A stretch of DNA of 63,336 bases, counting the filler, from Folioceros fuciformis (Eukaryota): assembly GCA_049999805.1 (NCBI GenBank). It is 4 parts of 4 records of this genome, joined end to end, with 100 filler letters (N's around TTAATTAATTAA, not from the genome) between each part and the next. Parts side by side here need not be neighbours in the genome. Positions count along the whole stretch, not along the records: positions 23,166 to 44,406 come from JBNGIO010003110.1; 3 more parts are not named here. One strand, 5' to 3'. Position numbers and translations under genes: made by a program. The notes under the pieces were generated by a model. That model was not told where the DNA came from, did not search any database, and saw only the letters and a program-made list of their open reading frames with translations. The stretch's first letter is position 1. The number at the start of each line of letters is the position of its first letter. Of this stretch, positions 1 to 63,336 are shown one piece after another.

Positions 1-604
1 CTTTCTATGGCAGTGCAAGTGGGAGCATATCGTATTTCTGCTCTCCATGCGATACAAGGTTATCTGTCACTTGGGGGCACACTAATGTAAGTCGGTTTCA
101 CGACAGTGTGCAATCAAGTTCTCCTTTCTCGAGTTCGTGTTATAAATGGCTTTCCTCGTCGAAGAACAGTGTGTTTACAACAGATGACCCTGTTGCAGGT
201 TTGTGTTTATGTTTGCTCTCGGAGCAGGCCCAGTACCTGGTCTGCTCCTGCCAGAGATCTTTGCGGACCATATACGTGGCAAGGCTATGTCTATCTGCAT
301 GTGCGTTCACTGGGTAATGTGTAAGCCGTCCATCTGAAATGTTGCGCAATGTGTTTATTCATCAGCCTTCATGGCATTCGATCACTCTGGCACTCGTACT
401 TAGTCGTGGGCTTGATTTTTGCAGGCGACGAATTTTGTAGTGGGATTTTCTTTCCTTCCTCTCATGAACCGGATCGGTGCTGGAGGCTTATACTCCTTCT
501 TCACGGCCGCATGTTTAGCTGCAGCTTATTTTGCCAAGAACTATTTACTGGAGACTAAGGGCAAAACCCTGGAGGAACTGGAGACATTGCTTATAGCCAG
601 GTAG
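1..604 (+). CDS. MFS sugar porter, plastidic glucose transporter (pGlcT/SGB1)-like; last three coding exons (<1-86, 199-313, 425-604)
   Basis: Spliced peptide contains FALGAGPVPGLLLPEIF..IRGKAMSICMCVHW|ATNFVVG and the sugar-porter C-terminal motif ETKGKTLEE. GT-AG introns at 87-198 and 314-424; stop at 602-604. Confidence 0.88.
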
Positions 605-1214
605 GAAGGAAGAGAGATCGTAGGGCAATTCGGAAATCACTTTCTCGAGCCAGCAGGGTAAGTCCCGAGGATTCCAGAATTAAGTCTCTGATTGATTGAT
701 CAGACTTGCAATTTAAATGGAATTTCCTTTTTCTGTGCAGTTTGTTGCCTTCATTTTAATAAAGTGAAAGGAGTATATCATGAGTTTTCCGTGTCTAAAC
801 AACCCGAAGAGCCGTTTCCATGGCAGCATCCGTGAGCGACTCAAAGCCCAGAAGAAATCCTCCTTCCTCACTTCTTGGTGCGAAACCTGGAGAGTGACCG
901 GGATCGGGCTTGCACATGAAATGTGACTTCTACACAGCCACTAACCTAATGTACAGGTGCAGACGGGGTAGGCACTCTCCCTATGAGGGAATAACGACAA
1001 GAATACAGGCAAACCTATGTAGGTTACTATAGGAATGTTCAATAAGGTGATAGTCATGTTAACTATTACAAAGTAAGCTGACATAAGCCGCTACCGGTAA
1101 CTCATCTATCCGTCCACCACCATTTTCGTAATGCTTGCGGCAACAGAAAATCAGCTCGTCCATCATCGTACCGCTCGGGCATAAGCCAGTTGCCCGAGAC
1201 TCCATGGCTCTGCT

Positions 1215-3809
1215 CTATGTAACCAATCCCCACTGCACGAGTTCCTGCAATCCTTTCTTGAGTCGCTCAGCGGCCACGATGCACTTTTCCGAGGTCAATC
1301 CGCCGAATGAGATGCGGACGAAGCCCCTGCCGCCACTGGCACTGCCTGGGATGACCAACACACGGTGTTTTTCAAGTAGCCAACGGACAACTGCAACATC
1401 ATCCTGCGCATGGGCCGGAAGTCTTGCCCACAGATATATGGCACCCTCGCCGCCCTTGACAGCCCCTTCCCCCAGAGGTGCCAGGGCGCGGAGCAATATT
1501 GCCTTGTTCTCGTTGAGCGATGTCACTCGCGTGTGAACCCAGTCAGGCCCAATCTCTAATGCGGCCAGAGCAAGCTTCTGCCCTATGATGGACGGACAGA
1601 TGGGAATGTTGTCCTGAACCTTGAGAAGCTGTTCTGCAAGACCGGCCACTGAAGCAGGATATGCTATCTGCAGCAGATAGCCTGGAGGTATAAGAATTAT
1701 GGAGCTGTGCGTAGAGACGGAGAGAGACAATGAGGAGTGCAAAAGTGACAAGCTTACGTATCCAATCCTCCATCCCATCATCCCATGAGCCTTGGAGAAT
1801 GAAAACACGTTCAGAACATGGTCTCCCTCAATGCAGACGTGTTTGAGCCCATCATACATAAAATACCTGCACTTCAAAGCACACTTTAGTGCTAAGCAGC
1901 TTATTTTTCACGTACGTGGCCCTGCACCTACCACCATGGCGACAAGAGGCTAACTCCAATTCATGGCCAACGCCGTGCAGCAATATACAAACTCGAAGAG
2001 CGCAGTATCTTACTCGTAAGTGTTGTCCACCACAAGCCAGGAACCTGCTTTCTTGCATAGCTCAGAGATCCTCTGATGGGATTCGGGTTTCAGTAGCCAT
2101 CAAGTAACCAGTTCACTGAATCAGTAGGAAAGAAGAGACCGAGTATTACCTTGAGAAGGAGCTCTGGCACATATGTGCCTGAGGGATTTCCAGGGTTCAC
2201 AACAGACACCAACTTGGGGATGGGTTGGCCGTCATCCTGCAGGACCTTCTCGAGCCACTCTGGACGATCATAAATGGATAAGGCAGTGGCTAACACGTAT
2301 ACTCGACAAGAAACACACGGAATGCAACACAGCATGGGACTTTTCCGACCTGAGTCTGGGTGAAGGGTATCAGGATCGCTTGGACCCAACAAGATGTCGG
2401 TTACTCCAGTCATCTGGAACGCCATGTATGAATTGAAGTAGTAGGGTGTGAACATGGCAACTGTGTCTCCAGGGTCGCATAATGTGAGTACAAGATTCAC
2501 AAATGCCTGCAAACAGCTCGTTTATGATGGTATCATAAAAGCTGATGAGCACTTCTCACTCCCTGACTAAATGTGGCTCATCCTTGAATCACCAAAACCG
2601 ACCTGGTTGGCACCCGTTGTGACCATTACGGAGGAATTGTGGAGCTTGTTCTCAATCTTTAACTACAAAAAGACAGAAGCAGACAGCAGCTGGAAAATTA
2701 GACCAAACCACAAAGTGCGACAGTCCTCAGTCACAAAACAGCTACGGGGGATGTGTGGACTGGTACCTTCTTCACCAGGGCTGCCCTAAGCTCCGGCATG
2801 CCATCGTCAGGACCGTAGAGACTTGTATTCGGCTGTACAATCTCCTCTTTGATTTTCTCCAAAGCCTCTGCCGGAGGCTGCCAGTGCACCACACCCTGCA
2901 CGAGCTAATACACGTTAGTGATCTCCTGCAGGACCAGCATCGAGATTTAAGGCGACAAACAACAGAACCGTGACGTAAGTATCCTCCCCTTGCGGAGCAT
3001 TTCATCCAGTTCACACGGGCAAGAGATACGCATAAGGCTGGCTAACGACAACTACCTGAGCCAGTGATAGGTACTCCGCAGCCCCACGCACCAACTGTTG
3101 CATCTGCAATTTTCAGGATACACATGCCAAATCAGCTCACAGCACAAGGAGAGGTAGTGATCCCCACAGTCAGGATATCATTCTCAGCAGTAACCAGGAA
3201 CCACGAAGAAAGTGTGCCAACAAAAAGAACAAACCGAGAAGGCCTCGCAAGGTTGAGTTGATTTTGTGCCAATTCAACCACAGGAGAAAGCAGCTATTGA
3301 GCTCCAAATACTGAATCTGCACACTTAACTCTCCCTACTTCCGGAATGATCGGAGTGACCAAACCCAGACATGGGACATGTCGCACAAGCAATCGACAAT
3401 CAACAGCAACCAGTTCTGAGGCAGTAGAGCTCTGCCTGCTACCAAGCAGAAAGCAGACCCCAACATCCGAATCCCCGATTACACCGGCATTGCTAGATTC
3501 AGCGGGTGCGGGTGGAAGGTGACCCTGATCTCATCTCTGAGACGGCAAATGGAATTGCTGCTTCGAGATAAAATTCTTGGCCACCGCCTCCAGCGACCAC
3601 AATGAGAGCAATTCACACTTAATTTTTCGATGACGTCTTCCGAGCACAGGGTACTCACAGCAATTCAGATTCAGAAAACGGGGAATGTGAGACCAGAGGA
3701 TATTTGAATCGAGTTTCAGAATGTGCCAACACAAGATTACCTGCACCATAACTGGAGTATCGGTGGAGAGGATCCGGTGCGCAAGAGCTAATCGGCTTGC
3801 TGCTGCCAT
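1215..3809 (-). CDS. ISS1: Aromatic aminotransferase ISS1/VAS1-like (class I/II PLP-dependent), multi-exon
   Basis: Exons read MAAASRLALAHRILSTDTPVMVQ / MQQLVRGAAEYLSLAQ / GVVHWQPP..YGPDDGMPELRAAL / SSVMVTTGANQ / AFVNLVLTLCD..PYYFNSYMAFQMTG / VVNPGNPSG / WLVVDNTYE / FSFSKAHGMMGWRIGY (PLP Lys) / QDNIPIC..VRISFGGL, all with GT-AG boundaries. Confidence 0.93.
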
Positions 3810-4849
3810 CCTTCCGAAGAATGCAGCCCCTCCTGTTCCCAAGTCACGATGGAGCTCACCAGCTTGACAGCACGGTTTTAAACCAGGCCGCACTGGCACC
3901 ATCAGCGTGTTCTGCCCTCCTTTTCGCTGTAAATTGACATGTGCTTTGAATAGGTAAGCTGATTTGTCGCACTGCTTAACAAGCGTATCTTATGTTCATA
4001 CATACAAAAGTGGTGGAGATCAGGTATGAGTGCGCTGTGTTTTTCCAGAGTGTACCGTCGATACGCGGTTATGTGGACTGCAATTCTTCCTGCATACACA
4101 TTTTTGCTCAAAGCAATGGTTATTGTTTTCTTGTATTTTTCTTAAAGTAAATATTTCTTTCTAGTGACTAAGAGAGATGGACTTGTTTTCTTAGTGAGGA
4201 CGTGGTACGTCTTTCATATAAAGTAGGTCCTTGATGATGAAATGAAGTTTGGCCTACGTTTGGTCTAACCTTAGGTCTGGTTTCTCCAAGCTTAGGTCTA
4301 CTTCCTCCAAGCTTGCACCTGGAGGAGGCCTCTCAACTATGAGGGATGCATCTTGCTCACTACCATGCGGTTATGCATTGCATTGCTACACGTGACATTG
4401 TTTGTGAGGATGATGTGTTCACTTATCAAATCCTTTGGGGAGCCTGTCTACCAAATGGGGCTTGTAATGGGCATTCCTTACACACTTGGAAAGCACATCT
4501 GTAGTATTTTCCAAGTGTGCTACAAAAGAGGGGTAACTCCTCCAATGTAGCATCTTTCCATAACAATTCAAGTGTAGTACTACAGAATTAATACAATTTT
4601 CATCTACTTAGAGGCAACGCAAGCCATGAACTTGATCCAATTGTGCCATGTCCATGACAAGTGATTTGCAACATAACACAATTTTCATTGACTTCAAGGC
4701 AATGCAAGCCACAAACTTGATAGAAATTGTGTCATGTCCACGAACCACACTTTGTAGGCGATTTACACTATACCAATGCAATATCTCACATCTCTCATGC
4801 TCCTTCGCCATCTAGGAACATATTTTCAAGCTCATTGCTCAAGGCCATG

Positions 4850-5340
4850 GGGAATCTTGACCTTCCACTACAACGCCCTACTTTCTTCACTAGCAAGAAT
4901 CTAACCCATGGATGCTATTGTTGAATTTAGAAGCCAGTGTTTCACTTGGAGCAAACACTTACTAGTCGCAAACAAACGGCCCATTATTTACCCTATGAGG
5001 AATTCATCCCTAGCAATCCAATGCACTCAATCCACCAGTGACAATTCCTCTTATCCAAAATGAATTCAGCTTGGAGATGGCGCCCTACAAGTAATGCAAC
5101 AATTGGAGAGGATAAACCAGTTTTCTCCTTGGGAACAATGACAACTTGCAAAGTTTGGGGTAGTGTAGGCTATTCATCATACACAACAATATGTCTTCTG
5201 CCTTAAGCTTGACAACCTCTCCATATACATGTGTCCAATATCCATTATGGCGCCTGCCTATATCTTGCTTGGCACGCTCCATTGCAACACATTAAATTGC
5301 AAGGACTTGAATCAACATAGTTTATGCTTCGCATGCTTTC
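4850..5340 (-). pseudogene. Possible highly decayed hAT transposase fragment
   Basis: AMERAKQDI..YW..V..LHYP resembles the plant hAT AMDRAKEAI..YW..LH.PLH region; otherwise full of stops. Confidence 0.3.
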
Positions 5341-7778
5341 ACTTGTTTAATTATGTAAGGTGCTTTGCCTTAGACCCTACATTGCGCAATGAGCAAGCAT
5401 TTTCATTTCTTTTTGTTTTTTTGTGCAATTAAATGAGAAATTTTACAAATTATACATATTGAGAAACAAGAACATCTTGCATTCACAAGAACAGGAAAAT
5501 GTGCGTGAGCTTGTGCATAACATTCCTTGCCATCAAGCAAACAACAACATTCCTTGCCATCTAGCAAACAATGTGTTTTCTTCATGATAGTCTAAGTACT
5601 TTCGTTCACACACCCCCTTTTTTTTTTGTGAACAAAATAATTCAAATTAAGTTAACTAGAAGCTACCCAAGATTACAAAAGCAAGGCATTTGCTATTGAA
5701 TAAAGGGGTCAGCATGTATAACTAGCACCTAGATCTAAGGAATGATCAACTCTCTACCTCTTCTAATATCTAAGCTGCTCCCCACACCCTGGGTTTCAAT
5801 GTAGCCTTACCTACCCCAAGGGTAGGAATGATTCCATTGGTTGTTGAGCCCAGGCTTAAGAAAACCATCTAATTTCCACCCTTTCCACTTGAACTTGGTG
5901 GGAGCAAATTCTCGTATACTATCAACAACCACCAAAACCTACTCCCATATGCGCTACAACAGAGCTTTACTAGATGCCAGGTCTCTTTTGCCATAGACCA
6001 CACACGTCTAGTTCAGCCAGAGACAAAAGAGTGGGAAAGACCACACCACACCCCACCATTGATTATGGAGCAATGGTTGGCCTGAAGCCTCATCTAGTCT
6101 AAATAAGAAAATTTGCTCTATGACTAAGAGGGTGTTAACAGGGAAGAGCCTTCGTAACCACCTGCCCACTTCTCACCATACACCTTGCGTAAAGCCGAAG
6201 TGAAAGAACAAGTGTTCACTTTTGTTGGGGGCGCTAGTGTTACACAGTTTGCATCATTCCTGCCCCGTACCCACTAGCATGCCATCACAATGATGGGCGT
6301 TAGGCAAGCACCCTCAGAAAAAGCACCAGATAGTTACCCTCACCTTAGGAGGGATACTTGGAGTCAACCACATAAGTTTAAAAGCTGCTCTTTGGCGCCG
6401 AAGGGACAATTTCAACCTAGGCGCCATTGGATTGCTTTGGTGGATTTTCTGCGTAGGAACCAGCCAATGGTAGATGTCCGCTGATGGGAAGTTGAAGAAT
6501 GACCTCAAGCTCCCTTGCATACTTCCGGGACATCTAGGCCATGTGAAGAGGTCAGGTCGCAAAACCAACTCCCCATTCTCCTTTAGCCAAAACCAACACC
6601 TCACAAGAGCTTAATGAGAAGGACATTTCATGTTGCCCTGCTCTCCTTGGGTGCGCCAATGGCTAGATTATTGAGTTTTGAAGAGGACCATGATCGTGTG
6701 TAGAGCCCCACTACATACCACTCCTTCTTCTCTGCCTATTTCCTCCAAAAGCCCTTCTACTTTAATCATCCAATAGGACAAGTTCTTGCTCGCTCTAGCT
6801 GGCACGGACACGAACACCGCTCTATCTAAGTCAAGAGAAGCAACTTGTTCTTCTTGGTGGGAGTCCCTCATCCTACAGTCTAGTGCAAAAACTCCCCACT
6901 CTTTAGTGATGATTGAAGTTTGCTGCAATAATACATGTCTCACCGTATCATCCATCCCTTCCTACAACCACAAGAAGATAAGTCTGACATGCTGAGATGG
7001 AATATCAAACTCTTCCTATATCTCCACCACTTCTTTCCAACATGACTCAACTCTATTCCACAAGTGCTCAAGTTGGTAGAGCCCTTGTCGACTAACTGAG
7101 CCAAAAACATGAGATCGATATACTCGAGGGATATAATCTTGCTTCCAAAGACCCCTTAAACCTTGGAGATAAATACTAAGCACATTGTCTCTGCTAAGGG
7201 TATTTACCACAATGAGGAAGGCTTTAAACTCTATGTAGCTGCTCCAGATTGAGTCTAAAAGTGGCGAACAATCCTTGGTTCGATATCTAGCAAGGGCTTG
7301 TCAGCCAAAATGTTGTCAATCGACCTTCGTCCTTGGGGAACTGCTTGAGTTTGATCCAAGTGCTAGGTTAACCAACTTTTCCAAGCGTATCTCGCTAGGT
7401 CTGCAACCTTTAGAACCCATTGTGCATGTAAATTTTCCATTTTTCTCTTGGGGTTCACCAATCCCAAACTACCCAACTACTTGTACTGGATAATATGCTA
7501 CCACACCACCTCATGAGATAAGGAGAGCAACTCCCTAAACTTACTCCATAAGAAGTGAGTCATAATTTGTTGCAACCTCCTCAAATTCACCTTAGTAGGA
7601 GCCCATAGGAAGAGATAATACCGTAGAGAAGCCATCAGAATGTGGTTTATCACTACAATCCTACTTGCAAGATTCAGGTCTAGTAGTCTTAGGCTGGTGG
7701 CTTTCCAAGTGATTCGGAGGCAGACATTTTCCAATCTCCCCATTCTCATCCTCCTCTTGGAATGGCAAACCCAAGTAC

Positions 7779-10700
7779 TGTTGGAGAAATAGCTTGCACG
7801 CTACGGATCAGCACCCAAAACATAGCAACAGGGGGCAAAGGCAGAGGTCATCCCCTCATTAGACGACCCTCACACCTGCATCAACAACCACATGGAGTTT
7901 TCAATAGCTCTAGCAGCTATCCTGTGAAGAAGAAAATCAAAGGACCTTGCAACTGGTGCTGTATCTTGGGCACTACGAGCACGAATGCAGAAAGAAGCAT
8001 TCGGGACAACCCCGACGAGACTCACCTCGATACGAGTCCAATGTTATCACATTTGTGACAAAGTCAACCCCTGCAAGTTCAATTTTAGCTATTTGTTTGA
8101 CGTTGACTAGAACAGACAGTTGCATATGGTTTTTGGACTCAAGAGCCACAACGCACATCTACAACTGCAAGGAGATGTTCACGTCATATTATACTGTCAA
8201 TTTTGATCAGCATGTCTTTTTAGGCGAAAATAGTTCTCTTTCAGTTGATGGGACTGGCGAAGTACAGTTGTGGTTGTCCACTAGAGAGGCTCTCACTATC
8301 AAGGGCGTCCTCCATATGCTTGCAATGACAAAGAACCTCCTTTCAATCTGCAAGTTAGCAAGAGAGTACGACCTTATCATTACCTTTCAAGGCAATCACT
8401 GTTCTATTCACCACAGGAAGGACAAAACTCAAACTGCCATAGCACATGGACTCCCTTTCAACGACTTGTCTCTCCTCAATATACAGCCATTCACATCACT
8501 GGTTGTTGATTGCTCCTTGTCTGGCGACCAAGACAACATACATCTATGGCACTGCCAAGCAGGGCACATCAACCCTAGGTACCTTAGCTCATTTGCCAAT
8601 CAATCTATGTACAAAGATCCTGTTAGTATTAAGGTACCAAAGGATTTCTTCAGCAAGATATGCAAGTATGCCAAGTTAAACCAACTTCCTTTAACGATCC
8701 TTCACCCACAAGAGCTCAACGCTTATTGGAAGTCGTTCATTCTGACATGTGCGGACCAATGAGCACCTCCAGCTTTGTAGATCATTCCTATTTCCTAACC
8801 TTCATGGATGAATGGAGTAGGTACTGCCATATTTTCTTCCCGCAACATAAGGACAAGGCACTTACTTGTTTCAAAGATTTTCTCCTATCAGTAGCAAGGC
8901 AAACAAGATTTCAGGTCAGCACACTCCAAACCGACAACAGAGGGGAATATACAAGGCACACTTTCCACGACTTTTGTAGGTCCAAAGGGATCCTCCGCCA
9001 ACTTATAGTACCTCACACACTTGCTCAGAATCCCTTTGCGGAGCGCCTGAATCGCTCCCTTCTCGAGATATCGCAATCCATTCTTAAGCTTTCGGGGCTT
9101 AACCGAGGTTACTGGGCAAAGGCCGTGGCTACATCCAACTACTTGAAAAAAAGATTACCTACTACAAAGGAGCTTCCTAGCATTACAACGTTTGAACGCT
9201 GGATAGGGCACAAGCCAAGAATTTCTCACCTCGGAATATTTGGAAGCCTAGCAGTTGCCCATATCCCCAACGTCTCTCGCATGAAATTGGAAGACAAGGG
9301 CCGAAAGCTCCTCTTCATCGGGTACTCATATCAGTCTAAGGCATATCGCCTCTTTGACCCTTCTACCCGTGAGGTAATCCTCTCTCGTAGTGTCCACTTT
9401 CACATATCCTTGCTCCTTCGCTCCTACACTATCTCCCTTTCCTCTCCTTATCCTACCCCCAGCATATCAAGCTCCCTTTCCTTAGATTCCCCTCTTACCC
9501 TTAAGAGGGGGCCACACATTACGAGGACTATTAGCTCCAAGTGCAGGATGAAATCTTCCAACCCTAGCAGCAGCCAATCCCACCTAAACAATCATCTCTT
9601 GACCAACAGCTTCCAGCCCCTAACGTAGATGAACAGCATGATCATGAGGTATGTCATGCTCCATAACCTCCTCCTATTCCTTTAAGATGCTCCTCTCGTC
9701 ACAGACCACCCAGACACGAGTGGTTAGAGCCTCCCTACATGCCTGGAGACACACTAACTTTAAGAGCACCCTCCTCACTTGAAAACCCTCATATAGATCA
9801 CGTTTAGCTAGCCCTTCGCCAAGCTCTCTCCACAATAGAAATGCAGGATGTCCCTGCCAACATCCAAGAAGCCCTTAGTACCCCTGAGTGGACAACTGCT
9901 GTAAAATCAAAATACGATTCCTTGATAGCAAACAATACCTGGAAGTTGACTGACCTACCAGTTGGAAGAAAGCCGATCTGCTGTAAGTAAACCTTCCACA
10001 AAAAGTTGAACCCAGATGGAATATTCTCTCGGTATAAGGCTAGACTGGTAGCCCAGGGCTTCACTCAAGTGTCAGGTTTTGATTATGACGAAACCAGACT
10101 CTTTAGTCCTGTCATAAAGGCAACTTCAATTAGAAAATTGAAGTCCAGCCCAAGTTTGGAACGAGACTGTAGACCAGTACCTCAAGACAGGTGATTTCAG
10201 TCCTATCTCTTCCGACACTATTGTGTACATCCTGAAGACCAAAAACAAGTTTGCAATTATCACTCTGTACGTGGATGACAATTTCATATTTGGGGATAGT
10301 ATGGAGATCATTCAGTACGTGAAGGACCTCCTGTCGAAGGAATATAAAGTGGTAGATATGGGACCTCTACGCTATGCATTAGGTGTACAATTCGAGTTTA
10401 ATAAGGAGGATCACTCCTTCTTCATCCACCAGGAACATTATGTAAGCCAACTGCTCGAAAGGTTTAACCTGAAAGACGCGAAGCCCATGGCAAACTCCAG
10501 TGGCATCTAGAGAGAAGGTATCGGCTGCCCCACTGCCCAAGCATACCTGAGGAAATACAGGAGATGTTAGGCATACCATATAGCGAGCCAGTAGGTAGTC
10601 TGCTCTACCTATCCATATGGACGAGACCTGATGTTGCACAAGCAGTGAACATGGCATCTAAATACCTCTCCAATCCTAGCAAAGCTCACTGGACCTGCGT

Positions 10701-11895
10701 CAAGCGTATATTGCATTATTTAAAGAAGACAAAGTCATTGGGGCTCATATATAGAGGTAACCATTCTCCCAAGCTCACCCTAACTTCCTTCTTAGATGCA
10801 GATTGGGCAGGAGATCTAGATGCGAGGAAATCAACTACAGCATACTGCATGACCATCAATGGTTGCACAATATCATGGGCGTGTAAGAAGATGCAGACCA
10901 TCTGCACCTTGTCAACAAAAGCAAAGTATGCAGCTACCACACTTGCAGCCAAGGAGATCATTTGGGTGAGACAATTCTTACAAGACATCAGCGAGAACCA
11001 GGATCACCCAACACAATTGTTCTGCGACAATCAGTCGGCCATCGCCATGACTCTTAACCCGGTGCTACATGCAAGGACTAAGCACGTAGAGATACAGCAT
11101 CACTTTATTCGACAAGTAGTATCCAGCAAGCAAGTTATACTGAAGTACATCAACACGACGGACAATATTACGGATCTGCTGACAAAGGGCATGCCGAAAG
11201 CACTCCTTAAGAAGCACACCAAAGGCATAGGCCTGGAGAGCAAAGAGTCTTATCTTGGCATCCATGCATCTGATGTCTCCAACAACCAGGATGCAGGGGG
11301 AGCATCTTAGCCCCTTTCGTAGCTCGGATTGGTTCTGGGGACAAACCCCCATTGACAGCTCAATCATCTGGAAGAGGCTAGACAATCGCCAGCTTGAGCC
11401 AAGCCCTAAGATTGTGACCTTCAGTTACAACAGCTCGAGCACCTTGCTTCTTCAATTTGCACCTTCCATCTTTGTGTTTGGGTACTTCCTCTTGCTCGAG
11501 ACTCGCAACCTTTTCACTGATCAGCTTGATTATGTGACTCGCAAGCTAGAGTAGCCACTAGAGACTTGACAGCACACTAAGGACAAGGTTGAGACAAGTA
11601 TGGGAGACTGAAGCCATCACGGCGAGCTTGAATCCGCAGCGAGGGGGAGTTTTGGAGAAACAACTTGCACGCTACGAATCAACACCTAGACATAGCAACA
11701 ATTTAGGGCATGTTTCGTTTAATAAGGATAAAACTTTAGTTGATTGAAACTGTTGTTTTAGTTATTTCCATTAATACATGTTAACCGAATAAAACGATTA
11801 TATAACTATACTCTCCTGAGTATATGTACATAGTTTTCCCTTAAATCAAAGTACTCTCTCAATTTGTATTTTCCTAGCTTCTTGATACAACTTTA
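7779..11895 (+). mobile_element. Ty1/copia LTR retrotransposon with internal deletions (5' LTR truncated, PBS and most of gag lost)
   Basis: 5' LTR stub 7779-7830 matches the start of the 3' LTR (11650-11895). PPT GAGGGGGAG at 11641-11649. TSD AGTAC at 7774-7778 and 11896-11900. Domain order is zinc knuckle, protease (WFLDS), integrase (HSDMCGP, TDNRGEY), RT (YVDD), RNase H (DADWAG, CDNQSAI). Confidence 0.92.
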
Positions 11896-12549
11896 AGTAC
11901 TTATGAGGGAAGCTTGGTTGGACACGAATAATATGCCTGATGCAAGTAGGAGGTTCCCCCTCCAAGTTGATGCACAACATCCTAGTCTTACTCCAGTTCA
12001 CTTTGCGCCTTGATAACTGACAGAAAACCTACACCTAGAAGAGCAAAGCTGTAAGACATTCCCTTGTTGCAGATGAGAATAGCAACGTATCATCAACGAA
12101 GGCTAAGATGCGCAACCCTGAACCATCAGGGGTCTGAATGCCTTCAATCCATGGGTCATGTTTGACTACTCACAAGAGAAAGTTAGTGACAATGATAAAC
12201 AGAAAGGGGGCCAAGGGGCATCCTTGACGGATAGAGCGGTAATGTCAAACCGTTTGGTAAAAGATCTATTGACGGAGACCATTGCACCTACATCTTCATA
12301 GAGGATTGCTATCCACCTGCAGAAGTTGTTACCAAGCCCAAAGCTCCATATGCATCTCCATAAGAAGTGCCACTCAACAAAGTCGTACGTCTTATAGAAA
12401 TATGGGGAGATAAACATAGTCAGTTTGTAATGAACCAAAGCGTTGTACTTGGCCTCACGCAAAAGCAATAGGTTATCGAAAATGCCCCTGTTTTGGACGA
12501 ACCCTTGTTGTTCCACCGCCAGCTACTCATCCAAAAAGGGATTGATCTT

Positions 12550-15500
12550 TGATCGGATAAATCCATACTTTTATATACAAGGGAATAGAAGCATATTTCT
12601 ATTCAAAATAATACATTACATAATTTGAACAAGTGTTACTTCTTATATACTAAGTAACCCTTCACTAAGTGCTCTTTGGATATACGAACCCTAATTGGTT
12701 ATAACATAGCCCTAACCCTAAGCGACAATAAGCTTATGCCCTAACACCCTCCCTTAAGCGTACGAGCTTAGAGAGGCATCCAAAGGTTAGTCACGAGGAG
12801 CGGGCACCGGCTGGTTGTGGGGATGATGCAATTACGCCCAACAACCTTCATTGAGTGCGCACCTATGCGCTTAATCTGGTAGGGATGGCTACAAGTATTG
12901 CGACAGGTTACACTACCTTCATCACAGCCATTTGCACTTGTGTGCAAATCCTCAGTCTATTGTTGGTGGCAGCCATGGCTCCCAAACGTAAGGCAAGAGG
13001 CGGGAAGGCTGCTAGCCCTATGTGTGAGCACGGTAGGAAAGGAAGAGGGAGGTAGAAAAATCAGCTGCCACGACCTGTTCCCCTAAAGGCTTAGGAGTGG
13101 GATGAACGCCATGTCCTAGGCTCATGTGTGACGGACGGTGGGTGGAAGATTACCCTTGAAGTTAAACTATGCTGGAGCAAGCCCGTGAGGGTGGAGGAGA
13201 GCTGCAACCTGCCAGCAGATGTGGGAGATAGCGCCTACTTGCTCAAACAACTTCACGAAGCAAAGAAGTTGCTCCAGCTACTCAAAGAGAGGCAAGAGAG
13301 GGAGAGGTGATCATCCAGCACCCAGGTCCCTTTCAAAACGTGGAGCTTCATCCACCTGCTGCTAGTATTAAAATACTGCTGTTACTACTGCTTAACAATC
13401 TACTGCTAATGAGCACACTGCTGCTGTGTAACCCTCCCTGTCTCATGACTGTAGGCAAAAACAGGAGACACCAGGCAGCTGGCAACAAAGCACAACTGTA
13501 ACAACATCAGAGGACTAGGTCCTCACCCGTAAGGCCCCCTCTCACTGTGCACTGAAGTATTGGTTGTAATTAAACAGTCCAAGGCCATCCATATGTTTTT
13601 GATGTTTGTCTTTAGGCAGGGCCTTTGTTAGGATGTCAGCTATGTTGCCATCAGTAGGCACATAAAGGATTTTAACAATTCCCCTCTCAGCTGCATCCCT
13701 AACATAGTGGTGGTGGATCTCGATATATTTCGTCCGTGCATGGAAGCAGGGGTTAGCCACCATGGTGATCACAGATTGGTTGTCACAAAAGAGGTGAGTG
13801 GGCCCATCCTGTGTCTCTCCTATATCCTTCAAGAATGCACGGTCCCATTCAACTTCTTTTGTGGCATCTGTAAGGGACTTATATTCAGCCTCAGTGCTGG
13901 ATAAGGCTATACTAGTCTGCTTCTTGTAGCTCCAGTTGACAGCTGCTTGGGACAAGAGGAAAGCATATATTCTGGAGTCACTATCAGAAGCCCAGTCAGC
14001 GTCAGTGAACCCTTGCAAAGATAAGTGCCTCTTACCACTGCTCCTGTAGCATAGGCCTATATGGTGAGTCCCTTTCAAGTATCGAAAGATTCTCTTTACG
14101 GTAGTCCAGTGGGCACGGCTAGGGTGCTCTAAGAACTATGAAACAGTGCTGACTAAGTGCTGGATGTCGGGTCGTGTCCAGTTACTAACAAAAATTAGAC
14201 TACCCACAACGTGACGATATAGAATGTCCTGCATGTCCAGTTGGTCAGCTTCAGTTGTGGCACATTCATATCTCATGAGCTTGGCACCTATTGCACCTGG
14301 AGTAGCTGCTGGATGTGCCTGGCCCATGTTGAACTTGTGCAGAATCTCTGTTATGTATTTATGCTGGTGTATTATGAGCAGTCCCTTAGAACGGACCCTT
14401 AACACCTGAATACCAAGGCAGAATAGGAGATATCCACTGTGTGTCATCTCAAATGTTTCCCTTAACATGTCCTTAAGGTGTGTGAGTAGGGATGTGTCGT
14501 TGGTTGCAAGTATCACATCGTCTACATAAAGGGCAAGAATCACGTAAGTATCCCCTTTCTTCAACACATACACATTTGAGTCTGCTTGGCATTGGCGAAA
14601 ACCAAGGCCTTTAAGAGCTTTGTCACAACGCTTATACCAGCGTTCTGCACTTTGCTTCAGCCCATATAAGCATTTGATTAACTGACACACGTAATCAGGA
14701 TGTGCAGGATTGGCATATTCTTTAGGCTGTTCCATACACAGCTCTTCCTCAAGGATGCCATGGAGGAAAGTAGTGCATACATCCATCTGCTGCAGTTCCA
14801 GATCATCCTCAGTTGCTAGGGCAAATATCAGCCTAAGGGATTGAGCACGAACTACAGGAGAGAATGTCTCCTGATAGTCCAAGCCAGCAATTTGTGTGAA
14901 ACCCCGAGCACATGAACGTTCTTTGTACCTTGCTATTTTTCCCTCTGCATTGAGTTTGTGTTTGAACATCCACTTACAAGTAATAGGTTTTCTATTGGTA
15001 GGCCTAGGAACCAGCTTCCATGTTCCATTTTTGATCAAGCTATTATATTCGTTGTCTACTACGATTTTCCATTTCTCCTTGTCTGGACCAATGAAAGCTT
15101 CTGTAAGGCTAATCGGCTCTATTGGAACAGGAGGGGGAGATATAACAGCTCCTGCATGACGGCGGAAATCAACAGATTGGTATCTTGGTTCCTTCCACTC
15201 TGAAGGTGGAGGTCTTGGGCGAGCTGATCGTCGTGGACTAGCATCTTCATCCACAAGAGGGGCCATAGCCATAGGATGAGGGATGTCAACAACCTCATGC
15301 CCGACATCTTCATCTATAGGTTGGCCAGCCTCTTCAAAAAGGTTTTGTTGTTCCTCCTGTGCTTCGTCATGATCATCATAGAATACATCTAGATCATCCT
15401 CAACATCTAGCAGTGGTGCAAGCTCCTGTTGTTGGTCAGGAGCAGCATCCAGGTCGCCTAGAGGGTCTGGAGGTGGATCTGCCATGTCTCCTAACACTTG

Positions 15501-18500
15501 TGGTTCAGGGTCAGCATCATCAGGGTAGAAGGAAAACAGTGCGACTGGTTTGTCAAGCTCATCATCAACACTAGTCATAGGTTCTAAGACGAGTCTACTC
15601 TTCTTATCAACAAGTTGAAAGGGTTCCACAAAGGTGACGCTTCTTGCTAGAACCAATTGTTGTGATGTTGGATCAAGCAGCTTATATGCTTTCACCTGTT
15701 TGGTGTAACCCATAAATGTTAAGTAGCGAGAACGATTGTCTAACTTCCTGTGCTTCTTTGCAGGGATATAAACATAGGCCTTGGATCCAAAAATCTTGAG
15801 GTGAAGGAGACTAGGTTTCCATTTCCAGACAAGCTCAAAAGGTGTGGCAGAGGCAAGGGGGCTAGTGGGCAGTTTGTTCAGTATGTACGTGGAGGTCACT
15901 ATAACTTCAGCCCAATAGGAAGAAGGTAAGCCTGCCCATAATAACATAGTTTGAGTCATACCCATCAGTGTTTGGTTTGTGTTTGGTTTTTACGTTCAAC
16001 AACTCCATTCTGTTGCTGCGTGTAAGGGACTATTAGCTGATGGATAATGCCTTGTTCTGCCAGGGAAAGGTCCATGTATATCGGGTATAATCATCAATAA
16101 TGGTCAAGTAGTATTCTGCCCCACCAAGTGAAAGAACCTAAAGACGGCAAGAGATGTCAGAGTGAACAAGGTCTAGAAGTTGTGAAGACCTGTGAGCCCC
16201 GTGGGCAGAAGGGAAAGGTTGCTCCTTTTGCTTGGCGAGGGCATAGGTCTCACAGAGTGGCAGTTCCTTCAAACCAGTAGGTAAGGGTTCCCTAAAAAGG
16301 TTTGACTTTGACATAGCAGCCATTGTGGTCCTATTAACATGCCCCAAAAGGGCATGCCGTAGGACAGATTGCTGCTTGGTTGTAAGGTTGCCTACACTTG
16401 CTGAATATGCCTTGTTCTTGTGACCAGGTAAACAGATGATGTCAAGACGATATAGATCATGATCTGGTATAGCCTTGAAGACACAAGTGGCTGGTGAAGC
16501 TTTCCTAAAGAAACAACAACAGTAATCGTGAGAGGTGAGCTCAAAAATCTTGAGCTGCAGAAGTTTGCTCAAGAACAGGAGGTTTTTGGCCATGTGTGGC
16601 ACAAAAAGCACGTCTGTGAGAGTCAGTATTGTCTCACCACTCAATTGAAAGTTGCAGCACCCTTGGCCTTGGATCTCCAGACTTGTGGCTTTTTGTTCAT
16701 CACCTAAGTATACCCTGTCAACAGTGGTGGAATACACTAGGGAACTGAACAAGGATACATCTCTACAAATGTGGGAAGTGGCACAAGAATCCAAGTACCA
16801 AGCTGTCTTGTCTTTAACAATTGCTATGGCTGTAGATCTGAGAGGCCTTTTAGGCTCGCTAGCTTTCTTCTTTCGACAATCACGAGCCCAATGGCCAGGG
16901 ATGCCACACAAATTACACGTACCTATACGCTTGGTTGAATTGGAATTAGAGGATCCTGCATCATTTCGAGAGCTTTGATTGTGAGGTGTTGTCCTTGGCC
17001 TGCCTCTTTGCCTTGGTCTACCATGGAAAGCAGTAAGTACTCTGTCAACTTTGGACTTGGACCCAGACCCTGACATGAGTCTGCTTTGCTCTTCTTGGAA
17101 CAGGGCACCAATCACCTCGTCTAAGGTGAGAGTTGAAGTTTTACCAGCAGCCTGAGCCTGCCGGATGGGGATATTATGCATAGAGAAAAAAATCTAATAA
17201 CTAGGAGGGAGACTTGTCAAGAGCTGTGCAATGACGTCAACTTCGTCAATTACAGTTCCAACAGCAACTAGCTGTGCACGGAGATGTCAGAGCTTGCTAG
17301 TGTGAGCAAGTACCTTATCTCCTTCCCTCATTTTCAGTCCATAGAATTCTTGTCTTAGTGTGTATAAGGTAAGAACATTTCTTACTTCGTATTGGTTGGA
17401 CAGCTGTTTCCATATCTCACTTGCTTTTGTGAGATGCTCAATTGCAGGAATCATGTCTTCTGTAATACCACCTACTAGGAGCGCAATGGATATACCATTG
17501 GCATGAGCCCATCTATCCTTCTCTCCCTTAGTCTTAAAGGGATCAGTTTCATGGATAGACCCATCCACTATGCCCCAAACACCTCTGGCTAGCAATGTAG
17601 ATTTCATTCTAACTCTCCAAACTTCATACTTATGCCCATTGAACCTGTCTTTTTCTTTCAATTCAGATGTGAATTGAAAGAAAAAGGGCTATTGTAGCCA
17701 GGAGGAGGAGGTGGGATAGTTCCCATCGTTTGAAAAGGAATGGGCACTATACTAAGTGTGTTAAGTTGTTGTGCAAGGAGATCGACAAGAGGATCCTGAA
17801 GATCTATTTATGAGCTAGAGCTGCTAAGGGACAAGGTATAAGCATCCTCGTGAGACATAGAAGAACTATCTGTCATGCGTGTGGACAGGAGCCAACAACA
17901 GGACTAGCCTACAAGCATTCTAGATGATACTGTTCAAGTCAAAACGAAATGGTAAGTATGAAACATTGCTCTAGTTGTTAGTTTTCTATTCATAAGTTTT
18001 GAAAGAAACCCTAACTAACCAACCATGTGACGGTTGATGTTGGCGAAGTGTCACGAGAGCAGGAAAGGTGCATTGCCTGGAGGCACCTCTTCCTGCGAAC
18101 AACCACGACGCTTGGCATCTGGGCTGCCACTGGCTCCTGCTGCAAAAAAATGATCACTTTTCTGCGTTTTGCCTTGCAGGATTAGGAAGCAGAGTAGGCA
18201 AATACAATGCAACAACAGGTTGCATAGCAGAGATTATTGTGTCCTGGCGATTCAAACTGCATATAACTTCTAGCAGATGAGAGAGCTCTTGGGTGAGCAT
18301 TTCCAGTCGTCTGTTGGTTTCTGTTGAAAAATAATCTATCATGTCGATGACTTGTATGTACAACAGTGCCGCATTCAAACCCTGTCTAGCAAGGAGTCTC
18401 AACAGAATTTCTTCTGTGTTGGCAAGTCTGTCACTTAGTACTCTATATGCTCCAATAATCTTAGGTAATCTTGGAGAATTGTCTAGAAATAATGTTGCAA

Positions 18501-19109
18501 TTTCTTGATGCTCTTCTCGTCCTAGATCTATGGGGGTGTAGATAGGGCCGCCGTCTTCCTCGAGATCTCTGGGAGCAGACTAATGCCTGTCTCTGTCATT
18601 TGCAAATCTATTCACCCTGTCAGATCGCCCTTGAGAAGACATTTTCCAGGAATTAGGAATTTAGGAATTGCTGTCATAATTTCCTCAACATTTTATTATT
18701 ATTATTATTGAGAATTGTTTGCAGAAGGAGCAACCTTGGCTTCATTAGAAACTCTCAGTTATTTAGAATAAATGTGAGATTTTGCTGAAGTCCCTATTGC
18801 TCTTCTTGAACACCAAATATTAAGCTTTAATAAATATACTTCAATTTCCCGTCATAGTCACCATCTTGGTCATTGCCTTAAGATGGACATCAAGAGCGGT
18901 GCTCTGATGCCATGATCGGATAAATCCATACTTTTATATACAAGGGAATAGAAGCATATTTCTATTCACAATAATATATTACGTAAATTGAACAAGTGTT
19001 ACTGCTTATATACTAAGTAACCCTTCACTAAGTGCCATTTGGATATACGAACCCTAACTGGTTATAACATAACCCTAACCCTAAGTGACGTTAAGCTTAT
19101 GCCCTAACA
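12550..19109 (-). mobile_element. Full-length Ty1/copia LTR retrotransposon with degenerate gag-pol (~13542-17726)
   Basis: 197-bp LTRs at 12550-12746 and 18913-19109 (TG..CA, about 12 mismatches by eye). TSD ATCTT at 12545-12549 and 19110-19114. PBS TGGCATCAGAGC at 18901-18912; PPT next to 12747. Gag, CCHC, WYLDS, integrase, QMDV/YVDD RT and RNase H motifs present. Confidence 0.96.
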
Positions 19110-20744
19110 ATCTTATTTTCCAAGACTTTAGCAATCACTTTGTAAGTGGTTGTTAGCAACATAATGGGCCACCAATTGAAGATGGAGAGACTAGCATTCT
19201 GTTTAGGCAAAAGGGAAACGAGACCCAAGTTAAACCATTGACCCATACTACCCTCCTCCCACACCATGTTGATAGCCTTCATAAACAACAGACCCATAGA
19301 GTCCCACCCCCATCAAAGAAATTCATGAGGAATGCCATTATGCCTTCGTGATTTTTTCCTTGGCATCTCCTTCAAAGCTTGAAACACCTTAGTGGCCGAG
19401 ATAGGCATGTTAAGCACTAGGCTGTGGACCTCTAACACTTTCACATGAAAGTGCCCATATGTTGAGCTCCAAAACTGCTCCCAGCCTACCATCTTCCCAA
19501 TACTTGAGAAGATTCCTACATAGAACCAAGTGATGAGTTTTTTCAAACCACTTAACGAATCTTGCTTAGTGCCGTAGGCGTCCGGTAGACCAAGGATTCT
19601 TGACTTGTGTTGATTTGCTGCGACCTTGTCAAAGAAGAATTTGGAGGATCAGTCCCCTTCTTGCACCCACTTTACTTAAGCGCATTTATACCAACACCTA
19701 GCTCTATCCTCTTCTAGCTTAGCAAGCTCACATTGAAGTTCAATCTGTTTATTCTCTTCATCACTAGACAGCCCACGAACCTGTTCCACTATTTGCACAT
19801 GGCCCAACTCATCTCGTAGGAAGTCATGACGCTGGCATTGTTCCTTCTTTCGCTTTGCACCTAACTGCTTCAGGAAGGTAGTGGCTTGATTGTTTGCGCA
19901 AATAAGCCTCCATACTGTAGGCTCACACCCCTGTTGTTCTCCTCGTTATATGCTCTTGATATATTTATACACGCCATCTCCCGCGACAAGGGATGTATTC
20001 ATCCTACAACCTTTCCTATCTCTCTGTTGCATATCAGTTCCTGAGGACACCTGTGGATGCAAGTTAATTGCGTGATGGTTTGATAACACTGTTCCGGCTA
20101 GGATATTGTACCTCTAGACCAAGGGTAGCCACCCCATGGGGATATAGAATCAGTCCAGCCTTCAAGCCCCAAAAGAAGCCTGTTGCTGATTGGACCAACT
20201 AAACATGAAGAAATCTTGATAGCGATGTGCAAGGAGGGCAAGCCACAAGTCTTGCACATTTAGATTAGTGGTGTTTGTTAAGGTGTATTAACATGGCTTT
20301 CCAAGCATTGGAAGGGGCCTTTTGAAAGAAGATGTCCATGGGGAACCTACAATAGTTTCAAGTCACGTCCTAACATGAACTCCTTGCATCTACTTCTAAT
20401 GCTAGGCTTCCTCTTACAATGAGAGGTGAAGGCTTTCTACAATATGATCTTTTTCGAGTGTGTGTTATCACTTCCTTTCAACATGGTGCTAATATTGCTT
20501 TACCATAATATCAAATATGCATATGCGAAGGAAGATATTATAATTTTGTTTTTCCCTATATGTCTCCATGAGCGGCACTATTATATTTTGTGGTCATTTT
20601 TCTTGGAGTACTTGTATTGCGAGCTTGTATAGAGATACCTCTAGCTCCCACTCATGGCCAAACAGTCAGTCCCAACCTATGTCTTTAACTAGAAGCCACC
20701 CAAACCTCAATCTTGCTTTCTAATTAAGATAGCTACAAAAGTGC

Positions 20745-20871
20745 TAGCTGGCAACGCTTAATTATTCTAGCCTTCTCTATCATGAATGAAGGGTTTCTAG
20801 GTAAGATAGATACAAAATTGCAAGCTAGCAATGCTTAATTATTTTAGCCTTCTCTATCATGAATGAAGGGT
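20745..20871. repeat. Direct repeat, two copies of ~50 bp
   Basis: (ct)ggcaacgcttaattattctagccttctctatcatgaatgaagggt occurs twice with a few mismatches. Confidence 0.75.
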
Positions 20872-21774
20872 ACACCTCCCCCCAACCCGCTACATTCTAA
20901 AAACCTATGGCACCCACACTCCCTTCCCTTGAGACCACAATACTAGGATTTCTTTGACAACTAATTTGAATGCTCATTGGTGCACTGGCCTTGCTCCTCC
21001 ACTTTCTCTTATGCTATCCTACACTCGCGTAGGATAGAAAAACTATTATGGAATAGACTAAAAAGAAGTATATATGAGACACATATGTACATATGAGCTA
21101 GAGCGATTGAAACTCTCTGAATTGCATGAAAGATCAGACCAAAGGATTGAAGTCATCGATCAATCTCAATACACAAATGTGATAGGAGGTAACAAGAAAT
21201 TGACCAGCAAGAGTGCAGAGCTTGAAAGAGAGAACTCAGAATTAAGGTAGCGAGGAAAGATAGGAAAACCATAGGGGAAAATAATGTGAAACTCGTCTTT
21301 ATAGAAGGAAAGCTTGGGTGAGAGGGTAGGGGCAAACGAGAGGGGGTTCTAGGTAGGGCAAAGGTGGTAAGACAACTTTATGTCACGACGGATAAGGTGA
21401 TTGTGTGACCAAGCCTTGATGGCTTTGATTAAGTCATGATGCAAAAGGTAGATAACAAATAGTACAAACTTGTAAGACGTTTGGTGCTCATGCTCATATG
21501 CTGTTATAACCTCAATGATCTTTGTCTATGACAAAGGTGTTTTTTTAGATAAGATACTCGCGGGAGTCTAGAGAGTGGAACATGGACATGGATTATTAAA
21601 CTTTCATATTAAACTGTTGTTTTTTTTTGTGAAGAAGGTGATAGATTATAGAGGGAGAAAGAGGTCTAAAAGTATAAAAGCTTTGAAATGTGTTTAACAT
21701 CAAACTTCTCACTAAAACTAAGTTTTTTTTTCAAAAATTTTGAAAGTTGTCGAAAACACAATTTCATGTTCACA

Positions 21775-21992
21775 TACCGCAATTTTCACATAAAAAATAG
21801 AGATGAGGAGCCGTGTCTTTTTCTTAGGAGCCCTTATTCAAGTCTACCGCAATTTTCACACCATCAAAAATAGAGATGAGGAGCCGTCTCCTCTTTTTAG
21901 GAGCCCTTATTCAAGGCTACCGCAATTTTCACATCATCAAAAATAGAGATGAGGAGCCGTCTCCTTTTCTTAGGAGCCCTTATTCAAGGCTA
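21775..21992. repeat. Tandem repeat, ~70-73 bp x3
   Basis: Unit taccgcaattttcaca..aaaaatagagatgaggagccgt..ttaggagcccttattcaag.c repeated three times. Confidence 0.9.
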
Positions 21993-23065
21993 AATCCTGC
22001 AAGGATAAGCATGGACGAGGAGACATAACCAAGTGAATGATGCCTATGGAGAGGAATTTGCCTTGAAGGATAGGAGGGGACATAGGACAAACAAAGGGGG
22101 ACTAGAAGAGACTACGTAGAGGTTTGCACTTAACAAATGTGGTGATGACATAGCTGAGTTAGATTCATGTGATGGGGAGGAAGGACCAACAATGTTTTGC
22201 AAGAGGTTTCTTGTGCATGGGATGAAGAAGATAACTCACCCTCTAGAATATTAGTAGAGAAGATGTAGACGCGTAGGACAATGACAGCCCACCTTGCATG
22301 GAAGTGACAAAGAAGGGGAAGGAGCCTTTACATTTGAAGATACGTGAGGATGGAAAAGAAGGCTTTGCAAACTTGTGGCTATGTGCAATAGGAAATGACA
22401 AGCACGTGTGTGGCTACGACATATAGTCTATCAAAGGAAGGGTAATTAGATCAAAGGCAATGACGGAAAGGAAAACAAGCACAAACTCAACAACCTAGAT
22501 GATGGCTAGACTCAAAGGTAGTAGAGTGGAAATGTTAAAACTAGTGAGTGACATTGTACATATGGCAAATGTGTTGTCGGAAGAGGATATTATCCCCATT
22601 TGAGTTGTGCAAGGAGGAAGGGTGGTTATAATGAACTCTAAAACTCGTACATCAAGCTATAATATGTGGCCCTGGCATGTAATAGTAAGGGTTTTATTAT
22701 GGCCAAACTTCCGAAGTACTCTTCTATGAAGCAATAAAGCACATAATCATCCCGTTGTCATCAACATCTATGGGGTCGTGGGCAAGGCTGATTCTAAGTC
22801 TTTGAAGGTTTGTGTGAGAAAGTGTAATAACCTCAAGAATGAGATTAGCCTATGCCTTTCATGCATTGAAACTTTCTGCCAACAAAAGGTAACTGCATCC
22901 CTTCTACAAACATTGGCTAATGCAACTTATAGATGAATAGCAACTACACCCTCATGATTTAATTCCCTTTCAAAGATTTTTCCCTCTATCTTCGAGTAGG
23001 TTGCTCATTTAATCTTTTTATTGTGATTATGTCTTCATCCTTTTCTCTCTCTCAATGTAATTCTT

Positions 23066-23165
23066 NNNNNNNNNNNNNNNNNNNNNNNNNNNNNNNNNNN
23101 NNNNNNNNNTTAATTAATTAANNNNNNNNNNNNNNNNNNNNNNNNNNNNNNNNNNNNNNNNNNNN
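23066..23165. other. Artificial contig-joining spacer
   Basis: N-run with a central TTAATTAATTAA (stops in all frames), 100 bp in total. Confidence 0.95.
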
Positions 23166-24134
23166 CGTTGGCTGTTTCTTGGACCTTTCTTGCACCTTGA
23201 TTCGTGTGCCGCGTGTTCCCTTGGCGCCCGCCAGGCTCCCTAACCAGTTGCTTGAGAGCGGGTGTAGAGAGCGAGAAGGGAATTTGGTATCCTGGCTCAC
23301 GTCGCCAGCTAGGGGTCGGTTCCGCGCTTGAAGGCCTCCTCGTTCCTGGGTATTTGCGCTGGGTTTCCGGTGGGAACGAAATCCTGTCACCTTATGATAC
23401 TGCGTCCATCAAGAATTGGTTGAACCCGTCGTCGGTCTTCATCGATTTGGTGCCTGGCGGTTCTCTTTGTTCGTGGTACGTCATCCGTTTTTCCAGCCCT
23501 GTTGATTGGTGTTCTGGCCAGATTGGCATCATCAGAGCCAGGGCAAGTAGCACCTCCATGTTCGATAGGCTAGTCGTGGAGGGACTTGTGAATGATGCGT
23601 AAAGCTTCGTGCCCTCGTGCTGCCGCTCATGTCTCCACTCTTGCATAGGATGGCCTTTTGCTGGTTATTGCACAGCTGACTGTTCTAGTTCGTAGCCTAC
23701 AGCTGATCTTTAAACACGTCGCGCCTTCCAAATTGTTTTGAGCAACCAGCATGGAGTGCTTAGTTTAGTTCAGGTGTGTCGTGGTGTGTAACTTCTATTT
23801 GAATCATACGGTTGACGGGATTGCTCGCGACGTTGTCGGCTGCAGTCTTCTTGGCCGGGGGATTGTGTCCGGATCGAAGGGATTTGGGTTGAACACCTTG
23901 CATAATCCCGATGGGCCTTTGATAGTAACGTCAGACATGCTCAGAACTCAGAGTTGAACATTACTCCGATACATTGACATTTGCGCAAATTTTTGCTTAC
24001 CATTTGCCGTTCTTTGAAGCAACCACGGTAGTCAGGAAACTGTGAGAAAACAAGTAAGGCCGCTAAACCTCGTCTTTGTGTCTCTGGGGCAGCACGAAGC
24101 TAGGGAGGAGATTGCTGAAGCCAAGGCGACCACT

Positions 24135-25043
24135 ATGACGAAATCTCTCGTGCAGCCTGTGTTTGTGAATTCCCCTTCCACCTTCGTGGATTCTGGGTGC
24201 ACCAGGGTTGGGGCGCGGTTCAAACAGAAAAGCTTGGATAATCTCTGTCTTTCTTCACCCTTTCTTGACATGTCGGGGATATCGAGGTTGAAAAGGGAGG
24301 AGCGAGAAACAGCGATGCAGGTGAAATCTGCCAGACCTACTGTGGAGGCAAGACTTTTCGGACCGGCCCTGTTTGAAGCCTCCAAGTTGAGCGTTCTGTT
24401 CCTAGGGGTGGACAAAGGAGATCTTCAACTTCGGCCCCGCATCTACACCCTCACTCACAGCGACATCACTGCCAAGCTAACGCTCGCTATTTCAGAGGAG
24501 ATCAACAAGGCTCAACTGAAGGGTTGGTATAGCAGTTTCCAAAGAGATGAAGTCCTTGGTGAGTGGAAGAAAGTGAAGGGTCATATGGCTCTGCATGTGC
24601 ACTGCCACATCAGTGGAGGCAATTTCTACCACAACATGATAGCCAATTTCCGCTACTACATCTTTCGCAAGGAGCTGCCTGTGGTTTTGGCGGCTTTTCT
24701 TCATGGTGACAGAGAATTCTTCGAGAAGCACCCGCAGCTGGAGCAGTCCTTGGTCTGGGTTTATTTCCACTCAAACGTGAAGAAGTACAATAAGCTTGAG
24801 TGTTGGGGTCCCCTCGTAGAAGCTGCTAAGCGCACATGCTTGTCAGCAAAGGAAGCAATTCATCGGGCGATGGAGGGTGCTTTAGAGGTCCCTCAATGGC
24901 CCAAGCAGCTGAGGCCACGCAGCATGTGCGCCTACCCGTGTGAGTGCTGCTCTCGACATGGCAGCTCCATACCCTTGCCGGAATCTTTTGCCATGCTAAG
25001 ACAGGAGCACCAGGATGGTTCAGCAGCTGATGTGAAGTCATAA
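24135..25043 (+). CDS. SGR: STAY-GREEN magnesium dechelatase (SGR1 type), intronless CDS
   Basis: Motifs ARLFGPALFEASKL.VLF, PRIYTLTHSDITAKLTLAI, QRDEV..EWKK, LHVHCHISGG, RYYIFRKELP and YFHSN..YNKLECWGPL. C-terminal Cys motif P-x3-C-x3-C-x-CC. Ser/Thr/basic N-terminus fits a transit peptide. Start codon placed by inference. Confidence 0.94.
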   Translation: MTKSLVQPVFVNSPSTFVDSGCTRVGARFKQKSLDNLCLSSPFLDMSGISRLKREERETAMQVKSARPTVEARLFGPALFEASKLSVLFLGVDKGDLQLRPRIYTLTHSDITAKLTLAISEEINKAQLKGWYSSFQRDEVLGEWKKVKGHMALHVHCHISGGNFYHNMIANFRYYIFRKELPVVLAAFLHGDREFFEKHPQLEQSLVWVYFHSNVKKYNKLECWGPLVEAAKRTCLSAKEAIHRAMEGALEVPQWPKQLRPRSMCAYPCECCSRHGSSIPLPESFAMLRQEHQDGSAADVKS

Positions 25044-25456
25044 AACACCCGGATCTGGTTGATGTGTACAGATTCTTTTAGTGGTAGAGGTTGTTCTTTC
25101 TGCAGCTTCTTACAGGTGTATCAAGCAAGAGGTGCTTCTATGAGCGTCACCGAAGTTTGTGCACTTTGGGAGAAAACCCTACATGGTCTTATGCTGTGGT
25201 AAATGTCACTCAAGTTGTGCTGAGAGAACCATTGTGAGTATGTAGTTGCCCGGGTATTGGTTCCTTAGATGTACAAACCACATAGTCAATGAACTTGAAA
25301 GCAGTATGTTATCTGATTAGAAATGGCTGGCCTTCATTCAAAAATGTATAATTATTGTGATTCATGTACTCTTCTTAGCACTCCTCATGCACTCCTATAT
25401 ACCTTCTTCTCTAGCCCAGGAATTTTTGATATATGGCATGTTACAGTGGGCGTATG

Positions 25457-25590
25457 TTCTTTTCTTTGTCTCAAGAATAAGAATTAGAATTCTTTTTTTT
25501 GTCTCAAGAATAAGAATTAGAATTCCCTTCTTTGTCTCAAGAATAAGAATTAGAATTCTTTTCTTTGTCTCAAGAATAAGAATCAGAATC
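25457..25590. repeat. Tandem repeat, 33 bp x4
   Basis: Unit ttctttgtctcaagaataagaattagaattctt. Confidence 0.92.
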
Positions 25591-25727
25591 TAGGTGAGTA
25601 TTTGATAATTATATAAATATTTTTATTTTTATTTAAAAAATTTTTAAATATTTATAAATTCTGCACAAAGCTTCTGAACATAGGGCACCTTTACCATCAC
25701 CGGCCAAGCAGCACAACTAACATATCA

Positions 25728-25842
25728 CAGCATATTTGTACATAGCAATCATAGTATATTACTTATTACTTATCGGACTACCATAGCACATTTGTACATA
25801 GCAATCAACGTATATTACTTATTACTTATCGGACTACCATAG
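25728..25842. repeat. Tandem duplication, ~57 bp x2
   Basis: atttgtacatagcaatca..gtatattacttattacttatcggactaccatagc occurs twice. Confidence 0.85.
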
Positions 25843-26064
25843 CGATGAGCATGCAAGCGGTTGGCCTAGTGCCCATTGCCATTGAATCCACGATCCCCCT
25901 CCCCTTAGTCAGAGACCATGCAAGAGGCCAAGGGACCCATTTGTACCTAGTTGTGATTATGGTTGAAGGAGCTTAGGTCTTGTGGAATCAAAGTCCTCCA
26001 GCTACAAGGCCTTATATATGTGGGCCCGTAGATGCTTATGCTTCCATATTCTACGAGCTTCCAT

Positions 26065-26160
26065 GGCTTAAGTCATCCCCCACATGGACGTAGGGTTTCA
26101 TGTCCCTAGGCTGTGGCTTAGGTCATCCCCCACATGGACGTAGGGTTTTATGGCCCTAGG
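26065..26160. repeat. Tandem duplication, ~50 bp x2
   Basis: ggctta.gtcatcccccacatggacgtagggttt.atg.ccctagg occurs twice. Confidence 0.85.
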
Positions 26161-27064
26161 TTTACACCCTGGTAATCTGTGCAGGTAATTTTGTAATCAT
26201 CTTTTTGGTAACATATACACCACAAGAAATAGCTAGTGTTTGTATCAATTTTTTGTAACACAATTTGTAGCAGCTCCGAAAAGTGTTACAAACAATTGCT
26301 TAGAGGGCCGGTATAGAATTCATAGCTAATTTTAATACTTCGTGGTAAAACTTTCCATATTCTATGTTGATAAGTGAGGGTAGGGTCGTCGAACCACCCT
26401 TAATATGATCTACGCCAAATGGGCGGATTCTTGAAAGCCCATTCGATGCCAATGACAAAATGTGAAGGACCAACCGCATATCTATTTAAGTTCATTAGGG
26501 TTCAAGGAAGGGTGCTGCACGCATGTGTGCCATAGTATTGAATTTGAAAAAACCCGAAAACACACAAGTAAGCTTGCATAACTTAAGCCATGGAGAGGCT
26601 TTTACAACTTAAAGTTGTAGGTCCAAAAAGGAGTGCGCCGGTATACTGGAGCACCTAAGCCTAAAAGTTTTGGCTTCTCAAAACCAAAAACTCTTAAAAT
26701 CTCAAGGCAATTTGTTGTGGTTAGCTTCTGAATCATGTACTACATTTAGGGACCTAAGTCGTTGCTCCGTCATGTCCGCAAAATCATCACCCTCTACCTC
26801 GAGGACAAAAAATTGCGGTGCCTCCATAGTTTGGGGTGGGAGTTCATCCCGTTTTGTTATAGCAAGAGGATGTCCCTCAACCCTTTCGACCTTTTGCGAG
26901 CCCTTATCGCCCTTCTTCCCAAGTAGGTTGAAGACTTGCATCTTCCTATCAATATTCCCACAATATTCCCATCAGAGCAAACTTCTTTCACCCAAAATTT
27001 TGAAGGTCCTCTAATGAATGATGAAATAGAAATCTCCTTTTTTGCATTTGGTAGTTTCCTATTC

Positions 27065-27890
27065 CCAAAATCCTCTGTTTCATGTATAAGGTGCACCTAA
27101 GGTCCATGTCGATGCCCACCACATGCGGCTCGTAAAAAAACTTCCAAAACCTACAAAGGCATCTACTACCTAGTCACCTTCATAGAAGAACATCCACAAT
27201 AGTATACCTAACAATCCAAAGGGGTTTTGATATGGCAAGACAACCATAGAGTCTACAATATGAAATAGATGTTTTTTTACCATGGCCTCATGACGAATAA
27301 CTCAAGGAAGAAGGTTTTCATCCTAAGAAAATAGTGGTGCCCTTGGTTAAATGGCCTCCACCTTCACAACACTGCCAATGGTTAGATACTCTATTGCCTC
27401 CACTACTCCAGAGTTTGGTGGAATATTTGTCTTCTTCTAGATAAGGGTTGGTATGGTACTCTTTTCACACCATCGACATAAAGCCTCTCTCGCTTGCATC
27501 ACTCTGTCCACACCGTGTATGATGATAGTCAGGTAGACATTACTACTAGTACACTCATTGAATCCACTCAATAGCTCTTCTAGCTCAACTTCAGTCAGCA
27601 GCTTATCATTCTCATGTCTTTGCAGTCCATGTGGTAAATCAGCAAAAAGCAAAGTATATGCTCGTTTCATCATAAAAGCCTTCGTTGTCAAGTACATTTC
27701 TATAAAATACCTAATATTTGACTTTGTCTTTTGTATTTTAAATCCTATATTCAAACAATCCTATATCCATATATGCATCTGCCAATTTCTGCTTCTTCTC
27801 CTCCATCCGATTCCAATTCCGAGCACAGTAAACGTAGTCCTAAAATGGCTTTGGAAGAGACTCTAGGTCAGTGATGCTTGCTGGCTTCTG
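27065..27890 (-). pseudogene. Decayed beta-class amino-DNA methyltransferase (N6_N4_Mtase family)
   Basis: One frame, read through stops, gives LLFADLPHG (motif IV-like, 27640-27626), LI*KKTN..EYLTIG (W-x-K..E), PYQNP..LL..LL and EGD*VVDAFVGFGS (motif I FxGxG, 27169-27140). After a frameshift comes HVVGIDMD..MKQRI. The catalytic motif precedes the SAM motif, which is the beta order. Confidence 0.75.
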
Positions 27891-27949
27891 CAATTCATCA
27901 CATGAACATGAAGAAGTCAAACGAGGCATTGATGTTGGCATCAAATCTT

Positions 27950-28455
27950 TGATGCACTGGTATGCCAATGCATCATACTAATGCATCAAGCATCTTCCCT
28001 TTGTGGGTATGCCAATATACCGATGCATCCCTGTCTTATCCTTGCACAGGTGCACCGATATACCGGTGCACGAAGGATGTCTTATCCCTGCACAGGTGCA
28101 CCACGAAATCTCTGCATGGATACGTTGGTATGCCAGTGCACCCACGAAATCTTTGTGTGGGTGTGTTAGCTCACAAACGCATTTCATGGTATACCTGCGC
28201 ACTCGCGAAATCTCTTTGTGCCAAATCTTTGTGCGGGTGTGACGTATATTGGTGAACCCGTCTAGACCTTGCTTGGGTGCGCCGGTATACTAGCACATAA
28301 ACTAATGTCCCACAATATACAACACTTGCAATTAATTTGGACATTAATGTCTTTGACCAAAAATAGTAGATCATGGTGTGCCGATGTACCAGCGCACCAT
28401 GCTTATGATGTGTAGGTAGACCAATGCACCATGCTCTTCATACGCTAGTATACCA
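27950..28455. repeat. Cluster of degenerate palindromic GGTGCACCGGTATACCGGTGCACC-like motifs
   Basis: Examples: gtgcaccgatataccggtgcac (~28050-28071), ggtgcgccggtatactagcac (~28276) and ggtgtgccgatgtaccagcgcacc (~28375). Confidence 0.7.
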
Positions 28456-29569
28456 ACACAATACGATGACAAACCACATTTACCTTCGTTTCTTTGTTGT
28501 ATGTTTTGCAGGTATACTCAAGTACCATTCCATTTGTAGGCTAGTAGACCAAGGCACATTTCTGCATTACTGGCAATCTTGTCTTGATGCCATTGCATGA
28601 GCAGATCAAACTAGTATTAGACAATGGCAAACGCCTCACATTGTCCGTGGACTCGTAAACAGCCTGGAAACGAAGGTAATGCATTTGGAGAGTGGACATA
28701 GTAGACTTGAGACATGCCGTTTTACTTGATCTTGTCAAGTGCAGTCTAGTCAGAAAACCCAATAAATCACAAGCTCACCCACATACATTGGTAAAAACTA
28801 AATATTTTATGGACAATCCTAGTTTTTCCTATGATGAATTGAAAAAAGACGACTGCATCTTGATTTCATAGAGGGATTTGCATGGACAAAAAAGAGAGCA
28901 GCTCGTTTTCAAGGAATATGCCTATTAGGCAAAGACCTTGTCCATATGATCATTAAACAATCCCACCAACAATGGGAACCAACGGGAACCAACGGGAACA
29001 TAAATTGTCTCAACTATAATGCGGCCACCTAGAGGCCGAAAGGCGGACTATAATTGAGGACTATCACTATTGTGCAGGTGGGCTGTGCTAGCAAAGGGGT
29101 TGATTGTTCCTTGGTCTTTGACCTTTGAACAATTTGCAAAAGCCTATATAAGGGAGGCACCCCATAGATGTAGAGTCAGTTTGTGATTGGGGTCAGCTTG
29201 GGAGTAGGGTGTCATAGTCTGTGGACTTAGTCTGAGAAGGAACATAGTCGAAGCTCAACGACAGTCGCGGAAGGTGGAAAGTGGTTGTAGAAGGGGCAGT
29301 CGGTAGTGGAAGCCAGTGGCGGTCGTGGAAACAGGAACAGCTGCCGGCGGATGGAAACCCTCAAGGGAAGCCCAAGTGTCCAAGGGCCATTTTCGAAGTG
29401 GAGCGCAACCACAACTGAAGCGGTGTCGGGGAGTAGACTCGGGCGAACAAAGGATCGGGCGTACAGGCTAAACGTAGGGGCCAGGAAGGGAGCAGCGGGC
29501 TTGGGGCAATGGCCATCTCCTGACAGGCTCGAGGAAGTGCAAGGCTGTAAGGAGCAGGTTAGGAGATGG

Positions 29570-31402
29570 TGGCGGCGCGCCGGCTAACCCTGGAGCAGCG
29601 ATGGATGGCGGAAGTAGCGGCTGAGCTAACGTTCGTTGATCTTTGCAGGGATGCTGCACCCAGACCTATGGTGCAGGTCGAGGTTGCCCTCTGGCCCAAC
29701 ATGAACTACTGGAGGGTCCGGGTAGGTGAACTGGTGGAGGAGTTGGGTCTCGGGATCCTGACAAAGCGTTGGAACTACACGAACCCGAGCCTAGTGCAGG
29801 AGTGTGCACAATAGCTGCGGAGTAAGGCACCGATGGGAGGAATCAAAGGTAGACCTAGGACTGGGACATGGACTTGGTCAGAGCGGTGTATGGGCGCAAT
29901 CTAGAGGAAGTTGGAGGACTCGTAATCGAATCCTTACGGAAGCAAAGCCCCTAGGGTGGTAGCAACAATAGCACTATTCAAGGTAGGCATAGGGCGGGAG
30001 GCCAACGGCTGGCTGGCGCACGAGATGGCATCTACTCAGCTCATGGGCCTAGCCAAATAGCTCCTCTGCTTTGTATAGCATAAGAAGCAAGATTACTTAT
30101 CTAACCACATGTTGTTGTTCCTACACAAGGTGGTCAAGGGGAGCAAGATTGACAAGGGGAAGATTATTTTCGATAGGTTGAGTGAGGAGAGGCAGAATCT
30201 GACCTCTCCCACTCCCTGGCCATCCTTAATTTCTCCTTTCCTTGTTCATCTGTATTCACATGTTAACTGCTTGCTAGAGTTAGACATTGTGGCTTCCTTG
30301 CATATGTGGAAGCCTGTTAGGGAAATCAAGTGGAAGCCAGATGAGCCCAAGAAAGAGATAGAGTCCAACAGCTGGGAATCCGGAGTGATAGGTAGCTCTG
30401 AAGAGGAGGTCCCCATCGGCTGGAAACGGAAGGCGAGAGGAAGCAGAAAAACTCCTACGAAGAGGAAGAAGGTGGGTGCGCACGTCACCAGGTCTAAAGC
30501 AAACCTAGCACTGCAGGAGATGGCCAGGAAAACAAAGACCAAGCCACAAGCCACCCCAATTGTAGAACCCAATGAAGAGGCACCAATGGCGGAGAGGTCT
30601 GCTGATGTGGCTATAGGCATTTTGGAGAAATTAGGGTTGACCCCGACAGTGGAACTCTTCCCTAGATGGGAAGAAGTCTTTAAGGGCACCCCTTTGGTGG
30701 CAAATTTGCAGACGGAAGAGCTAGTTAGAGTGCGCACCCTACTGGGCAAGGGAATATTGGATAGAGGGATGGCTACTGGCGGAACCCCTCAACAGGTAGA
30801 TTTATCGGGGTTGACAGCGGCCATGGTCCGAGCACAGGCAGACATGCTAGATCAGGCCGCATTGGCGCGCACTTGGTTGAGCATGCAGGGAAAGCGAGAT
30901 GAGAAGGTGCAGGCCAAGCTAGCTAAAGCGAAGGCAAGGCGGAAACATCTAGAGGAAGCCCAATAGGCCCTTGACGTAGTGAGAGCTCAACTACAGGGAA
31001 TTATGCAGGGCACAGGAAGAAGTGTAGGCCATGAAGAACCAGCAGGAACTGCTCCTAACCCAAGTCAAGGAAGTGTATGAAGCAAATCAGGAAATGCAGC
31101 AGGAACTGTTACGGGCACAGGAGCAAGAGGTAGCCGCTTTGGAGAAGGTCCAGAAGCTAGCGGACCGTTACAAATGGGAATGGGATGAGGCCCGGAGCCA
31201 AGTCAAGGGGAAAGGGAAAGTCAAATGGAGCAATAGGTCCACAACCAAGGTAGTGGGAGTCGCTACCGGTAGGGGAGAAACGACGCCAATAGAGGGAAGC
31301 CCTACCATGGTCAGGGAAGCAGCCACAGTCGTAGAACCAACATCCAGGGTTGCTGAAACCCCTACCCACACTAGGAGGACTGGATTGGACACTCCATGGT
31401 AG
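29570..31402 (+). pseudogene. Degenerate TE-associated accessory ORF (retroelement-type, with NLS and coiled coil)
   Basis: Long near-continuous frame broken by TAG stops. Contains IKGRP..W, ISPFLVHLY, a basic KRK..KRKK stretch and a C-terminal coiled coil. TATA-like cctatataagg at ~29143. Family not established. Confidence 0.45.
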
Positions 31403-32229
31403 CCCACGGGAGGAGGGGGTAAGCACCTCATCTGCAGCAGGAGGCCAGATTGTATTAAAGCACATGAATGAGGAGTCTTATATTCCTAGTCTCTATGTAA
31501 ATGGAGATCGTGTACTTAACCTTATTCTCCATGTGCGTGTGGGAATAGGAGGGACCAGGGCCTATTGTTTGAAGTGAGGACCCGCAATGGATGCTTCTCT
31601 TATTGCGTCTGGGTGTGGGAGCTAACCCCTTGTTATTCGGAGGCAGTCTTGAAGGAGCTCATAGAGGAAGAGGTATAGGCCTGGGCCATCTTTATCAAAT
31701 CTTATCTAAATCCTATTTTTAAGATGCAATAACTTCTAGCCTACTTCAACACCGCGCTCTCCTCCTATCCGTCCTTCTAGCCCTCCGTCCTCTACTGCCA
31801 AACCCCTGGGCTCTCCTTCCTCGCTGCTGGTCAAGCAGGTCTTCCCATAAAAGCTCCACCTCGCTCCCACTACTGACTGACCTGTCCTAGCTAGGAATAG
31901 GTGGGGTCCGCCTTGGAGTCCTTTCTTCCCCCACTGGTCTCCTCTTGCTAAGGACCATCACATGTTCCTTCTCCCACCTAGTCTTGTATACGGCAATATT
32001 GCTCCCAGGTGGCCCTTGCTTTGACATTTCAACGGCCTAGCCCCCTAATCATTGCACCCTTGCAAATTTTACCGAGTTTAGGCATTTTTGCTTCCTTTGT
32101 GGCCATCCGTGCTATTTGTCCTTTGGACTAACCTTACCAATAGGTGGCGTGGTGTGTGGGATGTGGATGCTTTTTCTTTATGGATGCCACCTTGCTTACA
32201 ATTGGAGATGGTGAGTATTTTGTTGTCTA

Positions 32230-32385
32230 GAAGGTTGTGCAAAAGTTAAATAGTGTCGCGAAGTTGAATGGAAGTTTGACGGTGCAGTGCAAAAGTTTAA
32301 TGGTGCCCTAAAGTTGAATAGAAGTTTAATGGTGCTGCGAAGTTGAATGGAAGTTTAACCGTGCCGTGAAAAAGATTAATGGTGG
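32230..32385. repeat. Degenerate short tandem repeats directly upstream of LINE ORF1
   Basis: Repeated aaagtt(t/g)aat(g/a)gtg and gaagttgaatggaagttt motifs. Confidence 0.6.
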
Positions 32386-33801
32386 TCGAGGAGCACTCAC
32401 GATAGGCGGAATGGAGCGGCAGGTTGTGGCATGACGGCCTGATGGAAGCATTGAGGCCCCCACGGGGGGGCTCGACAGTCCACACATGGGCCCAAGTGGC
32501 CGGCATGGGTTCAGACGTGCAGAATAGACGGAAGTCTATTAAGGGTGCGCAAGCAACTAATCCGGTTGAGCTTAGGCGGAAGGAAGCAATACCTGAGAAG
32601 GAGGATCAGGTACGGTGTCTTGGGAAGGAAACCGCTCGTGAGAGGTCAAACGAGGACACAAGTACAGATCAAGTCTCGGCCCCGACAAATGAGGTAAACG
32701 GCATCCAACTCGGCCCTTTGGCAGACCTCTTGACCGAGGAACAATTCTTCCAACAGGAGGAGTTTAGGCTGTCGGGTAGCTCGGTGGTGGGGAGGCTGTC
32801 TGCCGGAGGGCTGCCCTCGGTAGGCGAGGTTGAGGGGTGGGTAACCCCAGGTTATGGGGTGTCCCCCTGTTTACATCTTCCTCAAAGAAGACGGCTCCTT
32901 TCAGGTTAAGTGTGATGAAGCAACTGGAGCTCTTGCACTATTGCAAACAACATTGCCCTTCAGAGACTCAACCCCGGTGGTGGTCGAGGTGTGGTCTCCA
33001 GGAAGCACAATCATGCACTCCCAGATCAAGAGGCACTTTATCTGGGTGCATTTGCCCGCCCTACCGGCATAGCTTATTCCATTGATTGGCAGGATGCTGG
33101 AAACAATCGGCCGGGTGGTTGAGCTCCCACAGGTGGACTCCCGTTTTCTCAACAGAAGAAAGCCTCCTCGATTCAGTGTAAGGGTGAACAATCTCACTGC
33201 CTTACCTGCTGGGGTGGTGGTTCGAGATTCGGCAGATTCCTCAAAGAGCTATATATCGCTCTTCGACTACCCAGGTCTTCCTTTAAGGTGTGGAATCTAT
33301 GGCTTGACTAATCACCTCAAGCTAGAGTGTCCGCTCCACTTAGGTCCAGAAGAACGGAAGGTCAAGTCAGAGAAGACCCAGGTCGAACGCTTACCGGGGT
33401 TTCAAGGCGTCCAGAGGAAGCCGTGGAGAGCGAATCTGACAGCGCAACGATGGGCTCATAGAATTCAAGAGGATGTCTTCCCAAGTCTGGCTGGCATGAC
33501 CATCACGCAGGTGAAAATCTGTGTAATAATGCGGAAGACGGTGGAGAACACCTTCTACTACTGGATGCCAAGAGGGGAGGAAATGCATGCGCTGCCTACT
33601 CGGTCTCTTCAGCTAGGAGCTGCAGAGGGCATCCGAATGGTGCTGTTGTGGGAGACAGTCAGGAGGAGGGCTAAAAGCGTTATTCAAGAGGGTCTGGCTG
33701 TGGGGGAAGATTGTGCAAGCAAGTTTTCAAAGGAAGCAAGGTACAGCGCAGCTTGTCATCGGTTTGAAGGATCCTCAGCCGATCGTGTGTAACAAGTCGG
33801 G

Positions 33802-36800
33802 TGTTGAAAATAGCGGAAGCATAAACTTGAATATGCAAGTGTGTGTAATAATCATGAAAACAAAACTTGACAAGGTCTTATATACTAATAAGCCTAAACC
33901 TAACTTAAGTTTGTTTGACCCTAAGGTAGGTTATATACTAAATAACACGTAGTTATTTTAACACTCCCACTTAACCTACGCTTAGGTTAAATGCGATACT
34001 TTACCCACATACAGTATATCACCTCATACAGAATACGGACTCAAATATCGCTAAATACAAAGTAGGTATGAAACAGCACGCGACACCATCAAGCGACCAT
34101 GTGCCCAAAAGCAGACACACACTTGAAGACAACACCGCAGGCAAGAAATGAAGACAAGAGCACTCTTCTAGCGGTAGCATGCAAGCTCCAACACACTTCC
34201 ATGGCTCAACTCTATAGCAGTTTGCCCTCTTGTTATTCGAAATTGCTAGCCACTCTGATGAAAAACCTTGATTCTGTATTCGTCACAGGAATCCAACTTC
34301 CAGCATAGAAGAACAGGCTAGAGCATGAGCCAGCCTTGTTGTTTTGCTATTACTTCAATCAGGCTCCTAATAAAGAGGTCACAGTTGTGGGAAATTGTCA
34401 CAAAATACCAAGTACTCCTGGCCTGTGCACATCCAGCACATGACTGGATAGTTCGTCATGACTTCATCCACCATGCTGGACCACAGCCAGGTATGATAAA
34501 AACTGTTGTTTGTTAAACTTCATATACACAAGTCTAACCACTACCTCCGTTTCTTATTGTGGATAGATAGATGTGGAAGAAAACACCGGGAGCACACGCC
34601 TGAAGCTAGTAGCCAGAGAGTCAAAACAGACAAAAACACTGTATTGCGCCTCGCATGAGCACCAAATAAACATGTCTCCAGAAAGTCTACACTCCCACTG
34701 TCCACAATAACAAGCACTCTGCTAGGTAGATTTGGAAGGGAGATTAAACTCCCTTAATCCTAGGGCTACCATATGTTTAAAATGTTTTAATTTTGGTAGC
34801 CCCTTGGTTAGAATATCTGCTGTATTATTTTTTGTATTAACATATTCCACTTTAACAAGTACCCTTTCTGCGACATCCCTAATGTAGTGATGATAAAGCT
34901 CAATATGCTTCGTGCGAGCATGAAATCATGGATTAGAGACCAGTGCGATAGCACTCATATTGTCACAAAGTAACAAAGTGGAACCCTGCTACTTCTATTG
35001 GATAGACTCCAAGAACTGACGCTCCCATTCCGCCTCCTTGCAAGCATCGGTAAGAGCTGTGTACTCAGCCTCAGTAGATGAGAGAGCAAGAGATGTTTGT
35101 TTCTTACAACTCCAACTCACTACAGCAGAAGACAGCATGAAACAATAAGCTGAAAGACTTTTCCTGGAATCAGAGTCTGAGGCCCAATCAGCATCAGCGA
35201 AGGCTGTAAGCTCCAAACCCTTACTCCCACTTGCTGAATATTGTAGGCCATAGGAAATAGTGCCTTTCAAATATCTGTAAATCCTCTTGATAGCAGCCCA
35301 GTGCACACGACCCGGTTGCTTCAAGAATTGAGAAACCATGCTCACCGAATAGCTAATATCAGAACGAGTCCAATTAGAGAGGAAGATCAAGCAACCCACT
35401 GCCTCAACATAAGGGACAGTGGCCATTTCAGCAACATCAACACTAGTGAAATCTTCAGCTGTTAACTTCACCCCCACTGCTGAGGGAGTGGCAACAGGAC
35501 GAGCATCCTGAAGACGAAAGCGTTGAAGAAGTTCCTTAAGGTACTTAGTTTGATGCATAGTGATCAATCCAGCTGACCTGTCTCGCGGAATCTGAATGCC
35601 CAGACAGAACTGCAGATCCCCCTGATCTGTCATTTCAAACTCACGGCGTAACATCTCCTTCACTGTCGCAAGTTGGTCAAGAGTGGTACTCAACAACACA
35701 CAGTCATCCACATACAAAGCAAGGATAACAAATTGAGCACCAGCCGGAAGGAAGAACACACAACTATCAGCAGGAGACTGCAGAAAGCCAAGCTAAGTAA
35801 GGTACTTCATAATCCTCTTGTACCAAGCTCTAGGAGATTGTTTTAAGCCGTAAATAGTCTTGGACAGCTTACAAACTTGATGTGGATGTTGTTTATCCAC
35901 AAAGCCTTGAGGCTGCTCCACATAGAGGGTCTCCTCTAACTCGCCATGTAGAAATGTTGTGCAAACATCCATCTGCTGGACCTCCAAATCAAGCTCAGCT
36001 GCAAGGGCCATGAGAATCCGGATAGAGGGTGGTTTCACCACAGGAGAGAAAGTATCACCATAATCTATCCCACGTATTTGTCTAAAACCTCGAGCAACAA
36101 GCCTTGATTTGTATCTAGCTATTGTTCCATCTGCATTGAGCTTAGTCTTGAACACCCACTTACAACTAATGGGCTTACATCCTAGTGGAAGATCAGCTAA
36201 CTCCCAAGTCTTATTCTTGATCAAAGAGTTATACTCATCTGCAATCAAAACTCTCCAATGTTCACCATTAGGACCACCAAGAGCTTCAGCATAAGTCTGT
36301 GGATCAGGACAAACTTCACGTACATGCAAGTTAACAGCATGAGCTTGTGGACGCCTGAAGTCAATGGATTGATATGGTGGTTCTATCCATTGCTCTCTGG
36401 GGCGTCTCTCATGAGTAGGATAGTGAGGTTCAGGTGCTGGTTTGACTTGAGGAACAACATCCTCTTCAACAACAGCATTTGGTCCAACCTCAGCATCGTC
36501 TACTTGTTCATCATGATCATCCTCAGAAGCAACAGAACCATCAGAAACATGAACATCCTCACCAACATCAACTGGAGCAAAGTCCTCTTGTCCTTGATCA
36601 TCAACTGGCTCAAGTTCAGGTAATTCAAGCACCACTTCAGCATCTGATTCCGGATAATCGACAGGTGGGGCTTGCATCAACCCATCATTCGGTCCTGAAA
36701 AACTAACTTGTGAATCTAATGACTCAGCAAAAGCACTAGCCAAATCTAGATCTGCTCCCACTAAATCCAACTGTTCAGCAACAAGGCTAGTCCAAGGAGT

Positions 36801-48688: not shown

Positions 48689-49129
48689 GGTCTGCCATCG
48701 CTTTTGTTCTGGTGTTGTTGTGAGGATTTTAATTGATGTGGAATGGGTTTGCGATCCTCCTTGTGGTGAGGATATGCAGACGTCAGTCCATTCCAGAGTC
48801 TTCTTGTCTTTGTCGTGACTTATTCAAATTGCATCTGCGGCTCATGGGAGATGCCATTGTCGCTGGGTGCGGGACGTTCAATAGCAAATCCGGTTCCTAG
48901 TCGACTTTAATGACTTTCTTATCTTGTATTATGTGCTAATTATTATAATTACTCAGAATTGTGAAGAGTATTTTCCTCCTTTTTATATAAAAGTATATTA
49001 TTTATTATCGCTATATTCCATAAATCACGGATGTTGGAGCTAGTCCTTCCCGGCCCTGTGGGGGTCCTCCCCACTTGTTTCAGGGAGACGTATGTATGTA
49101 GGTACAACAGAATGTATGTCCTTTATGAG

Positions 49130-49783
49130 CAAGCCCTCCTGCAGAGACCTGCCTGCCTACTCCATGACATACATGGGCTGCATGAGCCTCGTTAGGTTTA
49201 GTCAGGGCCACTGCGATCTGGCTTCTGCGGCGGGCTGTGATGGCGAGCCTGAGCCTGAGCCTGAGGAGGGTTGCGTCTCCGGTGTGGCCCGCAAGGTGCA
49301 TGTCCGGCTGCTCAAGAGGTGCATGTTGGAGAGGGATTTGGTTGCTGGAAGGAATGTTGATGCTTTGTGTGTGAGGGTTCATCGGCTTTCATCGAAGTGG
49401 ACAAGAAGGTGCATGAGTTCATCGTTGGGGAGCACAGGGACCATCGCTCGTCAAAGTTGCGAAGTCTGAACTTGCAAATGCTACAGGATGGACACAGGCC
49501 GCAGATAGAGATTGCACTGAAACCAGTGTCTGACCGGGAGGAAAAAGATTCCTTGTGTGGACATGCTGAGAAGCTTGCTCCTGCATTTGGCCTCTTCAAC
49601 ACTGCAGGTGGCACAACTTTGCTCATCACTAAAAATCTGCGTATGTGCAACAATTGCCATAGCGGAATGAAGGTCTTGTCCAAGCTCGAAAAGAGGGATA
49701 TCATAGTTAGAGATGGCACACTGTGTACACCCTTTTCAGCAAGGCTTTATGTTCATGCGGAGATTGAGTCTGAGACTTCGTAA
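49130..49783 (+). pseudogene. PLS-PPR E/DYW fragment of the DYW:KP (U-to-C editing) type, frameshifted
   Basis: SAFIEVDKKVHEFIVG..KLRSLN..GH.P..LCGHAEKLA..FGL.NT..TLLITKNLRMCNNCH..SKLEKRDIIVRD. Correcting two frameshifts gives ..HCVHPFQQGLCSCGD*V*. Confidence 0.85.
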
Positions 49784-50928
49784 GCTTATCGAGGCTTGCA
49801 GATTTCTGACCAAAAAGATTTCCGCTCCCTCTTCTATCGGCCAATGAGCACTTTGGGAAGGTCCCAGAGCGGTATGGCCATTGAGGGTATATACCTTGAG
49901 ATACCCTGAAAAAAAATATGAAAGAAAACGTATCCCCCCCCTGTGTCGTCTTTGGTATGCCATATCACGTCGAGATAAGCATTCAACGTCGAAGCTCATT
50001 CTGTGTGCTGTTGCTCATCTCGACGCTGCAGCGTCCCCCCAACATGGCAACCTTCTCTTACGGCCCTCTGACAACCTTCTCCGACGGCATGACACTGTTG
50101 TTCAAACCACGCAACAATAACAACACTTTCTCCCAGCCTTACCGGCCATGGGAGAAACTAGAAAGACGAGATAACAAAATTGTGGATGTCCAACTAGGAC
50201 TCCAAAACTGCTCCCGAGCTGTTGATCGTATCCCCTCAAACTCGTTGAGTCCACCTCGACTCCCAGGCCACACGCGTCTGTCTCAAAACGGAGCTGCACG
50301 TCTCAAGAAGGTGCGAGACGCACACGGGATTTCACCTCGCCGGGAAAAAAGAATGCCAACGGAAGCTCCTGTTCCCGCTTTACCGCAGGCGTTAGCACCA
50401 AGGGGAGGTGACAGCAGTAACAAGACGTCCTTCGGGGAGCCGCGGTGAGTCGCGTTGGAGTCCACAAATCGAGATTGAGACGCGTGGGAGTCGAGGGGTG
50501 TGGATGACCCGTGTTAGGGTTAGGGTAGGAGATCGAGTAAATCAGGATAAGGCAAAGGTAAAAAAGGAAACACCGGGCTGGGTGTAGCAAGAAAGGCCGG
50601 AGCTAGATGACGAAGTTGTGTGGCCTGATGGCGGAGCGCGGCAGCTGCAACCCAGATTATAAGCGCCTGCAACCTCTGGTCGCTCAGGCCGCCGCTGCTG
50701 CCGCTGGTGTCGGTGTCGGAGAGTGCTCAGCGCCGCGGGTCGTGAATCGCGAGTGGCCGCTCGATCTAACATCCTTGAGTTGATTCGTGCGATTTCGCGG
50801 ATGTCCCGATGCTTAAATGCTTTCTGCGCCAATGGTCAGGCCACTCCCGAACGCCAAGGTCGTTGCTCCAGGCGCAGAGGATTTCGCAGGGCAAGGCGCA
50901 CCTCAACAGGGACTTCACCGTGCTCTTG

Positions 50929-52766
50929 ATGGCCTTGTCGGCCTGCTGGGCTGGTGATGCCGACTTGGAGGAGGGGAATTTGGAAAAGCTCGAGCGGCAG
51001 CACTTTAAGTCCCGGCACCAGGCCGTGGTGTCGGGGCTGGCCTACTGCGTGTCCTCCTGTTGTATGATCCTGCTCAACAAACTCGTGCTGTCGAATTATG
51101 ATTTTGGGGCTGGAATATCGCTGCTTCTCTACCAGGTACCGTTCGGGCGTAGGCTGATTCGGATGATGCATGTTTTCAGGAGTCGACTTGGCAGCGTGTC
51201 TTGTCAGCATGCCAGATTTTGAAAGTGGCTGCAGAATTTGGGTTTTGTGCTTGCAGAGCCTTATAAGTGTGCTGGCGGTATCCTTGTTGCGGCTTACTGG
51301 AAGCATCAACACAGAGCCGTTGACATGGAAACTGGTTTACATATGGTTACCTGTGAATGTCATTTTTATGGGCATGCTAGTAACTAGCATCTTCAGGTAG
51401 ACTGCTTACTGTTAGATTTTGCGTCTCAGATTGTCTGTTTTGTGTAAGGTTCTTTAGTCGTGCGTATTGACAGAGATGTATGACGTGCAGCTTGAGGCAC
51501 ATGAATGTGGCCATGGTGACAGTTCTGAAGAATGTGACTAATCTGATAACTGCGCTGGGAGAAATTTATTTTTTCAAGAAGCATCATTCTCTTCGTGTCT
51601 GGGGTGCCCTCTGCTTGATGGTATGTATGAACATTCCCTGAAGTTGGTTTGAACAAATTTGCGTGCGAGCAGCTTTGGGTTAAGTGTGGACGTCAGAGAT
51701 GACTTCCTGTGCATCCAATTGAATCCGTTCTTTTCGTGCTCTTACTGGTGTGCTCGAGTAAATTCGCACTACTGACAACTGTCTTTGGGTTTAGCAAAGT
51801 GTTGTTGGATTGGTGTTTGAAGTATATGGTTGTGCGTTAAATTGCAGGTTGTTTCTGCAATCAGCGGAGGAGTGACAGACATCGCCTTTGATTCTGTAGG
51901 CTACACTTGGCAAGTTTTCAATTGCTTCTTCACTGCAGGTTACTCGGTAATAGACGCCTCATAGAACCCCTGATTTGCAGGCACCTATGATCGGTTTCAG
52001 TGAATCTTAATTACCTGGCAGGTCCAGTGTATAATTTATTTAGAATCGGTACTTGCAGCTGACATTAAGAAAGGTGATGGACACGGCTAAGCATGCCACG
52101 CTGAACGGCTCCTTAGACGAGTTCTCTATGGTCTTGCTGAACAATCTTCTGTCCATTCCGCTTGGCCTTGTCCTGATGTTAGCCTTCAACGAGCCGGAAT
52201 ATCTTTACACCTCGTGAGTATATTGATGCTTTCCGAACGTCCACTTTGAGTGTGTTGGCCCTCTGCCGAATCTTTTACAATTTTGGATGTGTCAAAAGAG
52301 CCTACTTTCTGTATATGCTATGGCAGGCCAGTTCTGAGGATCCCTTCCTTTTGGATGGTCGCAACTCTGAGTGGTTTGTTAGGGCTTGCAATTAGCTTCA
52401 CATCCATGTGGTTTCTGCATCAGACGAGTCCCACGACCTACAGGTGAGCAGCATTTCAGAATAAGTTCTATATTCACAGTGGTGGTGGCTTGTCTTCATC
52501 ACTTCTCTGTTGACTGTTTCTTCACCTTGTGTCAGTTTGGTGGGCTCGTTGAACAAGATTCCTCTTTCCGTGGCCGGTATTATCCTCTTCCGCGTACCCA
52601 CAACCATTGCCAACCTTCTCAGCATCCTTTTCGGTACAAGCCTTCGCAATGCTTTCAACGTATGAGTTTTTTTTTTTCACCGTCCCAGAGTGTTTTTCAT
52701 GATGTGCTTTCCGTGGTAGGTCTCTCCGCTGGAGTTCTATTTGCAAGAGCTAAAGTTCAATTTTGA
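50929..52766 (+). CDS. GONST1: Golgi GDP-mannose transporter, GONST1/2-like, multi-exon
   Basis: Exons read SGLAYCVSSCCMILLNKLVLS..LLLYQ / WLPVNVIFMGML.TS / HMNVAMVTVLKNVTN / GYTWQVFNCFFTAGYS / SMVLLNNLLSIP / ISFTSMWFLHQTSPTTYS / LVGSLNKIPLS (GXLNK motif) / FARAKVQF*, with GT-AG introns. Confidence 0.92.
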
Positions 52767-53338
52767 AGCTATATCGCTCCATGGACTGGGGAGATTTCGT
52801 CCATCTCCTGGGCCAATTTGACCGAGACACAATTCTCGCTCTTGAGTAGCTTGTCCATCTGAGGTGCCCGTCGTTGTGCGGGTGACGAGTGCCAGGATGA
52901 TCATGCGGGAAACAAGCATCCTTTGTTTCGCTTTGTAATTTATAAACTCGAACAAACTGCCCTTTTTACAGTGTTCCCCGTCTCGGAGTCCGTACAACCC
53001 TAGCCCTAGACTTCAAAAACGTGAATTGTTGTAGTCGCCTCACGATCCTAATGTCTCGGCGTTTCTCGTCGCTCCGAGGGACGAACTCGACTACCATGTC
53101 GGAGCTCGAGATTGGAGGTCCCGAGATGCCCGCAGCTGGTTGCAGGAAGGTCATGGTCGACGCATTTCTCCGTCTCAGATCAAATTCAAGGCAGCCAGCC
53201 TGAATGCCATCGTCGTCATCACCCTGAATTCCATCTTTTTCACCAAGATAGGAAGCCGTTATACCAAGGAGACCTCGACAATGCTTTGACGAGGAGGCAT
53301 TTCCTGTGCTGTGCCCGAACTTTGGTTTGCTTCTCGCC

Positions 53339-54500
53339 ATGGCCAGGTCCCGCTCCCGCTCTCCCAGCCGAGGTATAGTTTGTGCTGTTTTGCTCTTGCT
53401 CCGTCTTCCCTTGAAATTGCTACTCAGAGGTAGATTGCTTACTAGCTAGCTTAAATTGTGTCTGCTGTGGCCGTGCACACACTGTCTGACCTAGTTTTGC
53501 ACCTTGTCTGTGTCTCGTCTGTTTTGCAGCTGATCGAGGCAAGGAGCGCGAGAGAGTGGGCATCCGGGATCGTGAACGGGATAGGGATAGGGAGAGAGAC
53601 AGGGAGAGAGCGCGGGAGCGAGACAGAGACAGAGGCCGTGACGGCAGGGATCGCCGCGGAGACAGGGAGAGGGACAGGGATAGAGACCGGGAGCGGGAAA
53701 GGGAACGGGACAGGGGAAGGGACAGGAGGAGAGCCCGGTCTCCGGAGAGGTCACCAGGGGATCGCCATGGCCGAGCTCGGTCACCTCGGCGGGACAGAGT
53801 TAGGGAGCGAAGCCAGGAGAGGAGCAGGGAGCGGGAGCAGGACAAGGGCGATGGCGGGAACGCGGGAAAGCACCGGGAGCGGAAAGATGAAGACGGGCAG
53901 GCAGCAATGGTGGCGGAGTTCGTGGATGAGATAGCTAGAGGCCAGAAGGAACCGGGCGGAGGGGTGGACGCCCAGGATGAGGCTCAAGCTCTGGCTCTCG
54001 CTGAAGCCCAGGCAAACGAGGAGGAGATGATGAAGAAGTTCGGGATTCCTGTCGGGTTTAGTACTACCAAGGTATACAGTCGGTCTCACTTCATCTCTGT
54101 GCTGTTTATTCCAGCTTGCATTCATGTGTGCAGAGCGTTGGAGTGTGTTGAAGAAGCTGGATTTTCGGTGCTGCTTGTGTTCACGAATGGATTGGTCATC
54201 CTCGGGTTTTGTTCATAGATGGTGGTGGTAACGGGAGCTGTGTGCTGGGTGTTCTTCAGGGCAAGTATGTCGCAGATGCAAATCACTCTGCGGTCAAGCT
54301 CACGACAAAGCGGACACCGAGGCAGTATATGAACCGGAGAGGTTTGTGTAGCAACCACCTACCATCTTTGAAAGTGGTTTATGATGTTGTTGCATAGGGA
54401 TTTAGGGCTGTCACGTCCTGCCTGCCTTTTTAACACGTTGGTTCGTTTTGTTGTTTCAGGTGGTTTCAATCGTCCTCTGCCTGCGGAGACAAATCGCTGA
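53339..54500 (+). CDS. SNRNP27: U4/U6.U5 tri-snRNP 27 kDa protein (DUF1777), four exons
   Basis: MARSRSRSP start, RD/RE/RS-rich region, then EEMMKKFGIPVGFSTTK|GKYV..KRTPRQYMNRR|GGFNRPLPAETNR*. Confidence 0.92.
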
Positions 54501-55044
54501 TGGCTGCAGCATTGTTTTCCCGGGTGACGATCCTTCTGTCTTCTCGTCGGGCATGCACAGAGAGCACAGGTTTGGATCATTTTCAGCGTTCGTTGTGCAT
54601 CTTAGAGTCAGCATGTTAGTAGTATCTTCTGACGTCGTTTGCTTTTGCTAATAGTTTACGGGTTCGTTTTGTCTCTCAGGGGGTGCCTTCGGTGGCTGAA
54701 GCGGATGAGAGACCAGCTTCATGAATGCGTAGAAGTAGTTTCGTAAATATCAGGAACAATTTGTTTAAGTTGGCAGCTCCAACTCTGGGTTGCGCTTCCA
54801 TGTAATCGGATCTGGGTCGGCAATTTTGCTAGCAGCGTTCAGCTGCTTTTGTCGCACAGATATGACGTTATCAACATCCTCAAGTAGTCTTGTTAAGCAG
54901 TCTTGGCAAGCTTCTGGTGTTCTAACACTTGCAAGGGTCGCTGTTTCAGGATACTCGTTTTCAGGCCGATAGTTCAGGGCTCTCAGTAGTCTAAGCCGAT
55001 TTCCACACTTGAAGAAGCATCCACATTCCACCTTCAACGTCGTT

Positions 55045-55144
55045 CACGAATTGGATAGCCCTGCGAAAACAGTCCAGGGGCTGTGGAATCAGACCACGAA
55101 TTGGGTAGCCCTGCGAAAACAGTCCAGGGGCTATGGAATCAGAC
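55045..55144. repeat. Tandem duplication, 50 bp x2
   Basis: cacgaattgg(a/g)tagccctgcgaaaacagtccaggggct(g/a)tggaatcagac. Confidence 0.88.
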
Positions 55145-55315
55145 ATGTTTCTTTGTTGTGACGCGGGATGACAGGCAACCAAAGAGATAACATATAAAAT
55201 ACATAAAAACTTGCGCCAAACCCTCGAGGAAGACCGGGGCAGATTTTCCCCGCGGCCTCGCGATCAGGAATTCCTAGATGCTCTTCTTGGAATCAACGTG
55301 GTTGTCCAGGCACAC

Positions 55316-58300
55316 TGTAGTGTAGATTATCCCATATTGAACTCGTAGTTATCTATCACCTAAGTGTTATCAGGATATACTAGGATATTACACCCTCGAG
55401 ACTAAGGTTTACCTTATCGAGGGTTGCCCCGCCTGAAGGCTATATATGTAGCATCCTGTGCACCATAAGTAAGGAACTGTGGAGTCCTTCTAGGCTTGTG
55501 GTGCTATTTCAAGATGGCCATTGCAACTATGGCGGGGGTTTGAGGCTATGGCCATGAGCGTGAAGGTGGTTGGCAACGCAAGCCATTGAGAGGCGCAGGA
55601 GGTGCAGCGGCGTAGGAAGCCGCAAGAGGCGCTACAGGCGCAAGAGCGCACGAGAGGCGCGAGAGGGAGAGAGACTCAGGAGGAGCAGCAACTCTGCAGG
55701 CAGGAGGAGCAGCAACTCTGCAGGCAACTAGGCCGTGGAAGCCACAGCAGGCCCGGGATTTGCGAGGAAGAAGACCTGAACTTGACGAACAGTATTTTGT
55801 TTTTTTTTGTTTTTAGAAAGCTTGAGCAAAGGCGAAGAGACAGCTGCACATTCAGGAATTGTTGAGATTTGATTGAGGCTTGTGGAATGCTGGAGCTCTA
55901 CAGCAGTGCAGGGAGTTGCAGGACAAGTGTTGGTGCGTAAAGGAGCCTGAATCATGGCTAATGTGCAGGGATCAGACAATATCTCTCAAGTCGTGGGAGA
56001 GAAGTTGGATAACAAGAATTTTGCTTTGTGGAAGTTTAGGATGAAGAACTTCTTGGTAGGTAGAGGTTGTTGGGACCTCTGCACAGGTGATGAGAGCGAA
56101 CCAGAGATGGATTGTACTCCATCACAAGAGCAAAAGACTGCTCACAAGCATTGGACTGAGAGAGCATGTAAAGTGTTACACTAGCTCTCCTTAAGCATTT
56201 CAGATGCTATGGTCATACAGATCACGGGATGTGAGTCTCCGAAGGATGCATGGGACATACTCATGAGGAACTATGGAAATGTCACACATGCTAGGAAAAT
56301 CTAGTTGAAGCAACAATTCAACAACTTGTCACGAGGTAGCAGATCCATACTCATGTATACAACAAAGGTGAAGACCATAGCTGATCAGCTTGCTACAATC
56401 GGTGCAAGTGTGACGGAAGATGACATGGCTGCAGTTACTCTGAACGGACTTGGCAAGGAGTACAAGTCCTTTGACACATCAATCTCTGTGAGAGTTGAGT
56501 TCCCAAGTTGGGATGAATTGGTTGCTTTGTTGCTGCATGAAGAAGTTAAGCTTGGTCTGAACACTGGTTCAGGTATATCTCAAGGGAGAGACATTGTTTT
56601 GTTTTCTAACCAGCGTGGGAGAGGCCACAGAGGTCGTGGTTCATTCCGAGGACGGGGTGATGCTCGGAACACGCAAAATCAGCAAGACAATTGGCGTGGA
56701 GGAAATGCGCAAGGCCAGATAGAATTTGGAAGTTTTAGAGGCGCAGGTAGAGCCACAAGAGGAAGAGATGATTCTTTTCAATCTCATGACCATTCCAATA
56801 GAGACAAGGAGTGTTACTACTGTGGTAAGGTTGGTCATATTGCTAAGGACTGCTATAAGCAGCAAGCAGACATGAGAGGAAAAGGAAGGCAGCATGGGAA
56901 CTATGCCTCCTCTACTAATGCTGGAAATGACCAGGATAGGTTGTTCGCCATGCAACATCTCTTTGAACAGGATGGGCAGAATGATGAGAGATGGTACATT
57001 GATTCAGGAGCATCAAACCACATGACTCCGCATGGCGAGTGGTTTAACAAGATGGATGCAGGTCCCCATGGTCATGTGTGTACAGGAGATGACACACAAC
57101 ATGACATAAAGCACAGAGGAATTGTTCCTCTTAGGATGCCGAATGGTCAGCAGAAGAGTTTGCAAGATGTGTTGCATGTTCCAACCATTACGAAGAACCT
57201 GTTGTCTGTTGGGCAAATGACTAAACAAAATCTGCAGGTTCGATTCAATAAAGATGGATGCTTTATTGAAGAATATGACAGAGGGCGCAAATTGATTGCT
57301 AAAGGTAGTAGGAATGGACGGATGTTCACTCTAGATGCATCCATTCCAGAGCTAAATGCAACAATGTTTGCAAATGATGCAGGTGTCATACGTGATGTTG
57401 AAATATGGCATAAGAGGATTGGGCATGTGAACATAGAGAAGCTGAAATCTATGCAATAGAAAAGCGTGGTGGAAGGATTGCCCAAGTTCAAGTATGCTGA
57501 TCTTGGTCATGTGTGTTCTGCATGTCAATTTGGAAAACAGTCAAGGTTTCCATTTATGCGACACGTGCAGAACAGCTCGAGACCTTTGCAATTGATACAC
57601 TCTGATGTATGGAGTCCTTCACAGAATGCATCGTTTGGAGGAGCCCACTACTATGTCTCCTTCATTGATGATTTCAGCAGGTACACGTGGTTGTACATAC
57701 TGAAGCATAAGGATGAAGTGTTCGAGTCTTTCAAGGACTTCAAAAAGCATGCTGAAAATGAATTCAGCTGCTCCATCTCTTATCTAAGATGAGATGGAGG
57801 GGGAGAGTATGTCTCAAATGAGTTTGACAGGTATCTTGCAGATCATGCTATACGAAGACAGTTGACTTGCAGATACACACCACAGCAGAATAGTGTTGCA
57901 GAGAGGAAGAACAGGGTAGTCATGGAAACAGCAAGGGCAATGCTGAATGAGAAGTGCTTACCTAATGATTATTGGGCAGAAGCAGTGATGACAGCAGTGT
58001 ATGTACTGAATCGAACTCCTACGGCAGGAATTCATGATGCTACACCAATTGAGAGACTGTATGGCTATAAGCCGAATATTGGGCACTTGAAAGTGTTTGG
58101 GTGCACTGCATATGTGCATGTACCTGATGAGAAGAGTAGGAAGCTGGATCCTAAAGCAGTGAAGAGTGTTTTTCTGGGGTATGCATGAAATAGGAAGGCA
58201 TATAAGTGTTATGTGCCATCCACACATGAGATCCTGACAAGCAAGGATGTGGTATTTGATGAGTTAGCCTCCTGGTATAGCAACTCAGTTGCACTACCCT

Positions 58301-59120
58301 ATGACGAACCCACAGGGGAGAGTACTGTTAAGAGTACTCCAGCAAAGAGAGAGGATGTGACCAATGGTGAATCCATGGTCTGGAAAACTGCGGAATGGTA
58401 AACCGAAGACCACTGACCCGGATATGTCAGTGAGGGGGAGAGTAGAAAGCAGCAAAACTGAAAATGAGGGATATGAATCCTCAAGTAGTGAGAGCATTGA
58501 TAGTGAGTTTGGCATTCCGTCTGTGGAAACGCCAGGTGCTAAGGAGCAACAATATGCAAGGCAGGTTCAAAATGAACCAAGACCCAGGAGATCTGAGAGG
58601 GTTAGGAAACCCATTGACAAGTACACTATACAAGCTACAATGCGCAACATTATGCGTATATGACAAGGGTTACAGCTTGTAAGGAGCCAACCAAGTTTGC
58701 TGGGGCAGTGATAGATGATAAGTGGTGTCAAGCCATAGATGAAGAATACTCAGCATTAGTTGAGAACGGAACGTGGGATTTGGTTCAATTGCCTGATGGC
58801 AAGGTTCCTATTGGTTCTAAGTGGGTGTACAAGCTGAAGTTCAAGTCAGATGGAACGCTGGAGCGTTACAAGGCTAGGTTGGTTGCAAAGGGATATGTAC
58901 AACAGTATGGTCTTGATTATGAGGAAACCTTTAGTATACTAGCCAAGATGACAACTGTAAGGACAGTCATAGCATTAGCAGCAGCTAATGACTTAAGTTA
59001 TGCAGTGGGACTGATTAGTCAATTCATGCAGAACCCAAGGAAACTGCACTTGGATGCAGTTAGAAGAATCATGAGATATGTGAAAGGAACTACTGAGTTT
59101 GGATTGCTCTATGAGCATGT
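55316..59120 (+). mobile_element. 3'-truncated Ty1/copia element (Bryco-like gag); 5' LTR approximately 55316-55491
   Basis: Gag VVGEKLDNKNFALWKFRMKNFL, CYYCGKVGH..DC, WYIDSGASNHM, integrase HSDVW..DDFSRY, RT start YKARLVAKG. A deletion joins LAAAN directly to DLSYAVGL. LTR limits are approximate. Confidence 0.88.
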
Positions 59121-60526
59121 ACAAAGTTAATCTCCAATAAATAAACATGCATGGTAAAGTACCATACTCTACCAGATTGCTTTAGGCCATAAATACACTT
59201 GAGAAGAACTAAAACTTTGTTGGGGTATTTAGGATCAATATACCCCTCAGGTTGTTGCATGAAGAGTTCCTCCTCGAGCTTGCCGTACAAATAAGCTGTG
59301 CATACATCCATTTGATGCAGATACAGATCATGTTCCGTAGCCATAGCAAGCAGCATTCTGATTGATTGAGATCTGACTACGGGGCTGAAAGTCTCTTGGT
59401 AATCTAGGCCTTCAACCTGCGTGAAGCCCCTAGCCACGAGTCTGGATTTGTAACGTGCAATCTCTCCCTTGGAGTTGAGTTTGTGCTTGAAAACCCACTT
59501 GCATGAGATGGGTTTCCTGCCAAGTGGAAAACCCACTAACTTCCATGTATTATTCTTGATCAAGGACTGATACTCATCCTCAACTGATATATGCCACTTG
59601 TCACCATTAGGGCCAGACAAGGCTTGCTTCAAGTTGATTGGCTCATCAGGGATGACAGCAGCGAGTGATGTGGAAGTGTTGCGGAAATCTATAGACTCAT
59701 ATGGGGGCTCAATCCACTCGGCTCTAGGTAGTCTATGGCGGGTGGATCTGCACAACTCGAGCTCTGGTGGAACTTCTACAACTTGTGACGACATGACATC
59801 TAGCTCTAAAACAGGTTCAGGGTCATCCTGAAGAGGGTCAGGAACTGCATCTTCCATGAAAAGTTCAGGGTGATGTGCAGGGTTGTTGTCCACAGCTAGT
59901 GCATTCATGTGTTCATGTGCCAGCTCATCTACGGGTGCATGGGCAGGTTAGACATCATGTGCATCTAAACAGGCGGAGGGTTAGTTGGCAGCTCATCATC
60001 TTGTGGATACATGGTAGGTACCTGATTAGTATCCTACTCATCATCATAATCAGCTAATGGAGCTGCTCCCTCTGCTGACGTGGCTGGTTCACCATGAGCA
60101 TAGCTAGGTTCAATGAAAGTGACACTACGAGCTAAGGTCAGAGAGTGAGTAACCGGATCATAGAGCTTGTATGCCTTGGCAGTCTCGCTGTATCCGACGA
60201 AAACAAGGCCCTTGGCTCTCATGTCAAGCTTCCTCCTCTTTTCGGAAGGGATATAAGCGAATGCCTTCGCTCCAAAAACTCGAAGATGAAGTAGGCTAGG
60301 CTTACGCTTCCAAAATACCTCATATGGTGTCCTTCCATGTACAGCACTGGTGAGCACCCGATTGAGGATGTACGTCGCAGCAACTACGGCCTTTGCCCAA
60401 TACCCTTGAGGAAGACCTGCCCAGAGCAACATACTCCTCGTCATACCTAGCAGGGTTTGGTTCTTTCACTCGGCAACTCCGTTCTGTTGTTGAGTATAGG
60501 GTACACTCAGCTGGCGCTGAATGCCA
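59121..60526 (-). mobile_element. Ty1/copia integrase-RT fragment, same clade as 12550-19109 and 33802-40428
   Basis: PYTQQQNGVAE, RSMLLWAGLP..W, WIEPPYESIDFR, YKSRLVARGF, QMDV and LKQSGRVWY. Confidence 0.9.
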
Positions 60527-60529
60527 TGT

Positions 60530-60715
60530 TGTGTCTTATGTTTCCTCTTACAGTTGGGGTTGCCGGTTTCCTCTTTCGGAAGGAGTAGTCTCTGGAAGGC
60601 TTTGCATTTCAGTATGCTTCTAGAGACTTTTCTTTCTTCATGAAGCCTTCCTAAGGCTCCTCCTTCCGGAAAATGAAACCGGCAATCGTAACTGCACAAG
60701 GAAACAAAAGACACA
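60530..60715. repeat. Imperfect long inverted repeat (~72-bp arms, ~40-bp loop)
   Basis: tgtgtcttatgtttcc..ttgccggtttc..cggaaggag..ggaaggctt pairs with aagccttcc..ctccttccg..gaaaccggcaa..ggaaacaaaagacaca. Confidence 0.85.
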
Positions 60716-60817
60716 TTGTAAGATCCTTGGACAATGTTCGCACATGCTAGACTTCAAAGGTGATCGAAGACTCACCACTAGTTGCATGCCATTACTTCTG
60801 CGACTCCAAAACGTGGA

Positions 60818-60947
60818 TAGAGGAGGGCTAGAAATTGAAACCAGAGGAGGGCGAGAAATTTGAACGAGAGGACATTGAGAAATTCAGACGAGAGGAGGGC
60901 AAGAAATTCAGACAAGAGGAAGGCGAGAAATTCGGACGAGAGGAGGG
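60818..60947. repeat. 24-bp tandem repeat, ~5.4 copies, running into the gap
   Basis: Unit agaggagggcgagaaattcagacg. Confidence 0.88.
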
Positions 60948-61047
60948 NNNNNNNNNNNNNNNNNNNNNNNNNNNNNNNNNNNNNNNNNNNNTTAATTAAT
61001 TAANNNNNNNNNNNNNNNNNNNNNNNNNNNNNNNNNNNNNNNNNNNN
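60948..61047. other. Artificial contig-joining spacer
   Basis: N-run with a central TTAATTAATTAA. Confidence 0.95.
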
Positions 61048-61447
61048 CGCTAAGGGTGCCAAGCCCCGGCCGCCCCGCTCGGGGGCCCCTGATGCGGGCA
61101 TCGGGGCGCGGATAGCCCGCCGACACCACGACGCGCCAAACCCCGCGGGTGCCGCGGTCAGCGATGCGTAGTTGGTGCGGTTGGCAAGAAGTGCTTGACG
61201 CGGTCGATATAAGCGACGCTGACGAAGACGCAAGTGCGGGCGATGCAGACGCGGGTTACTTAAGATCCCGGCCGTGAGGTGGCAAGATTTGAATCGGAGG
61301 ATTTAGGCCCGTCGAATCGGCTTGTGGACAGCCGATTTGGAACGAGATTAAGGGTAACAAAATCTACATTACATTCCGACTGGTTTCTAACTAGCATTTT
61401 GCTTGATTTGCATTGATTTTGAAACATAACATCCTCAGAGAACGTCA

Positions 61448-63336: not shown

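Follow-up and report, generated by a model that had tools for sequence, protein, structure and literature searches.

A decayed catalytic-domain remnant, very probably of a plant-borne beta-class amino-methyltransferase family, in the genome of Folioceros fuciformis

The DNA analysed in this work, hereafter called the window, is a stretch of 63,336 nucleotides (filler included) from Folioceros fuciformis (GenBank assembly GCA_049999805.1), in which four parts of four records are joined end to end; positions 23,166 to 44,406 come from JBNGIO010003110.1. Within this part, a methyltransferase remnant was found on the minus strand. The locus is of the nuclear type and contains copia elements along with a PPR and a Staygreen gene. 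The remnant itself sits in AT-rich intergenic DNA, and the window is repeat-rich.

The main remnant of the methyltransferase domain occupies 27140-27733 (minus strand) and was read in a single frame from 27733 down to 27140, through five stop codons, from just 5′ of motif IV to motif I; a continuation was found at 27125-27063 after a frameshift and a short deletion. Translation of the minus frame from 27760 to 27101 (P0001) gave, in order, AYTLLFADLPHG, LI-stop-KKTN...EYLTIG, LPYQNPFGLLGILL and EGD-stop-VVDAFVGFGS. The initial annotation had read the family motifs in this order through the stops, and the translation, together with the searches described below, confirmed it; two of its strings had to be corrected, since the sequence reads PYQNP where PYQ(K)P was given and GFGS where G(S)GS was given. 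Over 27063-27724 (220 codons), 6 stops were counted in the coding frame as against 10-20 in the other five frames.

The equivalent of motif IV, i.e. the catalytic loop, is DLPHG at 27626-27640 (minus strand), as revealed by translation and by alignment A1, in which the relatives read D-[LIA]-P-[RYH]-G and positions D41, P43 and G45 are nearly invariant; the same loop of the family profile aligned to DPPY in M.MboIIA and CcrM. Among the relatives, P0006 and P0009 are of the DIPYG type and P0003 is of the DLPRG type. The canonical (D/S)-P-P-(Y/F/W) tetrapeptide is present neither in the fossil (D-L-P-H) nor in the relatives (D-[LIA]-P-[RYH]), and the (T)SPPY motif of the N4C type is likewise absent from the fossil. 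The next block, stop-KKTN at 27425-27439 (minus strand), corresponds to W-x-K-x-N of the family, where K110 and N112 do not vary among the relatives and W108 hardly does; a TAG codon (27437-27439) takes the place of the conserved Trp. Three more in-frame stops, TAA at 27347-27349, TAG at 27323-27325 and TGA at 27302-27304, fall in the variable middle region (27302-27349, minus strand). LPYQNP at 27221-27238 (minus strand) is the counterpart of NPYQKP in the family (alignment A1) and of prokaryotic P-T-Q-K-P; hhalign against prokaryotic PF01555 enzymes paired this block with PTQKP. The motif I region, GD-stop-VVDAFVGFGS at 27140-27178 (minus strand), is the AdoMet-binding loop, and here a TAG codon (27170-27172) replaces the Trp of GDWV. 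Both tryptophans that had been guessed in brackets were thus borne out, as the stops X108 and X197 align to Trp residues conserved in the relatives, with TGG changed to TAG at each. The overall order, DLPHG, (stop)KKTN, LPYQNP, GD(stop)VVDAFVGFGS and HVVGIDMD, is that of the beta class, and the permuted arrangement is seen on the coding strand, where DLPHG lies N-terminal to the motif I region.

Immediately after motif I the frame is broken. A frameshift and the loss of about 4-5 codons from the following helix were located at 27126-27139 (minus strand) by tblastn, by three-frame translation and by the spacing in A1; the tblastn piece in frame -3 ends at 27134, and the piece in frame -2 begins at 27125. 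The frame-shifted continuation at 27063-27125 (minus strand), HVVGIDMDLRCTLYMKQRILG, comprises strand 2, including its acidic residue, and the helix after it, and tblastn gave 48% identity to residues 294-314 of P0004, with a sum E of 4e-12 when taken together with the main piece. The string HVVGIDMD..R reported earlier is therefore present, but in the neighbouring minus frame and not in the same one. At the other end, a putative upstream extension of the same exon (27734-27890, minus strand) would reach the possible acceptor ‘ttgcag’ noted at about 27888; this sequence is present, but the family profile stops short of it. A single weak tblastn piece (P0009) reaches 27802, and further stops were found at 27761-27763 and 27863-27865. 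Neither a start codon nor an N-terminal part was found at the locus, and the homology with statistical support is that of 27063-27733.

When the read-through was searched by phmmer against 1.84 billion proteins, nine matches were obtained at E<=1e-3, the best of them at 7.2e-11, over query residues 24-210; the fossil was collinear with the family over about 190 residues, across the W-x-K-x-N, NPYQKP and GDWV.D..GSG blocks (alignment A1), with 25-33% identity to each relative. A family HMM (A2), built from the relatives without the fossil, scored the fossil at 105.1 bits (E 1e-31), while the best of 500 shuffles reached 0.2 bits and the reversed sequence gave no match. By hmmsearch with A2, the main remnant alone obtained 103.8 bits, aligned from 27688 to 27140 with the envelope starting at 27733, and tblastn with the relatives spanned 27724 to 27134. 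On the other hand, a direct Pfam scan, run on the whole read-through and on its pieces, returned no PF01555 match at E<=10, and neither phmmer against PDB sequences nor a word-indexed protein search produced any match. These empty searches, as well as the AT-rich intergenic setting in a repeat-rich window, would suit a chance resemblance of the motifs in decayed non-coding or transposon DNA that was never a methyltransferase gene. That explanation is refuted by the phmmer result and by the score of the family HMM against the shuffles, and we give it practically no credence; two stops lying exactly at conserved Trp positions, and a coding frame with the fewest stops of all six, also speak against it.

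No direct PF01555 match was obtained, and hhalign aligned the fossil by itself with prokaryotic PF01555 enzymes over 85 columns at a probability of just 57% (E 1.1e-4), so that the class was assigned by transitive homology. PF01555 was found above its gathering score in 8 of the 9 nearest relatives, and the family profile aligned with the prokaryotic PF01555 profile at an hhalign probability of 99.2% (E 1.3e-19, 224 columns). Against solved enzymes, the family profile matched CcrM at 1.4e-11, M.MboIIA at 8.3e-11 (whole domain), M.RsrI at 1.9e-9, the rotifer N4CMT at 7e-7 and M.PvuII at 1.5e-3. The AlphaFold model of P0003, the closest relative, had a core pLDDT of 85-96, and Foldseek matched this model to M.BceJIV (4.8e-12), CcrM (1e-11) and M.MboIIA (2.2e-11), with M.RsrI and M1.HpyAVI within 5e-12 to 4e-10; over the beta-class enzymes as a whole, E ranged from 5e-12 to 1e-8, this test of the Rossmann-like fold being one of the relative and not of the fossil. 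The PF01555 type and the prokaryote-type beta class put forward in the initial annotation accordingly stood, with the N6_N4_Mtase profile reached through the relatives and not by the reconstructed protein itself, which in formal terms fails the refuting test set in the initial annotation.

The named relatives of the fossil are four gene models of Ginkgo biloba (Gb_37443, Gb_17912, Gb_10123 and Gb_03516) and MCO5579754.1 of Adiantum nelumboides. The gene was also found in 33 eukaryote-like metagenome loci (L002-L034), many of which carry introns within the domain. Each of the nine significant matches to the fossil is a member of this eukaryotic family (Ginkgo, Adiantum and intron-bearing contigs), which is multi-copy: besides the four Ginkgo models, seven loci occur under one assembly prefix. 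Intact relatives are made of three parts, namely a conserved N-terminal domain that is weakly ParB-like, a helical linker and the methyltransferase domain. The N-terminal domain (YYVIGGNHS.EA.RQL ... AGLT..EAKLLAWDHN.DNEYR) was observed upstream of the methyltransferase domain wherever sequence was available. Its likeness to ParB consists of sub-threshold Pfam matches, to DUF6551 in 4 of 14 (best E 0.009) and to HTH_ParB in 1 of 14 (E 8.6e-4); a PDB profile search and a phage tblastn with this domain gave no match.

A tree was built from the fossil, 12 of the 33 eukaryote-like loci (stitched pieces without stops), 10 family proteins and 12 outgroup ORFs. A branch with an SH-aLRT of 99 parted the fossil, together with the eukaryotic family, from 10 of the 12 outgroup rows; the fossil's own branch is very long (2.47), and the tree resolves the side of the family and not the place within it. 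The other two outgroup rows, L076 and L042 (branch lengths 4.65 and 5.74), appeared on the family side as long-branch artefacts, and L076 is an RsmB/F rRNA methyltransferase that was wrongly included. This grouping bears on the view that the fragment does not belong to the eukaryotic family but is a contaminant or was inserted separately and directly from a bacterial, phage or giant-virus source. The domain is indeed of prokaryotic type, the ESM Atlas neighbours of a relative were mostly phage PF01555 clusters, and 804 phage records matched the methyltransferase part of a Ginkgo relative, at less than 60% identity (24-40% among the 15 matches listed). We nevertheless consider such an insertion very improbable: in addition to the tree, every significant relative is from the eukaryotic family, and prokaryotic genomes matched the family profile only across its last 45-85 residues or so, at the AdoMet-loop end (up to 125 in one locus). 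Non-exhaustive scans of IMG/VR with two short peptide patterns gave no relative in one and a single distant relative in the other, and the flanks of the fossil are ordinary plant DNA, with the Staygreen gene and copia elements.

Taken together, we conclude with high confidence that 27063-27733 on the minus strand is the dead, 5′-truncated catalytic-domain remnant of a plant-borne eukaryotic family of beta-class (circularly permuted, PF01555-type) amino-methyltransferases. Five stops interrupt the fossil, a frameshift and small deletion lie beside the AdoMet loop, and the N-terminal domain, a start codon and any transposase-like neighbour are all missing; it therefore makes no enzyme, and its annotation as a fossil was upheld. 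The copy in the window is neutral debris between the Staygreen gene and an LTR retrotransposon and, taken alone, is ordinary. Edited or recoded codons were considered as a reading of the stops and rejected: the locus is nuclear-type DNA, and the two stops that replace conserved Trp could not be restored by U-to-C editing.

Among the relatives, at four loci of one assembly (L003, L004, L006 and L016), a multi-copy DUF7869 gene faces the methyltransferase gene tail to tail, at a distance of 320-480 bp. P0020 (methyltransferase) and P0091 (DUF7869) also seem to lie on one contig of 9,089 bp. The DUF7869 core, which resembles integrases and transposases of the RNase H fold, obtained VIA-align Z scores of 6.8-7.9 to integrase and mariner cores, which is the middling range by the grading of the tool itself, and Foldseek returned no match for this fold at E<=1e-3. 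The linkage was absent from the window and from all four low-GC loci with at least 2 kb of downstream sequence, and the DUF7869-linked loci showed neither element ends nor inverted repeats nor target duplications. In the window, tblastn detected one copy of the methyltransferase fossil, with its frame change; no further repeat of the fossil region was found elsewhere, and no convincing terminal inverted repeats were found around it. A tblastn search with 11 upstream-domain ORFs and 3 DUF7869-gene ORFs of the loci left no trace of DUF7869 or of the ParB-like domain anywhere in the window; with the whole of P0003-P0017 included, nothing at E<0.1 appeared outside 27063-27802 except one P0010 piece at 17443-17586 (E 0.048), which is at chance level. 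The earlier suggestion of a possibly transposon-borne family gains from the multi-copy relatives and from the DUF7869 neighbour at four loci, but obtains no support from the window itself. In the literature searched, no paper was found on DUF7869, and among the best matches there was nothing on PF01555/N6_N4_Mtase in Ginkgo, ferns or gymnosperms or on its horizontal transfer there, nor anything linking ParB with plants; the family thus appears to be undescribed in that literature.

A more far-reaching reading, which we offer tentatively and hold to be rather doubtful, is that the fossil might be what is left of a DNA transposon from a eukaryotic class so far undescribed, in which DUF7869, with its DDE/integrase-like core, would be the transposase and a phage-derived ParB-like/beta-class adenine-N6 methyltransferase with a D-[LI]-P-[YH] loop the cargo. 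Land plants, among them Ginkgo, ferns and bryophyte-like genomes, would have been colonised by these elements, which may put 6mA on their own DNA or on that of the host. As for the ancestral protein, judging from the family, AdoMet would have been bound through the GDWV.D..GSG loop, and the target base would have been flipped into the D-x-P-[Y/H] pocket, where its exocyclic amine would be methylated. N6 of adenine is a more likely ancestral target than N4 of cytosine; the initial annotation, in which DLP(H/Y) leaned toward N6A without deciding it, was in our judgement fair.

The remnant is a verified footprint that a family of prokaryote/phage-type amino-methyltransferases has left in the genomes of land plants. 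It directs attention to a family of such genes in Ginkgo, ferns and other plants that is little known, exists in multiple copies and is possibly carried by transposons. The intact relatives stand out by an additional conserved domain, by the unusual form of the catalytic loop and by being present several times in a genome, in some genomes next to an integrase-like DUF7869 gene. They are candidate 6mA or 4mC writers in these plants and candidates, too, for a transposon equipped with a DNA-modifying enzyme of its own. If they are writers, this would bear on the dispute over a dedicated enzyme behind the 6mA and 4mC signals reported in plants. A 2015 survey of eukaryotic adenine methyltransferases reported few in land plants (PMC4738411), and MpDN4MT1 is the sole plant case of the beta class that we found in print.

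Several known systems can be set beside this family. DNA transposons that carry a DNA-modifying enzyme are known in fungi, where KDZ elements bear TET/JBP genes. The four relatives' loci resemble these in pairing the methyltransferase with an integrase/transposase-like DUF7869 gene; they differ in showing no ends, repeats or duplications, DUF7869 is a putative transposase by fold, and the window is without the linkage. The beta-class N6A enzymes (CcrM, M.MboIIA, M.RsrI, M.BceJIV and M1.HpyAVI; PF01555) share with the plant family the permuted order, the catalytic loop preceding the AdoMet loop, and the W-x-K-x-N, P-x-Q-K-P and GDxVlD.F.GSG blocks, and they are matched by the family profile at 1.4e-11 to 2.2e-7. 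Their loop, however, is DPPY, whereas the family has D-[LIA]-P-[RYH]-G, and the fossil DLPHG; moreover, the plant family belongs to eukaryotes, some of its genes contain introns, its proteins have a long additional domain at the N-terminus, and the copy in the window is dead.

Ginkgo and a fern supply the named relatives, and both Ginkgo and ferns have swimming sperm. This would agree with the fossil being a decayed single-copy host gene of the MpDN4MT1 type, i.e. a sperm-stage N4-cytosine methyltransferase that was lost in the lineage, and not part of a repeated or mobile family. MpDN4MT1a/b of Marchantia are prokaryote-type beta-class enzymes of a land plant, with a TSPPY motif, that make 4mC in sperm (bioRxiv 10.1101/2021.02.12.428880), so that a beta-class amino-methyltransferase of prokaryote type in a land-plant genome is common to both cases; PF01555 has also repeatedly switched between 6mA and 4mC specificity (PMC8885841). 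We regard this origin as unlikely all the same. TSPPY stands against DLPHG in the fossil and D-[LIA]-P-[RYH]-G in the relatives, a comparison made by the published motif alone, and the relatives are multi-copy. Furthermore, the family profile gives N6A enzymes far better values (1e-11) than N4C enzymes (7e-7 and 1.5e-3), whereas MpDN4MT1 makes 4mC.

Phage and prophage proteins that fuse a ParB-CTPase fold with an N6_N4 methyltransferase have been described (PMC12704722, in which the word ‘plant’ does not occur), and there, as in the intact relatives, a ParB-like domain is followed by a PF01555 domain; the difference is that the plant domain resembles ParB only below threshold and that the fossil lacks this domain altogether. 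The bdelloid rotifer N4CMT is a horizontally acquired PF01555 enzyme with SPPY and a C-terminal chromodomain, encoded by an allele pair at one locus (PMC8885841; PDB 8s9m/8s9n). The plant family differs from it by its D-first loop, its N-terminal ParB-like domain and its multiple copies, and resembles it in having a PF01555 domain in a eukaryote, as also reflected in the match of the family profile to the rotifer enzyme given above and in a Foldseek E of 4e-10 for the P0003 model.

The minus-strand frame 27760→27101, claimed in the initial annotation as the remnant of a methyltransferase, was confirmed by translation, which yielded AYTLLFADLPHG, LI-stop-KKTN...EYLTIG, LPYQNPFGLLGILL and EGD-stop-VVDAFVGFGS together with five in-frame stops (TAG, TAA, TAG, TGA and TAG). 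The two tryptophans guessed at stop positions were right, as the alignment placed stops 108 and 197 at Trp residues conserved in the relatives (in W-x-K-x-N and GDW), both being TGG→TAG changes; the guessed Lys and Ser are actually Asn and Phe. HVVGIDMDLR was also present, not in the same frame as the other motifs but in the neighbouring minus frame (27125-27063), and the fossil therefore carries a frameshift besides its stops. About 4-5 codons were lost right after the AdoMet loop, and profile-supported homology ran from 27733/27688 to 27140 and then from 27125 to 27063 (minus strand). The window copy is thus a fossil as proposed, broken in at least six places, 5′-truncated and without a start codon, and it works like nothing now. 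No second copy was found in the window by tblastn with all relatives as queries, and no repeat of the fossil region was found elsewhere within it.

The window, plant-type nuclear DNA, contains an intact Staygreen ORF (24018-25043, plus strand, 341 uninterrupted codons, complete domain, Pfam E 3.6e-55), the C-terminal DYW deaminase end of a gene for a PPR RNA-editing factor (49361-49783, plus strand, Pfam E 2.3e-23) and Ty1-copia polyprotein ORFs. A minus-strand copia-type polyprotein lies within each of two direct-repeat pairs, at 12550-19109 (197 bp, 94%) and 33802-40429 (163 bp, 97.5%), which are probably two LTR retrotransposons; the fossil is intergenic and outside both, about 2 kb past the Staygreen ORF. 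The Staygreen domain occupies a single frame with no intron, and between this ORF and the fossil two tandem arrays were seen, at 25424-25621 (33-bp unit, five overlapping 66-nt copies) and 25723-25834 (56-bp unit, two copies). The patch directly upstream of the fossil (27950-28450) is built of degenerate and in part palindromic GGTGCACCGATATACCGGTGCAC-type units, each about 22-32 bp long, and could be what is left of a short repeat element. Further copia fragments were present at 7.7-11.3 kb and 56-60.5 kb. An ORF at 53490-54218 (plus strand), rich in RD/RE/RS dipeptide repeats (RDRERDR...), resembles an arginine-rich splicing-type protein, and several ORFs at 1215-2521 (minus strand) were by eye candidate exons of a pyridoxal-phosphate aminotransferase gene. 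The stretches 23066-23165, 44407-44506 and 60948-61047 each consist of two 44-N runs with 12 bases between, and look masked or withheld rather than like assembly gaps.

To search for relatives, the read-through of the main frame with stops written as X (P0001) was used as query. It gave no PF01555 match at E ≤ 10 in the Pfam scan, nothing in PDB by phmmer and nothing among 5.8 billion proteins in a word-indexed search. Relatives emerged when 1.84 billion cluster representatives were searched in full with HMMER: nine at E ≤ 1e-3 (best 7.2e-11), collinear with query residues 24-210. The PF01555 membership suggested earlier thus failed for the read-through itself but held for its relatives, eight of which reached the gathering score, the ninth being an N-terminal fragment. 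Against an HMM of the relatives built without it, the fossil scored 105.1 bits, compared with at most 0.2 bits among 500 shuffles and no match for the reversed sequence.

To place the enzyme, solved structures were searched with the family profile, which matched CcrM (E 1.4e-11), M.MboIIA (8.3e-11, over the whole domain, with DPPY aligned to the family D-L-P-R/H loop), TTHA0409 (6.3e-10), M.RsrI (1.9e-9), M.BceJIV (9.1e-9), M1.HpyAVI (1.1e-7), rotifer N4CMT (7.1e-7) and M.PvuII (1.5e-3). With A7, an alignment of 10 prokaryotic/viral ORFs (eight confirmed PF01555 enzymes plus L038 and L064), hhalign gave the family 99.2% probability (E 1.3e-19, 224 columns), and the fossil alone only 57% against prokaryotic PF01555 enzymes (E 1.1e-4, 85 columns). 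For P0003, the closest relative, AlphaFold modelled the core at pLDDT 85-96, a disordered tail lowering the mean to 60; in Foldseek this model matched the N6A enzymes of the beta class (E 5e-12 to 4e-10) and the N4C enzymes rotifer N4CMT and M.PvuII (4e-10 to 1.4e-8). These results support, by transitive homology, the proposed label of prokaryote-type beta-class amino-methyltransferase, and the ancestors of the fossil belong with the beta-class PF01555 enzymes.

The catalytic loop is non-canonical, reading DLPHG in the fossil and DLPRG, DIPYG, DIPHG or DAPYG in the relatives. N/D-[LI]-P-Y loops are active in the Erm/KsgA adenine-N6 rRNA methyltransferases, so by analogy the DIPY forms could be live enzymes; for the Arg-loop forms this is doubtful. 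The Asp that opens the loop, together with higher scores for adenine enzymes, leans towards N6A, the same outcome as before, and this lean is not decisive since PF01555 specificity has changed repeatedly (PMC8885841).

The named relatives were four near-identical, variously truncated Ginkgo biloba gene models (Gb_37443, Gb_17912, Gb_10123 and Gb_03516), Adiantum nelumboides MCO5579754.1 and a metagenome protein labelled 'DNA modification methylase', the remainder being unnamed assembly proteins. A metagenome scan gave 57 loci, in 33 of which (L002-L034) the gene lay on short eukaryote-like contigs. Introns interrupt the domain at two constant positions in the low-GC group (28-38% GC); members of the 46-50% GC group (L008 at 42%) have it in a single exon, except L002 and L008, which use two. 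The interruptions in the low-GC loci L009-L034 fall after the Trp of W-x-K-x-N and within the AdoMet loop between GSG and T, and near-identical copies occur in contigs of several different assemblies. Every locus with upstream sequence had a conserved N-terminal domain ahead of the methyltransferase domain. It can be called ParB-like only tentatively, because Pfam gave sub-threshold matches (DUF6551 in 4/14, best E 0.009; HTH_ParB in 1/14, E 8.6e-4) and the PDB profile search and phage tblastn were empty. Phages and prophages are reported to be enriched in fusions of a ParB-CTPase fold with an N6_N4 methyltransferase (PMC12704722). Pattern-limited scans of prokaryotic genomes and IMG/VR found no close relative, and 804 phage records matched the methyltransferase part only, at <60% identity (24-40% among the 15 matches listed). 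A quick ML tree put the fossil on the eukaryotic-family side of an SH-aLRT 99 branch, away from 10 of 12 outgroup rows; the other two, long rows of which one was wrongly chosen, fell on that side too. The fossil had a very long branch (2.47) and no placement inside the family.

The family had been suspected to be transposon-borne. One assembly prefix is common to seven loci, and in the four with sufficient downstream sequence a convergent DUF7869 (PF25273) gene follows 320-480 bp after the methyltransferase gene, on the minus strand at L003:4945-5028, L004:1945-3177, L006:2994-3539 and L016:966-2981 (Pfam E 8.9e-50 in L016). DUF7869 had 152 homologues at E ≤ 1e-10; among the matches listed were dozens spread over the chromosomes of the liverwort Riccia sorocarpa and others in Adiantum, Chara, cnidarians, echinoderms and molluscs, a distribution that is patchy and multi-copy. 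Its AlphaFold model (pLDDT 82.8; alignment of 53 rows, the query and 52 of the 120 listed hits) gave no Foldseek match at E ≤ 1e-3. The core (~155-334) aligned with retroviral integrase cores at Z 7.0-7.9 (~130 residues, rmsd ~3.2 Å) and with Mos1/SETMAR transposase domains at Z 6.8-7.0, values 'middling' on the tool's own scale, and near-invariant acidic residues lie in IDGMDQ, QLDN and GHTHD.IDQ. DUF7869 may be an undescribed transposase family. A hint of a link is that P0020 (a methyltransferase) and P0091 (a DUF7869 protein) both list a 9,089-bp contig. Against a universal link count the low-GC loci that extend 2 kb or more downstream (DUF7869 in 0/4), the different contigs of the two Adiantum proteins and the absence of visible element ends. 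The suspicion thus gains from the four neighbours elsewhere but not from the window, where tblastn detected neither DUF7869 nor the N-terminal domain of the relatives.

In the ancestral enzyme, the GDWV.D..GSG loop would have been the AdoMet-binding site, and a base flipped into the D-x-P-[Y/H] pocket would have been methylated, probably adenine at N6. The fossil would have come with a gene family that is repeated and possibly mobile, and neutral decay would have followed; its two TGG→TAG changes are compatible with C-to-T decay of the opposite strand.

As a dead copy the fossil is unremarkable, and what looks new is the family that it reveals. We found no literature on DUF7869 or on a plant ParB-methyltransferase family, and a 2015 survey lists few N6A methyltransferases in land plants, with no such clade among those given (PMC4738411). 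In its catalytic motif, DLPHG, the fossil differs from MpDN4MT1, which has TSPPY (bioRxiv 10.1101/2021.02.12.428880), and from rotifer N4CMT, which combines SPPY with a chromodomain (PMC8885841).

Follow-up and report, generated by a model that had tools for sequence, protein, structure and literature searches.

DNA amino-methyltransferases of the beta class are permuted enzymes in which motif IV lies N-terminal of motif I, with the target-recognition region between the two. The motif IV consensus of the class is (D/N/S)-P-P-(Y/F/W), and its first place is occupied by D or N in adenine enzymes and by S in cytosine enzymes. CcrM of Caulobacter (PDB 6pbd), which methylates the N6 position of adenine, is a bacterial cell-cycle enzyme with the motif DPPY and a C-terminal DNA-binding domain. 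Prokaryote-type amino-methyltransferases of the PF01555 family have also been found in the genomes of eukaryotes, and the available portions of two reports (PMC8885841; PMC12344493) give two such cases, bdelloid rotifers and Marchantia. The rotifer protein, N4CMT (PDB 8s9m, 8s9n, 8s9o), is described in the accessible part of the first of these as a PF01555 domain gained by a eukaryote, and carries a chromodomain and introns. The same part of that work states that PF01555 contains both specificities and that these have been switched repeatedly (Rodriguez et al., PMC8885841). In a liverwort, a horizontally acquired 4mC enzyme has been presented in a preprint (10.1101/2021.02.12.428880) which, in the part available, describes MpDN4MT1a and MpDN4MT1b of Marchantia polymorpha as functional, highly expressed and associated with 4mC in sperm. 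Apart from this Marchantia work, which was covered as the preprint and whose journal version may discuss homologues in other plants, the literature searched yielded no report of a PF01555 family in land plants.

The locus considered here lies in a stretch of 63,336 nucleotides from Folioceros fuciformis (GCA_049999805.1), composed of four parts joined end to end and referred to below as the window. Judged from its sequence, it is very probably a dead pseudogene without introns, truncated at its 5' end, and derived from a SAM-dependent beta-class (PF01555, N6_N4) DNA amino-methyltransferase of a phage-like family that resides in plants. It would thus resemble MpDN4MT1 in being a prokaryote-type amino-methyltransferase in a land-plant genome, and would differ from it in being dead, the Marchantia enzyme being taken here as described in the available part of the preprint.

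A single minus-strand frame runs from 27880 to 27101 with seven stops in 260 codons (six-frame translation). Within it, the homologous core (27140..27688) extends from the motif IV region to the SAM-binding motif I and was delimited by profile and by tblastn of relatives; it contains five stops in 183 codons, against 9-17 in each of the other five frames. An earlier note on this DNA had listed five motif strings in a fixed order, and all five are present in that order on the minus strand once the stops are read through: DLPHG, LI-stop-KKTN with EYLTIG, PYQNP, EGD-stop-VVDAFVGFGS and, in a different frame, HVVGIDMDLRCTLYMKQRI. At the residues that the note had bracketed the DNA reads otherwise: the K of PYQ(K)P is N, the S of VG(S)GS is F and both bracketed W positions are TAG. 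The string RAYTLLFADLPHGL (27623-27664) contains DLPHG, and these five codons (GAT TTA CCA CAT GGA, 27626..27640) align with the motif IV of the relatives described below and of CcrM. In the alignment LI-stop-KKTN (27425..27445) represents a conserved WxKTN block in which W has become TAG (27437-27439). EYLTIG follows at 27374-27391, and PYQNP (27221..27235) is the PYQKP block with K replaced by N, equivalent to HPTQKP of CcrM. The stretch preceding and including motif I, EGD-stop-VVDAFVGFGS (27140..27181), has likewise lost a W to TAG (27170-27172). The FxGxG pattern of motif I itself is preserved as FVGFG (27143-27157), where the relatives have F/C-x-G-S/T-G.

Direct searches did not recover the family. 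Neither the read-through protein (P0001) nor the frame-shifted piece behind it (P0002) matched PF01555 in Pfam even at E<=10, the read-through protein giving a chance-level match to NUP160 alone (E 0.063), and no Pfam family was found in six read-through frames of 25050-30052. With the read-through protein as query, NCBIfam and PHROGs gave no match, PDB sequences gave matches at E 0.13 or worse with no methyltransferase among them, and a word-indexed protein search gave no match among 300 candidates. The relationship emerged from an HMMER (phmmer) scan of 1.84 billion proteins, which returned nine relatives at E<=1e-3 (E 8.9e-11 to 5.9e-4), the best with 29% identity over query residues 64-250; in the alignment the identity of relatives to the window frame is 21-30%. 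Eight of the nine exceed the gathering score of the Pfam model PF01555 N6_N4_Mtase (26.7 bits) with 30.0-65.7 bits, the ninth being a 229-residue fragment that lacks the C-terminal part, and three further gene models from Ginkgo score 29.4-68.9 bits. The membership of the relic in PF01555 is therefore one of transitive homology, as its own profile match is absent and its relatives are significant. What PF01555 recognises in the relatives is mostly a segment of 50-70 residues surrounding motif I; in the window this very segment is broken by a stop and the frameshift, which is probably why Pfam misses it.

The similarity does not depend on the single scan. When a profile was made from only the nine relatives, the window frame scored 107.8 bits, whereas neither the reversed sequence nor any of 500 shuffles exceeded 0.8, and these values together with the phmmer E of 8.9e-11 put the match well outside what chance would give. 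A second profile (A2, ten full-length relatives), run against six frames of the whole window, found this locus only, with 92.8 bits and an i-E of 6.6e-30 at 27140-27688. The same profile gave a weak collinear continuation in another frame at 27036-27125 (i-E 0.04) and an insignificant match, again in a different frame, at 27777-27887 (i-E 0.62). The earlier note had proposed a fossil of a prokaryote-type beta-class N6_N4 methyltransferase, and this is supported through the relatives, the class-level profile matches and the motif order. It had also named the absence of a match between the reconstructed protein and the family profile as grounds for abandoning the proposal; that absence is what the direct search found, and we regard it as outweighed by the relatives, the class profile and the motif order.

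The relatives also show where the copy has decayed. The locus does not form an open reading frame, its core being interrupted by TAG at 27437-27439, TAA at 27347-27349, TAG at 27323-27325, TGA at 27302-27304 and TAG at 27170-27172 (all on the minus strand) and ending in a frameshift. In a family alignment that includes the window row (A1), K150 and N152 are invariant and W148 nearly so, and the TAG stops at 27437 and 27170 both fall on nearly invariant W columns of the relatives, so that a change from TGG to TAG is likely at these two positions. The frameshift zone (27126..27139, minus strand) has 14 nt where the relative P0004 and its group have approximately 10 codons between GSGS and NVIAVD. 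Since 14 nt against approximately 10 codons is the difference from the closest aligned relatives, the frameshift is read as a deletion whose length is not divisible by three, with about five codons absent. Behind it the C-terminal continuation HVVGIDMDLRCTLYMKQRI (27069..27125, minus strand, HVVGIDMD..RI) resumes in another frame. This placement is based on the profile, on tblastn of the relatives, which matched the core and gave second collinear HSPs in another frame, and on BLASTP of the shifted piece against residues 294-314 of P0004, in which 48% of 21 residues were identical (E 2e-5) and the match lay behind motif I, as expected. A candidate N-terminal extension with two further stops (27689..27887, minus strand) is placed by MAFFT without significance, as is the string SLFQSHF (27842-27862, minus strand), which MAFFT sets on STFQEHI and KSFKAHI of relatives. 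The copy is read as 5'-truncated because the upstream domain of the relatives is undetectable in the window, where it could also have decayed past recognition.

That the stops might instead be removed by introns, recoding or editing, leaving a working gene, we consider very improbable. The minus-strand string ttgcag at 27893-27888, a putative acceptor just upstream, and the length of the frame otherwise would fit such a gene. Two of the stops nevertheless lie exactly on conserved W columns and three more within the collinear alignment, the deletion breaks the SAM-binding half, the terminal branch of the window in a tree of the family is about three times the median, and similar pieces elsewhere in the sample contain further 1-nt indels. 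The stops are not an obvious consensus error, because contigs from two runs of one sample are identical to 26931-28500 with zero differences; this check is not independent, the sample being possibly the assembly's own source. The pseudogene reading would entail neutral decay of the copy, through which it acquired five core stops and a frame-shifting deletion, lost W, W and K at conserved positions and came to have a very long branch in the tree.

The window is, on sequence evidence, plant nuclear DNA. Its open reading frames include a Staygreen gene (24135-25043, 3.6e-55), a DYW deaminase (PPR-DYW), an aminotransferase and several copia gag, RT and integrase segments. The best named matches of the Staygreen ORF are to Sphagnum (58-66%), followed by Riccia, Marchantia and Ceratodon, all of them bryophytes, and the best overall is a transcriptome sequence at 72%; on these matches the genome looks bryophyte-like. 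The relic lies 2 kb from this ORF, between copia elements, on one contig and with similar G+C, a setting that argues strongly against bacterial or phage DNA contaminating the assembly. Contamination, like a chance match, would sit well with the lack of a direct profile match and with phage enzymes being the nearest outside relatives. Either is scarcely credible, however, given the phmmer and relatives-only profile statistics, the decayed state of the gene, which is unlike that of a contaminant's, and the position of the nearest relatives in a family with plant members that separates from six phage enzymes with support of 100/99.

With regard to enzyme class, DLPHG precedes FVGFG on the coding strand, in the beta order. 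The A1 profile matched CcrM (1.8e-11), TTHA0409 (3e-11), RsrI (2.1e-9), MboIIA (6.3e-9), M.BceJIV (8urk; 7.1e-9), DpnA (3.7e-7), the rotifer N4CMT (3.9e-7, confined to the SAM-binding part) and PvuII (2.3e-4). In the alignment with CcrM, DLPRG of the family stands opposite DPPY, WeKtN opposite WrKsN and PYQKP..GDWVLD.FsGsGT opposite PTQKP..GDVILDPFFGVGT, and the family is assigned the beta order because motif IV precedes motif I there. CcrM was also the best solved match by structure (Foldseek 3e-7, TM 0.55), and it differs from the window and its family in having DPPY where these have DLPHG or DLPRG. The family is not a CcrM orthologue, since its scores with the NCBIfam CcrM model are 18-51 bits and the cut-off of that model is 830. 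The structure that AlphaFold predicted for the read-through protein, built from the same alignment, was of low confidence (pLDDT 57.5, pTM 0.60, 101 of 260 residues below 50). Its top Foldseek matches were CcrM, TTHA0409, M.BceJIV, M1.HpyAVI, MboIIA and N4CMT, with MT-A70 proteins also among the matches, so that the predicted fold is consistent with methyltransferase enzymes and is no independent proof of one. By analogy with the family, the intact ancestors would have carried a catalytic D-L-P-x-G loop (motif IV) before a SAM-binding FxGxG loop (motif I), and would have transferred a methyl group to the exocyclic amino group of a target base after flipping it out.

The identity of that base is less clear. 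Motif IV is D-L-P-H in the window, D-L-P-R in its own subgroup and D-I-P-Y, D-A-P-Y or D-I-P-H in other members; it departs from the classical (D/N/S)PP(Y/F/W), and with H or R in fourth place it is without the usual aromatic ring. The suggestion in the earlier note that DLP(H/Y) leans towards N6A is weakened by these comparisons. The nearest subgroup has DLPRG and CGT differs from CAT by one transition, so the H (CAT) of the window may be a decayed R, and the argument for specificity from DLPHG loses force accordingly. Adenine (N6) is still more likely than cytosine (N4) to have been the ancestral target, as the sequence comparisons stand, because motif IV has D in first place and adenine enzymes come out on top in each of the rankings. 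An ancestral cytosine-N4 methyltransferase related to DN4MT1 of Marchantia is unlikely in our view. Such an ancestry would draw on the repeated switches of specificity within PF01555 mentioned above, on the liverwort precedent and on the profile matches to the solved N4C enzymes, rotifer N4CMT and PvuII. It has to contend with the motif TSPPY of MpDN4MT1, as given in the part of the preprint available, DLPHG being the motif of the window and D-[LIA]-P-[RYH]-G that of its relatives; the relic does not have the SPPY-type motif IV of MpDN4MT1-type N4-cytosine enzymes. The best solved or curated matches are, moreover, adenine enzymes (CcrM, RsrI, MboIIA, M.BceJIV, DpnA and, below their cut-offs, the CcrM-type models of NCBIfam).

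The relatives form an unnamed plant family that is collinear with the window from motif IV to motif I. Named members are MCO5579754.1 of the fern Adiantum nelumboides, on an 836-kb contig, and four gene models of Ginkgo (Gb_37443, Gb_17912, Gb_10123 and Gb_03516), which are near-identical and differently deleted; further members are the proteins P0003-P0009 and P0013. P0013 and the Ginkgo protein P0020 have in common a region of 170 residues upstream of the methyltransferase (27% identity, E 5e-15) that corresponds to no Pfam family, and because of this common region P0013 and its kin are tied to the plant family and not to phages. The copy in the window differs from the family in being broken and in being without this upstream domain and without a possible ParB-like part found in Ginkgo and Adiantum. 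The latter is a weak lead (DUF6551 at E 0.019, below the cut-off; atlas scores of 0.88-0.89), and the Ginkgo part gave no Pfam match at E<=0.01 (P0019) and none in PDB. The top atlas match for this part in Ginkgo and Adiantum, DUF3723, was flagged as probably wrong and set aside. In ParB-methyltransferase fusions of phages, a ParB-like domain precedes the methyltransferase (compare the ParB preprint 10.1101/2025.10.10.680097). A ParB-like domain upstream of 27887 was sought with the full-length family profile and tblastn of 20 relatives, and none was found anywhere in the window.

Outside plants, the nearest relatives are beta-class enzymes of phages (PF01555; PHROG 67 and 498), which have the same domain and motif order as the plant family. 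The atlas clusters nearest to P0003 are PF01555 and mostly from Uroviricota (tailed phages), and PHROG 67 and 498 (DNA methyltransferase) match six of the seven proteins compared with them, the protein of the window being the one without a match. When the Ginkgo protein was used in tblastn, 554 phage records were matched in the methyltransferase part only; none covered 80% of the query, all best places were below 60% identity, and identity was 24-28% in the best 15 of the 554 records. Six enzymes of 221-262 residues without extra domains were picked by hand from these 15 for comparison. Four of them have DPPY in motif IV and two, from Escherichia phage IMM-001 (ATI17120.1) and Enterococcus phage BUCT824 (XOE87664.1), have DLPY. 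As in the window, L occupies the second place in these two enzymes, and for this reason it is regarded as a phage variant lying within the range of the methyltransferase family and not as a plant novelty.

The earlier note had also called for a phylogeny with phage methyltransferases. In a tree of 17 rows (ten plant-family members, the window and the six phage enzymes) and 252 columns, the window and the plant-family rows are split from the phage rows with support of 100/99, and the relic falls within the plant family, inside the DLPRG group, with support of 93/98. The terminal branch leading to the relic measures 1.98, where the median is 0.71 and the neighbours have 0.28-0.71. With an outgroup this small and picked by hand, the split shows that the family is distinct and does not identify a donor. 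Because methyltransferases of phages and bacteria are its closest kin outside the plants, the family is likely to have originated in an ancient transfer from a phage or a bacterium, and it would since have become resident in the nuclear genomes of land plants, being represented in Folioceros, the fern Adiantum and Ginkgo.

The relic appears not to be alone in its own genome. Contigs from the same sample are approximately 85-90% (about 87%) alike to it over 26640-27708, each at about single-copy depth (8-11 against 11-15), and their likeness seems to extend into both flanks, with loose ends at 26560 and 27708. Indels of 1 nt occur in these contigs at 27287, 27322, 27466 and 27684/27689, and the segment 27036-27238 is replaced, so these paralogous copies appear to be broken too and the family appears to be small in the Folioceros genome. 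In one run of the sample 151 of 155 differences were G>A, as in a bisulfite-type library, the library type being guessed. A contig of that run over 26939-27200 had 0 of 3 CG, 1 of 3 CHG and 23 of 26 CHH sites converted on the minus strand (three unlisted CHH sites lie near the contig end). Given the contigs and the guessed library type, this suggests that the segment is CG/CHG-methylated, and the relic would then sit in a low-copy duplicated segment that is apparently methylated in these contexts.

The earlier note had further proposed that the lineage has or had a possibly transposon-borne family. The family part of this claim is supported by the paralogous contigs and by the relatives in Adiantum and Ginkgo. 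If a transposon or other mobile element carried the family, the relic would be a dead insertion, which is compatible with its being a pseudogene, and we rate such carriage as somewhat unlikely. The differently deleted but near-identical Ginkgo models, the paralogous contigs and a palindromic motif clustered on both sides of the relic could all be expected of an element. Two 8-nt palindromes, one of the GGTGCACC and one of the GGTATACC type, make up this 16-nt motif, which occurs in an array of seven copies in both orientations just upstream of the relic (27951..28430), with a further pair downstream (26632-26655). It has nine matches with at most three mismatches, against 0.36 expected, all of them at these two places. 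Weighing against an element, no transposase, integrase, RT or other Pfam family was found in the six read-through frames of 25050-30052, no terminal inverted repeats were found around the relic and no second copy of it occurs in the 63-kb window. The single-copy depth of the paralogous contigs fits a segmental or whole-genome duplicate equally well, and their likeness apparently continues into both flanks. As a separate observation, the palindromic array has a fold z-score of -4.06, and its link to the relic is conjectural.

The relic itself is dead and without a function of its own, and it draws attention to a separate family, of which members that look intact occur in Ginkgo, Adiantum and other assemblies. 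Tentatively, we consider it possible that land plants outside the flowering plants (Folioceros, the fern and Ginkgo) have a second, undescribed, phage-derived beta-class family, marked by a DLP(Y/H/R)G loop and a plant-specific upstream domain and acquired independently of the SPPY-type DN4MT1. As parts of this same reading, intact members may place 6mA (or 4mC) on nuclear DNA, and the DLPRG branch, that of the relic, may have become a non-catalytic binder of SAM or DNA after losing the aromatic residue that stacks on the base. The named hosts all have swimming sperm, the cell type of DN4MT1, and any link between this and the family is pure speculation. The locus in Folioceros is dead and ordinary, and is of moderate interest in that it points to phage-like amino-methyltransferases which form an undescribed family in plants and whose intact members, if active, would be candidate writers of 6mA or 4mC in non-flowering plants.

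The relic of a beta-class amino-methyltransferase gene (minus strand, core 27140-27688) lies in a window that contains both recognisable genes and retroelements. An uninterrupted plus-strand ORF of 302 codons at 24135-25043 encodes a Staygreen (magnesium dechelatase) protein (PF12638, E 3.6e-55); it is apparently intronless and its closest named relatives are from bryophytes, at 58-66%. A DYW-type deaminase domain on the plus strand at 49361-49783 (PF14432, 2.3e-23) probably forms the terminal part of a PPR editing factor. On inspection by eye, the plus-strand ORF at 53490-54218, with a long run of Arg-Asp/Arg-Glu dipeptides followed by a short conserved-looking tail, looks like a putative RS/RD-rich splicing-type protein. 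A series of long plus-strand ORFs of 295, 124, 167 and 239 aa occupies G+C-richer DNA at 30079-33792; these matched no Pfam family, and an unclassified gene or repeat may lie here. Ty1/copia-type elements or fragments were recognised from gag-, integrase- and RT-like ORF texts at 7693-11310 and 56305-59130 on the plus strand and at 13542-17688, 34995-39158 and 59090-60465 on the minus strand, with Pfam confirmation for Retrotran_gag_2 at 17287-17688 and for RVT_2 at 34995-35792.

The leucine in motif IV, the catalytic loop, also occurs in phage enzymes. In two annotated phage DNA methyltransferases (L002 and L004; records PQ815173.1 and MF630922.1) DPPY is replaced by DLPY, giving a leucine at the second position as in the plant family to which the relic belongs.

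Additional contigs from the same sample match 26560-27708 at approximately 85-90% likeness. These have indels of their own and a replaced segment at 27036-27238, each is present at about single-copy depth, and they represent paralogues or homeologues of this stretch. The relic is also flanked by a 16-nt motif made up of two 8-nt palindromes, of the GGTGCACC and GGTATACC types, which is present in both orientations. Allowing up to 3 mismatches, 9 matches were found against 0.36 expected, all confined to one cluster on each side of the relic (27951-28430 and 26632-26655). The 27940-28470 region, computed as single-stranded DNA, has a fold z-score of -4.06. Subterminal repeats, a binding-site array and a small satellite are candidate roles for this array.

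In one run of the same sample, 151 of the 155 differences across 26683-28495 are G>A, as would be expected of a bisulfite-type library. Within 26939-27200 of the contig from that run, none of 3 CG and only 1 of 3 CHG minus-strand cytosines were listed as converted, while most CHH sites were so listed (23/26, the remaining 3 being near the contig end). This pattern, read from contigs and a guessed library type, suggests that the relic is CG/CHG-methylated.
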